This document shows positions 1 to 64,000 of a stretch of 64,000 nucleotides of DNA, piece by piece. A model generated the notes under the pieces. That model had not been told where the DNA came from and searched no databases. It worked only from the letters and a program-made list of their open reading frames with translations. The translations under genes and the position numbers were made by a program. The DNA is taken from NCBI GenBank assembly GCA_001804285.1, contig MHFR01000051.1, forward strand, positions 46,926 through 110,925, written 5' to 3'. Within the stretch, counting starts at the first letter, position 1; the number at the start of each line of letters is the position of its first letter. The DNA is from Candidatus Danuiimicrobium aquiferis. Its GTDB lineage: Bacteria; Omnitrophota; Omnitrophia; Omnitrophales; Danuiimicrobiaceae.

Positions 1-193
1 CAAGATTCTTCGGATGTTGAAAAATGTGTAATCCTAACTCTTTTGCAATCTCAACGGTCCTGTCGCTGCTTTGGTCATCTACAAGCAGGATTTCGTCTAT
101 CATATCAGTTGGGATTTCACTGACTGTTTTGCGCAAGGTTCTTTCGGCGTTGTAAGCGGGTAAAACAACGATAATTTTATGGCCGTTTAACAT
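1..193 (-). CDS. Glycosyltransferase family 2, N-terminal fragment (gene continues past the left edge)
   Basis: Reverse-strand translation from the ATG at ~191-193 gives MLNGHKIIVVLPAYNAERTLRKTVSEIPTDMIDEILLVDDQSSDRTVEIAKELGL. This is the GT2 signature (PAYN ... DDxSxD). There is no stop before the window edge, so it is absent from the ORF track. Confidence 0.6.
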   Translation of the reverse strand, partial: MLNGHKIIVVLPAYNAERTLRKTVSEIPTDMIDEILLVDDQSSDRTVEIAKELGLHIFQHPKNL

Positions 194-246
194 TATTTTA
201 GATTAATGATTGACACGATTAATTAAATTTATTAACCTGTTTCGAT

Positions 247-972
247 ATGAATCAAAATTTTTCAATTAGCTTTATTACCCCGGTTTTTAACGAGGAATAT
301 AACATCCCCAATGTCTTGAGGGATTTACATGAAATCCTTGATAAAAATCCTCACTGGAACGCCGAAGTCATCGTTATTGAAGACGGAAGCAATGATAATA
401 CCCGAAATAGCCTCCTTGAAGCAATAAAAAAATATCCTAAAACACAGCTTATTTTACATGATAAAAACCAGGGATATACCTGCTCGTTAAAAGACGGTAT
501 GGCGATTGCCAAAGGACAATATTTAATGTACGTCGGCGCCGATGAGGAATTCGATTGTTCGGAGATTCCGTCATTTGTCGAACCGATGCTAAGGGGCGAG
601 GCCGATGTTGTGCTCGGCGTCCGTTGGCAACGAAACGCCTATAAGTTATTCCGCTTTTTTCTTTCGGTTATTTATATATTTTTGCTAAATTACCTGTTTA
701 AATTACGGATCAATGACTACAACTGGTCGCAAGCATGGAGTAAAGAGCTGATTAATAAAATTCAAATCCGATCTAAATCCTTATTTGTCTTGCCGGAAAT
801 TATCATCAAAGCCCATGACCTAAAATATAAAATCAAAGAAGTCCCGTCGAATCACCGCGGTCGGCATTGGGGCAAGTCTTCAGTCAATATGGGGATCATG
901 GGATTTGCGTTCCGGGAAGCGATTGAATTTTGGCTGATCCGGAAGTCGAAGAAGTACGATCCGCTAAAATAG
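247..972 (+). CDS. Glycosyltransferase family 2 (polyprenyl-phosphate sugar synthase-like)
   Basis: ISFITPVFNEEYNI ... VIEDGSNDNT is a GT2 N-terminal motif. The 3' end overlaps the convergent gene 896..2881 by ~77 nt. Confidence 0.75.
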   Translation: MNQNFSISFITPVFNEEYNIPNVLRDLHEILDKNPHWNAEVIVIEDGSNDNTRNSLLEAIKKYPKTQLILHDKNQGYTCSLKDGMAIAKGQYLMYVGADEEFDCSEIPSFVEPMLRGEADVVLGVRWQRNAYKLFRFFLSVIYIFLLNYLFKLRINDYNWSQAWSKELINKIQIRSKSLFVLPEIIIKAHDLKYKIKEVPSNHRGRHWGKSSVNMGIMGFAFREAIEFWLIRKSKKYDPLK

Positions 973-2881
973 CAGAATCCCGCAAACGATATATTTCTAT
1001 AATCTGGCCGTTTTCCGTTCGATTGATCAGTTCCTTCCACAAAAACGGGCCGCCGGTCATTGCTTCATGGTCAAATGCCCAAGCAATCGTTTCGTCTTTG
1101 TAGGGCGAAAATCGCTTAACAAGTAAAGCGTTTTTAGTAAGCGCCGAACGAAATTCTTTATTAAGTTCAGGCTGCATTGCCGGCAAAATGACATAGTGGA
1201 CTCCCTCCCTGCGAAGTGTATCGATTGAATATGGAAGCTCCGGTGAAGCAAATAAAAAACTTTCGCCGACAGTTCGGCCGGTTAGAAAAAACAATTCATA
1301 AGCCGGCTTGTTTGACGTTTGCTGGTTGTGAATCAAAATCTCCAGCCTCTTTTTCTGGCTTTCGGAAAAAAATCGCCTTTCCTTTAAACGGCCCATTTTT
1401 TCAATTAATTGTTTTAAATTCATGCCGAGGCGGGGCGTGAAAAATGGAGCCCCTAACGCAATTTTCGAATCAGCGGGAATGTTTAGCTCAACCCACCGGG
1501 CAGCTTCCGTACGGACATCTTCCCTCGCAAACAGCCGATCGGAAAGAATTGATTTCACAAGTGACGGTGCGGCAATTATTAATGCAATCAATATCATTAC
1601 GAATTTACCATAGCGATTGTTGTCTTCGTAATAAGTTCCGCTGCTTCTCATTCCCTCGTTCAGCGAAGCAGCACCGCTCCGTATGTGTTGTGCGCCGGGA
1701 TCCGTGGATTCCCGCTTGCGCGGGAATGACACGATATTCGCGATTCGCTCTAATGCAAGTGTGGCAAGAATGAGTAAAAAAGGAATAATCGGCAGAACAT
1801 AACGGTCATAGGGTTGCCCCTTGAAGACGATCACGGCATAATAGGCTAAAACGAATGACAAAATGATTATTTGTTTTTTGTTTTTAGAAATCAAAGCAAG
1901 AATGCTTCCTGCCGCCGAAAAAACAAGGATTAAATAGCCGACTCCTTCATGTAGTGAATAAGTAAGATGGTGAAGCCACCCCATGAATCCGTGAACCGTT
2001 GATTCGCCGAGTGTTTCGGCAAGAAAAAAATGCCAGTCGAGGAAGACGTACGGATTCAGGACAAAAAACGTCACCGCGCTTATAATAAAGGCGATTAACA
2101 GATTAATTATATCTGTCATTCCCACCCGCTTCGTCCGCGAAGCGAGGCGAGCATGCTTCAGGCGGGAATCTAAAAAGCTCAAAAGGGGACAGGCACAAAT
2201 TTCGTGCCTGTCCCCTTTTTGGTTAACATGCGCAAACATAAACGGAACGAGCAGAAACACGCCGTTATATTTGACTGCCACGGCAAGCCCCAGCAGAAAA
2301 CCGAATTTAACATAATGGCGAAAGTTTCGTTCTTCAGAGATCCTCAAGATCAAATCCATTGCCGAAACCAAAATAAGAATCAACGGAATATCCGTATAAA
2401 TATAATGAGAATCGCGGACATGCAAAAAATTAACCGCAAGAAAAAAACTGCTTAACAGCGCGATTCCTTTTCCGAAATGTTTTTTACATAATCGGTATAA
2501 AAAATAAACAGTGAACGTTCCTATTACCGCTCCGAAAACAATCCGAGCAATTAAGTAAAATGAAGTCGGGTCAGTCACAAACAATTCAAGAAAGGCATCT
2601 TTCCCTGCAATCGCACCGCTAAGTCGAAGAAGAACAAAATAAATCCCGTAGCAAATGAACAACAAATAACTCACGAACGGCGGGACCTTGAAGAAATGCG
2701 GATTGAGGTCTCCGGAACCATATGCCAATGCATGGTTTACGACAATCGGCTCGTCGGCATGGTATTGATAAGGAAGGCCAAAATTGATACCCCAAAGGCG
2801 GAGAGCAAGAGCGAGGAGCAATATGAAGAAGATTGTGAGTTGAGCTCTATTTGAAGGGTACTGATTCTCGCTTGCGATCAT
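896..2881 (-). CDS. GT-C family membrane glycosyltransferase (ArnT/PMT-like, GT39/GT83-like), with two in-frame family-A repeat insertions
   Basis: N-terminus LRLWGINFGLPYQYHADEP is followed by many TM helices and a C-terminal soluble domain. Two stretches, ~1650-1731 and ~2115-2220, are copies of the dispersed GTCATTCCCGC...GCGGGAATGAC repeat. They are read in-frame as ...SFPRKRESTDPGAQHIRSGAASLNEGMRS... and ...ICACPLLSFLDSRLKHARLASRTKRVGMTD... . The call may really be a disrupted gene or two or three fused ORFs. Confidence 0.6.
   Translation of the reverse strand: MIASENQYPSNRAQLTIFFILLLALALRLWGINFGLPYQYHADEPIVVNHALAYGSGDLNPHFFKVPPFVSYLLFICYGIYFVLLRLSGAIAGKDAFLELFVTDPTSFYLIARIVFGAVIGTFTVYFLYRLCKKHFGKGIALLSSFFLAVNFLHVRDSHYIYTDIPLILILVSAMDLILRISEERNFRHYVKFGFLLGLAVAVKYNGVFLLVPFMFAHVNQKGDRHEICACPLLSFLDSRLKHARLASRTKRVGMTDIINLLIAFIISAVTFFVLNPYVFLDWHFFLAETLGESTVHGFMGWLHHLTYSLHEGVGYLILVFSAAGSILALISKNKKQIIILSFVLAYYAVIVFKGQPYDRYVLPIIPFLLILATLALERIANIVSFPRKRESTDPGAQHIRSGAASLNEGMRSSGTYYEDNNRYGKFVMILIALIIAAPSLVKSILSDRLFAREDVRTEAARWVELNIPADSKIALGAPFFTPRLGMNLKQLIEKMGRLKERRFFSESQKKRLEILIHNQQTSNKPAYELFFLTGRTVGESFLFASPELPYSIDTLRREGVHYVILPAMQPELNKEFRSALTKNALLVKRFSPYKDETIAWAFDHEAMTGGPFLWKELINRTENGQIIEIYRLRDSAILADRTSSTSGSAKIQSLPGTQIP
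1650..1731. repeat. Family-A repeat element (degenerate first hairpin + intact second hairpin) inside CDS 896..2881
   Basis: ...CGCCGGGATCCGTGGATTCCCGCTTGCGCGGGAATGACAC. It is read in-frame by the host ORF. Confidence 0.7.
2115..2220. repeat. Family-A-like element plus a strong terminator-like hairpin inside CDS 896..2881
   Basis: GTCATTCCCACCCGCTTCGTCCGCGAAGCGAGG...GGCGGGAATC at 2115-2170. A 12-bp perfect stem GGGGACAGGCAC-aaatttc-GTGCCTGTCCCC then follows, with TTTTT at 2185-2220. Confidence 0.7.
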
Positions 2882-2910
2882 ATTGTAATTTTATCATTCC
2901 CGTGTAGTTC

Positions 2911-2990
2911 TCCTCCCCCTTAATGGGGGAGGACAGAGGTGGGGGTGCGCCCCCCATCCTAACCTTCCCCCACACGGGGGGAAGGAATCT
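2911..2990. repeat. Family-C G/C-rich palindromic repeat (intergenic, between the GT2 and GT-C genes)
   Basis: TCCTCCCCCTTAATGGGGGAGGACAGAGGTGGGGG, followed by TTCCCCCACACGGGGGGAAGG. A near-identical copy is at 32183-32217: CTTCCTCCCCTTGATGGGGGAGGACAGAGGTGAGGG. Confidence 0.65.
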
Positions 2991-3007
2991 ATTACGGTTC
3001 GATTTCC

Positions 3008-3727
3008 TCACACATCATTGATATGCATTACTCGAATTTTAATCAAATCAAAAAACATTTTTATGGGATCCGCCACAACATTCACTTTGCTGGCCGTGGA
3101 ATTTCTCCAAATGACGGGGATCTCAGCGACCTTGAATCCTATCTTCTGGGCCAAGTAAATCACTTCAACGTCGAAGGAAAATCCATCAAGTTTTTGTAGG
3201 GAAAATATTTTTTTCGCGGCTTCCCGTTTAAAACATTTAAAACCGCACTGAGAATCTTTAATTCCTTTAAACGTCAATAGCCGCGCGATTTTATTGAAAA
3301 TTTTCCCCATTAATTCCCGGAAAAAGTTCTGACGAATTTCCACCTTAGAATTCGGAAGCGCCCGCGAGCCAATAGCGACGTCAAATCCATCCTCTAACTT
3401 TGCAATTAACCGCAACGCTTCCTCAATCGGTGTCGACAAATCGGCATCACTAAAAAGAATATAATCACCGGTGGCCTCAAGAACGCCCCGTCGAACGCTA
3501 TACCCCTTTCCCCGGTTCTTCTCGTTCCGCAAAAGCCTGTGCGTTTCATTTTCCCCGCCGCAACAATTTAGCACCACTTCGCATGTCCGGTCGCTGCTGC
3601 CGTCATCCACAACAATGATTTCATGTTCGATATTTATATTTCGAACAAAACTATGAATTGTTTCAAGAGACTTTCCGATCCGTTGTTCTTCGTTGTAACA
3701 AGGGATAACAATCGATAATTTTATCAT
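3008..3727 (-). CDS. Glycosyltransferase family 2 (dolichyl/polyprenyl-phosphate mannose synthase-like)
   Basis: MIKLSIVIPCYNEEQRI ... VVDDGSSDRT is a GT2 motif. Length is 239 aa. Confidence 0.8.
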   Translation of the reverse strand: MIKLSIVIPCYNEEQRIGKSLETIHSFVRNINIEHEIIVVDDGSSDRTCEVVLNCCGGENETHRLLRNEKNRGKGYSVRRGVLEATGDYILFSDADLSTPIEEALRLIAKLEDGFDVAIGSRALPNSKVEIRQNFFRELMGKIFNKIARLLTFKGIKDSQCGFKCFKREAAKKIFSLQKLDGFSFDVEVIYLAQKIGFKVAEIPVIWRNSTASKVNVVADPIKMFFDLIKIRVMHINDV

Positions 3728-3731
3728 TCTA

Positions 3732-4697
3732 TCATCTCAACATGTCGTTTAACGTTTGCCTCAGCGGAATTCGGGGCTCCCAACCACTCAATTGTTTCAT
3801 TTTGCCGGAAGCGAGTGCCATTCTTAGAATTTCATCTTTTGAAGTAAATGCCTCGTTTTTCCGCACTTTGATTTTTTCAATCTTCGAAAGTTCAATTATT
3901 TCCTTTAGGGCATGCCCGATCTTTACAGGCTTCCCGCGGCCGATATTGTAGGCTTCTCCCGGTTTCCCTTTTCCGCTGACCTCTGAAATAGCCTGAATTG
4001 CATCTCTCACGTCAATATAATCCCGGCTCGCTGAAAGGTTGCCGACGTCAATGATGGGCTTTTGTTTTCCAAGAGAGATATTTTTGATTTGATAGGCAAA
4101 ATTCGCAATTGAAAATGTCTTCGATTGATTTCGGCCGACGATATTGCATGGCCGGACGACGCAAATATTAAGTTTGAAATTCTTGGCATAAATTCTCGCA
4201 AAAGAGTCCAAAGCGGCCTTGCTAATGCTATATGGATCCTTGGGTTCCAACCGGTCGCTTTCAAATACTTTTTGTTTGTGATTGTGAGTCTCGCCATAAA
4301 TAGTCCCCGATGAAAAAATAATAATTTTTGACCGCAAAGCCAATTTTTTTGCGATCTCCAAAAGATTAATTCCTCCCACCAAATTAATATTGATGGTCTC
4401 GACCGGATTTGCCCAGGATAAACGAACGGAACTTTGCGCGGCCAGATAATAAATATAATCGGGCTTGATCCGTGCAACCAATCGTTCCATTCCCTGGCGG
4501 TTTCGGACGTCGAGTTGAAACATTCTAACGGAACCCGAAAGTGAAAAACCTTTTTTGTGATGGCGATGATAAGTTCCGAAAACGACTTGGTTCCGCGAAC
4601 ACAAGTCTTTTGCGATTTCGCTTCCCAAGAAACCGGTTGATCCGATTAGGAGGTGTTTTTTACATTTAGCCATTGGCGAGGACTTTAATATCTTCAT
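3732..4697 (-). CDS. NAD-dependent sugar epimerase/reductase (short-chain dehydrogenase fold), likely a GDP-4-keto-6-deoxymannose reductase/epimerase partner of Gmd
   Basis: GSTGFLGSEIAKDL is a Rossmann GxxGxxG motif. It lies immediately downstream of gmd and overlaps it by a few nt. The ORF-track start at 4700 is a TTG codon; the first ATG is at 4695-4697. Confidence 0.65.
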   Translation of the reverse strand: MKILKSSPMAKCKKHLLIGSTGFLGSEIAKDLCSRNQVVFGTYHRHHKKGFSLSGSVRMFQLDVRNRQGMERLVARIKPDYIYYLAAQSSVRLSWANPVETININLVGGINLLEIAKKLALRSKIIIFSSGTIYGETHNHKQKVFESDRLEPKDPYSISKAALDSFARIYAKNFKLNICVVRPCNIVGRNQSKTFSIANFAYQIKNISLGKQKPIIDVGNLSASRDYIDVRDAIQAISEVSGKGKPGEAYNIGRGKPVKIGHALKEIIELSKIEKIKVRKNEAFTSKDEILRMALASGKMKQLSGWEPRIPLRQTLNDMLR

Positions 4698-5631
4698 CAA
4701 CCATTAAATAAACCAGTTCTTCGAAACGCATCTTCGGCTTCCAGCCCAGCACGCGCCGCGCTTTCAAAGCGTTTCCGCAAAGAATATGTAATTCCGTTGG
4801 CCTGACAAGCTTTTGATCGGTTTCGACATATTTTTTCCAGTTAAGCCCGACGTGGTTAAATGCAACTCTCGCGAAATCCTCAACCGTGTGAGCTTCGCCC
4901 GTCGCAACCACATAATCGTCCGGTTTTGGCTGTTGAAGCATCTTCCACATTGCTTCAACATAATCGCCGGCAAATCCCCAATCCCGCTTCGCCTTTAGGT
5001 TACCGAGTGTCAGTTTTTTTTCCAGACCCAATTTGATTTTTGCAACACCCACTGAAATTCTTCGAGAAACAAATTCCTTCCCTCTCCGCGGCGATTCGTG
5101 ATTAAAAAGGATTCCGGAGCATGCAAACATATGGTAGCCTTCCCGGTAAATCACGGTCATCCAATGCCCGTAGGTTTTAGCAACCCCGTAAGGATTTCGC
5201 GGCCGAAGCGGTGTCGTTTCGCTTTGGGGGGTTTCCGCGACTAATCCGAACATTTCGCTCGAAGATGCCTGGTAGAATCGGATTTTTTTGTCGACAAGCC
5301 GAATGGCTTCGAGGATTCGCGCAACGCCTTGCGCTGTAAACTCACCCGTCAACGTTGGCTGTTCAAAGGATGTCGGCACAAACGATTGAGCGGCTAAATT
5401 ATAGACTTCGTGAGGTTTTACCGTTTGTATTAAACGGATGAGAGACATCTGATCAAGCAAATCACCTCGCACCAGTTCTATTCTGCCCATCAGATGGTTA
5501 ATTCGCTCGAAATTTTCCGTACTCGAACGGCGAACCATGCCATAAACTTCATAATCCTTGGTCGCTAATAAGTCGGCCAAATAAGATCCGTCCTGTCCCG
5601 TCACTCCGGTGATAATCGCTCGTTTTTTCAT
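4666..5631 (-). CDS. gmd: GDP-mannose 4,6-dehydratase
   Basis: [22 protein letters not shown] matches the canonical Gmd N-terminus. Length is 321 aa. The ATG at 5629-5631 overlaps the upstream gene's stop (ATGA). Confidence 0.9.
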
Positions 5632-6575
5632 TCTGCCCTCGCCTGAGTTTGTTTAAAATATTCAATGGCCGCCAGCAAGCCCTTTCGGACATCGACTTTC
5701 GGTGCCCATTTCAGAATTTCTTTTGCCCGCCGGATATCCGGATTTCTGACTTTGGGATCATCTTGTGGGAGGACACGATATTCAATTTTACTTTTTGAAC
5801 CCGTCAACTCAATAATCAATTTTGCAAGTTCACCGATTGTCATTTCATCATGTGGGTTGCCGATATTGACCGGCAAATTGAAATTTGAAAACAAAAGCCG
5901 CTGAAGCCCGTCCACCAAGTCGTCAACGTACGTAAAACTTCTTGTTTGTTTCCCGTCGCCGAAAATGGTGATGGGGTTTCCCTTCAGTGCCTGATCGATG
6001 AAATTAGGAATTGCCCGTCCGTCATTATGACGCATTCGCGGCCCGTAGGTATTGAAAATTCGGACAATTTTGGTATCGATACCATGTGTCCGGTGATAGG
6101 CAAGCGTAATGGCTTCCGCGAACCGTTTTGCTTCATCATAAACACCGCGCGGGCCGATCGGATTGACATTCCCCCAATAATCTTCATGCTGAGGGTGAAT
6201 AAGTGGGTCGCCATAAACCTCCGAAGTCGACGCGAGTAAAAAAACCGCTTTTTTAGCTTTCGCGAATCCAAGCGCGTTGTGGGTTCCGAGTGAACCTACC
6301 TTAAGTGTTTGAATCGGATATTTGATATAGTCGGCCGGGCTGGCCGGCGAAGCAAAATGGAGGACATAATCGACAGGCTCATCTACTTTGATTGTTTTTG
6401 AAACGTCATGATTTGTATATATAAAACGATTACAGGTTTGAAACGGCGCAATATTTTCCGGATTTCCAGTTAGCATGTTATCGAGGCAAATGACGCGCTC
6501 GCCTTTTTTTAAGAAATAGTCACACAGGTGTGAGCCGATAAAGCCTGCGCCGCCTGTAATTAAAAATGTTTTCAT
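5628..6575 (-). CDS. uxs: UDP-glucuronate decarboxylase (UDP-xylose synthase)
   Basis: [33 protein letters not shown] ... fits the UXS/ArnA-decarboxylase family pattern. Length is 315 aa. Confidence 0.8.
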
Positions 6576-6642
6576 CTCAAATCTCTCTCTGATATTGTCA
6601 TTACGTTCTAAAGCTCAATTTAGAAGCAGGTTCATAAAGTCT

Positions 6643-6718
6643 GTCATCCCCGCGAACGCGGGGATCCAGTAGAACCTAAAGACAACTTGGCTGGATTCCC
6701 GCTTTCGCGGGAATGACA
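6643..6718. repeat. Family-A palindromic repeat element (twin hairpins, ATTCCC-N8-GGGAAT core), intergenic uxs/rmlD
   Basis: GTCATCCCCGCGAACGCGGGGATCC ...spacer... GGATTCCCGCTTTCGCGGGAATGACA. The termini TGTCAT...ATGACA are inverted. Confidence 0.8.
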
Positions 6719-6755
6719 TAAGAACACAATTTTATTTGCATGCCCAGCATCTTTT

Positions 6756-7640
6756 TCATTGTAAGTATTCTCTCAACGCTTCCTGCCAAGGCCTTAAAGG
6801 TTTCCCAGTTAATGATTGATACTTCTCAAGGCTTAAAACTGAATAAGCCGGCCTCATGGCTGGCCTTGCGAGCTGTTCTGTTGTCATTGCACTGACTTTA
6901 ACGTTTCGTGCTTTTATCTTTAGAATTTCCTTCGCGAAATCACACCACGACGTTTCGCCGTCATTGGCAATGTGGACGATTCCGTGAATCCTATACTCAT
7001 CTGCCCGTTTGCAATAAGCCAATAAATTCTCGATTCCTTCGGCTAAATCAACCGTATAGGTTGGCCGACCGACTTGATCTGCTACGACAGCTAATTCGGA
7101 TTTTAAGTCTGAAAGTTTCAGAATCGTATCGACGAAATTCTTTCCGTTTTTACCGTAAAGCCACGATGTTCGAACAATAGTATACCGTTTCGCTTTTGAT
7201 TTAACATCATTTTCTGCCTCCAGCTTGCTCTGGCCGTATACACTCAAAGGAGTCGGTATATCGCCCTCGTTGTATTGCGTTTTCTTTTTTCCGTCAAAAA
7301 CATAATCGGTGCTGATCAAAATGAAGTATGCATTAATCGCTAAACAAGCATCAACGACGTTTTTCGCCCCTTCAAAATTAATTGCAAATGCTTTCTCGCG
7401 ATTGGTTTCGCAGCCATCGACATCTGTATAAGCGGCTGTGTGAATCACTATGTCGGGCCTAATATCCTCAATTTTAATGAAAACGTCGGCTCGATTGGTG
7501 ATGTCTATCTGAGATGAAATCACACCGGACCTTGACTCGCCGCGATCGCTCAATCCAAAAAGCTCATGTTTTCCCGTCAGTTGCCTAACCAAACCAGTCC
7601 CAAGCATGCCGTCATAACCAGTAATTAATATTTTCATCAT
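6756..7640 (-). CDS. rmlD: dTDP-4-dehydrorhamnose reductase
   Basis: MKILITGYDGMLG ... ISTDYVFDGKK is the RmlD signature. Length is 294 aa. Confidence 0.85.
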   Translation of the reverse strand: MMKILITGYDGMLGTGLVRQLTGKHELFGLSDRGESRSGVISSQIDITNRADVFIKIEDIRPDIVIHTAAYTDVDGCETNREKAFAINFEGAKNVVDACLAINAYFILISTDYVFDGKKKTQYNEGDIPTPLSVYGQSKLEAENDVKSKAKRYTIVRTSWLYGKNGKNFVDTILKLSDLKSELAVVADQVGRPTYTVDLAEGIENLLAYCKRADEYRIHGIVHIANDGETSWCDFAKEILKIKARNVKVSAMTTEQLARPAMRPAYSVLSLEKYQSLTGKPLRPWQEALREYLQ

Positions 7641-7665
7641 TCGAAACCTTTTTCTTCGGGAAGGC

Positions 7666-8643
7666 TTATTTTAAGGTATACCGATCCGCTTTTAACTTTC
7701 GCCACCAGGCTTCGTTTGCGCGGTACCAATCAATGGTTTTGCGGAGATTGTCGTGAATGGTTGATGTGATTTCGAAGCCAAGAGCTTCAAGTTTAGACAT
7801 ATCCAGGCTATACCGGAAATCGTGAGCGAGACGGTCTTTCACATATTGAATCATCTCTTCGCCTTTTCCGAATTCTTTTAAAATCATTCCCGTTAATTCA
7901 ATATTGCTTAATTCACATCTGCCGGCAACATTATAAATTTCGCCGATTTTACCGTGTTCGAAAACAAAACTGACCGCTCTTGCCGTGTCTTCGACATATA
8001 ACCAATCTCTTACATTTCCCCCTTTTGCGTATAAAGGGACCTTTTTCCCTTCAATTAAGTTCGTAATAAAGAGCGGAATCACCTTCTCCGGGAAATGATA
8101 CGGGCCATAGTTATTTGTGCAGCGCATAATGATGACCGGAATGCCGTGTGTTTTGTGATAGGCAAGCGCAAGGAGGTCGCTCGCTGCTTTTGCTGCCGAA
8201 TAAGGGCTGCTGGGGTCAAGTGGAAAGGTCTCAGTAAACGATCCCTGTTTGATTGACCCGTAGACTTCATCAGTCGAAAAATGGATAAATCTCTTAAGTT
8301 TCGCGTTCTTTGCGGCATTTAATAATGTGTTCGTTCCCAGCACATTGGTGCGAACAAATTCATCGGGTGAATCAATCGACCGGTCGACGTGCGTTTCTGC
8401 GGCAAAGTGAATGACGGAATCAACGCGGCTCATGAGGGATTTTACCAATTCGGCATTGCAGATATCGCCGTGGACAAATTCATAACGCGGGTTTGTTTCG
8501 TGTTCGACCGTGTTCGACCGCAGGCCGGCGTAGGTCAGTTTATCGAGATTGATAACGGAAATATCTTTGAACTTGTTCAGGAAATATCTGAGGAAATTCG
8601 AGCCGATAAAGCCCGAACCACCTGTCACTAAAACGCGGTTCAT
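7666..8643 (-). CDS. rmlB: dTDP-glucose 4,6-dehydratase
   Basis: MNRVLVTGGSGFIGSNFLRYF ... YGPYHFPEKVIPLFITNLIEGKKVPLY is the RmlB signature. The start overlaps the rmlA stop by 1 nt. Confidence 0.9.
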   Translation of the reverse strand: MNRVLVTGGSGFIGSNFLRYFLNKFKDISVINLDKLTYAGLRSNTVEHETNPRYEFVHGDICNAELVKSLMSRVDSVIHFAAETHVDRSIDSPDEFVRTNVLGTNTLLNAAKNAKLKRFIHFSTDEVYGSIKQGSFTETFPLDPSSPYSAAKAASDLLALAYHKTHGIPVIIMRCTNNYGPYHFPEKVIPLFITNLIEGKKVPLYAKGGNVRDWLYVEDTARAVSFVFEHGKIGEIYNVAGRCELSNIELTGMILKEFGKGEEMIQYVKDRLAHDFRYSLDMSKLEALGFEITSTIHDNLRKTIDWYRANEAWWRKLKADRYTLK

Positions 8644-9368
8644 TACGATGACTCCGCCTTGAGCGCCGCCAATTTATTTGCGTGCAGCAAAGAATCGAAC
8701 GTTCCGGCATCCGTCCAGTAGCCTTTGAGAATATCATATTGCATGGAACCGTCTTTAATATAGCAGTTATTGACGTCACTGATTTCAAGTTCGCCCCGTT
8801 TTGAAGGTTTTAATTTTCTGCAAAACTCAAATACACGGGAGTCGTACATGTAAATTCCCGTAACGGCATACTGACTTTTGGGCTTTTTTGGTTTTTCCTC
8901 GATATTGACGATTTTTCCGTTTTTAAACACGGGAACGCCGAACCGTTGAGGATCGGTTACTTCTTTTAAAAAAATCCGCGCACCGCGTTTTTGTTTTTCA
9001 AATTTCTGGACGGCTTCTGACAAATTGTCTTCCAGAATATTATCTCCCAGAACAACGACCACCTTGTCACCCGAAACGAAATGTTCAGCCAGGCTCAATG
9101 CTTCGGCAATTCCACCCTCGCCGCGCTGGTAGGTATAATATAAATCCTTCAAACCGAATTCACTTCCGTTTCCCATCAGCTTTAGAAAATCACCGGCCGC
9201 GTTTCCGCCCGTCACAATCATAATATCTTCGATGCCTGATTTAACTAAAGTTTCGACGGGATAATAGATCATCGGTTTATCGTACACAGGAAGCAAATGT
9301 TTATTCGTGACACGGGTCAGCGGTGAAAGCCTCGTCCCCAATCCTCCTGCCAATACAACGCCTTTCAT
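8643..9368 (-). CDS. rmlA: Glucose-1-phosphate thymidylyltransferase (short form)
   Basis: MKGVVLAGGLGTRLSPLTRVTNKHLLPVYDKPMIYYPVETL is a sugar nucleotidyltransferase motif (GGxGTRL). Confidence 0.8.
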   Translation of the reverse strand: MKGVVLAGGLGTRLSPLTRVTNKHLLPVYDKPMIYYPVETLVKSGIEDIMIVTGGNAAGDFLKLMGNGSEFGLKDLYYTYQRGEGGIAEALSLAEHFVSGDKVVVVLGDNILEDNLSEAVQKFEKQKRGARIFLKEVTDPQRFGVPVFKNGKIVNIEEKPKKPKSQYAVTGIYMYDSRVFEFCRKLKPSKRGELEISDVNNCYIKDGSMQYDILKGYWTDAGTFDSLLHANKLAALKAESS

Positions 9369-9455
9369 ATTTCTTTTCTCCTTATTAAAGGGGCTGTTGT
9401 GTTAACTTAGTCATTAGAGAATGCTCAAGACCGGCAAAAGTTTTTTTCTAAAATT

Positions 9456-9533
9456 GTCATCCCCGCAAGCTTTAAGCGGGGATCCAGCAAATCTAAAATG
9501 AACCTGTGGATTCCCGCTTTCGTGGGAATGACA
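9456..9533. repeat. Family-A repeat element, intergenic rmlA/ugd
   Basis: GTCATCCCCGCAAGCTTTAAGCGGGGATCC ... GGATTCCCGCTTTCGTGGGAATGACA. Confidence 0.8.
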
Positions 9534-9578
9534 CCAAAGCTTTACCTAAATCTAATCATTAACAGCTGTCCCCTTTTG

Positions 9579-10868
9579 TTATCTCCCTATCGAATAATAT
9601 CGGAATCCCAGCTTTTCCATTTCAGCGGGACTGTAAATATTCCGCCCGTCAATGACGATGGGACGCTTGAGTAGCTTCTTGACCTTTTTTAAATCTAATT
9701 CCCTGAATTCATTCCACTCCGTTAAAACGAGCATCGCATCCGCGCCCTTGACGGCGTCGTATGGATTCTTTGCGTATTGTATTCCCTTAAAAACCTTTTT
9801 GGCTTCCGCGATGGCTTGCGGATCATAGGCTTTAATTTTCACGCCGTCTTCCTGTAGCTTGTTGATAATGTCAATCGACGGCGCAAAACGCATATCTTCC
9901 GTATCGGGTTTAAATGATAGCCCAAGCACCCCAACGGTTTTTCCGGAAAGATTCCAGAGCGACTGCTCAACTAATTTTACGAAATTTATTTTTTGTGCAT
10001 CGTTTACATTTAATACTTCGCGGAGCAAATTACACGGCACCCCTAATTTTTCGCCGATTCTGATAAATGCCGATAAGTCTTTCGGGAAACAAAACCCGCC
10101 AAAACCGATGCCAGGATTGAGAAATGATTTCGAAATCCGAGTGTCCGCACCGATTCCTTCAGCGACCCGCATCACGTCTGCCCCGACCTTTTTGCAAATC
10201 TGCCCTACCATATTAATAAAAGAAATTTTCATCGCGAGAAATGAATTGGACGCGTGTTTGATTAATTCCGCACTACGGATATCCGTTATGATTATCGGTG
10301 CGCGGAAAGGTTTGTACACATCTTTCAGAATTTTTTCTGCCCGCTTACTTTCGGTGCCGACGACAATCCGGTCCGGATTAAAGAAATCGTACACTGCATT
10401 TCCCTCGCGCAAGAATTCCGGATTCGATGCCACGTCAAACGGAACGTTTTTTCTGATGTTTTCGGCGATGGTCCGTTTGAGTTGCATACCGGTTTCAACC
10501 GGAACGGTGCTTTTTTCAACGATCAAGCGGTATTTTGTTAAACACGCTGCAATGGAATAAGCCACGTGTTCAACAGCAGTCAAGTCAGCATCTCCGCCCT
10601 CGCGCGGTGGTGTCCCAACGCAGATAAACAAGATCTCGGCAAACTTAACGGCTTCGCGAATGCTTGTGGTAAAAATGAGTCTTTTTTTTAAGCGGTTTTT
10701 CTTAAGAAGTTCACTTAAACCGGGTTCATATATAGGAACGCCACCTTTTTTAAGGAGTTGAATTTTTTTCACATCCTGATCCATGCAAATCACATGATTG
10801 CCCAAATCGGCAAAACATGCAGCCGTGACTAATCCCACGTGCCCGGAACCGATAATTCCAATGTTCAT
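9579..10868 (-). CDS. ugd: UDP-glucose 6-dehydrogenase
   Basis: MNIGIIGSGHVGLVTAACFADLGNHVICMD ... is a UDPG dehydrogenase family sequence. The ORF-track N-terminal extension (MKAHRR..., TTG start) would overlap lptD, so the internal MNIGIIG start is the likely true start. The internal-start coordinate is approximate to ±1: reading the printed bases directly, this region does not match the ORF-track frame, so the track is trusted. Confidence 0.85.
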   Translation of the reverse strand: MNIGIIGSGHVGLVTAACFADLGNHVICMDQDVKKIQLLKKGGVPIYEPGLSELLKKNRLKKRLIFTTSIREAVKFAEILFICVGTPPREGGDADLTAVEHVAYSIAACLTKYRLIVEKSTVPVETGMQLKRTIAENIRKNVPFDVASNPEFLREGNAVYDFFNPDRIVVGTESKRAEKILKDVYKPFRAPIIITDIRSAELIKHASNSFLAMKISFINMVGQICKKVGADVMRVAEGIGADTRISKSFLNPGIGFGGFCFPKDLSAFIRIGEKLGVPCNLLREVLNVNDAQKINFVKLVEQSLWNLSGKTVGVLGLSFKPDTEDMRFAPSIDIINKLQEDGVKIKAYDPQAIAEAKKVFKGIQYAKNPYDAVKGADAMLVLTEWNEFRELDLKKVKKLLKRPIVIDGRNIYSPAEMEKLGFRYYSIGR

Positions 10869-10878
10869 ATGCCTTCCT

Positions 10879-13197
10879 TTATACTGTTGTGGTTGATTGA
10901 ATAGCGGAGCGATCCGGAACGGTAGTAACCCAATCCCCCAGCCCAGTACCCTGCGATGAGCCTTCAATGGTATCGCTGATTCGAGGATTGGAATAAGAAG
11001 CTCGGTGTCCCGTGTGAAGATTGATAGCCGGGTAAGCTTTTAGGATTAATTCAACAAATATTTCTTTATTAAGCTGTTTGTCGGCGGCTGTTCTTTCTGA
11101 GTTCCGGACATTCAAGCCGAAGTCGAGCCACCAGTCGTGCAGGTCTCGGCGTGCCCGCAATTCCCATTCTTGCCAGTCAGCTTCTGTGGCTTCGTAGCGC
11201 GCATAACTGCCCAAACTCCAGCGGCTATTTAATTTATACATCGCATCCACGGTGATTTGGTTATCTTTGTTATCAATGGTTCCGGATGTTTCACGTGTCT
11301 TAATATATCGATGGCCAATGGCCAAAAAAAGATTCCCCGGCTCAAAAATTGCGTCGATATTATTAGAAGAAACATTTTGAGAAACGAAATCATAACGTGT
11401 ATCCATTCGGAATGAGAGCCAGTCGTACGGCCTTAAAATGATTTCCTGACGGGCTTCCGTGAATTTATCGGCGCCCGTTCTGGAAGTTTCATTGTGCGGG
11501 CCGAATGAAAGGTCAAGGTATGTATTAAAACTGACTAAATCGACTCGCTGCAGCTGCTCCCCGACGACGTGTTTTGTTTGAATCCGGTTTTCCACACCGA
11601 ACGTAATGACATCCTGAAGGCCAAGATTATCTCCGCGACCCGTCGCAACGACATCAGAAATTTTCTTTGTTACGATTTGGTTTCCGCTAAAGGAAACCAG
11701 AGGCCGCATTAAATGACGGAGTTGATTAATTTCGATTCCTCCAAATTTTCCTTTCGTATCCCATGTTCTATAAAATTTCGTATTGAGATCGATTCCCGAT
11801 CCCGCAGAATACCGGTTAGCGGCGGCTTTTGTGACGCGATCTTTCGTGTAAATGTCATCACGCATATAAACGTAGGGAATGAGATTGTAATGCTTCATGA
11901 TTCGAAACGGATAGGAAATTTCTTGATCCGTGTAAAACTGAACGGTGTTGGGACCATCAGGAGCAAATCTCTGTTTTTGGTTAAAATTAACAAAACCTTC
12001 TTCGTTGGTGTAATAAAATCCTGTCCCAAAAAGAGGTTTTCGCAACCAATCAAAAATAATTTCAGGTGTTTTTTCGCCAACGGTAGAGAAATCGTTCGTT
12101 CTTTTTTGGAAGTTAGCAAGTAAACTATATTGCCGTGCATTCCGGACAATGCTGATGAGAGATTTCGGATCAATTTCTTCGCGGTATTCTCCCTCGAAAA
12201 AGTCCTGCAAAAAGCGTTCATCGCTAATTTCGTTCCATTGCACATCAAGTACCGTGAGCGGATCGAGGCGCATCTTATGATTAATGGTGACTCGTCCTCG
12301 ATATTCCTTTGTTTTTTTCGTGTACGGATTCGTTTCTTTTTCATCCGGAGTTTTTTTGTCATGAATTCCGTATAATTTGATCTGTCCGACTCCTGCACGC
12401 TCAAACTTATAATCAAAATCCACGCCCGCACCGAAGCCCCGTTTTTGATAATAGTCTAAATGCGCAGTGCCTTTGATATTCTTATTAATCGAGAAACCCT
12501 TAGAAGTTAAAACGTAAGCGCCAAAGTCATCGGAATAACCCGGTTGAACATTTAACATGGTGTCATGATTGAGCGGCATTTGGAAATAAGGCCACCAAAA
12601 AACCGGCGTTTCTAAAATCCGGAATGTCACGTTTGTTGCGACAATTTTATCATCGGGATAAATGGTTACATTTTTGGCGTGAATATCGTAATGAGGATGG
12701 GACATGTTACAAGACGTGAAATACGCATCGTGGGCTTTAACTTTGCCTTTGTTGATTTGTTCAATTTTCTCGGCGTATCCATACCATGGATATTGATATA
12801 GCCGCGCGTTATCAAACGTTCCCTTTCGGTCATCGAAATCAAAGTAGGCGCTCTCGCCCGAAATCAGACTATCCTTTCCTTGCCTTAGAACCACGTGCCC
12901 TTTTGACCAACCTTCTTTTGTATCCACGTTAATTGAAACATTATCCGCCGTTAGTTCGATATCGTCCTGTGTCACAACGGCATTTCCGACCCCGATTAAC
13001 TTTCGATTTTGCCGATCAAACTGCAAATCGTCGGCAACTGCTTTAATCTGGTCTTGCTCGATTAAAGTTTCCGAATAAGCTTTGACTAAACAAAGAAAAG
13101 CGAAGATGAGTCCGCACAAAAACGCAAGTGCACGATACCACTTACTCTTTTCATTTAACTTCTGATTGATTCTGTCGGCAGAAAAACTCTCACGCAT
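10879..13197 (-). CDS. lptD: LPS-assembly outer-membrane protein LptD (OstA family)
   Basis: An OstA-like N-terminal domain (LIGVGNAVVTQDDIELTADNVSIN ...), plus YFTSCNMSHPHYDIHAKNVTIYPDDKIVATNVTF and a large beta-barrel region. The first ATG is 3 codons after the TTG at 13206. Confidence 0.8.
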   Translation of the reverse strand: MRESFSADRINQKLNEKSKWYRALAFLCGLIFAFLCLVKAYSETLIEQDQIKAVADDLQFDRQNRKLIGVGNAVVTQDDIELTADNVSINVDTKEGWSKGHVVLRQGKDSLISGESAYFDFDDRKGTFDNARLYQYPWYGYAEKIEQINKGKVKAHDAYFTSCNMSHPHYDIHAKNVTIYPDDKIVATNVTFRILETPVFWWPYFQMPLNHDTMLNVQPGYSDDFGAYVLTSKGFSINKNIKGTAHLDYYQKRGFGAGVDFDYKFERAGVGQIKLYGIHDKKTPDEKETNPYTKKTKEYRGRVTINHKMRLDPLTVLDVQWNEISDERFLQDFFEGEYREEIDPKSLISIVRNARQYSLLANFQKRTNDFSTVGEKTPEIIFDWLRKPLFGTGFYYTNEEGFVNFNQKQRFAPDGPNTVQFYTDQEISYPFRIMKHYNLIPYVYMRDDIYTKDRVTKAAANRYSAGSGIDLNTKFYRTWDTKGKFGGIEINQLRHLMRPLVSFSGNQIVTKKISDVVATGRGDNLGLQDVITFGVENRIQTKHVVGEQLQRVDLVSFNTYLDLSFGPHNETSRTGADKFTEARQEIILRPYDWLSFRMDTRYDFVSQNVSSNNIDAIFEPGNLFLAIGHRYIKTRETSGTIDNKDNQITVDAMYKLNSRWSLGSYARYEATEADWQEWELRARRDLHDWWLDFGLNVRNSERTAADKQLNKEIFVELILKAYPAINLHTGHRASYSNPRISDTIEGSSQGTGLGDWVTTVPDRSAIQSTTTV

Positions 13198-14602
13198 ACG
13201 CAACAACCCTATTTCGCCCTTCTTCTTTAGCGCGATAAAGCGCTTGGTCGGCTTTTTGAATCAGTTCATCCATGATCGCCTGCTGATTATTTTCATCGCC
13301 CGATTTTTCCAGATCATCCGGAAACGCACTCGTTCCAATGCTCACCGTCATTTTAATTTCTTCGTCATAAATCCGCAAATGTTTGCGCGCAACCGAAGAC
13401 CGGATACGTTCGGCCAATTCCATGCTTTTACTTTTATCAATTTCGGGAGCGACAATGATGAATTCTTCCCCGCCAAACCGGCCCAACACGTCGACTCGCC
13501 GGATATTTTCGCGAATGACCTGCGCGACCTGCCGCAAAGCTTTATCGCCCACCAGATGACCGAATTTATCATTATAACTTTTGAAATGATCAACGTCTAC
13601 CATTAAAACGGATAATGGGAATTTGTAACGCAAGGCGCGCCCTAATTCTTCTTCAAAACGTTCCATGAAGTGCCGGCGAACAAAAATTTTTGTTAATCCG
13701 TCGAGAATTGAAATTTCTTTGACGGTTTCATAGAGCTGAATTTTCTGAATTTGCAATGCAAGCTGCGATGCCATGATTTCAAACTTGGGAAAATCCGACA
13801 TGTTCCCTCCCTCGATTACCACGAGTGCGATTGGTTTTTGTTTTACGAGGAGTGGAAATATCCAAAGTGGCATTTCGATTTCGAGAGAGCTCTTATCGAG
13901 AGTGCCATGATCTGATTTTTTTTCAAACTTAATGACTTGGGACGACCCTGTTAGAACTTCCAGACAGAGTTTTGCAAATTCGAGATTTTCTTCGTCATTT
14001 AAGCGTTTATGGTTTCCGAAAGAAAAGACATGCCTGACCTGTTCAGAAACTCCTTCTGTATTTTCGGATAAAATGATAGTCCCTGCAGAAAAAGCCACCT
14101 CCGGTGTCATTTTGCGGTCAATCGCCTGTAGTAATTCCGAGAAGCTTAAACAATCATTAAAATCCCGGGCCATTTCGAAAACCTTGATTAAACCGCTCAC
14201 CTGTCTTTCCAGATAGTTCAAGCTTTCAATCCGGGCATCATAGCGATCTTTGATGGCCTGCATTTCATTAATCGTATTTTGCTTTTTTTCCCCGGACCGT
14301 AGTATTGTTTTCTCCCAAATCTTTTGATGCAAGTAATAGGTGCATAACAAGCCGCTGATAGCCACGGGGATTACTAAATAAAAAAGATTCATGGTTTTAA
14401 TTAACGAAATCGCCATTGCCAGTAAAAGCAAATTTGCCACGAATATTAAAAGGGCCATTTGTTTTCGCATCCACAGCACCAGCATGATTAAAAAAAACGG
14501 AGGCAAAAAGAAAAATAGTTTCGAGGGGTCTTTAAAGGCGGCAATTTGAGCCCACATGAGGAAAGCAATCAAGCTCGTTAAAAGACAGATGCGCTTCAAC
14601 AT
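13190..14602 (-). CDS. Membrane-anchored diguanylate cyclase (TM helices - coiled coil - GAF-like - GGDEF)
   Basis: RHFMERFEEELGRALRYKFPLSVLMVDVDHFKSYNDKFGHLVGDKALRQV ... LGRFGGEEFIIVAP contains an intact GGEEF motif. There are N-terminal TM segments. Confidence 0.8.
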   Translation of the reverse strand: MLKRICLLTSLIAFLMWAQIAAFKDPSKLFFFLPPFFLIMLVLWMRKQMALLIFVANLLLLAMAISLIKTMNLFYLVIPVAISGLLCTYYLHQKIWEKTILRSGEKKQNTINEMQAIKDRYDARIESLNYLERQVSGLIKVFEMARDFNDCLSFSELLQAIDRKMTPEVAFSAGTIILSENTEGVSEQVRHVFSFGNHKRLNDEENLEFAKLCLEVLTGSSQVIKFEKKSDHGTLDKSSLEIEMPLWIFPLLVKQKPIALVVIEGGNMSDFPKFEIMASQLALQIQKIQLYETVKEISILDGLTKIFVRRHFMERFEEELGRALRYKFPLSVLMVDVDHFKSYNDKFGHLVGDKALRQVAQVIRENIRRVDVLGRFGGEEFIIVAPEIDKSKSMELAERIRSSVARKHLRIYDEEIKMTVSIGTSAFPDDLEKSGDENNQQAIMDELIQKADQALYRAKEEGRNRVVAYA

Positions 14603-16086
14603 ACTTTATTCCTGCCTTGTTTCTTTGCTTGATAGAGGCGCTTATCCGCAATTTGGATTAACTCTTCCGAATCAAGTGTGTCATCCGGAATTGAAGCTAC
14701 GCCGATAGAAACGGTGATCGGAATGAATTCACGACGGACGGAAATTTCAAGTTTTGAAACTTTTTCCCGGATCGATTCGGCAAGCGCAAGCCCCTCCTTG
14801 ATTCCGACCTTGGGAAGAAGAATTGCAAATTCTTCTCCGCCGTAACGGGCCACAATCGCATGACTCGCTTCTTTCGCGAGAAGCTCGGCGGTCTTGATAA
14901 GAATAAAATCTCCAATTCCATGGCCATATTTGTCGTTACATTTTTTAAAATGATCAAGATCGCACATCAGAAGCGTCATGGGCGCGTTTGTCAATAAACT
15001 GCGCTTATGTTCGTCCGCGAGGCGCTCCAAGAAATGCCGGTGAACATATAAATTAGTCAGTGAATCGCGGATTGCAAGTTCTTCCGTTTTTCGGAATAGA
15101 ATAGAATTTGATATGGCTGATGACGCCAACATGGACACAGCATCCAGCAGTCGCAAATCGTCGGTCGCAAAGGTTTCGGGTTCTCTCGCGTTTACACGGA
15201 GCGTGCCGACAACCTTCCCTTCATGTAAAAGAGGGGACGCAATGACACTCCTGACGTTTTCAAGGGAAGATGCTTTTTTCATATCGAAGCGGAAATCTTT
15301 CACCGTGTCTGAGATAAGCAACGATTGTTTGTTGCGCAGGATCCAATAGTCAAAAATATCCCCCATTTTCGCTTTCATTTTTTTGTCTCCGGCCGGGCTT
15401 TTGGCCGAGATGAGGGATAAATTTTCATTTTCAGCATCTGCGAGAAACAAAAAACACCAATTTCCTCGTTGGATTAATTCGATTGTTCTGGAGACGATGA
15501 TATCGCTGAGTTCTGAGAGTGATAGACTGGTTGAAAACTCATTTGCGATATTTCGGAGATTATAGTAACTCGCATATTTCTCGAAAGAAACGCTAATGCT
15601 CGTCCCCTTCTCTTTATAGGAAAGCTCAAGATCATTTCGCTCATTGATTGCTTTTTCAATTTCAATTTCATCTGCAATCATTTCTGTCTCCCGTAAACGG
15701 TCGTAGTACATGAGCAACGCAAACAGGATGATTTGCCCCAGAGCGAACACCATGAAATAAACATTAGACGTGAGACTAAATGTTAAAATAGAAAAGAAAA
15801 TTCCCGCGATAAAAAAAAAGATGGCCCCATTTCTCCGGAACGCCAACCATGAAAACAGGGTCGGCATCATAAATAAAAACCCGATCAAGCCCAGATAAAT
15901 TTGTTGAGGCTCGGGAGAAGATCGATATTGGTTGAGTACGTAAATATTGATGACGGCCAAAACAATAACGCTGCATATTGCAAAAAGGAGAAAGATTTTG
16001 CGCTCTATATTCTGAAACTGGAAAACAACACCTTTATCCATTTGATTTAGCACCTTTGAATCGCCAATTAATTCATACTGCGTCAT
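14596..16086 (-). CDS. Membrane-anchored diguanylate cyclase (TM - GAF - GGDEF)
   Basis: RHFLERLADEHKRSLLTNAPMTLLMCDLDHFKKCNDKYGHGIGDFILIKT ... ARYGGEEFAILLP is a GGDEF domain with GGEEF. A GAF-like region precedes it and there are 4+ N-terminal TM helices. Confidence 0.8.
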   Translation of the reverse strand: MTQYELIGDSKVLNQMDKGVVFQFQNIERKIFLLFAICSVIVLAVINIYVLNQYRSSPEPQQIYLGLIGFLFMMPTLFSWLAFRRNGAIFFFIAGIFFSILTFSLTSNVYFMVFALGQIILFALLMYYDRLRETEMIADEIEIEKAINERNDLELSYKEKGTSISVSFEKYASYYNLRNIANEFSTSLSLSELSDIIVSRTIELIQRGNWCFLFLADAENENLSLISAKSPAGDKKMKAKMGDIFDYWILRNKQSLLISDTVKDFRFDMKKASSLENVRSVIASPLLHEGKVVGTLRVNAREPETFATDDLRLLDAVSMLASSAISNSILFRKTEELAIRDSLTNLYVHRHFLERLADEHKRSLLTNAPMTLLMCDLDHFKKCNDKYGHGIGDFILIKTAELLAKEASHAIVARYGGEEFAILLPKVGIKEGLALAESIREKVSKLEISVRREFIPITVSIGVASIPDDTLDSEELIQIADKRLYQAKKQGRNKVC

Positions 16087-16101
16087 TCCGTCAACTTGGA
16101 T

Positions 16102-17205
16102 TTAGAGGATGGCCTTTTCCGTTTTGGCATCGAAGAAGTGCGCTTTTGACATATCAAACACCAATTGAAGATCTTGATTAGCCGTTGCTGTATCCTGATT
16201 GCTGACGCGCGCAATAAAATTATTCCGGCCAACTGAAAAATACAAATAAATTTCAGATCCCATCGGCTCTACCAAATCAACGGTAGCGGTAATGGTAAAG
16301 TCATCGGAGGCATCCTGTGCAAACAACTTATCATAAACATCTTCCGGCCGAATTCCCAACAAGACATCTTGATTTAAATAGGGAGCAAGTAACGTTTCAT
16401 GCTGTTGTAACACTTTGAGCTTAATGCCATTGTCAACGAAATACAAAACACCGTTTTTCTTAATAAGCTTCCCGTTTAAGAAATTAACCGGCGGAGACCC
16501 GATAAAGCCGGCAACGAATTTATTGATAGGCGTTTCGTACAACCGGATCGGATCATCGATTTGCTGGATCAAACCATCTTTCATGACCACAATTCGATCG
16601 CCCAAGGTTAGCGCTTCGATTTGGTCGTGTGTCACATAAATCATGGTGGTTTGCAATCGTTTATGTAATTTCTGAATTTCCATGCGCATTTGGACGCGTA
16701 ATTTTGCGTCCAAATTGCTGAGGGGTTCGTCAAAGAGAAATACTTTTGGTTTCCGGACAATCGCACGCCCAACCGCTACGCGCTGCCGTTCCCCGCCGGA
16801 AAGTTCTTTTGGTTTTCGGCTCAGACGTTCGGTAATACCGAGAATCTCGGCAGCTTCTTTTACGCGACGGTCAATTTCCCGAGAAGGGAAATGCCTGAGT
16901 TTTAATCCGAATGCCATGTTATCATAAACTGTCATGTGGGGGTATAGCGCGTAGTTTTGGAAAACCATGGCGATGTCCCTATTCTTTGCCGGGACATCAT
17001 TGACGATTTGACCGTCTATCTGGATGGTCCCTTTCGTTACCTCTTCCAATCCCGCGACCATTCGAAGGGTCGTCGATTTTCCGCAACCGGACGGGCCGAC
17101 AAGAACGATAAATTCTTTATCCGCAATATTTAAATTAATATTATTGACCGCAACAACACGATTTGGATAAACTTTAAAAACGTCTTTTAAGACAACTTTT
17201 GCCAT
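16102..17205 (-). CDS. ABC transporter ATP-binding protein, MalK/UgpC/MsmK type (sugar importer ATPase with C-terminal TOBE domain)
   Basis: Walker A is VGPSGCGKSTTLRMVAGLE, the LSGGQ-like motif is LSGGERQRVAVGRAIV, and Walker B is VFLFDEP. No permease or binding protein is in the window. Confidence 0.85.
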   Translation of the reverse strand: MAKVVLKDVFKVYPNRVVAVNNINLNIADKEFIVLVGPSGCGKSTTLRMVAGLEEVTKGTIQIDGQIVNDVPAKNRDIAMVFQNYALYPHMTVYDNMAFGLKLRHFPSREIDRRVKEAAEILGITERLSRKPKELSGGERQRVAVGRAIVRKPKVFLFDEPLSNLDAKLRVQMRMEIQKLHKRLQTTMIYVTHDQIEALTLGDRIVVMKDGLIQQIDDPIRLYETPINKFVAGFIGSPPVNFLNGKLIKKNGVLYFVDNGIKLKVLQQHETLLAPYLNQDVLLGIRPEDVYDKLFAQDASDDFTITATVDLVEPMGSEIYLYFSVGRNNFIARVSNQDTATANQDLQLVFDMSKAHFFDAKTEKAIL

Positions 17206-17214
17206 TAGCGGTCC

Positions 17215-18039
17215 TTAATTTTTGTTGACGCCAAAATGAATGATTTGTGCAATCATTTGTTTTAAATCTTTTCTCTCAACAATTAAATCGATCAAACCGT
17301 GTTCCAATAAAAACTCGGAGGTTTGGAAATCGGGTGGTAATTTCTGACGGATTGTTTGCTCGATCACACGCGGCCCGGCAAACCCGATCAAGGCTTTTGG
17401 TTCAGCAATGATAAAATCTCCGAGTGAGGCAAAGCTGGCCATCACTCCGCCCATAGTCGGATGAGTTAAAATAGATAGATATGGAAGATGAGTTTCTGAG
17501 AAGCGCGCCAGTGCAGCTGACGTTTTCGCCATTTGCATTAAACTGAGAACCCCTTCATACATGCGTGCGCCCCCGCCCGAACCCGAAACAATGACTATCG
17601 GCAATTTTTCTTTGAGTGCATGTTCGATAGTCCTTGTAATTTTCTCGCCGACAACAGACCCCATCGAACCCATAATAAACCTTGAATCAGTGACAGCAAT
17701 GGCTATCGATACTTCATTGATCTTTCCGATGCCCGTGATAACAGCTTCGGAAAGGCCGGTTTTAACTTGGTCTTGTTTGATTTTTTGCGTATAGGATTTG
17801 GCGCCTTTAAAATTGAGAGGGTCTTCTGAGTATAAGTTTCCGAATAATTCGGTAAATGTGCCCGGGTCGATAATTTGCTCGAGCCTTTCGCGGGCGCCGA
17901 TCACATAATGATGCCGGCATTTCGGGCAGACCGAAAGATTCTCTCGTAAAGCCTTGGTATAGATCACGTGATTACATGAAGGACATTTTACCCAAAGCCC
18001 TTCAGGCACCCCTTTTTTCTTAACAGTCGCTTGAGCCAT
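17215..18039 (-). CDS. accD: Acetyl-CoA carboxylase carboxyltransferase beta subunit
   Basis: The N-terminal zinc ribbon is CPSCNHVIYTKALRENLSVCPKCRHHY, followed by a carboxyltransferase domain. Length is 274 aa. Confidence 0.9.
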   Translation of the reverse strand: MAQATVKKKGVPEGLWVKCPSCNHVIYTKALRENLSVCPKCRHHYVIGARERLEQIIDPGTFTELFGNLYSEDPLNFKGAKSYTQKIKQDQVKTGLSEAVITGIGKINEVSIAIAVTDSRFIMGSMGSVVGEKITRTIEHALKEKLPIVIVSGSGGGARMYEGVLSLMQMAKTSAALARFSETHLPYLSILTHPTMGGVMASFASLGDFIIAEPKALIGFAGPRVIEQTIRQKLPPDFQTSEFLLEHGLIDLIVERKDLKQMIAQIIHFGVNKN

Positions 18040-18229
18040 TAAGTATCCCCAGCATCACGTTAACGTGGTCTTTTTGAGTGTGTACTTCTTACTTATAAGT
18101 TATAGGCACTAAAATAAGCAGATTATATTCAACCCTTCCCCGTTGTCAATCTTTTCATAACATTCTGTAGCACTTTCATTTAGAAAAAAAATGATGCTTA
18201 ATTTCCCATAAAATAATTTTTTGCTATTT

Positions 18230-18258
18230 TTGACATTTTTTCAAAAAAGTGCTACATT
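18230..18258 (+). promoter_or_regulatory. Candidate sigma-70 promoter for rpoN (TTGACA - 17 nt - TACATT), ending ~6 nt before the ATG (leaderless-type)
   Basis: TTGACA sits at 18230-18235, a 17-nt spacer follows, and TACATT is at 18253-18258. The rpoN ATG is at 18265 and no SD sequence lies between. Confidence 0.3.
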
Positions 18259-18264
18259 TCTTGC

Positions 18265-19701
18265 ATGGATGTTAAGCTGACACAAAATCAAACCCAGAAG
18301 CTTATACTAATACCCCAGTTACGGCAATTTCTAGAACTCCTTGAGATTCCATCGATTGAGCTAATCCAGAGAATCGAGCAAGAACTGGTCCAGAATCCAA
18401 CGCTTGAAGAAAAAAAGTCAGAAGAACAAATCGAACTTCAGGAATCGTCTAAAGAAGAGGAAATTCCGTCAAATGAAAGAGATGAAACGATGCGTGAATA
18501 TCTCGAGGCCATGGACGCGTCTTCCGAAGCGAATCACAACGACGGCTCACTTCAGGATTTGTCGTTTGCATTACCGGCAGATATTCAGAAAAAACAACTC
18601 TATCGGGAGTCTCTACTCACCAACAATCGATCACTTGCGAATTATTTAGAAGGGCAGTTGGGAGTTCTTGACCTTTCCCCCGATGAGTCTAAAATCGCGA
18701 AAGAAGTTATCGGCAATATTGATGATGAAGGCCGGTTGGTTGCGACCAACGAAGAAATAGCAAAAGCCACTTCTTCGACGGCGGAGATTGTTGAAGAAAT
18801 CATCAAAAAAATTCAGCGATTAGACCCACCGGGGGTGGGCGGAAGGAATCTCCAGGAGACTTTGCTTTTGCAACTGCAAAGAAAATCCGGCGATACATCG
18901 TTAACGCGGACGATTGTCGAAAAATATATGCCGCAGCTTGAAAAAAAACAATTTGATCTGATTGCCAGAAGTCTGTCTGTTTCGGCGGAAAAAGTTAAAG
19001 CGGCCTACCGGCAAATCATTGAATTAGAACCGTATCCTGGCCGCATTTTTTTGCAGGACACCTCTCAGGTGATCGTTCCTGACGCCATCGTTGTTCCCAA
19101 TCCAGAAAATGAGGACGAATTTTTAATTGATGTTACCAATGACTATATTCCCCAGCTTCGGATCAATCCCCTCTACCGTCAAATGTTGAAAGACAAGACC
19201 ACGGATCCGGCGACCCGTCAATTTTTAAGAGAAAAAATTCAGGCAGGGCTCGATCTCATCCGGGCCATTCTGCAGAGGAAATCAACCATTCGTCAAATCA
19301 CAGAAGAGCTTGTTCAGAGGCAAAAGGATTTCTTCTCGCTCGGGTTTTCGCATCTCAGGCCTTTGCGCTTGAAAGATATTTCCGAGAAAATTGGTGTTCA
19401 CGAATCAACGGTGAGCCGGGCCATTCAAAATAAATATATTTCAACTCCGCAAGGGACCATTCCCTACAAAAGTTTCTTTTCGTCAAAAATGGAGTCTGAA
19501 AACGGATCGAATGAGTCTCAAAAAAGCGTGATGGAAAGATTAAAGCATATGATCGCGAGCGAAAATAAGTCAAAGCCTTACAGTGATGCGGAGCTCGTTA
19601 AAATGCTCGATAAGGACGGTATTAAAATTTCAAGAAGGACCGTTGCGAAGTACCGCGATCGATTAAAGCTTTTACCCACCTATTTGAGGAAAGAACGATA
19701 A
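18265..19701 (+). CDS. rpoN: RNA polymerase sigma-54 factor
   Basis: MDVKLTQNQTQKLILIPQLRQFLELLEIPSIELIQRIEQELVQNP is a sigma-54 N-terminal activator-interacting region. The C-terminal RpoN box is RRTVAKYRDRLKL. Confidence 0.9.
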   Translation: MDVKLTQNQTQKLILIPQLRQFLELLEIPSIELIQRIEQELVQNPTLEEKKSEEQIELQESSKEEEIPSNERDETMREYLEAMDASSEANHNDGSLQDLSFALPADIQKKQLYRESLLTNNRSLANYLEGQLGVLDLSPDESKIAKEVIGNIDDEGRLVATNEEIAKATSSTAEIVEEIIKKIQRLDPPGVGGRNLQETLLLQLQRKSGDTSLTRTIVEKYMPQLEKKQFDLIARSLSVSAEKVKAAYRQIIELEPYPGRIFLQDTSQVIVPDAIVVPNPENEDEFLIDVTNDYIPQLRINPLYRQMLKDKTTDPATRQFLREKIQAGLDLIRAILQRKSTIRQITEELVQRQKDFFSLGFSHLRPLRLKDISEKIGVHESTVSRAIQNKYISTPQGTIPYKSFFSSKMESENGSNESQKSVMERLKHMIASENKSKPYSDAELVKMLDKDGIKISRRTVAKYRDRLKLLPTYLRKER

Positions 19702-19960
19702 TTGTATGTATATGTGATAGTCTGCGGTTTTATAATGACTTGTATAGCCCACGTCTCTTCCCCCTTTGACTGAAGCTTATTTTGAGATCTTTTAGTGATT
19801 TAATAAGTGTCAGATTTTTTTCACTAAATTTGCACGGAGGCACAGGTGGTGTTAACCTTAAGATAAGAGGTCATGCTGCGGGCATTGGAAAATGAGCAAA
19901 CAGTTCATTTGCTTGATTAAATGCCGATATGTTAAGTGGTAATTTTAAAAAGGTTATCCA

Positions 19961-20470
19961 GTGGAACAAAAACAATTTGTTAAAACACTGAATGGTTTGG
20001 CCGGGAATCAAAAGTCCGGATTTACATTAGCCGAACTTTTGGTTGTCACTGTGATTGTTGGAATTTTGGGGATCCTTTCTATTCCGAAGTTTTATGCCCA
20101 AATCGAAAAGGCGAAAATATCTCAGGCTTTGGGTGTTTTATCGGCCATTCAAAAAAACGAGAAAATTTATCGCGCTGAACATGGTTATTACAAAGCATTA
20201 TATGAGATAGCAAGTACCGCAGATTGGGGAGGGATCGGAATGATGGATCCTTCTCCGTTTCTGCTTTCATCGCCCGATGGTGAGTTTAAGTATGAATTCC
20301 GCTTCTTAATGGACTCATATGGATATTTTGCGTTTGCAACACGCACAACGAAAAATGATTATAAAGGATATTCGGGTAAAAGAATTCGGGTTCGGCATTC
20401 TGACGGAAAAGCGGTCTGTAGCGCTGATCAATCTGACCACCCGTTGATTCCATTTTCAGCGTGTTGGTAG
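19961..20470 (+). CDS. Type IV pilin / pseudopilin paralog 1 (prepilin-type N-terminal cleavage/methylation domain)
   Basis: The ~20-aa leader ends ...NQKSG|FTLAELLVVTVIVGILGILSIPKF, a class III signal with Glu at +5. The C-terminal motif is CSADQSDHPLIPFSAC. Start is a GTG. Confidence 0.75.
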   Translation: MEQKQFVKTLNGLAGNQKSGFTLAELLVVTVIVGILGILSIPKFYAQIEKAKISQALGVLSAIQKNEKIYRAEHGYYKALYEIASTADWGGIGMMDPSPFLLSSPDGEFKYEFRFLMDSYGYFAFATRTTKNDYKGYSGKRIRVRHSDGKAVCSADQSDHPLIPFSACW

Positions 20471-20489
20471 ATTTGATAAAATGAGGTGA

Positions 20490-21002
20490 TTGACAGTGAA
20501 AAAAAATATATTGTACACCGTATTAAAAAACAAAAAAAAAGCGGTGTCAGGCTTTACACTTGCCGAACTTTTAATTGTTACTGTGATTGTGGGAATTTTA
20601 GGGATTATTTCTATGCCGAAGTTTTATGCCCAAAAGGAAACGGCGAAAATATCGGAAGCTTTAAGTATTTTATCAGCAATTCGTCAAAATGAGCGAGCTT
20701 ATTTTCTTGAAAAGGGCTCTTACAAAATAATAGTTCCTAACGCAAATGCGACAGATTGGGGGGAGATCGGAATGCTGGATCCTTCTCCGGATCCGCCCGC
20801 AGGTGAGTTTGACTATGAATTCAAATCCGGGGAGGAGGGGATATACTATGCGTTCGCAACACGCACGGCAAACAATAATTATATGGGATATGCTGGTAAA
20901 TTCGTTCGGGTTCGGGATAGCGATGGAAAAGCTGTCTGTTCTGCTGATACCGATCACCCTTTGATTTCCGATTCAGCGTGTTTGCAGCCTTGGCCGAGTT
21001 GA
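20490..21002 (+). CDS. Type IV pilin paralog 2
   Basis: ...KKKAVSG|FTLAELLIVTVIVGILGIISMPKFYAQKE, with C-terminal CSADTDHPLISDSAC. GAGGTGA RBS at ~20484; the true start is probably the GTG at ~20496. Confidence 0.75.
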   Translation: MTVKKNILYTVLKNKKKAVSGFTLAELLIVTVIVGILGIISMPKFYAQKETAKISEALSILSAIRQNERAYFLEKGSYKIIVPNANATDWGEIGMLDPSPDPPAGEFDYEFKSGEEGIYYAFATRTANNNYMGYAGKFVRVRDSDGKAVCSADTDHPLISDSACLQPWPS

Positions 21003-21016
21003 TAGAAACGAGGTGA

Positions 21017-21562
21017 ATGACAATGAAAGAAAACATATTGCAGGTTTTGTTGAAAAATAGAAAACAACGACTGTCGGGTTTTACACTTGCCGAACTTCTA
21101 ATCGTCATTGTAATTTTGGGCGTATTGGGAGCGATTGCGCTTCCTAAATATTTTCCGCAATCCGAAAAAAGTCGCCTATCCGAGTCATTTGAAATTTTAG
21201 GTGCCATTCGAAAAGGACAGGAAGCATACCGATTAACAACCCCTGGATTTACTTATTTGAGTATGGGCGATTGCAATAGCCCTGCCAACGCTCCGACTTC
21301 CCAAGGTAATAGTGCCAATGCGAACCAGTGGGCGCGTTTAGGAATGGACCGCCCTGCCGGTCAGTTTTTTGATTTCTGCACGAGAAGTGATTCTCCGTAT
21401 ACCACGTTTGTTGCTTATGCGTACAGAAAATCATCAGGGCCCTTTGGGTCTACTTATGGGACAAAATATGTCGGAATTACACAAACTGGTTTTTTTTGCG
21501 GTGATCATCCATTGATTCCGACTTCAGTTTGCCAAAGCGGTACTTGCAGTGCTTGTCCTTAA
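21017..21562 (+). CDS. Type IV pilin paralog 3
   Basis: ...RKQRLSG|FTLAELLIVIVILGVLGAIALPKYF, with C-terminal CGDHPLIPTSVCQSGTCSAC. GAGGTGA RBS; the true start is probably the second ATG at ~21023. Confidence 0.75.
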   Translation: MTMKENILQVLLKNRKQRLSGFTLAELLIVIVILGVLGAIALPKYFPQSEKSRLSESFEILGAIRKGQEAYRLTTPGFTYLSMGDCNSPANAPTSQGNSANANQWARLGMDRPAGQFFDFCTRSDSPYTTFVAYAYRKSSGPFGSTYGTKYVGITQTGFFCGDHPLIPTSVCQSGTCSACP

Positions 21563-21606
21563 TCTGAGGCTTTGCTTTTTTTGATATTTTAAAGGAAACA
21601 GAGCAA

Positions 21607-22116
21607 ATGAAATATTTTTTAAACGGAACCAATCAAAAACTAAGGCGAACCAATTTATTTTCACCTCGGAGTTTTCACTTTGCCCGCATTTCACATTCCG
21701 GTTTTTCTTTGACAGAACTGCTTATTACCGTGACTGTGCTCGGTATTTTAGCCGCTGTATCGGTTCCTGTTTATTTGAATCACCTGGAAAAAGCGCGCAT
21801 TTCTGAAGCGATTCAATTGTTGAACCGGGTTCACATAGGAAAACAGCAATTTGCGGCTATTAGGGGTGCAACAGCAACAACATGGGCTCAAGTTGGAATG
21901 GCTACCCCCACTCCGGTGCCCCCGTGTTGGAGTTATGCAACTCAAAATATCCCCGGCATAGGAATAGTATTTCGCGCAACTCTTAATAATTCTCAAAGCA
22001 AATATAACGGGAACAACATTATACTTTGTAGAACCGGTAAGTTTTGTGGTACCCATCCCCTCATCCCGGGTTCACTATGTGTCAATTCCAGTTGTTCTGA
22101 TTGTACTGGCTGTTAG
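21607..22116 (+). CDS. Type IV pilin paralog 4 (33-aa leader)
   Basis: ...ARISHSG|FSLTELLITVTVLGILAAVSVPVYL, with C-terminal CGTHPLIPGSLCVNSSCSDCTGC. AAGGA RBS. Confidence 0.7.
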   Translation: MKYFLNGTNQKLRRTNLFSPRSFHFARISHSGFSLTELLITVTVLGILAAVSVPVYLNHLEKARISEAIQLLNRVHIGKQQFAAIRGATATTWAQVGMATPTPVPPCWSYATQNIPGIGIVFRATLNNSQSKYNGNNIILCRTGKFCGTHPLIPGSLCVNSSCSDCTGC

Positions 22117-22400
22117 CCTTCAGAAGGTATGATTGGCATCTGGGCGCATCTTCATAACTCATTTCATATCAATAAGTTACATTACAAATATTTGCATTTA
22201 CCACCTTGTTTTTTCATATAAGTGGGTTATACTTTTAATAGGAGTAGCGGTGTAAGGTTTTTTGAGAAGAACAAATTTTTTTTGCCCACTTTTTTAAGAC
22301 TTTTTTAGAAAGACGAAATTAGGAGAAAGATGAGGAGCTAATGGTGAAGACCGGACAGTGGTTCAGTGAAAAACAGAGATATATAAAAAATGTCGGCGGA

Positions 22401-22811
22401 ATGAAGTCTGGATTTTCACTTGTAGAAGTGATTATTAGTATGATGGTCATTGCGATCGTTGCCCTGGGAGCATTTGCTGCTATGAACTATTCTAAAAAAT
22501 CCTCTAAGGATGCTGAAGAAAAAATGATCGCTGTTTCTATCGTTGAGAGAAAACTGAATGAGTTTCGAACTCTCAACGTGTTAGATCTTAACGTCTATAA
22601 CGATTTCCAAAATACAGTAACCCTCGATACCAATACCATCAATGGTGACATTTCATCTTTTCTGAATAATGGGCTCATTCAGGACAGGATTGTGCAGCCA
22701 AATCCCCCAAACGACCCGGCCTATAAAGAGGTGACTGTACAAGTGACATGGCTGGATAGATTGAATTTCTCTCATGAGGTGACTATGACCGTTACTCTTT
22801 TAGCAGCGTAA
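22401..22811 (+). CDS. Minor (pseudo)pilin with short leader
   Basis: MKSG|FSLVEVIISMMVIAIVALGAF is a prepilin-type N-terminus. The internal start is preferred over the ORF-track 22341. Confidence 0.65.
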   Translation: MKSGFSLVEVIISMMVIAIVALGAFAAMNYSKKSSKDAEEKMIAVSIVERKLNEFRTLNVLDLNVYNDFQNTVTLDTNTINGDISSFLNNGLIQDRIVQPNPPNDPAYKEVTVQVTWLDRLNFSHEVTMTVTLLAA

Positions 22812-22929
22812 AAGTTTTCTAATTTTAGGTTTGAAAGGTATTGAGATGGAACTGATTCATCGCGAAAAAAATAATGAAAGCCGTAAATGCGAAGTGAAAC
22901 CCGCACGGGTTATTAGAAGCTTTCATTTG

Positions 22930-23532
22930 ATGCGGGGGTTTACTCTTCTTGAGCTGATTATCGCGATGATATTCGTCTCCATCATTGTGCTGGGAAGCTC
23001 CGCCCTTCAATTTTCCGTTGTTCAGCAAGCGAACAAAGTCGGACTTGAAATGAGAGTCCGGCAACGGATGGATTTCGTTTTTCGACACATGGAACTCATG
23101 TTGGCCAACGCCACAAATGTGAGCGTTACTTATAGTCCTGCCGTTGAAAGTCCCACAGGGTTCAATACCTCAACCTTGTGTTTTACCTATGCAATAGACG
23201 GTATCAACTATTGTTATAAATATTGGTATAACTATGCGGACACTTATGGGAGTACGTCTAATTCTATTCGCCTTGATTCCCCGACCAGATGGATAACCAT
23301 TCTGTATTCTACCGGTGGTAGCACCCCTGATCAAAAGGCTCAAACACGGATTGTGCCGGGACCGGGGACAAGAGGCTTTGAGTTATCACCAGACAAGAAA
23401 ATTGTTTATGTTAGTTTGAAAGGACAGATTGCTATGGGCAAAGTTAATAAGCTCATAACCATGCCAAGCTCATATCGTTACATTGACATGCCGCCAATAC
23501 GCAAATCGATTTATATGCCGATGTCGTCTTAG
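22930..23532 (+). CDS. Minor pilin (PilW/FimT-like)
   Basis: MRG|FTLLELIIAMIFVSIIVLGSSALQF. The ORF-track start at 22831 would give a 36-aa leader, so the true start is uncertain. Confidence 0.6.
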   Translation: MRGFTLLELIIAMIFVSIIVLGSSALQFSVVQQANKVGLEMRVRQRMDFVFRHMELMLANATNVSVTYSPAVESPTGFNTSTLCFTYAIDGINYCYKYWYNYADTYGSTSNSIRLDSPTRWITILYSTGGSTPDQKAQTRIVPGPGTRGFELSPDKKIVYVSLKGQIAMGKVNKLITMPSSYRYIDMPPIRKSIYMPMSS

Positions 23533-23551
23533 AAAGGAGATTGAGAACTGT

Positions 23552-26500
23552 ATGGCAAAGGGACAAGAAGTACTCATCAATCAAAATCCGGCAATCATGA
23601 AAGCGCGCTCCAAGCGTAATAGCAGGAATGCTAATACTTTTGGATTTGCTTTATTGTATGCGATTTTCTTGGCGATAGCGGTTGAAATAGGGATTATCGG
23701 AAGTCTGTACACGATGGCCCGGCATCAAAGAGAGGTGCAGACGGATCTCAATAGAGTTCAAATGCGCATGTTGAACGTTTCTGCCGTGAATGAGGTATTG
23801 AGAAATTTTAAAGAATATTTAGGAACACATCCGAATTTTCCGCAACATGATGTCAATTCAGAGGTGCATGATTTTGATAATCCCTTATCCTCTTGGTATA
23901 ACAATGCAAGTACGGGATTTAAAAATCGTTATTCTCATGTATCCGGATTTTTCGATTTAGACTTATCCAATTTAAAAGTTCGGAAAGTTGCGGAGTCCGA
24001 CGGAGGAGGTGTTTGGTGGCGTGAATATGAGATTTCATCGCGTGTTAAGAGCCTATGGGTACCCATGCAATCTGAGATTAAACAAAAAGTTAGAATTTCG
24101 AACGGCAAATTGTTTGATTTTTCTATTTTTTCGAATGTGGATTTAGAAATTCAGGGCGGCCCGAGTTTTGATCTTCAGGGGCCTATTTTTTCTAACGGTA
24201 ATATTTATTTGATGAACAATCCGGGAAGTCTATTAAAACTACTGCGTCCGAGCAACATTGATAGTCCGGAAAGCCGAGAACCCTATATCATGAGAGCTGC
24301 CGGTAACATCTATTTTGGCCAGAATCGGGCCTTTGCGCCTAATTATCTTTTAACTAATGCCGGATATAGCCAGAACGTCCCTTCAGAGTATACGGACCCG
24401 CTGAACAATGGACTGGAAATTAACGTTGCGATGGATTTAAGTTCATATTTACCGGTTTTCCGTTTTGCTCCCTTTATTTACCACTTTAATAATGGAACTA
24501 GTTTTAAAACTGCTTCGGGAGGAACTCCGGGAAATTCTCCCGAAGTTTGTGTGCAAAACAATCAAAATTGCGTATGGGTGGATACCGGCGGAACATTTAC
24601 TAAGCTGGTGCCTTATCATCCCCCAATGAAATCAATTACATGGTTTTATCCGTCGTATGGCTCGAGGTATTACACAGTGGTCGCGGGGTCCCAATATGGA
24701 GAACCGAGTTCTCAAGGTTTTATTTCTATGTCAAATGCGGTTGATATAAATAATTATCCGGGAATTGACCCCGCTTGGACCCCCGCTGCCCCGACAACTT
24801 ATTCACCCCCTGTTAATCCAAGCTGGCAGAATAGTTTATTTAACGGTTCTGGCGGACAATCAGATGTTATTGCTCAAGGAATGCCCACCAGATCGATCCC
24901 AATTGGTGATCCGGTCAATCCAAGTGGTGCGCATTTATTGATAGAACCCATCATGGATTCTGACACAACGGCAATAAAAGAAAGTAAATTTCAACAGAAG
25001 GCAATCGATTTCGGAAGCGGAATCGGCTTTAATATTCATTGTCTTAAATCAGAAATACTAGAACCGATATACGTAGCGATATACGATTGTGCAGACGCTC
25101 AATATATTTCGCCTGATTTCCAAGCCTTGATAGATCTGAATGTGGCCCAGTATCAAAATACAGCTTCATTTTTTGATTTTCGGATAGCGAGTCCCCGAAC
25201 ATATATTTCTATAGATATCAATAAGCTCTTACAATTTTATCCCCAAGCGAAAATGATCTATGTGAGGTTGTTGAATGGTCTTATGGCGCCTTTTTCTAAG
25301 CCCCCCCGAGCGCTTAGGATAATTAATGCCAAGCGCCTTCCCAAAACCGGCCTCACGATTGCAACAAATGGAAGAATTTATATTCAAGGTAACTATAATA
25401 CTTATTTGTATGAAAATGCTGATGGTTCTTCAAGAATGGCAGCCGATGGTACAACACTTTGTCAAGATATTCCGGCTGAAGACAGTGATTCAGGTAATGC
25501 GGCTCCCTGCTATTGTACCGATACGGAATGGGATAATGATGCATGTGCCCCGCCGCCCGCCGCCATTTTTAGCGACAGTTTTGTTGCTTTGTCTTCTAAT
25601 TGGTCTGATACTTATACATCTACTATGCCGCCGGTAGAAGGTCGTCTTGCCTCTGATACGATAATCAATGTCGGAATCGCAACGGGTATCCGCAGATCGC
25701 AACTTCTTAATTCGACTTATTTCTCGACTTCGTGCGTAGCAGATATGAGCAATTGTGAAGCCAATGGTACTTGGCTTAGTCCAGATGATTCAACGACCTA
25801 TTATAGAGGCTCGGATAAGAGCTATTATTATGTGAATAAATGTTCTGGGAAGTATTTAACTGCCTATGCTACTTCTAAGGCTAAAGCGGGTGGTGATACG
25901 ACTTCAACCAAATTGCCTCCGCCGCCCGTAACCGATTTGAACGATCCTGCTCCGGAGTGTGAGGCATACAATGCGAAAACCGCTACTGAAAAATATAATG
26001 CGGACTCTTGGCGATTACCTATTTTCACCGATATGATCCGTCAACCAGGCGGCGAGTATAGTTGGAAAGATCACAAGTCGGACTCCGCACCAGTGCCGGT
26101 GCGGGCGTTTAAAGGAGTTTATTTCCGGAGATTGAATTCTTCGAGAATATTTTTTGATGGCACTATATGTGTTTTATCCGGTCCTTGTCCGGGAGAAAAT
26201 ACTATCTGCCCGGATGGAACAGTTTGTCAAGGAACGCGGGGCATGATAAATAACTCGCGATGTACTCTGGTGAGTGCTGAGACGGGTGCCTATAGCTGTA
26301 ATTCTTGTGAAACACCTCCCGCTTGCACTTGTTATCAGGGACAGGCGTGTGACCCAAATGCGGCTAACTTTGATCCAACGGTCGTGTATGGCGGGGACTA
26401 TTATTACAATTTATATACTGTTGAATATAGCGGCGGGCTTGAAAATGTTGTTAACCTTCAGGAGAATTGGGCGGGAAAATCATTACGATTTTTGGGGACG

Positions 26501-26677
26501 ACGGCAATCACATGGTATGCAGACGGATTGAATAGCTATCCGTACAAGACAAGTTACTATGTGGCACCGAATCGAAAGTTCAGATATAACGGCCAACGAA
26601 TGGTTATGGATCCGCCGCCCGGAACTCCGGGTACGTTTGCGATGATAAAAAAAGAATCGACCGAGAAAATCTATTAG
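23552..26677 (+). CDS. Large PilX-N-domain protein (1042 aa), putative pilus tip/minor-pilin adhesin with a Cys-rich C-terminal region
   Basis: AAAGGAGA RBS at ~23533-23540, then the ATG at 23552. The N-terminus KRNSRNANTFGFALLYAIFLAIAVEIGIIG is a PilX-like hydrophobic N-domain. The C-terminal third carries many Cys in short spacings (CYCTDTEWDNDAC, CPGENTICPDGTVCQG, CNSCETPPACTCYQGQAC). No PilY1 beta-propeller signature was recognised. Confidence 0.6.
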   Translation: MAKGQEVLINQNPAIMKARSKRNSRNANTFGFALLYAIFLAIAVEIGIIGSLYTMARHQREVQTDLNRVQMRMLNVSAVNEVLRNFKEYLGTHPNFPQHDVNSEVHDFDNPLSSWYNNASTGFKNRYSHVSGFFDLDLSNLKVRKVAESDGGGVWWREYEISSRVKSLWVPMQSEIKQKVRISNGKLFDFSIFSNVDLEIQGGPSFDLQGPIFSNGNIYLMNNPGSLLKLLRPSNIDSPESREPYIMRAAGNIYFGQNRAFAPNYLLTNAGYSQNVPSEYTDPLNNGLEINVAMDLSSYLPVFRFAPFIYHFNNGTSFKTASGGTPGNSPEVCVQNNQNCVWVDTGGTFTKLVPYHPPMKSITWFYPSYGSRYYTVVAGSQYGEPSSQGFISMSNAVDINNYPGIDPAWTPAAPTTYSPPVNPSWQNSLFNGSGGQSDVIAQGMPTRSIPIGDPVNPSGAHLLIEPIMDSDTTAIKESKFQQKAIDFGSGIGFNIHCLKSEILEPIYVAIYDCADAQYISPDFQALIDLNVAQYQNTASFFDFRIASPRTYISIDINKLLQFYPQAKMIYVRLLNGLMAPFSKPPRALRIINAKRLPKTGLTIATNGRIYIQGNYNTYLYENADGSSRMAADGTTLCQDIPAEDSDSGNAAPCYCTDTEWDNDACAPPPAAIFSDSFVALSSNWSDTYTSTMPPVEGRLASDTIINVGIATGIRRSQLLNSTYFSTSCVADMSNCEANGTWLSPDDSTTYYRGSDKSYYYVNKCSGKYLTAYATSKAKAGGDTTSTKLPPPPVTDLNDPAPECEAYNAKTATEKYNADSWRLPIFTDMIRQPGGEYSWKDHKSDSAPVPVRAFKGVYFRRLNSSRIFFDGTICVLSGPCPGENTICPDGTVCQGTRGMINNSRCTLVSAETGAYSCNSCETPPACTCYQGQACDPNAANFDPTVVYGGDYYYNLYTVEYSGGLENVVNLQENWAGKSLRFLGTTAITWYADGLNSYPYKTSYYVAPNRKFRYNGQRMVMDPPPGTPGTFAMIKKESTEKIY

Positions 26678-26715
26678 CCCGGATTTCTCATCACTAATGA
26701 GAGATTCCGCTTTGT
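26676..26715. repeat. Family-B fragment forming a hairpin just 3' of the 1042-aa pilus protein gene
   Basis: TTAGCCCGGATTTCTCATCACTAATGAGAGATTCCGCT matches 39603-39640. The internal palindrome is TCTCAT-cacta-ATGAGA. Confidence 0.6.
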
Positions 26716-26743
26716 AATGAATTAAGTTAATATGGGCTAACAT

Positions 26744-27289
26744 ATGAAAAATGACGTATTAAAAAAATGCATCAAAAAAAAAGAACATCCCGGCAAAGGC
26801 GTGACGCTCACAGAACTGCTGGTAGTGGTGGTGATCGTGGCCATTGGGTCAAGTATGTTTTTACCAAAAATTGATAAGGGGATTGAGAATCAAAAAGCGC
26901 TCAACGCGCTTAATACCCTTCGAACGATTTCCCAGGCGCGGCGGATGTATGTTATGGAAGTGAGCGGACTTTTGACCACGAACGTGCTGCCATCGGGGAA
27001 CCCTATGTGTGTTGCCGGTACTTCAGCAATTGATGAATTAGTTAACAAGGGGTATTTAGATCGAAATGATTTCGCACCCGGTTTTACTTATACTTTTGGT
27101 AATACTAGTGCCTTTTTTGTCAGCAATAGAGATGTTATCGCAAGAACTCCGGAAGGAAGGCAGATTAGTTTTGAAAGTCAGACATGGTGTGCTGGTAATC
27201 CCGGAGGCATCGGAGGAGATAGCTATATCAAAGATAGTGATGGCTACATTGGCCCCACAACAGGATTAGGCTCCGACCAAGATTACTAA
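26744..27289 (+). CDS. Pilin-like protein (prepilin-type N-terminus, G|V variant)
   Basis: ...HPGKG|VTLTELLVVVVIVAIGSSMFLPKI. Length is 181 aa. Confidence 0.55.
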   Translation: MKNDVLKKCIKKKEHPGKGVTLTELLVVVVIVAIGSSMFLPKIDKGIENQKALNALNTLRTISQARRMYVMEVSGLLTTNVLPSGNPMCVAGTSAIDELVNKGYLDRNDFAPGFTYTFGNTSAFFVSNRDVIARTPEGRQISFESQTWCAGNPGGIGGDSYIKDSDGYIGPTTGLGSDQDY

Positions 27290-27344
27290 CGAGGGCTGAG
27301 CTACGTCATACGATACCTTTTGTGGACGACGAACCAAATAAAAA

Positions 27345-27417
27345 AGCTGGCGGTCGGAGTCGAACCGACGACCTGCTGTTTACGAAACAGCTGCTCTGCC
27401 AACTGAGCTACACCAGC
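27345..27417 (-). tRNA. tRNA-Thr (anticodon CGT)
   Basis: The reverse complement is GCTGGTGTAGCTCAGTTGGCAGAGCAGCTGTTTCGTAAACAGCAGGTCGTCGGTTCGACTCCGACCGCCAGCT. The acceptor stem is 7 bp with one G-U pair. The anticodon stem GCTGT/ACAGC encloses loop TTCGTAA, and the T-loop is GGTTCGACTCC. No CCA is encoded, and a T-run follows. Confidence 0.85.
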
Positions 27418-27603
27418 GAGAAAACTACAATAGAACTAATACCAAGAATATATATATCAAAGTTTTCGAGCAGTCCTTGCTGTGTTTTTTACAGCAAGGG
27501 CAGCGAGAATTTGTAACACTCTCCGTGCTCCGCACTCCGAGTGCTGCTACGCGTTTCGCTCCTAACGAAGTTTGCGAATTATACCAAATATTAAAAAAAT
27601 CAT

Positions 27604-28392
27604 CTACGGTAAAACAAAATGATTCACCGGCCCATAGCCATGCCCGATTTTATCGGCTTTTTCAATGGCCAGCTGAATAAACTTTTTACTCAAATCGATG
27701 GCGGGCTTCAAATCCAAACCTTTCGCCAGATTCGCCGTAATCGCGGCGGAATAGGTACATCCCGTCCCGTGAGTGTTCGTGCTTAGAATTCTGGGTGAAC
27801 GGAAACATTCAAATTCAACCCCATCCCAAAAAAGATCGATTGCGTCGGCTTCTGCGAATTTAAAATGGCCACCCTTGATAAGCACGGCCGACATTCCCAA
27901 CCCTTTAATTTTTTTGGCGGCGGTTTTCATTTCTTCGAAATTTTCTATGGTGTGGCCAGAAAGGCTCTCGGCTTCGTGAATATTGGGAGTGACTAAAGTA
28001 GCCAGCGGGAGCAGTTCTGTTTTTAAGGCATCGATTGAATGTTGATCGAGCAAAGCTTTGTCGTGCTTGCTAATCATAACGGGATCCACCACAAGCGGAA
28101 TGTGTAGGTGCCGGATAGAGTCAGCTACGGCCCTGATAATTGTCTCATTTCCCAGAGCCCCGGTTTTGATTGCGTTAGGCGGGATATCTTCAAGTACCGC
28201 CTCGATTTGGGCTCGTACCATGGACGGTTCTATCAATAAAACATCTTTTACGCGCGTGGTGTTCTGAACCGTCAGGAGTGTAATGGCAGTCATTCCGTAA
28301 ACACCAAACTGGTGAAACGTCTTAAGATCGGCTTGTATCCCTGCCCCGCCGGACGGATCAGAACCGGCAATGGTTAATGCAGTCGGTCTCAT
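27604..28392 (-). CDS. thiD: Hydroxymethylpyrimidine/phosphomethylpyrimidine kinase
   Basis: MRPTALTIAGSDPSGGAGIQADLKTFHQFGVYGMTAITLLTVQNT matches the ThiD/PdxK family N-terminus. Confidence 0.85.
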   Translation of the reverse strand: MRPTALTIAGSDPSGGAGIQADLKTFHQFGVYGMTAITLLTVQNTTRVKDVLLIEPSMVRAQIEAVLEDIPPNAIKTGALGNETIIRAVADSIRHLHIPLVVDPVMISKHDKALLDQHSIDALKTELLPLATLVTPNIHEAESLSGHTIENFEEMKTAAKKIKGLGMSAVLIKGGHFKFAEADAIDLFWDGVEFECFRSPRILSTNTHGTGCTYSAAITANLAKGLDLKPAIDLSKKFIQLAIEKADKIGHGYGPVNHFVLP

Positions 28393-29003
28393 GTAGGATT
28401 TGTAAGCACAAAAATTGCGTTCAACGCAAACATGTTCGGGAAAAAATTCATTTCCTTTTTGTGGGCTAAATAAAACGATTTTAACACTTTCAGTTTTTTG
28501 TCGTGTGCGTAATCCTGAAAATCCTTAATGCTGAGAAAGTGAAGGTTTGGTGTCGTATACCAATGGTATGGAAGCGACCGTGTAATGGGTACCCGCCCGC
28601 GAAAGAAGATCCGGAAGCGTGCCTTGAAATACGCGAAATTCGGAAACCCGACAATAATTTTTGTTCCGACACGAAGCGCTTCATGAATGACAAATTCAAC
28701 ATTCTTGGTTTCCTGCATGCTCTGGTTCAGGAGCACATAATCGAAGGATTTATCGGGATATCCTTTCAGCCCGACTTCAATATCGCCGTGGAAAACGCTG
28801 ACGCCTTTTTCGACGCATTTATAAATTGCGCCTTCGTTGAGTTCAATCCCCTGGACCTTTGCTTTTCGCTCAACCGCAAGGTGGTAAAGCAAATCGCCGT
28901 CTCCGCAGCCGAGATCCAGGACTCGCGCTTCCGGTTCAATCAAGTCGCAGATGATTTTGTGATCCAACCGCTCGATTTTATGAATCTTTTTTACGCCATC
29001 CAT
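28389..29003 (-). CDS. metW: Methionine biosynthesis protein MetW
   Basis: LDLGCGDGDLLYHL is a methyltransferase-like fold. It sits directly downstream of metX, which is the canonical metXW pairing. Confidence 0.8.
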   Translation of the reverse strand: MDGVKKIHKIERLDHKIICDLIEPEARVLDLGCGDGDLLYHLAVERKAKVQGIELNEGAIYKCVEKGVSVFHGDIEVGLKGYPDKSFDYVLLNQSMQETKNVEFVIHEALRVGTKIIVGFPNFAYFKARFRIFFRGRVPITRSLPYHWYTTPNLHFLSIKDFQDYAHDKKLKVLKSFYLAHKKEMNFFPNMFALNAIFVLTNPT

Positions 29004-29032
29004 AAAAAACTCCTTCCGAAAAAACAGGAAAG

Positions 29033-30166
29033 CTACTGTTGATAGGTTGCGTGCAGAAAATGTTTAATCAGTTGTGTTTGCTCGTCGATTTCCAACAAAA
29101 ACGCATCGTGCCCGTAGGTCGACTTAATTTCACAATACGTGACGTCTACATGTCTCATCCGGAGCTGTTGAACAATTTCTTTGGACTGGTAAGACGGATA
29201 AAGCCAGTCCGATTTAAATGCAATGACCAAAAACCGGGTCGATACCGTTGTTCCTTTCGGAAACAGCTTATCTTCCGACAAATCAAAGTAATCCATCGCT
29301 TTCGTGATATATAAATAGGAATTTGCGTCGAATCTCTTAACGAAATTATCCCCGCGCGAACGCAAATAGCCCTCGACTTCAAAATCCGCCTTAAAACTGA
29401 AACTGTAATTATCCGTTTTCAGTTTCCTGGAAAATTTTGCTTCCATCGATTGATCGCTCATATAGGTGATATGACCGATCATCCGGGCAACCGAAAGCCC
29501 GCGTTCAGGCTGGCGGCCGCTGTCGTAATAATGTCCTTCCTGCCAATCCGGGTCAGACATGACCGCTTGACGTCCCACCTCATCGAACGCAATCTGCTGA
29601 GGAGAATGTTTGAGCGTACACGCAATCGGAATAGAACACCTCACCATTTCCGGGAAGTTGGCCACCCATTGAAGCGCCTGCATCCCGCCCATCGACCCGC
29701 CTGTGACACATAAAAGTTTTTCAATTCCCAAATGTTCAATTAAATGTTTTTGCGCATTCACCATATCGGAAACTGTGATAATGGGAAAATCAAGCGCGTA
29801 GGGTTTGTGTGTTTTGGGATTAATGGACGCCGGTCCCGTACTTCCCTTGCAACCGCCGATGACATTTGAGCAAATCACAAAATATTTTGTGGTATCAAAC
29901 GCTTTTCCGGGACCGATCATGTTGTCCCACCAGCCGGGTTTGTCGTCGTCTTCGTGATAACCAGCGGCGTGCGCATCGCCGGAAAACGCCTGTAAAATTA
30001 AAATGGCATTTGTTTTATCGCCATTTAATTCACCGTAAGTTTCATACGCGAGCGTAAGGGGCCCAAGTTTTTCACCGGATTCGAGCGTGAGCTCGTCCGG
30101 TGCTTCCGCGAATGTGAAAAATCGAGGTTCAACAATTCCAACGTTATTTTGATCTGTACGGCTCAT
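29033..30166 (-). CDS. metX: Homoserine O-acetyltransferase
   Basis: [32 protein letters not shown] ... is the MetX alpha/beta-hydrolase family signature. The internal ATG (MSRTDQ) abuts the metY stop. The ORF-track start at 30235 would overlap metY. Confidence 0.85.
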
Positions 30167-30167
30167 T

Positions 30168-31472
30168 TTAACTTTTCCCTTTTGACTTAGCGAGAGCCTG
30201 TTCAATATCGGAAATGACATCATCAATATGTTCAAGCCCGATCGAAAGCCGGATAAAATCCTCCGTGACGCCCGTTGCTAATTGTTCCTCTTTTGAAAGC
30301 TGCTGATGGGTCGTGCTTGCCGGATGAATCGCCAGTGTTTTTGCGTCGCCAACATTGGCAACATGCGAAATCAACTCAAGCGAATCAATAAACGCCTTCC
30401 CGCTTGCAGCGCCGCCCTTAATCCCAAACCCGATAATTGCACCCGCACCTTTTGGCAAATATTTTTTTACTTTCGCAAGTTCCGGGCTCGAGGCAAGGCC
30501 CGGATAATTCACCCAACCGACAGCCGGATGTTTTTCTAAATACTGGGCGACGGCTAACGCATTCTCCGAGTGGCGCGGCATCCGAAGATGCAGGGTTTCC
30601 AATCCCTGCAAAAATAAAAAGGCATTAAACGGTGACATGGCCGGCCCCATATCCCGTAACAACGTGACGCGCGCTTTGATAATATAAGCAATGTTTCCGA
30701 TCGGTTTCAATGCCTCTACAAAGTTAATTCCATGATAGCTTGGGTCAGGATCTGCGATCAGTGGAAACTTTCCGTTCGTCCAGTCAAATTTCCCGGAATC
30801 GACAATGACGCCGCCGATCGACGTTCCGTGCCCGCCGATAAATTTGGTCGCGGAATAAGTAATAATATCGGCTCCGTAATCAAAGGGCTTCAAAAGATAG
30901 GGCGAAACCGTATTATCAATCACGAGCGGTATGCCGTTTTGCCGGGCAATTTCGCTAAGTGCTCCGATATCCGTAACGTTCAGTTTTGGGTTCCCAATCG
31001 ACTCGGCATAAATCGCTTTGGTTTTGGGCGAGATCGCTTTCTTGAACCCGTCCATATCCCCCGATTTGACAAACTTCACATCAATACCAAAACGCTTGAA
31101 GGTATAGTTTAAGAGTGTATAGGTTCCACCATACAAATTATCAGCAGAAACAATCTCGTCTCCGCTCTTCGCAATATTGAGGAGCGCAATGGTAAGGGCT
31201 GATTGGCCGCTCGCAACACCGAGGGCCCCGATACCGCCATCAAGCGCGGCGATTCGCTTTTCAAGAACATCCGTTGTCGGATTCATGAGGCGCGTGTAAA
31301 TATTGCCGAACTCTTTTAATCCGAATAGATTCGCCGCATGTTCGGAATTCTTGAATTGGTAGGAGGTCGTTTGATAAATGGGGACTGCACGCGAGCCCGT
31401 TACCGGATCCGGTTCCTGGCCTGCATGCAGTGCCAGTGTTTCAGGTTTTAATTTTTTCTCGTTTTTTGTCAT
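30168..31472 (-). CDS. metY: O-acetylhomoserine aminocarboxypropyltransferase (sulfhydrylase), PLP-dependent
   Basis: [29 protein letters not shown] fits the Cys/Met-metabolism PLP enzyme family. Length is 434 aa. Confidence 0.85.
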
Positions 31473-31508
31473 GTTTTTCTCCCAATCGGGGATGACAGAC
31501 TTATTAAA

Positions 31509-32135
31509 TTAGCATTTCCCTAAAGTCTTCAGATCGGAACGATGCATCACAACGACACCTGATTTTTTCATGCTTTCAAATGCATTTTCGACATCGTCCG
31601 GACGCAATTTAACCCCTTTTACCGCATCCTGAATCACACAGGTTTGATACCCTAAACCAGCCGCGTCAATGGCCGTGTACTTTACACAATAATCGGTTGC
31701 CAGTCCAACAATATAAACCTCCCTAACATTTTGATTCTTTAAATAATCGTCCAAGCCCGTGGCGCTTTTTCTACCATCATCAAAAAAACCGCTGTAGCTG
31801 TCAATTTTAGGATCGGCTCCTTTATAAAACACCCGCTCAATCCTTTCCGGGTTCAAATGGTCAACAAATTCAGCCCCCTTTGTGTTTTGGACACAATGAT
31901 CCGGCCATAGGATGTGCTTGATACCGTCAGTTTCGATAACTTCCCCTGTTTTTTTACCGTGCGTCGATGCAAAACTAATATGATTTTTAGGATGCCAATC
32001 CTTCGTTGCCACAACGATGTCAAAGCATGTTTGCAATTGATTAATCACCCGAATGATTGAAACTCCATCCGGAACCGCCAACGATCCCCCCTGAACAAAA
32101 TCTTTTTGCAGATCGACGATAATAAGCGCTTTCAT
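31509..32135 (-). CDS. pncA: Nicotinamidase / isochorismatase-family hydrolase
   Basis: MKALIIVDLQKDFVQGGSLAVPDG ... ATKDWHPKNHISFA ... ATDYCVKYTAID gives the D/K/C catalytic triad context. It is adjacent to pncB. Confidence 0.8.
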   Translation of the reverse strand: MKALIIVDLQKDFVQGGSLAVPDGVSIIRVINQLQTCFDIVVATKDWHPKNHISFASTHGKKTGEVIETDGIKHILWPDHCVQNTKGAEFVDHLNPERIERVFYKGADPKIDSYSGFFDDGRKSATGLDDYLKNQNVREVYIVGLATDYCVKYTAIDAAGLGYQTCVIQDAVKGVKLRPDDVENAFESMKKSGVVVMHRSDLKTLGKC

Positions 32136-32182
32136 AAGGCATATTCTCTCAAATTATTGTATCTATGCATTGCTCCAGTTAC

Positions 32183-32217
32183 TTCCTCCCCTTGATGGGG
32201 GAGGACAGAGGTGAGGG
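32183..32217. repeat. Family-C palindromic repeat, intergenic pncA/pncB
   Basis: CTTCCTCCCCTTGATGGGGGAGGACAGAGGTGAGGG. Confidence 0.65.
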
Positions 32218-32259
32218 AAATCTGTTAATCACTTCAAAACACTAAATAATTACCCAATA

Positions 32260-33741
32260 TTAAACAGCTGCTTGGTGCAGTTTTTTTGTTTTTAATACCA
32301 AATTTGTTTTTAAATCAAATAGCGACTTTTCAATCCCGGCCGGATATCGGTGGGGATTAACAAAACGTTTAATCCCTGAATGAAACCGCTCAAGTTCATC
32401 GTGAACTTTTATGCGAATATCCCGAATGGATGGCATCTCGTATACGCATTTCCCGCTCCGGAAAACAGGAACTAACAAATCCGAAAAACTTGTACTGGCT
32501 TCAATTATTTTTTGCCTCGTCATATCCGTCTGATCAACAATTGTACAACCCTTCGACAAATCCGTTCCTTCGTCGTAAATAACATCGGCAATATTTTCCC
32601 CCGCTTTGAAATAGCGCCTGACCTGATGAATGCCGGGATTATTAATTTTAATGGTTTGTTCTGAAATTTTAACTTTATATTGCCATTTTTCATTCCGGTT
32701 CCGGATTGCGGACAATTTGTAAATGCCGCCGAGCGCCGGATCATCGTGAGCAGTTACAAGTTTCGTTCCGATTCCCCAAATGTCTACTTTTCCCCCTTCA
32801 TGCTTAACACTGGCGATCGTATGTTCGTCGAGTTCATTGCTGACAACCACTTTAACGTTCGGAAAGCCCGCGTCATCGAGCATTTTCCGAGCCAGCCGGC
32901 TTAGGTAAGCCAGATCGCCTGAATCCAAACGGATTCCGATCAATTTATGCCCCTCGGCCCGCATTTCCTTCGCGACGTGAATGGCACGATTAATCCCATC
33001 GATTGAATCATAGGTATCTACAAGAAATATACAATTATTCGGAATTGCCTTTGCATACGCCCGAAACGCTTCCAATTCATCGCCAAACGCCATGACCCAA
33101 CTATGAGCATGCGTTCCCTTGACCGGAATGCCGAACAACTTTCCCGCAAGCACATTGCTGGTAGACGAACACCCGCCTATATAGGATGCTCTGCTCGCGG
33201 CGAGTGCGCCATCAATGCCTTGCGCGCGCCTCATCCCAAATTCAACCACATCATCACCTTCCGCAGCAAGACAAACCCGGGCGGCTTTCGTGGCGATTAA
33301 TGTTTGAAAATTGATAAAGTTTAAAAATACCGATTCCAAAATTTGGCTCTGAATGAGCGGCCCTTTGACGCGAACAAGCGGTTCGTGAGGAAACACAACC
33401 GTTCCTTCCGGGACAGCGTCCAAGTCGCATTCAAAACGGAAGCCGGAGAGATATTTTAAAAATTCAGAATTAAAAATCGGCTTGCCGTCTATCCCGTGAA
33501 ATGACGCCAAATGATTTAAATCGTCATCCGCAAACCGGAAATGCTTCAAATAATCAATCACATACTCAAGTCCGCACGCGACGGCAAAACCGCCCTGAAA
33601 TGGATTGTTCCGGAAAGTCAGATGAAAGACGGCTTCTTTGTCTTGAATGCCTGCTTTCCAATAGCCGTAGGCCATGGTCAGTTCATAAAAATCCGTGAAC
33701 AGCGCGAGCGATGGATGGAAAAGCAGTTTTTGTTCGGCCAT
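32260..33741 (-). CDS. pncB: Nicotinate phosphoribosyltransferase
   Basis: FHPSLALFTDFYELTMAYGYWKAGIQDKEAVFHLTFRNNPFQGGFAVACGLE matches the NAPRTase N-terminus. Confidence 0.85.
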   Translation of the reverse strand: MAEQKLLFHPSLALFTDFYELTMAYGYWKAGIQDKEAVFHLTFRNNPFQGGFAVACGLEYVIDYLKHFRFADDDLNHLASFHGIDGKPIFNSEFLKYLSGFRFECDLDAVPEGTVVFPHEPLVRVKGPLIQSQILESVFLNFINFQTLIATKAARVCLAAEGDDVVEFGMRRAQGIDGALAASRASYIGGCSSTSNVLAGKLFGIPVKGTHAHSWVMAFGDELEAFRAYAKAIPNNCIFLVDTYDSIDGINRAIHVAKEMRAEGHKLIGIRLDSGDLAYLSRLARKMLDDAGFPNVKVVVSNELDEHTIASVKHEGGKVDIWGIGTKLVTAHDDPALGGIYKLSAIRNRNEKWQYKVKISEQTIKINNPGIHQVRRYFKAGENIADVIYDEGTDLSKGCTIVDQTDMTRQKIIEASTSFSDLLVPVFRSGKCVYEMPSIRDIRIKVHDELERFHSGIKRFVNPHRYPAGIEKSLFDLKTNLVLKTKKLHQAAV

Positions 33742-33742
33742 A

Positions 33743-34603
33743 TTAAACTCCTGCGGTATTTTTTATTATACCACTTTCGATAATGATCTTTTCAAATTCC
33801 TTAATCCGTTCTGCATTTCCCCGTTTCTTCGCACCCTCGAGGACAATCTGACATTTCCGCCTAAGTTCGGCAAACGTTAATTCAACATGGGCTTGAGTGA
33901 GAATTCCCGACTGCAACATTTTCATCATCGCATAAACCCGGTAGCGGTCTAGTGTGTCAATTGTTCGGGAGAGCTGATCTTCATGTCCACCATATTTAAT
34001 CACGAATGCTTCGTCAATTAATCCGACTTGATATTTTGCACTGATCCGGAGCCACAGATCATAATCTTCACAGGCCGGAAACGATTCGTCAAAAAGGCCG
34101 GTTTCATCGAAAATGGTGCGGTGCATCATCACGGCCGAAGGACTAATCACGCACAAAGAAAGACATTTTTCGTAAATCCAGCCGCCAAATTTTTGATGTT
34201 TTTTCATCGGGTTGACGCGTTTCCCGTTTCTGATCCAAATTTCTTCCGTCTGGCAAATCAGGCAGTCCGGGTTCTTTTTAAAAAACCGGATTTGTGCATC
34301 GATCTTTCCGGATTTCCATTCATCATCCGAATCCAGAAATGAAATTAACTTGGCCCTCGAATTCTGGATGCCTAAATTGCGCGCGGCTGCAGGTCCTTTA
34401 TTGGGTTGATGCAGATATTTGATTTCAGAATGCTGTTTAGATAACCTGTCAATCATCGCAGCGGTTTCATCCGTAGAACCATCATCAACAATAATAAGCT
34501 CGAAAGATGAGCCTTCTTGCGTGAATACAGAATTGATTGCGCGCCGCAGAACGTGCGCGCGATTGTAAGTGGGAATGATTACGCTAACGGATGGAAAGGC
34601 CAT
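33743..34603 (-). CDS. Glycosyltransferase family 2
   Basis: MAFPSVSVIIPTYNRAHVLRRAINSVFTQEGSSFELIIVDDGSTDET. The internal ATG is preferred because the ORF-track start would overlap lpxL. Confidence 0.8.
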   Translation of the reverse strand: MAFPSVSVIIPTYNRAHVLRRAINSVFTQEGSSFELIIVDDGSTDETAAMIDRLSKQHSEIKYLHQPNKGPAAARNLGIQNSRAKLISFLDSDDEWKSGKIDAQIRFFKKNPDCLICQTEEIWIRNGKRVNPMKKHQKFGGWIYEKCLSLCVISPSAVMMHRTIFDETGLFDESFPACEDYDLWLRISAKYQVGLIDEAFVIKYGGHEDQLSRTIDTLDRYRVYAMMKMLQSGILTQAHVELTFAELRRKCQIVLEGAKKRGNAERIKEFEKIIIESGIIKNTAGV

Positions 34604-34608
34604 ATGAA

Positions 34609-35550
34609 TCAGATATCTTTGGGCCGTTTTTTCCACCGACGGTGGTACCAAGCCCATTGCCACGGATATTGTTTAATAAGATCTTCAAAAAAGTGATTTA
34701 TTTTAAGCGTTGTTTCGTATTCCCAATTTTCGGATGATTGATCGACCCGAAATTCGGGACTGATGACAAGCCTATATTTTCCGGGTTTTATTCGCACACA
34801 GGAAATCGCAACGATCGGCGCTTGACACTTTACCGCCAACCGAACCGGAAATGTGGTAGTGGCTGTCGGAACATTAAAGAATGGAATCCACTTTCCGTCT
34901 GAGCCCGCCCATTGGTCAATCAAAAGCGCGATCACTTCGTTGTTTTTAATTTTCCGCATAATTACCCGGATGGATTCGTTTTTATCCGCGTACTTAAGAC
35001 CGGTTGAGTGGCGCAGATGTTCAATCCACCGATACAAATAACGATTCCGGAAACTTTTACCGATCACCGTACAAGTAAATTTTAGCAAATGTGGAATAAA
35101 GGCGGTATATTCCCACGAGCCCAAATGTGCCATGACAAACACAACGCCCTTTCCTTCCAAAAGCCCGTTTGACAAATGTTCTCCGCCGGAAAGCGTAAAA
35201 CGATCTTTCTGATCTGCAATGGTTTTTTCCGTGCGCATGAATTCCATGACGGATGTTATTAAATTCTGAAAAGATTTTCGCGCGATTCGTTTTTTCTCGT
35301 TGGCCGGGATCGTGTTGCCGTACGCAAGGTCTAAATTGTAAAGCGCAATCTTTCGTCTCTTCCCGGCAACAAAATAAGCAAGATCACCGATCCGGCAAGA
35401 AATCCATGACGCCCATTCAATCGGAATCACACCAATTCCAAACGCGACGAGCCGGATAACGCAATAAATCAAAAATTCAAGCGGCGGCAAATCAAGCCTC
35501 CGCTTCGGCTGATTTTGTTTTTCAATAAATTTTGGTAAGCTGTTTGACAT
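34609..35550 (-). CDS. Lipid A biosynthesis lauroyl/myristoyl acyltransferase (LpxL/HtrB family)
   Basis: There is an N-terminal TM segment. The family pattern IALYNLDLAYGN ... VMAHLGSWEY ... is present. Confidence 0.75.
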   Translation of the reverse strand: MSNSLPKFIEKQNQPKRRLDLPPLEFLIYCVIRLVAFGIGVIPIEWASWISCRIGDLAYFVAGKRRKIALYNLDLAYGNTIPANEKKRIARKSFQNLITSVMEFMRTEKTIADQKDRFTLSGGEHLSNGLLEGKGVVFVMAHLGSWEYTAFIPHLLKFTCTVIGKSFRNRYLYRWIEHLRHSTGLKYADKNESIRVIMRKIKNNEVIALLIDQWAGSDGKWIPFFNVPTATTTFPVRLAVKCQAPIVAISCVRIKPGKYRLVISPEFRVDQSSENWEYETTLKINHFFEDLIKQYPWQWAWYHRRWKKRPKDI

Positions 35551-35574
35551 GGTTTTTAAAAAGTAGTGGATGAT

Positions 35575-36450
35575 TTAGACGGGTTGAGTTTTTGTTTGAA
35601 CCGGCACGGCAAATGTGTTTCGGATCGGTTGTGTGATTTCCAGAAATGTGGTTGCATCGGGTACGTAATTGTTTTTCATGGTTTGCGTGGATTCGAAAGT
35701 TTTCGAGATCCGGTTTAGACGGTCAGTGGAAATGGGATGCGTTTGAAGATAATCATAAACATATGCATGATTCAAATCATTCACATCCGTTAACCGTTCA
35801 AACAGTTCGATTAGCACCGTCGGATCATAGCCGCTTTTGAGTAGATATTGAATTGCGTGTTCATCCGCGTCATAGATTCGGTCTTCCTGTGATTTCACCG
35901 AACCGAGCTTCTTACTCATAAAAGCAAGCCCGATCGTTGCGAATGATCCGTAAGGGGGAAAAGCCGGTGCGACCATTGTCCCTGCATTGAGTACCCCTTG
36001 TAGAATCTTTTTCATCCTTGAGGTTCGCGGGTCGCGGTATTGGAGCGCACCGATTTCAATCGCTAAAATCGCAGCAAGATCCTGTTCGTTTTTTAAAATC
36101 CGGAAAGCGCCTGTTGTCAAATAAATATACCCACCCGGTGCGTTTAGTGCGTAAACCCGCTCATCATTGAGTAATATAAATTGGTATTGCAGATCCCTTC
36201 GTTCAGCAAAAGCAGAGACATTGCGACCGACGGTATTGACATACTCAGAAATCAGGGGCTGATCGTAAACGGGCACCATCCCCAAGATTTGCTGATTGAT
36301 CGTTTTTCCGACTTCAGATTCTGCAGGCAGAAAAGAAGTGCTTACCGGCACATGATCATCAACTTGATTTATTGTGCACCCAAAGAGAAAGAAAACAATG
36401 CAGATTGCGAGTTCGTTTCTAACGATATTTATCCGGATAGGTTTATTCAT
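35575..36450 (-). CDS. M48-like lipoprotein, predicted catalytically inactive (HExxH degenerated)
   Basis: The lipobox-like N-terminus is ICIVFFLFGC. The M48 fold context is YALNAPGGYIYLTTGAF ... EQDLAAILAIEIGALQY, where the canonical HEIGH reads AIEIGAL. Downstream EHAIQYLLKSGYDPTVLIELF keeps the third-ligand Glu region. Confidence 0.6.
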   Translation of the reverse strand: MNKPIRINIVRNELAICIVFFLFGCTINQVDDHVPVSTSFLPAESEVGKTINQQILGMVPVYDQPLISEYVNTVGRNVSAFAERRDLQYQFILLNDERVYALNAPGGYIYLTTGAFRILKNEQDLAAILAIEIGALQYRDPRTSRMKKILQGVLNAGTMVAPAFPPYGSFATIGLAFMSKKLGSVKSQEDRIYDADEHAIQYLLKSGYDPTVLIELFERLTDVNDLNHAYVYDYLQTHPISTDRLNRISKTFESTQTMKNNYVPDATTFLEITQPIRNTFAVPVQTKTQPV

Positions 36451-36544
36451 CAGAATTTAATCATTGGTAATCGCCCCGTATAAGACATTCGGGACGGTTT
36501 GAAGGTTTTTAATTGATATTTCTTGTCGTTCGTTGTTTCTCAAC

Positions 36545-36860
36545 TTCTAAAAATCCGAATTCCCGAATATCGCCCGCCACAAAGAGTTGGCGGGTCCGCC
36601 ATGTTGTGTGGTGGAACATCCGAAACAAGCCCTAAATTCGAATACCTCAATATTTTAAATAACTTTTGTGATATTTGAATTTTGGATTTCGGATTTGCTT
36701 CGGATTCCGTAATTTCGTGCTTCGAAATTAACCTAACAAACCCTATGCGAATTTGTGAAACAAGGTAATGATAACCTGCGCCCGCCCCGCATAAAACACG
36801 CGGGACAGGTTGTCCGCCACTAAAGCTTAGGCGGATCCACCAACGATTTGTGGTGGACAA
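36545..36860. repeat. Family-B related composite repeat region adjacent to tRNA-Arg
   Basis: It shares TCCGAAACAAGCCCTAAATTCGAAT (reverse complement of 39822-39847), ATATTTGAATTTTGGATTTCGGATTTG (reverse complement of ~39545-39590) and TTTCG.GCTTCGAAATTAACC with the right copy. Short CCGCCAC..N..TGGCGG hairpins also recur at 36569-36600, 36812-36840 and 37323-37350. Confidence 0.65.
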
Positions 36861-36890
36861 ATTTTGATCGATGTTTATTTACAAGTAATT

Positions 36891-36964
36891 TGCGCCCGCC
36901 GAGGATCGAACTCGGAACCTACAGGTTCGAAGCCTGTCACTCTATCCAATTGAGCTACGGGCGC
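36891..36964 (-). tRNA. tRNA-Arg (anticodon TCG)
   Basis: The reverse complement is GCGCCCGTAGCTCAATTGGATAGAGTGACAGGCTTCGAACCTGTAGGTTCCGAGTTCGATCCTCGGCGGGCGCA. The acceptor is GCGCCCG/CGGGCGC. The anticodon stem ACAGG/CCTGT encloses loop CTTCGAA. Confidence 0.85.
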
Positions 36965-37907
36965 ACTAACGGTAATACTTTACTAATGCTTAGGTTATCC
37001 CGCCATAGAATTTTATTTGCAAGATAACCTTTATCGGCCGTCCTTTAGGGCGGGCGCTTTGAAATCTTTTATTTGTAACCCTCAACGGGTTCTTATATAT
37101 GTAAGTGATTGGGTTGTCATGACTTCTTATCAATGAATTAGATTTATTTAAATGTAAGTCATGGCTATCCAGCCGAGCTACAATCTGACATAACCACAAC
37201 CTCTAATTGCCGTTATTTTAACAATTTACAACGATTTATCAAACATTTCTTTCCCCTGAATTTCTTTCCTTGTAAAAAGCAAGGAACTTGCGGATCGTCT
37301 CATTTTGAAAAGCCTTATACTTGTCCGCCACTATTGCGTTGGCGGATCAGCCTTTGGCTGAAAGCGGGGATCCAAAAAATAATTCAAATTCAAATACTGG
37401 ATTTCTGCCTACTGCCTGCGGGAATCTTCCTCTTGCCTTTTCCAATACTAATTTTCGGACGGGTATCTGACATCTATCTTAAAACAACTTACATGATGGT
37501 TAAATGCCGCGTCGAGATCAAGAAATCGCCTTCGCATTTCAAAGCAATCAGATGTCTGTTGCGTTGGCGTGAAATAATTCAGGCATGCATTGTTATCATC
37601 GCCGGACTCAAGATTTTATAACGACTGTAGAAATCAAACTGCGCCAATTTCTAAATACGATTTGGGGCCACGATTTGGGGAAATAAGTATCTTTTTGAAG
37701 GTTTCAGAGGTACTATTGTCTTGCAAAGTAACGCGAGAAGGCGAGGTTTTGCCGCGCGATTGGCGAGCAGACCATTCTGCAAACGGTTTTCATCTTTGTC
37801 TTGAGCCTCTTGCTTGGGTCATTCTGATTTTGTTTAAACTGCGAGTTTTATTCCTGATTTATGAGAATTCTTGCAATGATAATATCGAGATTAAGAAAGG
37901 ACACGGC

Positions 37908-38378
37908 ATGATAAAAAAACCTCATCCAGAGAAAAAATATTCTAAGGTGGATTTGGAAAAGATACGGACGAGAGCGAGGGAAATATGGAAGAGGAAATGT
38001 CAATCACTTAATACTGCGCTTGACGATTGGCTTCAAGCAGAACGGGAACTTCGGAAACAACTTGGGATAGAGCATAAAAGTTCTGCGGATTATACCGCTG
38101 AAGAAGTTAGACAAATAAAAGAAAGGGCGGAAGCTGTCCGACAAGAAAAGATCGGGACATTGCGCACGGCATTTAACGACTGGATCGAAGCAGAGCAAGA
38201 GCTCAAAGCGGAATTAAAGAAAAGGATTAATGTAAACGGCCTTTTTGATTTATGGTTTGGAGAAGCATCTTCCCGTGTTACCTTGATATTAAAAACAAAT
38301 CCCGTGGCCTCTTCGATTGCTATTGATGAAATTTTGGGGCAGCAATATGTTGAATTAATGGCAAAGTGTATGACCTGA
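37908..38378 (+). CDS. DUF2934-like small protein with two DWxxAExEL repeats
   Basis: AAGGACAC RBS, then the ATG at 37908. The repeats are RAREIWKRKCQSLNTALDDWLQAERELRKQLG and RAEAVRQEKIGTLRTAFNDWIEAEQELKAELKK. The ORF-track upstream extension from 37590 is probably non-coding. Confidence 0.5.
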   Translation: MIKKPHPEKKYSKVDLEKIRTRAREIWKRKCQSLNTALDDWLQAERELRKQLGIEHKSSADYTAEEVRQIKERAEAVRQEKIGTLRTAFNDWIEAEQELKAELKKRINVNGLFDLWFGEASSRVTLILKTNPVASSIAIDEILGQQYVELMAKCMT

Positions 38379-38394
38379 ACGATATTTAAAAAAT

Positions 38395-38560
38395 TGCGAG
38401 CGAAAAGTTGCTAACCCGACCTTCTCATCGATTTTGCGACTCAACGAGAAGGCCGCTTTTGGCGTAATATGTTGCGCCAAAAGTTTTGCGCGCTTGTTAA
38501 ATCAGGGCTTACGAGCGGAATTTCTTATTGGGGATGAGAAATCCGGGCTAACAGTACGCT
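38395..38560. repeat. Family-B repeat, left copy (inverted orientation), immediately 3' of the ROK kinase gene
   Basis: Its reverse complement aligns with 39597-39800: TTAGCCCGGATTTCTCATC..AATAAGAAATTCCGCTCGTAAG / CCCTGATTTAACAAG.GCGCAAAACTTT.G.GCGCAAC ... CAAAATCGATGAGAA.GTCGGGTTAG. Confidence 0.75.
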
Positions 38561-39511
38561 TTAGGGTGCGATTTTCCGCGATTCCAGAACGAGTGCCAAA
38601 ACGCCGAAATCCGCAACTTTATCTTTCAATTTTGACCGGATAATTTTACAAGTTTTATAAACCGCCGGCCAGGTTTCCCTTTTAATGGCCGCAATCATTG
38701 GATCCCAAAAATAGTGAACTTCTGACATCACTCCACCGCCTAAAATAATCGCTTCCGGATTCAATAGGTTAATCACATTTGCCAGGCCAATACCTAAATA
38801 ATCAGCAGCAATCAATCTGGCGCGAATCGAAAGCCGATCACCTTTTTTAGCCGCTTGGGCAATGGCCGAACCGTTCACAGACGTTTTGTGATTTAGATTC
38901 TTTTTTACATAATTCTCAATCGCTGTTCCGCTTGCATAAGCTTCAAGGCAACCGCGCTTTCCGCAATTGCATTTGATTCCGTTCGGGACAACTGTCATAT
39001 GACCAAGCTCCCCTGCAACTCCCGACGTTCCTCTCACCAAACGTCCATTGGCAAAAATTCCGGAGCCGATACCTGTGCTGACGGTAACATACAAAAAATC
39101 GCTGAATTTTCTACCTTCGCCAAAATAGCTTTCTCCCAGTGCGGTTACATTTGCATCGTTATCGACGAAAACAGGTAATTTTAATTTCTTCCGAAGAATT
39201 GATTTAAGCGCGAGCCCGCGCCATCCGGGTAAATTAGGCGATTTTAGTACGATTCCATTTTGAACATCAATATGTCCGGGAACAGCAACTCCAACACCCA
39301 AGATTTTGTTTTTCGATAGATGATATTTCGAGACAAGAGAATGAATGGCGTCACAAATTTCCGAAATGGATTGAACCGGTTTTTGTCCGGATCGTGAAGA
39401 GAAACGGTTATGATCTAAAATCTTTCCTTTGGTGGTTCCCAAAGTCACAGAGGTTTTGGTTCCGCCAATATCAATCCCGATGAGATATTTTTTCTTTATG
39501 TGTGCCATCAT
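38561..39511 (-). CDS. ROK-family sugar kinase (glucokinase-like)
   Basis: MAHIKKKYLIGIDIGGTKTSVTLGT ... plus the ROK Cys motif region CNCGKRGCLEAYASG. The ORF-track N-terminal extension (MIFEFEISDFGIREF...) translates a family-B repeat, so the internal start is used. Confidence 0.8.
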   Translation of the reverse strand: MMAHIKKKYLIGIDIGGTKTSVTLGTTKGKILDHNRFSSRSGQKPVQSISEICDAIHSLVSKYHLSKNKILGVGVAVPGHIDVQNGIVLKSPNLPGWRGLALKSILRKKLKLPVFVDNDANVTALGESYFGEGRKFSDFLYVTVSTGIGSGIFANGRLVRGTSGVAGELGHMTVVPNGIKCNCGKRGCLEAYASGTAIENYVKKNLNHKTSVNGSAIAQAAKKGDRLSIRARLIAADYLGIGLANVINLLNPEAIILGGGVMSEVHYFWDPMIAAIKRETWPAVYKTCKIIRSKLKDKVADFGVLALVLESRKIAP

Positions 39512-39519
39512 ATTAGTGC

Positions 39520-39870
39520 GATGCTTCTTAATTCGCAAAATGCCGAAAAATCCGAATTCGCGAATACCAAAATCCGAAATCTCAAATTCAAATATCACAA
39601 AAACTGTTTTAGCCCGGATTTCTCATCGCTAATGAGAAATTCCGCTCGTAAGAGCTGTGGCGCAAAGATGGTTTGCATCTTTGCGACGCAGGGCTTATCT
39701 TTTGCACCCTGATTTAACAAGGGCGCAAAACTTTGTGCGCAACTGATTGCGCCCAAAGCGACTTTCTTGTCGATTCACAAAATCGATGAGAAAGTCGGGT
39801 TAGAAATTGAGACATTCGAATTTAGGGCTTGTTTCGGATTTCACAATTTCGCGTTTCGAAATTAACCTTG
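39520..39870. repeat. Family-B repeat, right copy, immediately 5' of the ROK kinase gene. It carries a ~55-bp internal insertion relative to the left copy
   Basis: ...AAAATCCGAAATCTCAAATTCAAATATCAC ... TTTTAGCCCGGATTTCTCATCGCTAATGAGAAATTCCGCTCGTAAG ... CCCTGATTTAACAAGGGCGCAAAACTTTGTGCGCAAC ... CAAAATCGATGAGAAAGTCGGGTTAG ... ATTCGAATTTAGGGCTTGTTTCGGATTTCAC. Confidence 0.75.
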
Positions 39871-39908
39871 GAAAACAGTACCCGTACTTTGGGAAGGGGT
39901 ATCGTTGT

Positions 39909-40493
39909 TTACTCATTTTGAGAGGCTTTAATCGCAATGGCCAGGTAATTAGCCACTGCTTTTTTCTTCAAATCGGCCGTTAACTGATTTCTGAAAGAAT
40001 CTGAGCCTTCATATTGCGTTCCGATTTTTTTATAATATTTTTGTAGGTCCTCATAACTCTTATCCTCGATGACGTTGATCTCTTTTCCGTCAGTATCATA
40101 CTGCCAAAGCGCTGCCTGAACGAAACCGTTTTCATCAACCGCACATTTTATGTAATAAGATCCTGCGCCACCCAAGTATGTAAATGCAGTCGAAAGCTCG
40201 TTCGGCGAGACAAAATACTTGCAATCTTTTCTATCGGCCAGAGAACCGTCCGCATACAGCGGAACAGGAATTTGTTCCCCGTTTCGCACTTTACCGGTCT
40301 TGATTGCAATAAAATTATTAATTTTTTGCGCAAGAATAGACTCTATGTTTCGATTTTCGGCGCTGTCCCGAGGTGCGGCCACTTCTTTAATTTCATTTCG
40401 TCCCAATAAAGGATTTTTCGCAAACGCTTCGGGCAACACGCATATTTGCGCTATTCCCGCAATCAGCATTATTTTAAATAAAACATTTTTCAT
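39909..40493 (-). CDS. Hypothetical secreted protein (signal peptide)
   Basis: MKNVLFKIMLIAGIAQICVLPEAFA looks like a signal peptide. No family was recognised. It is flanked by family-B repeat fragments. Confidence 0.5.
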   Translation of the reverse strand: MKNVLFKIMLIAGIAQICVLPEAFAKNPLLGRNEIKEVAAPRDSAENRNIESILAQKINNFIAIKTGKVRNGEQIPVPLYADGSLADRKDCKYFVSPNELSTAFTYLGGAGSYYIKCAVDENGFVQAALWQYDTDGKEINVIEDKSYEDLQKYYKKIGTQYEGSDSFRNQLTADLKKKAVANYLAIAIKASQNE

Positions 40494-40531
40494 TATTTCT
40501 CCCTTTTTCGCCCTGATTTAACAACGGCGGG

Positions 40532-41770
40532 TTAGGGTCTGACAATTAACATGCAACCCTCAATATCCATCCGGATTACTTTCAAAAAGACATCGTCTCC
40601 TTTAAAATTCACTTTATCAACAATTCCGCCATCATCGTCATAATCAAACGTCCCGTTACCGCCGACATTCAAAAGGTCGTAGCCTTGCCTGATGGATGCC
40701 TCTTGAAAACTGTCAAACATCAGCTTGTTTTCCGGATAGAAGATTTCTTGTCCTTTTATAACGGGGCTCCCATCCGCAATTCCCAGTTGCAATTTAATCC
40801 GCCAAGATTGCTGATCTGTTTTAGAATAAATCTTCAATTCGATCATCGCGCCTTCTCGAATCTCTGAGAAGTTGAGTAACTGAAGCGCCCGGATATCTTC
40901 ACTATTCGGAATCGGAAATTCTAAACCCTCTTTTAAAAGGATCCCTTGCCCCGATTTCCCCAGGGCCCTTACATTAATAAATGAATTTGATTTTCGTTCC
41001 AATTCTTTCCCGCGAAAGACGATGTTGCTTTCGACGGCAGTCACCTGGACCAACTGATTTGCGTCAAGGTGATCCTTGTCTTTTAATTCAAGGAGCCGGT
41101 CATACCCATCGTAATATTCGAAAGCAGCATCGGTGACATGAACGGAAGATCGATTCAAATCGAAATCAGCCACTTCGTCATTATAATGCCGGAAAATTGT
41201 GCTTTTTTCTTTGTCCCACTCATAACGCATAAGGGTTTCCGGATTTTTTCGATAATCCGGATGATAGGCAATCCGGACAGCATTTCCTTTTGAAATGGGG
41301 AATCCAAACTCGATCCATTCTTCCGTGCCGGAGTCACTTGTGTGAACAAAAGCTCTGTACGTATGAAACTCTGTTTCACCGCGAAATTTGACTTCGCCAA
41401 TAGGCGGCGCAGACCCTTTCCGAATCCGGTTGCTTAAATAAAACCGATTTCCTTTCGTCGGCTGATCGAACGCATCGAGCCACAAAGGAACGAAACTTAC
41501 CGATTTTTTTTGCGCATCTACTATTTCAACGGCATCTCGAAGGCCCTGAAGTTCGTAGTCACCTTCTGACATTCTTCGCGTCACATCTTCCGCCATTTTT
41601 GAAACAACCGCTTCTTCAATGGAATATCTCCATGCGGTAAGAGCCGTATCCAAAAGGCGCTCAATCCCAGCCGTCAATATCGACGCGATGGAAACGGCGA
41701 CCAAAACCTCAATGAGTGTTAATCCTTTTTCCTTGCGATCTGTTCTCATATTCCCCATGCAAGTCATCAT
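40532..41770 (-). CDS. Large pseudopilin (prepilin-type N-terminus; GspK-like size)
   Basis: ...RKEKG|LTLIEVLVAVSIASILTAGIERLL. Length is ~400 aa. The start is among several N-terminal Met codons. Confidence 0.6.
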   Translation of the reverse strand: MMTCMGNMRTDRKEKGLTLIEVLVAVSIASILTAGIERLLDTALTAWRYSIEEAVVSKMAEDVTRRMSEGDYELQGLRDAVEIVDAQKKSVSFVPLWLDAFDQPTKGNRFYLSNRIRKGSAPPIGEVKFRGETEFHTYRAFVHTSDSGTEEWIEFGFPISKGNAVRIAYHPDYRKNPETLMRYEWDKEKSTIFRHYNDEVADFDLNRSSVHVTDAAFEYYDGYDRLLELKDKDHLDANQLVQVTAVESNIVFRGKELERKSNSFINVRALGKSGQGILLKEGLEFPIPNSEDIRALQLLNFSEIREGAMIELKIYSKTDQQSWRIKLQLGIADGSPVIKGQEIFYPENKLMFDSFQEASIRQGYDLLNVGGNGTFDYDDDGGIVDKVNFKGDDVFLKVIRMDIEGCMLIVRP

Positions 41771-42171
41771 TATAAATCTTCGAGCAACGTCACAAAATCG
41801 ATGAGCGGTTTTTTCAAATTCTCAGCACGGAAAACCTCAATATGCATTTCAAGCGGATCGGTTCCACTTACCGGCCGGCGCAAAATCCGCCATTTCATAT
41901 CATTTAATTCAATGGGGGGCTTATCGACAGGAGGTTCCCAAGCTTCGCCCATCCGCATGAGTTGAGATTTAGAACCCCGGTAATTTTTGATATGTTCCAT
42001 GGCATTTCGTCCAAGCTGTGTCGCGATCCCAACTTCTGTATATTGAGATACCTCACTTACAGACTGTGTAAACATTTGCAGCAGAGGGACAAAACACAAT
42101 GCCATCAACGAAATAACAACAAGCATTTCAATATACGTAAAACCGCTTTCCGCCGTTCTAAATGCCTTCAT
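41770..42171 (-). CDS. Minor pseudopilin (GspI/J-like)
   Basis: MKAFRTAESG|FTYIEMLVVISLMALCFVPLL. The internal start is used because the ORF-track extension overlaps the next gene. Confidence 0.6.
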   Translation of the reverse strand: MKAFRTAESGFTYIEMLVVISLMALCFVPLLQMFTQSVSEVSQYTEVGIATQLGRNAMEHIKNYRGSKSQLMRMGEAWEPPVDKPPIELNDMKWRILRRPVSGTDPLEMHIEVFRAENLKKPLIDFVTLLEDL

Positions 42172-42535
42172 AAAAAATCCGGATTCTTCTTTGAATATCA
42201 TTGACTTCACCAATTCCGGTAATCGATAAGGTGTTTGGATCGTGAATCGCGAAATAGATTCCTTTTCCCAGTTTTCGCTTGGGAATCGATCCGAATCCAT
42301 CACCATCTCTGTCACGCATGGACTTGACCTCATTAATTCCGGCGGCAAGGCCTGCATCGGCCAAATAAAGAGCTTGAAGACGGTCCTCTTCCAAAGTCAC
42401 ATGAATCGACCGCTCATAAACCGCGCTGACTAACACTCCGCCATAAATTGCAAGCGTCGCCAAAATAATGAGAACGACGATAAGAATGGAGCCCGTTTCT
42501 GAGGATTTACCATTTTGACGGATTTTGTCCTTCAT
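42158..42535 (-). CDS. Pseudopilin-like protein (GspK-N-like hydrophobic N-terminus)
   Basis: GSILIVVLIILATLAIYGGVLVSAVYE ... ALYLADAGLAAGINEV. Length is 125 aa. Confidence 0.5.
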   Translation of the reverse strand: MKDKIRQNGKSSETGSILIVVLIILATLAIYGGVLVSAVYERSIHVTLEEDRLQALYLADAGLAAGINEVKSMRDRDGDGFGSIPKRKLGKGIYFAIHDPNTLSITGIGEVNDIQRRIRIFYEGI

Positions 42536-42956
42536 AATCTTCCCATGCCTTATCTAATTTTAAATCATAATTGACTACAACGTCTGCCTTATCCGTTAAA
42601 TAAAGCCAGCCGCCGGTGTTCGAAAAAGGCTGGTTGCTTGTCTGATTCTTTACGGTGTTATTTCCCCTCTTATCGGTGACTAACTCCGAAGGCATGGAAT
42701 TTAAATACGGTTTTTCAACCCCGACATCATTAAATGTTTGCGTCAAGAGCCCCTCCAATGTCTCGGGATATTTCCCCTCCTTCGCACGGAATAATGAAAT
42801 GCGATTCCGAAGCATGGAAAGATTGCTTTTAGTCGTTACCGCGCGGGCATCAATATCAAAACCGACAAAGTTTGGTACGATTGCCAACGCCAAAATGGCG
42901 ATAATCGCAACGACGATCAAAATTTCAATTAAGGTGAATCCAGATTTACGGGCCAT
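42507..42956 (-). CDS. gspG: Major pseudopilin GspG-like
   Basis: MARKSG|FTLIEILIVVAIIAILALAIVPNFVGF ... LSMLRNRISLFRAKEGKYPETLEGL follows the GspG pattern. Confidence 0.75.
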   Translation of the reverse strand: MARKSGFTLIEILIVVAIIAILALAIVPNFVGFDIDARAVTTKSNLSMLRNRISLFRAKEGKYPETLEGLLTQTFNDVGVEKPYLNSMPSELVTDKRGNNTVKNQTSNQPFSNTGGWLYLTDKADVVVNYDLKLDKAWEDYEGQNPSKW

Positions 42957-43350
42957 CGCTATCTACCTTTCTTTGGTAAGTTAAATAGTCTCTTGTTCCT
43001 TCCATCAAATAAACAGGATGAATGATGGGTGGTTGGGGATATAGAAAAGAAACAACCTCATAAGCTCCGACAGAAAATCTCCCGACAGTATTAAAAATAC
43101 CGCGAATGGGATCAAGCAGAATCATTTTGTCAATACGCGTTTCGACAAGCCCTGTTTCAACCGCTCGCGGCAATTCTAACGGTGAGTAAACAATGTTATA
43201 CAAACCACGCCCGAGCTTTTTTGCCGCTCGAAACACATAAAGATCCTTGCACCAACCGGTTGAACTAAACAAAAATAAAAAAAGCAAAAGCAATGAAATG
43301 AATTTATTTCCCAACCTTGCCATGAGACCGTTCCTTTCTATTATATTCAA
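42946..43350 (-). CDS. Hypothetical exported protein
   Basis: The N-terminus is hydrophobic (FISLLLLFLFLFSSTGW). No family was recognised. It is embedded in the secretion cluster. Confidence 0.4.
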   Translation of the reverse strand: MNIIERNGLMARLGNKFISLLLLFLFLFSSTGWCKDLYVFRAAKKLGRGLYNIVYSPLELPRAVETGLVETRIDKMILLDPIRGIFNTVGRFSVGAYEVVSFLYPQPPIIHPVYLMEGTRDYLTYQRKVDSDGP

Positions 43351-43364
43351 CCTGACCGATTTTT

Positions 43365-43492
43365 GTCATTCCCGCATGTTTTAGGCGGGAATCCATTGTA
43401 CCAATAGATGCTAATTGACTTATGGATCCCCGATTCCCTGGAAATACAGGGCCGGCCCTCGTCTTACCGAGGGAAAGCATTCGGGAATGACA
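43365..43492. repeat. Family-A repeat element (long variant), between the hypothetical gene and gspF
   Basis: GTCATTCCCGCATGTTTTAGGCGGGAATCC ... GGATCCCCGATTCCCTGG...CCCTCGTCTTACCGAGGG...CATTCGGGAATGACA. Confidence 0.75.
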
Positions 43493-43501
43493 CAACTCAA
43501 G

Positions 43502-44725
43502 TTACTGTTTAAAAACTTTGACCAAATTAAACACCGGCATCAAAACTGCCAATGCAATAAATCCGACGACAAATCCCATAAATAAGAGCAACAGGGGTTC
43601 CAGTGATGAAGATAAATTTCTAAGTGTGTATTCCAATTCTGTTTCATAAAACTTGGCAACTTCTCCCAGCATTTCGTCCAATTTTCCGGTATTTTCCCCC
43701 ACCGATACCATCTGTACAACCATCGGCGGGAAAATTTCTGCTTTTTGAAATAGTTCTGCCAAGTCTTTCCCTTGGCTTACGCCAATCCGGATTTGTTCAA
43801 CCGCAGCTTTCATGATGACATTGTTCAGAATACTTTTCGAAATATCAAGAGCCCTCAAAATCGGGATTCCGCTTTTGGTGAGCGCGCTCACGGTCCGCGT
43901 AAATCGCGCAATGACAATTTTCGTATAAAGTTCCCCAAAAACCGGAATCCGTAAAATGACGCCATCAAAAAAAGTCCGTCCTTTTTCGGTGCGGTAAAAA
44001 CCATTTAACAAAACAATTCCTGTCACAGTCAAAACGATAATTAAAAACCAAAACTGGCGAAAAAACGTGCTGGTGTTAAGCAAAATCATCGTGATGAAAG
44101 GCAACTCGCTGTTCGAAGCACGAAAGATGTCTAAGAATTTCGGCACAGCACCGATTAAAAGAAAACCGACCACAAAGAACGCAACACAAAGCAGGATAAT
44201 GGGATACGTAAACGCCGATTGGACCTTTGTCCGGATGTCGAGCTCTTGCATACCGATTTGTGCCAGGCGTTCCAGAACGTCGTCAAGAATACCCGCGGCC
44301 TCGCCGGATTCAATCATTCCGGTGTATAAATTCGAAAACAAATGCGGAAATTTACTGATCGCATCTTTAAACGACCGCCCTTTTTCAATGTCGTTTTTAA
44401 TAGTTTCAATAATGGCTTTAAATTTCGGATTGCGCTCCTGCCATGCAAGACTTTCCAATGCTTTAGGAAGAGGCAACCCTGAACGGACAAGGGTTGAGAG
44501 CTGTCGTGTGAAGTAGATCACATTTTCCCGCCGGACGCCTGATAGAATATCTTGAAGCTGAAAAAAAAGAAAATCTAATTGAGTGGCAGGTTCAATCGAG
44601 AGAACCCGGTACTTCCTTTCACGAAGCACTTCAATCAGCCCGGAACGGTCTTCTGCTCTCGCCACCCCTTTTATGGTTTTGCCGTACGTATCTTGAACCA
44701 CATATTTAAATGCATTCATAGGCAC
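43502..44725 (-). CDS. gspF: Type II secretion / type IV pilus inner-membrane platform protein (GspF/PilC family)
   Basis: Two GspF-type repeats and three TM segments over 407 aa, including LSTLVRSGLPLPKALESLAWQERNPKFK. Confidence 0.8.
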   Translation of the reverse strand: MPMNAFKYVVQDTYGKTIKGVARAEDRSGLIEVLRERKYRVLSIEPATQLDFLFFQLQDILSGVRRENVIYFTRQLSTLVRSGLPLPKALESLAWQERNPKFKAIIETIKNDIEKGRSFKDAISKFPHLFSNLYTGMIESGEAAGILDDVLERLAQIGMQELDIRTKVQSAFTYPIILLCVAFFVVGFLLIGAVPKFLDIFRASNSELPFITMILLNTSTFFRQFWFLIIVLTVTGIVLLNGFYRTEKGRTFFDGVILRIPVFGELYTKIVIARFTRTVSALTKSGIPILRALDISKSILNNVIMKAAVEQIRIGVSQGKDLAELFQKAEIFPPMVVQMVSVGENTGKLDEMLGEVAKFYETELEYTLRNLSSSLEPLLLLFMGFVVGFIALAVLMPVFNLVKVFKQ

Positions 44726-44740
44726 CGCAATTTAGTTGAT

Positions 44741-44875
44741 GTCATGCCCGCACGCTTAAAGCGGGCATCCACAGCTTCTGGATTCCCGCTTTCGCGGGAA
44801 TGACAAAGAAACATATGCCCTTTTACAGATAATTGCTTCAAAGTATTAAACAAATACAGTTATTTAGCCTTCTCT
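44741..44875. repeat. Family-A repeat element + conserved ~55-bp extension, between gspF and the secretin
   Basis: GTCATGCCCGCACGCTTAAAGCGGGCATCCACAGCTTCTGGATTCCCGCTTTCGCGGGAATGACAAAG, then ...CCCTTTTACAGATAATTGCTTCAAAGTATTAAACAAATAC. It is near-identical to 50770..50905. Confidence 0.8.
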
Positions 44876-46620
44876 TTTTTTCCTGCTTTTTTACTTTCGC
44901 GAGAAAATTGACGATCAAACGTTTTGGATAAATAAAGACTGTCGGGATAATTTTTTTTGAGTTTCTGCCACATCGCAGCCGCTTCTGCATGATTCATAAA
45001 AAAGTCAGCATACAACTTCCCAAGTTGATAATAAGCATCATCGGCCCATTCAGAGTCCGGATAATTTCTCGTGATCATCTTAAAGAAACCGACCGCTTCG
45101 CTATTCCTTTGATATTCACTTTTCCCCAATGATTCAATTCCATATTCCTCTAACAAGCGAACCCCCCGATTATATAAAGCCCGGGGAGACAGTTCATCCG
45201 AAACAGGCTTATTCTCTTCCGGTTTCATAGGCCGTACGATATAGGGGGTGATAAATACCGACAATTCGCGGGTCACATATTTGGTGCTTTTATTCCGAAA
45301 TGCTACCCCCACAAGAGGAATACTTCCTAAAATGGGGATCCTTTGCTGAATTACAGACTGGTCATGCCTCGTTAATCCGCCAATCACAACAGTTTGCCCG
45401 TTTTTAACCAGCACTTTTGTGGTAGCTTCCCGAGTATCAATTCGCGGGCCGGCATCGAGCGACTGATTTAACGAGCTCACCTCAGGATGTAATTCGAGTA
45501 AAATATCATCCCCGCCAACGACTCGTGGAATGACTCGTAAAGCAGTACCGATATCGATAAACTTAGTTGTTTCAGTTGTTCCCACTGCCGTTAATGTGTT
45601 TTCGCGAAACGGAAATTTTTCACCGATGATAATTTTTGCTTCTTCCCCATCGAGCGCGCAAATGGTCGGACTTGCGAGTAAAGATGCTTTATTTTTCCGG
45701 ATCAACGCATCAATCGTACTGGTTGCATGACCTTTCCCGAGCGTCAAGCCGTATTTCAGCTGTCCACCGGTTAAATCGGTAGAAGTTTCGGGCATCGATA
45801 GCGCAAAATCAGCTGAGTTATTTGTGGTTGTTGTCGTCGCGGTTGAAGCGGCTCCCGGCGGAAGATAGGTGCGCGCCCCTTCGGGTGTCCAATCCGATTC
45901 AATTCCCTTAAGCATACCTCGTAAATTCGCATTTCCAGTCCAAGTCACCCCCATTGCGGTTAAATCAGAAATTTCAACTTCAATCAGTCTCGCCTCAATC
46001 AATATCTGGTATGGCGCATGGTCTAATTTTTGGGCCTCTTCAAGAAGCGTTTTCATTTTAGTCGGCAAATCCCTAATGATTAACCGATTTTCTTCGTCTA
46101 CAGCTTCAATACTTCCCTTGTTACTCGAAAACGCCGACAACGACGTTTTAACAGAGGATGGTTTTACGTAGGTTACGGGAATAATTTCCGTCGCAAGTTC
46201 GTTTTCTGGCGCCACCACCGTAATAATATTATCTTTCACTCGATAGACATACCCTTTCGACTCCAAAATGAAATCCAGGGCATCCTCTAAACGGACATCT
46301 TTTAAGGTGATGGTGACGGTTCCCTTCACATCTTCTCCGGCTACGATATTTAAATCGAACGACTCCGCAAGCCCTCGTAAAGCGCCTCGAATATCAGCCT
46401 CCTGCACGTCCAATGAAATACGTGTATCTAAAATATTAACATTTTTTTCTTCTTTAATTTCCTCAGCGAAGAGGACTCCTGTTTTAACCTGGAATAGGCA
46501 TAACAATAGCGATAAAAACAATGGCAGAACTTTTCTTTGTCCCAAACAGACTGTTTTTGCAATGGTTCGCAAGAAGGATTTGATTTTTGCTTTGGATTTC
46601 ATTTCCATTGTTTTCTCCAT
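44860..46620 (-). CDS. Secretin (GspD/PilQ family) with C-terminal TPR-like extension
   Basis: The secretin C-domain is VVIGGLTRHDQSVIQQRIPILGSIPLVGVAFRNKSTKYVTRELSVFITPYIV. There is a signal peptide. The C-terminus YYQLGKLYADFFMNHAEAAAMWQKLKKNYPDS looks TPR-like. Confidence 0.85.
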   Translation of the reverse strand: MEKTMEMKSKAKIKSFLRTIAKTVCLGQRKVLPLFLSLLLCLFQVKTGVLFAEEIKEEKNVNILDTRISLDVQEADIRGALRGLAESFDLNIVAGEDVKGTVTITLKDVRLEDALDFILESKGYVYRVKDNIITVVAPENELATEIIPVTYVKPSSVKTSLSAFSSNKGSIEAVDEENRLIIRDLPTKMKTLLEEAQKLDHAPYQILIEARLIEVEISDLTAMGVTWTGNANLRGMLKGIESDWTPEGARTYLPPGAASTATTTTTNNSADFALSMPETSTDLTGGQLKYGLTLGKGHATSTIDALIRKNKASLLASPTICALDGEEAKIIIGEKFPFRENTLTAVGTTETTKFIDIGTALRVIPRVVGGDDILLELHPEVSSLNQSLDAGPRIDTREATTKVLVKNGQTVVIGGLTRHDQSVIQQRIPILGSIPLVGVAFRNKSTKYVTRELSVFITPYIVRPMKPEENKPVSDELSPRALYNRGVRLLEEYGIESLGKSEYQRNSEAVGFFKMITRNYPDSEWADDAYYQLGKLYADFFMNHAEAAAMWQKLKKNYPDSLYLSKTFDRQFSRESKKAGKKEKAK

Positions 46621-46653
46621 ATACTTTTATCTCGCCCGAGTTTTAAAAATGAT

Positions 46654-47502
46654 TTATGATTTCTTTTTGCTGAGCGCCAGAACGTATTCCGTACCGCTTT
46701 CCGAAAACCAAACGCCATCGCGTTCGATGCGAACTAATTTTTTGTTGTCAATCAGGGCCCCCACTGACACAATCTTCCCATCAATCAAAGCAACCGGTTT
46801 TTTTGTGTTCCACACAATCATGGTCACCTGATGATTCCCCGGGAGTGTATTATCACGCGGCTTATTTCCCAAAAGAAACGGGTCTTGTTTCGGCGGAACA
46901 ATCTGCGCGTCCGTTTCCTTGGCTTTTACTTTCGAATGACCGCTCAGAATCGAAAAAAGGTTAACGGTTACCAGAGGTAAAGGGTTCACCTCAGAATCGG
47001 ATTCCATGCTCAACGATTGCACGCCAAGGAGAATCTTTCCTTTTTCAATTCGTTCAAGGTACGACGCAACATCAGTGTACCCGCCATAAAACTTAACTTC
47101 GATGTGAATTGCATCAGCAATCCCGCCTTCTTCCGAACGCGCGATCGTGGGTTCTACGGAAACAAATTTTGTATCCAGCCCCTGAAACGCTGCCGTGAGT
47201 CCTTCGAGAAGCTCGGCCATATCTTTCCGTGAAGGTAGTTTATCTTCCATTTGTGTCACTTCTTCATTCATTTTATTAAACTCATCATACCGTTCCGAAT
47301 AAATTTTTTGATCCTTGTTATAGCCTTCTCTTTTGTTTTCCACGGTTTGCAATTCACTTTTTATCGCAAGGGTTTCCTGTCCTATTATTTTCTTTTTATG
47401 TTCGATCGGCTTCACAATGTTAGAAAAAAATACATAAAAGATAATCGCATAAAGCGCCAAGATAATCGCAGCTTGTGTATTCCTGCTCATTCGCACAACC
47501 AT
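46654..47502 (-). CDS. PilO/PilP-like (or GspM-like) bitopic assembly protein
   Basis: An N-terminal TM segment and a coiled coil precede a periplasmic domain. Position is between pilN and the secretin. Confidence 0.55.
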   Translation of the reverse strand: MVVRMSRNTQAAIILALYAIIFYVFFSNIVKPIEHKKKIIGQETLAIKSELQTVENKREGYNKDQKIYSERYDEFNKMNEEVTQMEDKLPSRKDMAELLEGLTAAFQGLDTKFVSVEPTIARSEEGGIADAIHIEVKFYGGYTDVASYLERIEKGKILLGVQSLSMESDSEVNPLPLVTVNLFSILSGHSKVKAKETDAQIVPPKQDPFLLGNKPRDNTLPGNHQVTMIVWNTKKPVALIDGKIVSVGALIDNKKLVRIERDGVWFSESGTEYVLALSKKKS

Positions 47503-47512
47503 TGTGTCGTCC

Positions 47513-48094
47513 TCAAATATTTTTTAGTTCAAATGAAATCTCGAAAAAAATAACACTTTCCTTGTTGACCGTATTCGATTCGGTCCGGACAAAAGTAGCG
47601 TTTGAAAAATACTCACTCTCATTTAAATTGGCGATGAATTTGCTCACATCGGCATTGCTATATGTTCCGCCGAACACTTGACACTTTGAAGTTTCCAATA
47701 TCAATTTATCCGCCCACGCCCGGTCCGGCAGTGATTGCTTGAATTCTGAAAGAATTTGTGACCATTGGGTTCGCGTCACATCTAATCGGGCTAATTGTTC
47801 GCGTTTTTTTCTTAAAACCACAATTCTGTCTTCAATATTTTTTAGCTGGTCGGCTGAACTTTGTTTCGTACTTTCGGCCTCTTCGATTTGGGCACTGATG
47901 TGACTTAGTTTTTCATCTACGGCCTGCTTCTTTTGCTTCCCATAGTTTAAACTAATGGTCGAGTAAATCGCGATCAAAGCCATAATCACAACAAGGACAA
48001 CAGCCCCTATCACCGCCTGCATCAACAGCCCTGACTCAACAAGAGCTTTTTTTCCGGATGCGAACTCTGGTGGTATCAGATTAATTCTTTTCAT
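47513..48094 (-). CDS. pilN: PilN-like (GspL-periplasmic-like) bitopic protein
   Basis: MKRINLIPPEFASGKK ... plus a TM segment and a coiled coil. The INLLP-type N-terminus is the PilN signature. Confidence 0.7.
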   Translation of the reverse strand: MKRINLIPPEFASGKKALVESGLLMQAVIGAVVLVVIMALIAIYSTISLNYGKQKKQAVDEKLSHISAQIEEAESTKQSSADQLKNIEDRIVVLRKKREQLARLDVTRTQWSQILSEFKQSLPDRAWADKLILETSKCQVFGGTYSNADVSKFIANLNESEYFSNATFVRTESNTVNKESVIFFEISFELKNI

Positions 48095-48136
48095 GATTTC
48101 TGCTTTTTCCTTTTTGCTTAAAACTTATAACCCTCT

Positions 48137-49420
48137 TCATGGCATACCCAGTCCAAATGGTAATATTGCCCATTCGTCTATTTTCAGGGCTAATCCTAAT
48201 GCGACCGGTGAAAGTGTTTTCTTTTTATCAAAGCCATTCAGGGTTTTAAATTTCTCATCAAGGTGGTACGGTTTCCATAAATCGATCGGGTTGATATCTA
48301 CATTCAAACTTCCACAAACATATTCCCTGAAACCGGTCATGTCTGAACTGCCGCCTAATAGATAGGCCCGATGAACTTTCCCACCTTCGGATCCAACTTC
48401 TTTTGAGAATGAAAACTGAAGTGAGCGGTTCACTTCTGCTAATAATTTATTTATTTCGTCCAAGAGTACCCCGCTTACAGCGAAAGCTTCATCGCTTAAA
48501 TTCGATTCCTTAATTCCCGCTTTAGAGATAGCCGACAAACCATAAGTCTTTTTTAACTCTTCTGCTTTTGAAAAATTGCAGTTTAATTTTTCGGAAAGTG
48601 CTACCGAAAACCGGTTTCCGGCTATCGGAATCAATCGCCCAAATAGGATGCGTTGACCTGCAACAATTAATAAGCTGGTGAAACGCGCTCCAACATCAAG
48701 AATGACGACACGTTCATTTTTTTCCCAACGCTCTGTCCTGAGCAGCGCTTGCCAGCTTGCCAGCGGATTGGTTTCGATAGAAAGGACGCGAAAGCCCGCG
48801 CTTTGAACGACTTCAAATTGACGATAGATTAATTCTCGGGGTATTGCTACCAAAAAAAGTTTTTGAATGCTGCTCGCATTATCGGAATTCTGTTCAGGAA
48901 TATAATCAAAGAAATTGGTTTTAGGATCAATCAAGTGTTGATCGCTCATCTCTTTTTTGATCGATTCCCGCACTTCCTCATTTGTCCCTTTAGGCACTGC
49001 CATCTCCCCCAGAAAGACAGATTGATCATAAACACTAATTCCCACGCGTGTCTTTGGTTTTATCCTCGAAGAAATTTTAACTAAACAATTAACCACTTCT
49101 TTCATGGGATCCTCAGGCTGGCTGCCGTCCGATAATTTTTGAAGGGGTTCAACCTGATAATCTTTAATGCAGATCCCTTTACTTTTTTTGCTGAGAAGGA
49201 TAAATTTAATAGAATCCCCACCGACATCAATCCCCGCAAATTCATTGTGATAAACCGCATTCTCAAACCCTGCCCGTATGGCTTGAAAAAATCCGGGCCC
49301 GCTTTTTAAAGGGGTGCTTTCAATAGATTTTGAGCCTTCCTGTTTTTTCAGCTTTCCCGAAGTGTCAGGATCAAATATCCGCGAAATCAGCTTCTTTGAA
49401 TCAATTCGATTTTGTGACAA
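48137..49420 (-). CDS. pilM: PilM-like actin-fold ATPase (GspL-cytoplasmic-like)
   Basis: FAGIDVGGDSIKFILL ... is an actin-like ATPase fold. There is a ~60-aa N-terminal extension. Confidence 0.75.
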   Translation of the reverse strand: MSQNRIDSKKLISRIFDPDTSGKLKKQEGSKSIESTPLKSGPGFFQAIRAGFENAVYHNEFAGIDVGGDSIKFILLSKKSKGICIKDYQVEPLQKLSDGSQPEDPMKEVVNCLVKISSRIKPKTRVGISVYDQSVFLGEMAVPKGTNEEVRESIKKEMSDQHLIDPKTNFFDYIPEQNSDNASSIQKLFLVAIPRELIYRQFEVVQSAGFRVLSIETNPLASWQALLRTERWEKNERVVILDVGARFTSLLIVAGQRILFGRLIPIAGNRFSVALSEKLNCNFSKAEELKKTYGLSAISKAGIKESNLSDEAFAVSGVLLDEINKLLAEVNRSLQFSFSKEVGSEGGKVHRAYLLGGSSDMTGFREYVCGSLNVDINPIDLWKPYHLDEKFKTLNGFDKKKTLSPVALGLALKIDEWAILPFGLGMP

Positions 49421-50321
49421 GGGCCAAAACCTCCTCGGCTAACTGCTGATACTCAATCGCGCCCAACGAAGTTGGCGCATACGTGATCACCGATTGCTGG
49501 ACCATCGGTGACTCAATTAATTTCACATTGTTGTGAATGACCGTCTTGAACATTTGACTTCCGAAATAATCCCTCAGCGCATGTAACACTTCTTCTGCGA
49601 TTTTGATCCGCTTATCATAAAGGGTCGCAAGAATGCCCAATGTCTCGAGTCCGGGATTAAATTGCTGTTTAACGGATTCGATGGTCCGGAAAAGCTCCTT
49701 CATGCCTTCCAACGCATAATAATGAGTCTGCACGGGAATTAAGACTTTTGATGCATAGCACAATGCATTTAATGTCAATAAATTCAATGTCGGAGGACAA
49801 TCTAATAAAATGAAATCGTAATGTTGCTGAACATTCTGCAATTTAGACCGAAGGGCTTGCTCTCCTGCTTGTATATCGGCCAGCTCAAGTTGCGCGCTTG
49901 CCAAACGGCTCGCAGAAGGCAAAATATGAAGCCCCGGAATCTGACATGGCCGCATCACATCCCCAAAAACCACATTGGGATTGACAAGCAGATCGTAAAC
50001 CGATCGCTGCAACTTATCAACAGATACGCCAAGCCCTAATGTCGCATGTGCTTGCGGATCTAAATCCACCACCAAAACCTTTCCACCCTTTATGGCCAAA
50101 GCAGCGCTAAGATTGACAACCGTTGTGGTTTTCCCGCAACCGCCTTTTTGGTTCATCACAGTTATCGTCACGGGCCGGCTTCCCTCCGGAAGTCCAAAAG
50201 AACTTTGAAGATCTCGCTTTAACTCCCCTTCACGGAGCCACCCAAAAATACTTCTGAATTTGAACCCTGCTTTTTTTGGGGGTTCCTCTGTAGAAATCGT
50301 ACTCTCCAGTAATTCACTCAT
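49401..50321 (-). CDS. ParA/MinD-family P-loop ATPase
   Basis: The deviant Walker A is NQKGGCGKTTTVVNLSAALAIKGGKVLVVDLDPQA. The internal ATG overlaps the merR stop (ATGA). Confidence 0.75.
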   Translation of the reverse strand: MSELLESTISTEEPPKKAGFKFRSIFGWLREGELKRDLQSSFGLPEGSRPVTITVMNQKGGCGKTTTVVNLSAALAIKGGKVLVVDLDPQAHATLGLGVSVDKLQRSVYDLLVNPNVVFGDVMRPCQIPGLHILPSASRLASAQLELADIQAGEQALRSKLQNVQQHYDFILLDCPPTLNLLTLNALCYASKVLIPVQTHYYALEGMKELFRTIESVKQQFNPGLETLGILATLYDKRIKIAEEVLHALRDYFGSQMFKTVIHNNVKLIESPMVQQSVITYAPTSLGAIEYQQLAEEVLALVTKSN

Positions 50322-50605
50322 ATGGAATCCTCCTTGGAACCCTTGACTTTCAATGCAGCCGCGCACAGTGTATAGCCTTCGTTCAAAAGCTGCTTAATCC
50401 GCAGCAATACGTTAATATCTGATTGCGAAAACCTTCTATATTCATACGAACCGAATTGTTCATAAATGGGCTTAACGATTCCAAGCTGTTCCCAATAATA
50501 AAGTTGCCGGCTTGAAACTCCAACGAGCTTTGCTGTCGAAGAAATACTGTAGTACAGCGCACCTGAATGGACTATGTCTAACATCTGTTGCAAATTTTGC
50601 GTCAT
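50318..50605 (-). CDS. MerR-family HTH transcriptional regulator, minimal (95 aa, no effector domain)
   Basis: YSISSTAKLVGVSSRQLYYWEQLGIVKP is a MerR-type HTH. Confidence 0.7.
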   Translation of the reverse strand: MTQNLQQMLDIVHSGALYYSISSTAKLVGVSSRQLYYWEQLGIVKPIYEQFGSYEYRRFSQSDINVLLRIKQLLNEGYTLCAAALKVKGSKEDSI

Positions 50606-50769
50606 AATAGTTAACCTTTTGTTTTACAAGTATGTCTATGGTTTGACATCCTTGTTATATGCGTGAATCGACCGAAGGCAGAGAAACTTTATTGATTTTT
50701 ATTTGAAATGGGGTGTTTACCCGGAGGCTGCCATTGGTAATTGTTTAGCGTTCTGAAGTGGCAAACACG

Positions 50770-50905
50770 CCAGGTTCGTGTCATGCCCGCATGCTTAAGG
50801 CGGGCATCCACAGTTTCTGGATTCCCGCTTTCGCGGGAATGACAAAAAATCAGAGGCCCTTTTACAGATAATCGCTTCAAAACGCTAAACAAATACTGCC
50901 ATTGA
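50770..50905. repeat. Family-A repeat element + conserved extension, between merR and gspE
   Basis: GTCATGCCCGCATGCTTAAGGCGGGCATCCACAGTTTCTGGATTCCCGCTTTCGCGGGAATGACAAAA ... CCCTTTTACAGATAATCGCTTCAAAACGCTAAACAAATAC. Confidence 0.8.
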
Positions 50906-50920
50906 AGTGATTACTAAAAT

Positions 50921-50967
50921 CCCCTCACCCCTACCCTCTCCCCGTGGGAGAGGGTAGGGGTGAGGGC
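50921..50967 (-). terminator. Perfect 21-bp-arm GC-rich palindrome directly 3' of the gspE stop (candidate intrinsic terminator / family-C repeat)
   Basis: CCCTCACCCCTACCCTCTCCC cgtg GGGAGAGGGTAGGGGTGAGGG. On the minus strand it is followed by ATTTTAGTAATC. Confidence 0.4.
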
Positions 50968-50974
50968 AACCGGA

Positions 50975-52681
50975 CTACGAGTCCTGTGTCACTCTCAGGA
51001 CCTCGTCGATGGTGGAAACGCCCTGCTGGGCTTTGAGGAGGCCTTCTTCTTTTAAGGTTTTCATGCCAAGCGCAATCGCTTTTCTTTTAATGACTTCCGC
51101 GGATTCTTTTTTAACAATAGACGCGCGAATATCATCCGTTGGAACCATGAACTCAAATATGCCCGTTCTTCCCTGATAACCCGTTCCTTTGCATCGGTCA
51201 CAACCGACCTTTTCATAGAACTCGGATTTAACATTCTTTGCTCCGATGTGACCGCTCACTTCCATTAATAATGCTTTTTCAGGGAGATACGGTTTTCTGC
51301 AATGAGTACACAGCTTACGAACAAGCCGCTGCGCGATGACACAGCTTAGAGATGACGAAATCAAAAATGGCTCGACCCCCATATCAAGCAACCTGGTAAT
51401 GGCTGCCGGCGCATCGTTGGTGTGTAAGGTGCTTAGCACCAGATGCCCCGTCAATGCGGCTTGAATGGCAATCGTTGCCGTTTCCAAATCACGGATTTCA
51501 CCGATCATAATCACATCGGGATCCTGTCGCATAATCGAACGCAATCCCTTGGCGAAGGTCAACCCGCTTTTCAGATCAATTTGTGATTGCCGGACTCTTT
51601 CCAACCGGGACTCAACCGGATCTTCTAAGGTAATGATATGCTTCTCGACGGAATTAATTCGGTTTAAACAAGCGTATAACGTGCTTGTTTTTCCGCTACC
51701 GGTCGGACCCGTGACTAAAATAATTCCGTGCGGATATTGAAGGATTTTTTCGAATTGAATCAATGCCTGTTGCTGCATCCCGAGATCCTCAAGCGAAATT
51801 ACAGACTCTGACCGGTCCAAGACACGGATGACCACATTTTCACCATAAATGGTCGGGAAGGTGGAGATACGAAGATTCACGTCTCTATCTTTCATCTGAT
51901 ATTGAATCCGTCCGTCTTGAGGCAGCCGTTTTTCGGCAATATCCATATTGGCCATAATTTTGATGCGGGAAATAATTGACGATTCCATCGATTTCGGAGG
52001 CAGGGGCGAATAATCGTACAAAACCCCGTCAATCCGGTAACGCACGTACAATGCCTTTTCCGCAGGCTCCAAATGAATATCGCTTGCATGATTTTCGAGT
52101 GCTTTTTCAATCAGTAAATTGACAATATTAACAGCGGGCGCATTCTGGGTTGATTCGCCTATGATTTTATCTTTCGATTCTCCGGAAACTGAACCGCCAT
52201 CTCCTCCGATTCCACGGATGGCTTTCCCAAGATGATCTTCCGTCCCAAAGAGTTGATTGATTTTTCGGAGAATGGCTTCTTCATCGGAAAAAACCGGAGA
52301 AATTTCGCACTTGGCATATTGTCCGAGGCGGTCGAGCAGAACGACATCAAGAGGATCAATCATGGCCATAGTCAAAACGTTCTTTTCTTTTTTGATCGGT
52401 AAAACTTTGAAGTAACGGATTAATTTTTCAGGAATCAATTTAATCGTTTCGGGATCAAGAGAAGGAATTTGATCCAAATCAAGGAATGAAATGCGGTAAA
52501 ATTCACTGATCAGCTTAAGAACTTCTACTCGGGAACGACCTTCGAGACACGGCAAAACATCAATAAAACGTTTTCCTGCTTTACCGCGTTCTTCAAAAAG
52601 CTTGTCTTTTTCGGGTTGCGTTAACATATGCCCCGAGGAAAGTTTTTCTTTCAGATACGTTTCTAATTCCTTTTCAATCAC
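50975..52681 (-). CDS. gspE: Type II secretion / type IV pilus assembly ATPase (GspE/PilB family)
   Basis: N-terminal MshEN-like domain, Walker A GPTGSGKTSTLYA, the Asp/His boxes, and the tetracysteine motif CTHCRKP...CDRCKGTGY. Confidence 0.9.
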   Translation of the reverse strand: MIEKELETYLKEKLSSGHMLTQPEKDKLFEERGKAGKRFIDVLPCLEGRSRVEVLKLISEFYRISFLDLDQIPSLDPETIKLIPEKLIRYFKVLPIKKEKNVLTMAMIDPLDVVLLDRLGQYAKCEISPVFSDEEAILRKINQLFGTEDHLGKAIRGIGGDGGSVSGESKDKIIGESTQNAPAVNIVNLLIEKALENHASDIHLEPAEKALYVRYRIDGVLYDYSPLPPKSMESSIISRIKIMANMDIAEKRLPQDGRIQYQMKDRDVNLRISTFPTIYGENVVIRVLDRSESVISLEDLGMQQQALIQFEKILQYPHGIILVTGPTGSGKTSTLYACLNRINSVEKHIITLEDPVESRLERVRQSQIDLKSGLTFAKGLRSIMRQDPDVIMIGEIRDLETATIAIQAALTGHLVLSTLHTNDAPAAITRLLDMGVEPFLISSSLSCVIAQRLVRKLCTHCRKPYLPEKALLMEVSGHIGAKNVKSEFYEKVGCDRCKGTGYQGRTGIFEFMVPTDDIRASIVKKESAEVIKRKAIALGMKTLKEEGLLKAQQGVSTIDEVLRVTQDS

Positions 52682-52835
52682 GAATCAACCCGTTGGTTAT
52701 GATGATATGATGAGCTTTGTGTTTCAGAATTACAATTTTGACAATTTAACCTGAACCCCTCATTAAATCAAGAAAAAAGTGCCCAATCAAAGCCATGACA
52801 CCCTTGATTTAAATTTTGTGTTTTGCAAAATTTAT

Positions 52836-52907
52836 GTCATTCCCGCAAGCTTTAAGCGGGAATCCAGAAAAAATATGGATCCCCGATAGAAACATTCGGG
52901 GATGACA
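52836..52907. repeat. Family-A repeat element, between gspE and the giant gene
   Basis: GTCATTCCCGCAAGCTTTAAGCGGGAATCC ... GGATCCCCGATAGAAACATTCGGGGATGACA. Confidence 0.8.
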
Positions 52908-52971
52908 AATCATTCATTGTCAAAGAGTTGTGATTATTACACCATAAAAAGCGCAGAATTCACGTTGAAAT

Positions 52972-55900
52972 TTATTTCTTTTCCGGCGGTTTCATTTCAG
53001 CCGGCATTTCTTTCCATGTAACAATCCTCAAATTCCGGCTCCCGACGGATCCGAAATTAATAACGCCCCTCTTTTCAGAAACAGTGACGGCCGATTCCGG
53101 CATCACAGCCGCACCCACGTAAATCGTTTCAACGGCCGAAGATTTCATCTCGAAAGTACAAACTCCATTTTTCATCACAAATTCCGTTTGCTTTGGCAGC
53201 GTTAACGACGGAAGCAGCGAATCTCCGGTTTGCCCGACCGGCTTTCCTTCCGGCAAATAATATTGAACTGTCACACGCGTCGAATCGGTTTTAATCACTT
53301 GCCCCTTGGAATCAACCACCTTTATCGTCACCTTCACCGGCTCGTTCAGCGCTCCGTAAGACGATTCAATCACGATAGTCGCTTTAACCACCTCTGCTTT
53401 AGGAGACGATTCTCCCTCGGCATCAGCATCCTCGGCTGTAATTGAAAACTCAGGCAAATCTCCGGGCCCGATGATGTTGAAAACGTGGATCCCCTGATCA
53501 GAACCTGTAAATTCATATTCTTCGGGTAGCCCCAACTCGACTCCGGAAGATAGTCCAATCTTCCCGGCATAGTTCGTGATTGCCTGATTATTGAAATCAA
53601 ACGCACTCACGGTTGCCGTGAATTTCTCTCCGTCATAATAAGTATAAAGATCAGCTTGTGCCCGCGAAGCATCCGCCGGCTTTGAAAGCTCGATCTGAAA
53701 CTTGGAAGCAACAAACGAGACGGATTCGGATGTTCCGAAAAGCAATTCCGGATATTGTGTATCGATTACTTTCAAAGATACTTCCCCCCAGGCGTTAAAC
53801 CGGTTGGTCAATGTAACGGTACCGTTTGATATTGAACTCAAATTGGTTACGGCAAGATTTTCGACTGTTCCGCCGTCTTCAGTCACAACCGTCACATCTG
53901 CTGCGCCGTCATAATTCGAAGTCACTTCCCCGCTTTGATTTACCGCCGTCACCGTCATTTCAAAATCTTTCCCGACGGCGAATGATTTTTCATCTACCAC
54001 CACTTTATATTCATACGGAATAACCGTGAGATTTCCCGAGACGCCCTTAATCACCCCGTCCGCGCTGTCACTTGCCAGCACTTGAATGATTCCGGCATCG
54101 TCATATTGAAGCGAGGCCGTGGCAATCCCGCCTGAAAAGTTGGACACGACGGCCGGCACGAACTGCTTGGTCCCGGCCGTAGGGTTAATATATTGCACTC
54201 CCAAATTGGCCGTTCCGCTGTAAGACACAACCGCTTTATTTCCGCCCGCCCCGGTTTCAACAGCAGAAATCCTTACATCAAACGGCGTGCCGGCTTTTAC
54301 CAGTCCTTGAGTGAGAAGTTCTATCAAATAACTCACTGAACCAAAAGTCACCGTATCCGTGCTGGTATCCGTACTGTCATTCGAATCCGTATAGGTCACC
54401 GTCACCAAATCTCCTCCGCCGCTCACCTCAAGGGTCCCGTTATCTACATGCCCCGTCCGGTTTTGTACGGTCGGAAATGGATTATACGGTACGGAACTCG
54501 TATTGATGAAAATACCGCTATCGACATCGCTTTCAAGCAAGTTAATTTCCTCAGAATCGCCTGTTGCCGGATTGCTCACCGTTACTTTGATCGCATCTTT
54601 AACTAACGGATCCCGATTCCGGTCCGCATCCAGAACTTTCACATAGACATAGTCACCGATCGAATAATTCGACACTTCGATTCCGCTCACATTCACAAAA
54701 TGGATCTCCGATCTGGTTGAAGTCACAGTAATTTCACTTGATAAAACGGGGGCGATTAAATCATTCCCGACCAGTTCCGCTTTCAATTTAATCACGCCGC
54801 CTTCGTTGTAAGACACGTTTGAAAAAGTGGCCACACCGCCGGTGACGGTGATCGTGTTATCTTCATCGAGTGCACTTGATGACAAAGTCCCCGGAGCTAC
54901 GGTTGTTCCGTCCGAAGCCAAAACTGCCGTCAGCTTAATCCGGGAGATTGAATCCGAAGAAATGGCGTTTCCGGCTTCGTCCAAGATCGAAACCACCGGC
55001 TGAGTCGTAAATACACTTCCAGCAAAAATCGATGCCGGGGCCGGTGCGGTCGAAAACTGGATTGCCGAGGCGGTCAGTGAACCGACCACAAGATCTAAAT
55101 CATAATCGGCGCTTCCCGTCGAATCATACGTCCCGTCACTTGCATCCAAAGAGACCGTTTCGGCAGTATAGAGCGTTACATCCGTTTCCGCCTTACAACT
55201 TCCTCCGCCGCACAGAAAATCCAGCAACGTCGAAGAGCCGATATTGACCACAATCCCGTTCTTGTCCCGCGCAAAAGGCGTTTTCCCGTTCGTTGCCGTC
55301 GGGCCGCTAAACGTAATGGATTTTTCCCCGGAATAAGTCGCTAAAATCGGAACGCCGCCATTGTCGTATGGCGTGACGCGGACCGTTATCGTATTTCCGC
55401 TTGCGATCGTTCCCGGACTCGTAGACGTCACCACGAAATGGTCGAGGGATTGATGGAATAGCCAATTCGTATTATTTCCCGAATTGGTACCGCTATAGCA
55501 ATCAATTATTTTTTCCGATTTTTGATCTTTGACGTCCACATCGAAACACGCAAACGTTCCTGTTCCGGACCACAACCGCTGAACGCCTTCCACCGTCGAC
55601 CGGATTTTAATTACATCGGAATCTCCGCCGCCGGAAGCGCCGCCCGCGCCGTTCAGACTCACTGTTCCCGCATTCACGAGCCCGCCTTCACCGATCGTAA
55701 TGGTGGCTTCGTCCGATGAACTGCCGCCCGCATGGGTCCATGCGCCGTCTGTTTCAATCACCACTTTATAAGCATTTAACTCAACATTTTCCTCCTGAAC
55801 CAGTTCGCCGTCTAAAATGGTGAGTGTCCCATTCACCACCAGATTTTTTGTGGACACATTCACATCGTCCGCATCGCCAACGCCTGACTTTTCGATCACT

Positions 55901-58900
55901 AAATTGTAGAATGAATTCCCGGTTGATATCAGCTCGGCTGCCGCTGTTCCCGTTAATGTCACTGTTTCCGTTGTATGCGCAAAGGTCCCCGTCGCAAAAT
56001 TCCAGTTACCGGACACCGTAATATCTTTTCCGTTCGGATCAAATGTTCCCGTTGATGAATTGGTAAAATCTCCGTTCACCACCAATGCATCCTGCAGCTC
56101 AACCGTTCCCGTTCCGCTTTCCGTAAAATTGTAAAGTTCAGCGCCGTTTAGTGTCATGGCAACCGAACCGCTGTCGTTCACTTCAATCGTCGAATTTCCG
56201 GGGGTGAATGTTGCATCCGGATCGATTTCAAGTTTTCCGGCAACGGTGATGATGGTATTTTCAGATCCGGCATCGGATGCGTCCAACGTTCCCGCAACCG
56301 TCAAGCCGTCAGAACCGGTAATTTCGATATCGTAACCATTCGTGACTAACGTATCCGTCTCATTAATCGTAACCGATTCTGTCAGAATGTCAGATCCGAG
56401 CTCTACCGTTTCAGGAGAAGCTCCGATCACTAATTTCCCGAGGTTCTGTTTCGTGGTGTTGCTATCCGTAATCGTCACGTTGCCTTGGACCCATGTTTTC
56501 CCGTCACCTGTCGAAGGCGTAAATGAAGCGCCGTTCGCAATCGTCATATCCCCCTTCACAATCAGATTCTGATCGTCATCCGCCACAAACGTACCGCTCG
56601 TCACCGCAAAGTCACCTTCCACCGTCATTTCGCTTGAATCGTCAAATTGATATGTTCCGCCGCCGCCAAACACGACGTCTTTAAACACATTTCCTTTCGG
56701 CGCAATCTTGTGCGTTCCTGTTCCGTTAAAATGGACAGGCGCATTGTTGTGTGTGAATGTAGATCCGTTAGCGAGAGAAAAATCTCCCGTCACGTCCATC
56801 GGTTTCCCTTCAACGCCCACCAACGTCCCGCGCATGTCCACATCCGGAAATTCGGTTTCTTCACTGGCCTTGAAAACCGTTCCCGGCCAAATAAAAAGCT
56901 TTAATCCCTCCCCAAAGAACAATTTCTTTTGGCCATTGGTTGTCCTGGGCGTAAATCCCATATATTGCCCAAAGGTGGGATTCGTTCCCGTCGCGCAACC
57001 GCCCGCCGGATTATTGGGATTCGGCACGCACGCCTCGCCGCCATTAAATCCTTGATGCATCCTGTCAAAATCGATGATCGGAATGACAGAACTGTATTCA
57101 TTGCGGATAATCACGTGATTCAGGTAAATATCCATTCCGCTCTTGCTTCCTGCGTCCGTCACAAACGTTAAAACACCTTTTTTGAAATTAGACGGCGGCA
57201 CATAATTTCCGTTAAACGGATCGCAACTTGTGCATGTAGGTTCAACAAAAACGGTCACCAAATCGCCGGCAAGAACAAACATATGCATTTCATATTGGCC
57301 GTTTTGATTCGTGACAATATGATTTCCCAAACCGAACCCATAAGCAAACGCGCCTTTGTCCGCCAAATTCACCCGCGCACCGGCAAGCGGCGTCACGCCC
57401 GCATCGGAATAAACCGTTCCCTGAAGTACAATCTCTACCCCGAATTTCCAATTCATATTCCGTCCGCCGTCAATCGCATGCTGTCCGTACGTAATCACCG
57501 GCGCCGGATTGACATTTAATGAATCCGTAATGCTGATCCAACTAACCACTCTCGTCCCGCGCGGGTCGATTTTCCATTGGGTTTCAGGCTCACTGCTCAC
57601 CAGCGAAATATTTCCCGTTTCCGTGCCCTTCAGATCCGTCGTGTGTAAAACAATCTGCAGTTTACCGGCTTCAAACGTGAGCGTATCCGCCACCGCCACA
57701 TTTTTCTTTAAATCATAGAAAGTCGTCTCGCCCAATATCGATTGGCCGGTTCCGTTTAGCGTTACCATGTTCTGCCGCGGTAAAAATACATCCCGATTAA
57801 CCCAGTTGCCCGCTACATTTATTGGGAAGTTTCCGTCTAATTGGGCATCCAACGTGCCGCCGGTAATGGTTAAATCGCCGCTGACGGTTAGTGGCCCTTG
57901 CAGAATAAAAATAGCGGCCCCGCCCCCGTCATCAAACGTTAAATCATGAAATGCGGAAATTCCGGGCGCAAGTTGAAGCTGACCGGCCTGCGCATTTAAC
58001 AAGACTTTGCCGGCCTGCGCATTAAACGCTCCCGCATTCAGCCACTTTCCGCCCACATTGATCTGAAAACTGTTCTCGCTCGCATCCAATGTTCCGGCCG
58101 TAATATTCAAATCACCGGCCACAACAAGAGGCGCCCCAAGTTGAAACGTGTCTTGATTTGTTTCGGATGGATCATTGACCGTTAAATGATGGAACGTCGT
58201 TGCAATATCCGTAAGAATGTGCGTCGTTGCCGCCGAATCTCCGTCACCGACAAAAGTCACGATGGAACCTTCATGGTTTGTTAAGAGGACTGAAAGGCTT
58301 TCACTGCCTTGAAGTTGAATATTGCCGGAATTATTAATGGCTGTGGCAGACGAAATGTTGTGCCCGTTCAGATCGAGCGTCCCGGCCGTCAGAGTCAGTT
58401 CTCCGTCAACGTCCAAATGATTCGTATCAAGCTGTACCGTTCCGGTGGCTTTATTAATGACAACCGTGTTGAAATCCTGACTGTCTTCCGTCCCGCCACT
58501 AATGATTTTTGTGGTATTTGGGCCGGCAATCGGATTGACGAAATTAACCACTCCCGTGCCGGACACAAAACTTCCCTGGTTCGTCCAATCGCCGGCAACA
58601 AAAATATTATAATTAAGTCCGTCAGCCGTAAAGGATGCGGCAGGTTTAATCGTAAAACTTCCATCCACACGAAGCGTGCCGCCCGCCGGTGCAAAGGTTC
58701 CGCTGATTTCCAATCCGCCTGTTCCGACAATTACATTTCCGTTCGGCGAAAATGTCGAACCGGCATTGATCAGGAGTTTAACACCATTTTCGACCGTCAG
58801 GATTTTCGGGATTCCGTTGTCCGCGTTGTAAAGCATATTCACGGCATCCTGGTCGTTGTCGTAATCAATCAGATTCGGAATCGCAACCGGATTGGCCCCG

Positions 58901-61900
58901 TTATCGGAACGCAGAATCACGGCATTTTGAATAAGATGTAAATTTGTTAGCGGAGAAATTCCGTCGGTGATTGTTACCGTATTCGCTTTTGCCGAACCGG
59001 TCGAATAGACGGTCAGCCGGTCACCGGCATTGGCTTTTACACCAAGCACCGTGAAACTTCCGTCCGTCGCAGAGCAGCTTGCCGTTGTTACGCTTCCGCC
59101 GTTTACCCGAAGCGAAATATTTTCCGCATTTCCGTCACAAATGCCACCGTTCCCCGACGTTGCGGGCGTTGTTCCATCTTGCAAATAAAAAATGCCTCGT
59201 AGCGTCACCCACCCCCAATTCAAATTGTTGCCACTATCGATCGCGTTGGTATGCTGGACGAATAATCCACTGCGAGCATCACTATCCTGCGCATCCACAT
59301 AATCAATCGCAAACGCTCCCATCGCCGCAAGCAGCCACTGGGCTCCCGGAACATTCGACCGCAAATTAATCCGGTCGTCCGTATCCAAACCATCCAATGT
59401 CAGCGTACCCAAAATCGTTTGCGTGGCAGCATTGTCAAACGTCAATGTCACATCCGTCGAATCATTCGTCGGTTCAATCTTCATTAAATGATTGAATGTA
59501 TTTGTTCCGCTGATCGCTTGATTCGTTCCGTCGAAACGAACGGTTCCGGTATTGTGATCGAAGACAGATGTGCCCGTATGTATCCAGTCGCCGGAAACGG
59601 TAAACCGGTCTCCGTTCGGCGCTGTCATCGTTCCGGTATCGGAAAGCGTAAAGTTACCGTTCACATCCGTATTTCCGGCACCGCCCGTATAAGAGCCGCT
59701 TGAAATTGTAAGGCCGCCGTTAAAGTTTTGTTGTGCGACACCCGCGGTACAAGTTCCGCCGTTAACAGTTGCAAGACCCGTTACGGTTGTAATTTGACCG
59801 TTTGCGTTATACGTTGCCGAAGTGACATTCAGTGTACCGGCAATCGTGAGTGCTCCCCCCGCAATAAATGTCCGCTTTGTCGCATTGATATCATTAATCA
59901 CCAAATTGTAATAATCCGTCGCGCCGAAATCTTTAATCGTCAGATTCCCGGCTGTGTTATCGCCCGCATATGAATAAGTACCGCTATCAATATCATTCGC
60001 CGCCCAGAACAAAGTTTCGTTTCCTGTTAATTTAATGGTTCCTGCAATATTTCCACGGGTCGGCGCACCGGCGCCGGAGCCATCAATCACATTCTTTCCA
60101 TTTAAATCAAAAATACCGTCCGTAACCGTCAGCGTACCGTTCACACCCAAATGATTCGTAATCAATTGCAGTGTCCCGCCTGGCTTGTTCACTGTGAAAT
60201 GCTGGAAGTCGAAAACGTCCGTTGTTCCGCCGGTATTAATAGTAGCCGTGTTAGCTCCGGCAGACGGGTTGTCAAAAAATACGGTACTCTTCGTCAGCGC
60301 CGGATCCGCATTATAAACGCCTGCGCCCGAAGTGAAGGTTCCCGCATTCGTCCAGTTCCCGCCGACATTGATGTTGAATGTACTACCGCCGGTAGACAAT
60401 GTAGAAGCCGCATTAATCGTCACATTTCCTTCAACATCTAAATTGCCACCCAATGTAATCGAGGCTACACCAACGATAATATTTCCAAATGACATCGTTG
60501 CTGCCGCACCTTGTCCATCCAGTGTCGATGACACATAAAATCCAACCGTCGAATTGTTTGTAATCGCATCTACCGTTCCGGCAGTATATGTCCAGTTTTG
60601 TCCGGAAGAAATGGTGCAGTTTGCGGAAGCACAAAGCGTAAGCGTTCCAGCAGTTTTATTGACCTCGATTTTCGGCAAACGGCCCTGACCTGCCGCGCCG
60701 CTGCTGGTTAACGTCTGATTACCGTCTGAACTTGCCCCTTCACCCGCACCTGCGACAATGTTGATCGTCGCCGTCCCACCACCGCCCGCAAACGTATTTG
60801 TCACGGTAATATTCCCTTTGGCATTTATTTCAATGCCGTCCGAATCATTCGTGTTAATGGTCACGCCATTATTTCCGCCAATCGTTAGCGTCCCCGGGAC
60901 CGTTAATACCGTTCCGGAGGCAAATGTAAACGTCCTTGCCGAGGTAAATCCGTTAAACTGAACATCATTCAGCGTTTGGCTCCCTGTAATTGTAGAAGTG
61001 CCCGATAATGCCTGGAACGCAATGGTTGTATTGGCAACGCTGAACGTTCCGCCAACACGTGTAAATGTCCAGCTATTGTTGGAAACGATGTTTCCGGTCA
61101 GCGTCAAATCCCCGGCTGTTTTATTGATCCAAACCTGCGGCAGTCCGCCTTGCGTAATCGTTATATTGCTGGTCAATGTTTGATCTCCCGTGCCGTCAAT
61201 AATCAGCTTTGCCGTCCCACCACTGGCGGCATTGGCGGCCGTATTGGTGTAATTGATAGCAGCTCCGCGCGCATAAAGATTCCCGGTGTTCAGCGTCAGT
61301 GCACCGGCACCGGATAGAGTCAATGTCCCATTCGCGATGACATTCGCACCGAGCAATGTATACGTACGCGCTGCAGCAGCGGTAAATTCCAAATTATTAA
61401 ATGTCAGGTTCCCCGTAATGGTGCACGCAACACTAAAAATCTGGTTTGTCGGCGGATTGGTTAACGTTCCGCCAACCGCATCAAAATTTCCATTCATCGT
61501 AATCGTTCCGGAGCCGTCGCCGCCATTCCATGTACCATTCAAATCAATACCGCCCGTTCCCGTCGTCACATTTCCACCCGGCACAAAGATGTCACCCGCT
61601 TGAATCCAAAGTTCGGTACCCGCCACCGCACTGAGAGTCAACGTATTCGGAGAACCAGAAACCGCATCAAACAACATATTCGTCGTATCATTCCCGTTCG
61701 GGCTCGCGCGGTCATAATCAACTAAATCCGGAATCGCAATTGCCGCCGCCGCACTGTCATTCCGGACAATCACATGCGCGCCCATAATCGCTATGTCTGT
61801 AATATTTGTCGTGCCATCCGTAATAGCAACCGTATTTCCCTTTGTTGCACCGGTCAAATAAAATGTCAGTGTCTGGCCCGCAACCGCGGAAACATTATTA

Positions 61901-64000
61901 AAGTTAAAAGCCCCGACCGCATCCGTTGTCGTGGTGGCAAGCCCCGTTCCGTCAATCCGCATTGCCACCGCGGCGGAGGCAATGGGCGTGACCTCGTCAG
62001 ACGTATAAACCGTTCCCGTGATATTGAATCCCGCAAAGCCCCAGTTAACGTTATTGCCGCCATTCGACGCATTGGAATGTGTCATCACCGTTGCATTAAT
62101 ATTGTTTGAATTGGAAACAGTCACGTAGGAAATATTGCGCTCGCCCTGAGGATCGATCCGCCAGCGGCCGGTGCCGCTTGTCCAGCGGTTCAATACAATG
62201 TTATTGTCTTGCACCCCGTTTATTGTCCACGTTCCGGCAATAATATTCGCGTGCGTAGTGCTCGGCTCGAAAGTGATCGTCTTTCCCGCAGTCGTACATT
62301 TAAAATGATTAAATGTCGTAAATCCCGTCAGCACACTGGCACTTGCGCTGTCAAAGGTTACCGTCCCGGTTGAGGGCGTAAACGTACCGCCGCTGTATGT
62401 CCAATCTTCGGCAACTGTAAACCGCTCGCCGTCCGGAGCAATTAATGTCCCGCTGGTAATCGATACATCCGTTGCATCGATGGTGCCGCCTGTCGCATCA
62501 AGTGTTCCACCGGCAATCGACAATGTCCCGTTCGATGTCAATGTCGCTGTGTTGGTGCTGATATCCAATGTCCCATTCGTCAGGGTCAACGTATTGTTCA
62601 CCGTCAAATTTTGTCCGGCCATCACCTGCCACACCCCCCCCGATCCGCTAAGAGTAAGGTTATTAAATGCCGACGCTCCGGGACTGACGGATTTAGTTGA
62701 AGTGGCCGAAAACACAACGCTCCCTGTATACGAATTGAGCGTAGCAGAGTTGCTCCATCCACCCGCAACCGTAAGGGTTTTAGCATTTACTGAAAAACTG
62801 CCTCCTGACATCGCAAAATCTCCGGAAACAGTTAAGTTCGCCCCAAGAGAGATGGTCCCCCCGAACCCCTCATCTGCGGTAAGGTCCTTAATCGTTGTGG
62901 CAGTAGAATTCATGCTGACAGAGCCTGCCCCTGAGTTCCCATCAAAATATGCTGATTCAGTGCTCGTATCAGGCACGCCGGCTCCGCCCGGGCCGCCTGA
63001 GGTCGATGCCCAATTGTATGAATTCGACCAATTTCCGCCGCTTGGGCTGCCGACCCAATAATAGGTGCCGGAGAAATCCCAATCCGTATTGGTTCCCGCG
63101 TCCGTACTGTTAACCGCCGGCCTTGTAATCTCAGAAATATTATTCGAATCCTTCAGATCAACATATTGAACGTTTGTGTGTGTCGGGTCAACGTTCCATT
63201 GATCGTCGGCACTATTGTCATCGTCGTCTTCACTGCTCCGTACCGATAATAGCGCACCGGCACTTCCGGTCAGGGTCAACGTACCCATAACCGTTTGAGT
63301 CGATCCCTTTTGAAACGTCAGCGTCTTTGCAGACGTAACTGTTTTTGTTAAGTTATAAAATGTATTACTTCCAGAAATGGATTGATCTCCTCCAAGCAAT
63401 AATACGGCACCAGTCGATACCGTAAACGCCCCCCCAGACCTTGACCAATTTCCAGACAATTCGATATTCCTATTATTTTGTGCCAACGACCCACCGTTCA
63501 TTGTAAAGTTTCCCGAAACCGTCATACCAACGCTCAATGATATCTGTCCGGGGTAATCGGCAGTAATCGTAACATTTCTCGCCGTAAGCCAACAATTAGT
63601 CTGCATTGAGCTTGAGCCTGAATTCCCATCGAATACCACATCTGTTCCCGACGTGGGCGCTCCTGCCCCGCCCGGGCCTCCAGAACTGGTTGCCCACGAA
63701 GAGCTATTACACCAACTCGCAGTACCACCCACCCAATAATAAGTCGGAGTATCCGAAATGCTCCAGTTCGTATTCGTTCCCGAATCGGTACTTTGATAAA
63801 CGGTGATTGCGGTTGCATTGGAGTTATTTGAATCCTTCACATCTACATAGGAAATAGTGCGCGTCCCCGAAGGATTAATCGTCCATTGATCGGCAACATC
63901 ATTATCGCCGTCATTTTCACTGCTTCGCAGAGACAATAACGCCCCGGCAGCACCTCGCAAAGTCAATGTGCCAGATATGGTTTGGGTGGAACTCTTCTGA
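52972..64000 (-). CDS. Giant secreted/surface repeat protein (>3,664 aa within the window; the 5' end lies beyond the window). It is a beta-helical passenger-type repeat protein with carboxypeptidase-regulatory-like and Ig-like domains
   Basis: A single ORF of 10,995 nt ends at 52972. Translation upstream of the printed M (a TTG) continues in-frame to the window edge. The composition is dominated by G/T/N/S/A. Repeats resemble autotransporter-associated beta-strand repeats: (I/V)NKTAGTLTL..GN and VNKPGGTLQLITNHLGVNGTLTVTDGIFDLNGKNVI. A higher-order module recurs at least five times, ending ...GTLTLTGSAGALLSVRSSEDDDDNSADDQWNVDPTHTNVQYVDLKDSNN ... NW.F. Each is followed by a GTVYxxDxxTPxAxAxV beta-sandwich. 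The C-terminal ~900 aa carry Ig-like (Big-type) repeats. Confidence 0.85.
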   Translation of the reverse strand, partial: QKSSTQTISGTLTLRGAAGALLSLRSSENDGDNDVADQWTINPSGTRTISYVDVKDSNNSNATAITVYQSTDSGTNTNWSISDTPTYYWVGGTASWCNSSSWATSSGGPGGAGAPTSGTDVVFDGNSGSSSMQTNCWLTARNVTITADYPGQISLSVGMTVSGNFTMNGGSLAQNNRNIELSGNWSRSGGAFTVSTGAVLLLGGDQSISGSNTFYNLTKTVTSAKTLTFQKGSTQTVMGTLTLTGSAGALLSVRSSEDDDDNSADDQWNVDPTHTNVQYVDLKDSNNISEITRPAVNSTDAGTNTDWDFSGTYYWVGSPSGGNWSNSYNWASTSGGPGGAGVPDTSTESAYFDGNSGAGSVSMNSTATTIKDLTADEGFGGTISLGANLTVSGDFAMSGGSFSVNAKTLTVAGGWSNSATLNSYTGSVVFSATSTKSVSPGASAFNNLTLSGSGGVWQVMAGQNLTVNNTLTLTNGTLDISTNTATLTSNGTLSIAGGTLDATGGTIDATDVSITSGTLIAPDGERFTVAEDWTYSGGTFTPSTGTVTFDSASASVLTGFTTFNHFKCTTAGKTITFEPSTTHANIIAGTWTINGVQDNNIVLNRWTSGTGRWRIDPQGERNISYVTVSNSNNINATVMTHSNASNGGNNVNWGFAGFNITGTVYTSDEVTPIASAAVAMRIDGTGLATTTTDAVGAFNFNNVSAVAGQTLTFYLTGATKGNTVAITDGTTNITDIAIMGAHVIVRNDSAAAAIAIPDLVDYDRASPNGNDTTNMLFDAVSGSPNTLTLSAVAGTELWIQAGDIFVPGGNVTTGTGGIDLNGTWNGGDGSGTITMNGNFDAVGGTLTNPPTNQIFSVACTITGNLTFNNLEFTAAAARTYTLLGANVIANGTLTLSGAGALTLNTGNLYARGAAINYTNTAANAASGGTAKLIIDGTGDQTLTSNITITQGGLPQVWINKTAGDLTLTGNIVSNNSWTFTRVGGTFSVANTTIAFQALSGTSTITGSQTLNDVQFNGFTSARTFTFASGTVLTVPGTLTIGGNNGVTINTNDSDGIEINAKGNITVTNTFAGGGGTATINIVAGAGEGASSDGNQTLTSSGAAGQGRLPKIEVNKTAGTLTLCASANCTISSGQNWTYTAGTVDAITNNSTVGFYVSSTLDGQGAAATMSFGNIIVGVASITLGGNLDVEGNVTINAASTLSTGGSTFNINVGGNWTNAGTFTSGAGVYNADPALTKSTVFFDNPSAGANTATINTGGTTDVFDFQHFTVNKPGGTLQLITNHLGVNGTLTVTDGIFDLNGKNVIDGSGAGAPTRGNIAGTIKLTGNETLFWAANDIDSGTYSYAGDNTAGNLTIKDFGATDYYNLVINDINATKRTFIAGGALTIAGTLNVTSATYNANGQITTVTGLATVNGGTCTAGVAQQNFNGGLTISSGSYTGGAGNTDVNGNFTLSDTGTMTAPNGDRFTVSGDWIHTGTSVFDHNTGTVRFDGTNQAISGTNTFNHLMKIEPTNDSTDVTLTFDNAATQTILGTLTLDGLDTDDRINLRSNVPGAQWLLAAMGAFAIDYVDAQDSDARSGLFVQHTNAIDSGNNLNWGWVTLRGIFYLQDGTTPATSGNGGICDGNAENISLRVNGGSVTTASCSATDGSFTVLGVKANAGDRLTVYSTGSAKANTVTITDGISPLTNLHLIQNAVILRSDNGANPVAIPNLIDYDNDQDAVNMLYNADNGIPKILTVENGVKLLINAGSTFSPNGNVIVGTGGLEISGTFAPAGGTLRVDGSFTIKPAASFTADGLNYNIFVAGDWTNQGSFVSGTGVVNFVNPIAGPNTTKIISGGTEDSQDFNTVVINKATGTVQLDTNHLDVDGELTLTAGTLDLNGHNISSATAINNSGNIQLQGSESLSVLLTNHEGSIVTFVGDGDSAATTHILTDIATTFHHLTVNDPSETNQDTFQLGAPLVVAGDLNITAGTLDASENSFQINVGGKWLNAGAFNAQAGKVLLNAQAGQLQLAPGISAFHDLTFDDGGGAAIFILQGPLTVSGDLTITGGTLDAQLDGNFPINVAGNWVNRDVFLPRQNMVTLNGTGQSILGETTFYDLKKNVAVADTLTFEAGKLQIVLHTTDLKGTETGNISLVSSEPETQWKIDPRGTRVVSWISITDSLNVNPAPVITYGQHAIDGGRNMNWKFGVEIVLQGTVYSDAGVTPLAGARVNLADKGAFAYGFGLGNHIVTNQNGQYEMHMFVLAGDLVTVFVEPTCTSCDPFNGNYVPPSNFKKGVLTFVTDAGSKSGMDIYLNHVIIRNEYSSVIPIIDFDRMHQGFNGGEACVPNPNNPAGGCATGTNPTFGQYMGFTPRTTNGQKKLFFGEGLKLFIWPGTVFKASEETEFPDVDMRGTLVGVEGKPMDVTGDFSLANGSTFTHNNAPVHFNGTGTHKIAPKGNVFKDVVFGGGGTYQFDDSSEMTVEGDFAVTSGTFVADDDQNLIVKGDMTIANGASFTPSTGDGKTWVQGNVTITDSNTTKQNLGKLVIGASPETVELGSDILTESVTINETDTLVTNGYDIEITGSDGLTVAGTLDASDAGSENTIITVAGKLEIDPDATFTPGNSTIEVNDSGSVAMTLNGAELYNFTESGTGTVELQDALVVNGDFTNSSTGTFDPNGKDITVSGNWNFATGTFAHTTETVTLTGTAAAELISTGNSFYNLVIEKSGVGDADDVNVSTKNLVVNGTLTILDGELVQEENVELNAYKVVIETDGAWTHAGGSSSDEATITIGEGGLVNAGTVSLNGAGGASGGGDSDVIKIRSTVEGVQRLWSGTGTFACFDVDVKDQKSEKIIDCYSGTNSGNNTNWLFHQSLDHFVVTSTSPGTIASGNTITVRVTPYDNGGVPILATYSGEKSITFSGPTATNGKTPFARDKNGIVVNIGSSTLLDFLCGGGSCKAETDVTLYTAETVSLDASDGTYDSTGSADYDLDLVVGSLTASAIQFSTAPAPASIFAGSVFTTQPVVSILDEAGNAISSDSISRIKLTAVLASDGTTVAPGTLSSSALDEDNTITVTGGVATFSNVSYNEGGVIKLKAELVGNDLIAPVLSSEITVTSTRSEIHFVNVSGIEVSNYSIGDYVYVKVLDADRNRDPLVKDAIKVTVSNPATGDSEEINLLESDVDSGIFINTSSVPYNPFPTVQNRTGHVDNGTLEVSGGGDLVTVTYTDSNDSTDTSTDTVTFGSVSYLIELLTQGLVKAGTPFDVRISAVETGAGGNKAVVSYSGTANLGVQYINPTAGTKQFVPAVVSNFSGGIATASLQYDDAGIIQVLASDSADGVIKGVSGNLTVIPYEYKVVVDEKSFAVGKDFEMTVTAVNQSGEVTSNYDGAADVTVVTEDGGTVENLAVTNLSSISNGTVTLTNRFNAWGEVSLKVIDTQYPELLFGTSESVSFVASKFQIELSKPADASRAQADLYTYYDGEKFTATVSAFDFNNQAITNYAGKIGLSSGVELGLPEEYEFTGSDQGIHVFNIIGPGDLPEFSITAEDADAEGESSPKAEVVKATIVIESSYGALNEPVKVTIKVVDSKGQVIKTDSTRVTVQYYLPEGKPVGQTGDSLLPSLTLPKQTEFVMKNGVCTFEMKSSAVETIYVGAAVMPESAVTVSEKRGVINFGSVGSRNLRIVTWKEMPAEMKPPEKK

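What the first reader, a model, noticed from the sequence alone, without database searches (positions are those of the whole stretch)
52972..64000. Giant (>3,664 aa, truncated) beta-helical repeat protein encoded directly upstream of, and co-oriented with, a T2SS/T4P-type secretion cluster
One uninterrupted ORF occupies the last 11 kb of the window and continues beyond it. It is made of autotransporter-passenger-like beta-strand repeats (KTAGTLTL..G.N / GTLTLTG). Five or more ~600-700-aa super-repeats each end in a conserved cap (...GALLS.RSSE.D.DN.AD.QW.IDP.G.R.ISYV.V.DSNN...NW.F) followed by a GTVY..D..TP.A.A.V beta-sandwich. Ig-like domains sit at the C-terminus. No TPS, autotransporter barrel, RHS/YD or recognisable catalytic motif was seen. 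Its stop lies ~290 bp upstream of gspE on the same strand, so the simplest inference is a giant surface adhesin or substrate exported by the adjacent machinery. As I recall, giant genes next to T2SS loci have been noted in some uncultivated predatory or episymbiotic lineages; I could not verify that here. The repeat and domain grammar here is not one I can map to a named family.
Basis: partly seen in the sequence, partly recalled or inferred. Interest (0 to 1): 0.85.

Follow-up and report, generated by a model that had tools for sequence, protein, structure and literature searches.

The report
Giant pilus-linked beta-helix adhesin (Omnitrophota)
The last 11 kb of the window are the tail end of a real 9,218-residue surface protein of a groundwater Omnitrophota bacterium. 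Its conserved tail marks it as an oversized member of a protein family that always sits inside type IV pilus operons, so it is most likely a very long adhesin carried or exported by that pilus machine.

Summary
Window 52972-64000 (-) is one open frame of 3,675 codons that runs off the window. On an independent 137.5-kb assembly the gene is called at 9,218 aa. It is built of diverged (25-50% identical) right-handed beta-helix modules. Each ends in a conserved ~150-aa terminal unit, and there are six in the window. Three of these are followed by a CarboxypepD-like sandwich. An Ig-like C-terminus closes the protein.

The new point is the last ~450 aa. They form four Ig-like domains plus a conserved, unstructured C-terminal strand motif, and they match Pfam DUF6701 (47 bits, cut-off 27). 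This module defines a family of mostly 600-1,700-aa proteins with signal peptides, variable lectin or beta-helix heads and the same tail. In 9 of 10 distinct related loci the family gene lies in or beside the same PilMNO-secretin-PilC-ATPase cluster. In seven it is followed by homologues of two minor pilins also present in the window (one locus with a 3.9-kb gap).

My best reading is a hyper-expanded MshQ/PilY1-like adhesin docked to the filament tip. A pushed-out T2SS-like cargo is not excluded. The link between giant genes and T2SS/T4P loci in Omnitrophota is already published. The N-terminal 5,543 aa were not retrievable.

The parts
52972..64000 (-). C-terminal 3,675 codons (plus stop) of a gene called at 9,218 aa. 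The protein part is acidic (pI 4.3), rich in T/G/S/N and has no TM-like segment.
63757..63996 (-). beta-helix terminal ('cap') unit 1, aa 2-81, cut by the window edge
   Evidence: cap profile hit, i-E 4.9e-29
63070..63525 (-). cap unit 2, aa 159-310. It is followed by a new helix start, YYWVG..W..W.
   Evidence: i-E 4.9e-48
62032..62484 (-). cap unit 3, aa 506-656
   Evidence: i-E 1.2e-44; AF2 pLDDT above 90
61765..62022 (-). CarboxypepD_reg-like beta-sandwich after cap 3, aa ~660-745
   Evidence: Pfam PF13715, E 1.8e-4, 21.9 bits, below its 32.2-bit cut-off; strands 348-435 of the AF2 model
59209..59676 (-). cap unit 4, aa 1442-1597, followed by a GIFY.. sandwich
   Evidence: i-E 1.2e-49
57442..57894 (-). 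cap unit 5, aa 2036-2186, followed by a GTVY.. sandwich
   Evidence: i-E 7.1e-47
55453..55710 (-). cap unit 6, diverged, aa 2764-2849. It is the last beta-helix element before the Ig region.
   Evidence: i-E 3.5e-9
54334..55452 (-). Ig-like linker region, aa 2850-3222. It is conserved with P0001 only.
52975..54333 (-). Conserved C-terminal module, aa 3223-3675. It has four Ig-like sandwiches and is DUF6701-like.
   Evidence: Pfam PF20419 47.2 bits against cut-off 27; AF2 pLDDT 87.9; 566 library proteins at E<=1e-30 (this count also includes generic multi-repeat Ig proteins), and 66 of the 154 sequences scanned carry the full module
53005..53079 (-). Conserved C-terminal strand motif (G.v.FG..g.R..rI..WkE), followed by a short charged tail. 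It is the candidate docking strand.
   Evidence: Conserved across the family. Module residues 430-445 and 447-453 have pLDDT<50 in the monomer model.
52839..52903 (-). Two hairpins (dG -12.2 and -12.7 kcal/mol) in the 290-bp gap. The first is followed by a T-run and looks like a terminator.
50975..52681 (-). GspE/PilB-family extension ATPase (Pfam MshEN + T2SSE)
49401..50605 (-). MerR-like 95-aa protein and ParA/MinD-like ATPase
46654..49420 (-). PilM, PilN and PilO homologues
44860..46620 (-). Secretin (STN + Secretin_N + Secretin) with a C-terminal TPR
43502..44725 (-). PilC/GspF platform protein
42946..43323 (-). Small 125-aa protein with a hydrophobic, signal-peptide-like N-terminus. Its homologues sit just upstream of the family gene in relatives.
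42507..42956 (-). Major (pseudo)pilin candidate with GFTLIE and a borderline GspG-like match
42158..42535 (-). 125-aa protein with a hydrophobic N-terminal segment and no Glu5. My reading from the sequence alone is that it is PilX/GspK-like.
41770..42171 (-). Minor pilin p133 (GFTYIE). Its homologue immediately follows the family gene in L008, L014, L016, L017 and L019.
40532..41770 (-). Large minor pilin p412 (GLTLIE). Its homologue follows p133 in the same loci.

Best explanation
The ORF is the C-terminal 40% of a 9,218-residue extracellular adhesin of a groundwater Omnitrophota bacterium. It is a component of the type IV filament machine encoded next to it.

**Shown**
- The body is a chain of right-handed beta-helix modules with interspersed beta-sandwiches.
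- The last ~450 aa are a conserved DUF6701-like module of four Ig-like domains. It ends in a conserved motif (..FG....G..I..W(R/K)E + charged tail) that is unstructured in the monomer model.
- Proteins with this same tail normally have about 600-1,700 aa and Sec signal peptides. They carry interchangeable heads (DUF2341, LamG, H-lectin, PA14, F5/8C, beta-helix).
- They are encoded inside PilMNO-secretin-PilC-pilin-ATPase operons, directly before homologues of the window's minor pilins p133 and p412.

**Inferred mechanism**
1. The protein is exported by Sec and folds in the periplasm.
2. Its C-terminal strand is made last, so it reports completion of the 9,218-aa chain. The strand docks by beta-strand addition onto the minor-pilin initiation complex (p133/p412/p125b).
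3. Pilin polymerisation, driven by the GspE/PilB-type ATPase, pushes the narrow rod lengthwise through the secretin.
4. The filament therefore carries at its tip a fibre of roughly 150-200 nm. This is my own rough estimate from ~4.8 A per ~22-residue rung. That is about the size of the cell itself. The cell would use it to grapple surfaces or host/prey cells.

The giant size arose through old duplication of beta-helix modules.
For: **Intact gene**
- The gene is real and intact.

**Fold**
- The beta-helix fold resembles adhesin passengers, TpsA proteins and the pilus-locus-linked tapirins.
- The C-terminal model has pLDDT 87.9. Its residues 430-445 and 447-453 fall below 50 although W440 is conserved in at least 90% of sequences.

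**Family**
- DUF6701 is matched at 40.5-47.2 bits against a cut-off of 27. It is detected in 14 of 25 isolated family modules, best E 4.9e-28.
- Precomputed newer-Pfam labels DUF6701_3rd and DUF6701_2nd are on record for P0001 and P0251.
- Among the 154 sequences scanned (151 library or word-index hits plus P0001, P0003 and P0004), 66 carry the full module. It lies at or within ~10 residues of the C-terminus in all but three. Most of those starting with Met have a signal-peptide-like N-terminus by eye, and heads vary.

**Synteny**
- L014, L017 and L019/L020 have the complete operon with the family gene between the ATPase and two N_methyl genes. Stop and start overlap in L014.
- L008 and L016 have the same core.
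- In L013 the two pilin homologues lie 3.9 kb downstream of the family gene.
- L007/L010 and L011 have the family gene directly upstream of the ATPase, as in the window. In L015 it lies downstream of the ATPase.

**Other links**
- An independent pilin link exists. P0028 fuses a prepilin N_methyl N-terminus to the same beta-helix/cap module.
- From the literature, MshQ is a putative MSHA-pilus adhesin (PMC7096442). It is proposed to be a PilC/PilY1 functional homologue that docks by C-terminal beta-strand addition. This licensing is argued to ensure that the large adhesin is complete before mounting (PMC13533445).
Against:
- The DUF6701 match covers only profile positions 98-356 of 577. At E<=0.001 on full-length proteins only 1 of 35 family members hit it, so the relation is distant.
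- That V. cholerae MshQ itself belongs to DUF6701 is my recollection and was not tested here.
- In the window the giant gene is about 10 kb from p133/p412, not adjacent. Terminator-like hairpins separate it from the ATPase gene.
- The major pilin is borderline GspG-like and no PilT was seen in the 64 kb. The filament may therefore be a short pseudopilus that expels the protein rather than carrying it.
- The N-terminal 5,543 aa are unseen. Some proteins sharing the beta-helix module carry a TPS domain (P0025, P0032, P0063).
- The largest family member seen in the library has 3,073 aa. Whether a 9,218-aa chain can be mounted and pass a secretin is untested.
Confidence: 0.5

Rival explanations
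1. It is a T2SS-like cargo. The machine makes a short pseudopilus that pushes the folded giant protein through the secretin. The protein is then released or sticks to the cell surface, and it is not carried on a filament tip. This is essentially the first reader's reading.
For: - The major pilin has a borderline T2SSG match of 21.1 bits against a cut-off of 21.
- The ATPase scores slightly better with the GspE model than with PilB, though below both cut-offs.
- No retraction ATPase lies in the window.
- The Omnitrophota literature calls these loci T2SS-like (10.1101/2023.11.21.568195, section 11).
- The conserved C-terminal module could equally be a recognition signal for the pseudopilus tip.
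Against: - PilM/N/O are present in place of GspL/M/C.
- The family gene sits between the ATPase and minor pilins, with overlapping stop and start in L014. That placement is typical of a structural subunit rather than a substrate.
- The DUF6701 relation points to the MshQ type, which is a pilus protein.
Confidence: 0.27
2. It is an independent surface adhesin or exoprotein exported by another route, for example two-partner secretion from an unseen N-terminal TPS domain. Its position next to the pilus genes would then have no functional meaning.
For: - The beta-helix fold matches TpsA proteins EtpA and HMW1.
- Three proteins sharing the module carry PF05860. Two of them are annotated as filamentous haemagglutinin N-terminal domain proteins of Omnitrophota/Omnitrophica, and the third has no source annotation.
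- The N-terminus was not seen.
- Terminator-like hairpins follow the gene.
- One relative, L012, stands alone.
Against: - Pilus genes lie beside the family gene in 9 of 10 distinct related loci from different MAGs and metagenomes.
- PF05860 was not among the 25 most frequent families listed for the 35 full-length members scanned.
- Family members with intact N-termini show plain Sec signal peptides.
- No Pfam hit is on record for the 9,218-aa product. This is weak evidence.
- No TpsB/ShlB-type gene was found among the window genes scanned.
Confidence: 0.1
3. It is primarily an enzyme, a polysaccharide lyase or hydrolase array on beta-helix scaffolds that attacks host or prey cell walls, rather than an adhesin.
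For: - The Omnitrophota giant-gene literature favours cell-wall degradation.
Against: - Sequence identity to those enzymes is 5-15%.
- No catalytic Pfam or NCBIfam family is matched.
- The best matches are non-enzymatic passengers.
- The heads of smaller family members are lectin-like, not catalytic.
- This reading would not exclude pilus mounting.
Confidence: 0.08
4. It is an artefact: a mis-assembled chimera of repeats, or a decaying pseudogene.
For: The protein is repetitive and comes from a metagenome.
Against: - The window holds 3,675 stop-free codons and the full gene is called at 9,218.
- Repeats are only 25-50% identical, and no direct DNA repeat family longer than 40 nt was found.
- A separately deposited assembly is identical but for 1 base in 21.7 kb, and 17 contigs carry the neighbouring gene.
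- The C-terminal module is under clear conservation.
Confidence: 0.02

Closest known systems
MshQ of the Vibrio cholerae MSHA pilus (and DUF6701 proteins generally)
   Same: - Both are large proteins encoded in a type IV pilus gene cluster that also holds the GspI/J/K-like minor pilins, directly beside them in most relatives.
- The window protein has a C-terminal region matching Pfam DUF6701 above threshold.
- The heads are variable. The literature reports ice-binding DUF3494 heads on DUF6701 tails (PMC11645318).
- MshQ is proposed to be a tip adhesin that docks by a C-terminal beta-strand (PMC13533445, PMC7096442).
   Different: - MshQ has ~1,200 aa, against 9,218 here.
- Only the middle of the DUF6701 profile (98-356 of 577) is matched.
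- In relatives the gene lies before the two minor pilins, not after them. In the window it lies upstream of the ATPase.
- The host is Omnitrophota, not Gammaproteobacteria.
- I did not verify here that MshQ itself is a DUF6701 member.
PilC/PilY1 tip adhesins of type IVa pili
   Same: The proposed role is the same: a large non-pilin protein that licenses and caps the minor-pilin initiation complex through its extreme C-terminus. Metagenomic family members reach 3,500 aa (PMC13533445).
   Different: - There is no PilY1 beta-propeller. Pfam gives no PilC/PilY1 hit, and the C-terminus is Ig-like.
- It is 2.6 times longer than the longest PilY1 cited.
Tapirins of Caldicellulosiruptor
   Different: - Tapirins are ~600-aa single-domain proteins of Firmicutes.
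- They have no DUF6701-like tail, and no sequence similarity was detected.
Autotransporter and two-partner-secretion passengers (Pet, pertactin, Vag8, VacA p55, EtpA, HMW1)
   Different: - No C-terminal beta-barrel translocator is present.
- No TPS domain occurs in the part seen.
- The conserved terminal unit of each helix has no Pfam or NCBIfam model.
Omnitrophota giant proteins next to T2SS/T4P-like loci (West-Roberts et al. 2023; Nielsen & Lui 2026)
   Same: It comes from the same phylum, is a very long gene and is adjacent to gspD/E/F-like and pilin genes. Adhesion to host or prey is proposed.
   Different: - The proteins described there have more than 10,000-30,000 aa. All the full-length giants of West-Roberts et al. 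have numerous TM regions, and most have SecA DEAD domains. [quoted passage not shown] - This one has 9,218 aa, below their 10-kaa catalogue cut-off. The 3,675 aa seen have no TM segment.
- Neither paper mentions MSHA, and DUF6701 appears in neither. In the passages I read or term-searched, neither describes a pilus-docking tail.

Membership tests
DUF6701 (Pfam PF20419) / MshQ-type pilus-associated large proteins | Match to PF20419 above the gathering score | tested here: met
   40.5 bits on the last 849 aa and 47.2 bits on the last 453 aa, against a cut-off of 27. At E<=1, 14 of 25 family modules also match, best E 4.9e-28.
DUF6701 (Pfam PF20419) / MshQ-type pilus-associated large proteins | Coverage of the whole 577-position profile | tested here: not met
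   Only profile positions 98-356 are aligned. On full-length proteins at E<=0.001 only 1 of 35 family members matches. This is a distant relative, not a typical member.
DUF6701 (Pfam PF20419) / MshQ-type pilus-associated large proteins | Encoded within a type IV pilus operon beside GspI/J/K-like minor pilins | tested here: met
   Relatives L008, L014, L016, L017 and L019/L020 have the order family gene - p133-like - p412-like, with the ATPase and other pilus genes upstream wherever the contig reaches. L007/L010 and L011 lie directly upstream of the ATPase and L015 downstream of it. In the window the gene is in the same cluster but ~10 kb from the minor pilins.
DUF6701 (Pfam PF20419) / MshQ-type pilus-associated large proteins | [quoted passage not shown] | not testable with these tools
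   No multimer modelling is available. The data are consistent only: the motif is conserved (W440 in at least 90% of sequences), it lies within 0-15 aa of the C-terminus, and its pLDDT is below 50 in the monomer model.
DUF6701 (Pfam PF20419) / MshQ-type pilus-associated large proteins | V. cholerae MshQ itself is a member of PF20419 | not tested
   This rests on my recollection of InterPro/NCBI annotation. No MshQ sequence was reachable: afdb50 was unavailable, the plasmid tblastn was empty and no NCBIfam model hit.
PilC/PilY1 tip adhesins | C-terminal PilY1/PilC beta-propeller domain | tested here: not met
   There is no such Pfam hit. The C-terminus folds as four Ig-like sandwiches.
Type Va autotransporters | C-terminal 12-strand beta-barrel translocator | tested here: not met
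   There is no autotransporter Pfam or NCBIfam hit. The C-terminus is Ig-like and soluble. Only the passenger-like beta-helix fold is shared.
Two-partner secretion TpsA (FHA-like) | N-terminal TPS domain (PF05860) and a TpsB partner | not testable with these tools
   The N-terminal 5,543 aa lie outside the window and could not be fetched. No Pfam hit is on record for the full product. No TpsB was found among the window genes scanned.
Classical type II secretion system (for the neighbouring cluster) | GspC, GspL and GspM together with GspD/E/F/G | tested here: not met
   PilM_2, PilN and PilO are found instead. The secretin, F and E proteins are generic. The pilin is only borderline T2SSG. The ATPase is below the cut-offs of both the GspE and the PilB NCBIfam models.
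Omnitrophota 'giant proteins' as defined by West-Roberts et al. 2023 | More than 30,000 aa, numerous TM regions, usually a divergent SecA DEAD domain | tested here: not met
   The protein has 9,218 aa. The 3,675 aa seen have no TM-like segment (maximum KD 1.59) and no SecA hit. The N-terminal part was not seen.

The most novel reading that the evidence does not exclude
Ultra-small Omnitrophota mount a ~9,200-residue beta-helical fibre, about as long as the cell, on the tip of a type IV filament. They do so through a DUF6701-like docking module whose C-terminal strand licenses pilus initiation only once the whole chain is made. The family's interchangeable heads would then be a modular 'grappling' system for host or prey capture. 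The same docking logic might explain why very long genes in this phylum sit beside T2SS/T4P-like loci.
Probability: 0.3. Interest if true: 0.8.

Novelty: new variant of a known kind. Interest (0 to 1): 0.5.

Why it matters
Two preprints report that very long Omnitrophota genes lie next to T2SS/T4P-like loci. In the parts I read, neither gives a molecular reason for the link.

This locus offers one that can be tested. A conserved ~450-aa tail is shared with ordinary-sized, operon-embedded proteins and is distantly related to DUF6701, the family I recall holding the pilus protein MshQ. It may couple the protein to the minor-pilin tip complex.

If correct, three things follow:
- The largest known pilus-tip adhesin grows from ~3,500 to ~9,200 residues.
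- The result provides a sequence handle, the tail profile, for finding pilus-presented adhesins in uncultivated PVC, Omnitrophota and CPR genomes.
- It gives a concrete complex to model or reconstitute.

If wrong, the locus is still a clean, independently assembled example of an already described association.

Tried and rejected
- **Whole-fragment homologue search.** It timed out. Shorter queries worked, but the word-indexed database returned nothing longer than ~1,300 aa, so giant homologues and the protein itself could not be retrieved.
- **N-terminus.**
  - Neighbour look-ups reach only 10 kb.
  - An exact 28-mer scan of JGI metagenomes found nothing.
  - The species genome is apparently not in genome contigs, since one search gave no self-hit.
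- **tblastn of the tail against plasmids.** No match.
- **PDB sequence searches** with the tail profile and with p412. Nothing meaningful.
- **NCBIfam on the fragment.** No family.
- **Considered and rejected:**
  - Autotransporter: no barrel.
  - PilY1 homologue: no propeller.
  - PEP-CTERM/sortase/T9SS-type C-terminal sorting signal: no TM helix or CTD after the motif.
  - Canonical MshE-type c-di-GMP motif in the ATPase: by eye there is no RLGxx motif in the N-terminus.
  - Collapsed-repeat artefact.
  - The 1,064-aa protein of the second pilin cluster as a paralogue: it has neither the tail nor the cap.
Full report

Window 52972-64000 on the minus strand is one frame of 3,675 codons without a stop. 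It ends at TAA 52972-52974 and is open at the window edge. The next gene on the same strand starts 290 bp downstream.

An exact look-up of that neighbour found 17 contigs. On ENA contig ERZ27254836:k141_1714022 (137.5 kb) the upstream gene is called at 9,218 aa. That assembly differs from the window at 1 of 21,707 bases. Cluster members of three window proteins carry GenBank names of Omnitrophica bacterium RIFCSP... MAGs from groundwater, so the organism is an Omnitrophota bacterium.

Internal repeats are only 25-50% identical at protein level. No direct DNA repeat family longer than 40 nt was found. A collapsed-repeat assembly or a pseudogene is therefore very unlikely. GC is 49-50% in the gene against 41-46% elsewhere. 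I attribute this to the Gly/Thr/Ala-rich composition but did not test it.

**2. Anatomy of the part seen**

Pfam on the whole fragment gives only a weak CarbopepD_reg_2 hit, and NCBIfam gives nothing.

A homologue search with aa 1-740 returned 81 proteins. Where the source names an organism, they come from Omnitrophota/Omnitrophica, Kerfeldbacteria, Peribacteria, Bdellovibrionales, Thermodesulfobacteriota, Dehalococcoidales and Flavobacteriales. They share mainly a ~150-aa unit at 40-55% identity.

A profile of that unit finds six copies in the fragment. The unit's consensus is ..TFYNLTK....TLTF.AG.TQTI.GTLTL.G..G.LLSLRSS..GTQW.I.PQG.R.ISYVDVKDSNN......S.DSGNNTNW.F. The copies delimit modules of 229, 346, 941, 589 and 663 aa.

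- After caps 1 and 2 a new helix starts at once (YYWVG..W..W..GG.GGAG.P...D).
- After caps 3, 4 and 5 comes a GT(V/I)Y.. beta-sandwich.
- After cap 6 comes the Ig-like region.

**3. The informative part is the tail**

The last 849 aa hit Pfam DUF6701 at 40.5 bits, and the last 453 aa alone reach 47.2 bits against a cut-off of 27. The match covers profile positions 98-356 of 577.

Homologues of this region include P0001 (43% identity over 98% of the query) and P0003/P0004. P0003 and P0004 are 914-1,227-aa proteins with a signal peptide, one beta-helix module with cap, and the same tail.

An exhaustive profile search of 1.84 billion representatives found 5,557 proteins at E<=1e-3 and 566 at E<=1e-30. 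Of the 154 sequences scanned (151 from the library and word-index searches, plus P0001, P0003 and P0004), 66 carry the complete module as one stretch. It ends at or within about 10 residues of the C-terminus in all but three of them. Their lengths range from 396 to 3,073 aa, mostly 600-1,700. Most of those that begin with a methionine have a signal-peptide-like N-terminus by eye.

The heads of these proteins vary. Among 35 full-length members, DUF2341 occurs in 13. Laminin_G_3, H_lectin, Ig_Rha78A_N and fn3 occur in 3 each, and PA14, F5/8C and GLEYA in 1 each. Ten of the 66 carry the beta-helix cap. DUF6701 is detected in 14 of 25 isolated tails at E<=1, best E 4.9e-28. On full-length proteins at E<=0.001 it is detected in only 1 of 35. 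A newer Pfam labels P0001 'DUF6701_3rd' and P0251 'DUF6701_2nd'. The tail is therefore a divergent DUF6701.

The family ends in a conserved motif, G.(V/I).FG....G..I..W(R/K)E, followed by a short charged tail. In the model this segment has pLDDT below 50, although W440 is conserved in at least 90% of sequences. That is what one expects of a strand which folds only on a partner.

**4. Context and synteny**

Downstream in the window, all on the minus strand, lie:

- a GspE/PilB-family ATPase;
- a MerR-like 95-aa protein;
- a ParA-like ATPase;
- PilM, PilN and PilO;
- a secretin with STN and TPR;
- PilC/GspF;
- a small protein with a signal-peptide-like N-terminus;
- a GFTLIE pilin with a borderline T2SSG match;
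- a PilX-like protein;
- a 133-aa minor pilin;
- a 412-aa minor pilin.

The cluster is a type IV filament machine of T4aP/MSH-like composition, not a classical T2SS. The ATPase falls below the cut-offs of both the GspE and the PilB models. By eye it shows no RLGxx c-di-GMP motif.

I compared relatives of the tail in species genomes, JGI metagenomes and ENA/Logan contigs with the window's proteins.

- L014 (PVC-group MAG), L017 and L019/L020 carry this order: (pilM-pilN-pilO)-secretin-pilC-pilin-(PilX-like)-ATPase-(small)-[family protein]-p133-like-p412-like. In L014 stop and start overlap.
- L008 and L016 show the same core.
- L013 has the two pilins 3.9 kb downstream of the family gene.
- In L007/L010 and L011 the family gene lies directly upstream of the ATPase, as in the window. 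In L015 it lies downstream of the ATPase, as in L017.
- Only L012 stands alone. It has three DUF2341 heads.

That makes 9 of 10 distinct loci linked to the machine. Separately, P0028 fuses a prepilin N-terminus to the same beta-helix/cap module, although not in a pilus operon.

**5. Mechanism**

The family behaves like a structural partner of the minor pilins.

In V. cholerae, MshQ (~1,200 aa) is encoded next to the GspI/J/K-like minor pilins MshD/O/P. It is regarded as the putative MSHA adhesin, and its loss lowers surface piliation (PMC7096442).

A 2026 study shows experimentally, for PilC and PilY1, that a 6-10-aa extreme C-terminal strand licenses the PilIJK initiation complex by beta-strand addition. 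The same study predicts this for MshQ. It argues that the arrangement ensures the large adhesin is finished before it is mounted (PMC13533445).

I infer the same logic here. The protein undergoes Sec export and periplasmic folding. Its C-terminal strand then docks on p412, p133 or the PilX-like protein. Pilin polymerisation pushes the narrow rod out through the secretin.

At about 4.8 A per ~22-residue rung, plus Ig and sandwich domains, the full protein could span very roughly 150-200 nm. This is my own estimate, not a computed result.

The steps shown are the fold, the conserved tail, the family, the synteny and the DUF6701 relation. The steps inferred are docking, tip location, passage through the secretin and the adhesive role.

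**6. Rivals**

- **T2SS-like piston.** A piston that expels the protein fits the GspG-like pilin and the absence of PilT in the window. I give it about a quarter.
- **Unrelated export route such as TPS.** This cannot be excluded while the N-terminal 5,543 aa are unseen, and three module-sharing proteins have a TPS domain. The synteny and the plain signal peptides of family members argue against it.
- **Enzymatic role.** There is no sequence support for it.
- **Artefact.** This is essentially excluded.

**7. Comparison and novelty**

That long Omnitrophota genes lie beside T2SS/T4P-like loci is published (10.1101/2023.11.21.568195, section 11; 10.64898/2026.06.07.730766, sections 8 and 10). Those proteins exceed 10-30 kaa. 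All the full-length giants of West-Roberts et al. have numerous TM regions. Of the 916 long proteins in the Nielsen & Lui catalogue, 94% have TM helices or a signal peptide. Tad/RcpC-type genes are among those described in their flanks.

DUF6701 is mentioned in only one paper of the searchable library, an ice-binding-protein study. Nielsen & Lui do not mention MSHA. In the sections I read or term-searched, neither giant-gene preprint describes a docking tail. MshQ-type adhesins are known at ~1,200 aa and PilY1 relatives at up to 3,500 aa.

I therefore rate this as a new variant of a known kind. It is a hyper-expanded member of an operon-embedded, DUF6701-like adhesin family in Omnitrophota/PVC bacteria. 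It is of moderate interest and offers a directly testable mechanism.

Noticed in passing
window 18265-27289 (+): A second pilin cluster lies here. It holds rpoN (sigma-54), then five tandem N_methyl pilin-like genes (four of them with SGFTLAELL/SGFSLTELL N-termini), a 233-aa pilin-like ORF, a 1,064-aa protein with no Pfam hit, and one more pilin. The 1,064-aa protein has a hydrophobic N-terminal segment and a Cys-rich C-terminal half. It has neither the DUF6701-like tail nor the cap unit, and could be another tip or accessory protein.
   Followed up: partly
window 50922-50966 (-): A perfect 20-bp-stem GC-rich hairpin (CCCTCACCCCTACCCTCTCC..GGAGAGGGTAGGGGTGAGGG) lies just downstream of the ATPase gene, before the MerR-like gene. 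It could be a terminator or a REP-like element.
   Followed up: no
window 52839-52903 (-): Two ~8-bp-stem hairpins (dG about -12 kcal/mol each) lie in the 290-bp gap after the giant gene. The first is followed by a T-run. The giant gene may be its own transcription unit.
   Followed up: partly
window 54000-64000 versus the rest: GC content is 49-50% in the giant gene against 41-46% elsewhere in the window. This is probably an amino-acid composition effect (T, G, S, A and N make up 50% of residues) rather than foreign origin.
   Followed up: no
window 49401-50605 (-): A MerR-like 95-aa gene and a ParA/MinD-like ATPase lie between the extension ATPase and pilM. The pair is also present on ENA contig L002 from another sample, but that contig is base-identical to the window, so this is not independent evidence of conservation. 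Their role in the pilus operon is unknown.
   Followed up: no
window 13190-14602 (-) and 10879-13206 (-): A GGDEF diguanylate cyclase lies next to an LptD-like gene. c-di-GMP signalling is thus encoded in the window, although the pilus ATPase lacks an obvious MshEN-type c-di-GMP motif.
   Followed up: no
L018 8001-10199 (P0028, JGI 3300020213): A 732-aa protein fuses a prepilin N_methyl N-terminus and a CarboxypepD_reg domain to the same beta-helix terminal unit, which ends exactly at its C-terminus. It looks like a pilin-borne version of the module and is not in a pilus operon.
   Followed up: partly
L010 ~9330-9500 (GCA_964373885.1, CAYJWM010000024.1): The closest homologue, P0001 (43% identity, also directly upstream of the ATPase), is interrupted by a run of N, a scaffold gap. 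Its true length is unknown and it may also be giant.
   Followed up: no
L019 7472-12196: In this relative a 194-aa and a 665-aa gene with no Pfam hit precede the 731-aa family gene, with overlapping ends. This may be a split head or an additional subunit.
   Followed up: no
beta-helix terminal unit (e.g. window 62032-62484): The ~150-aa terminal unit gave 81 hits in a limited search, across several phyla including candidate phyla such as Kerfeldbacteria and Peribacteria. It occurs next to DUF11, PG_binding_1, LamG, DUF2341 and TPS domains, yet it has no Pfam or NCBIfam model. It is a candidate for a new domain family.
   Followed up: partly
tool behaviour: The word-indexed protein database returned no protein longer than ~1,300 aa and did not return the query's own protein. 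The absence of giant homologues from those searches is therefore uninformative.
   Followed up: no
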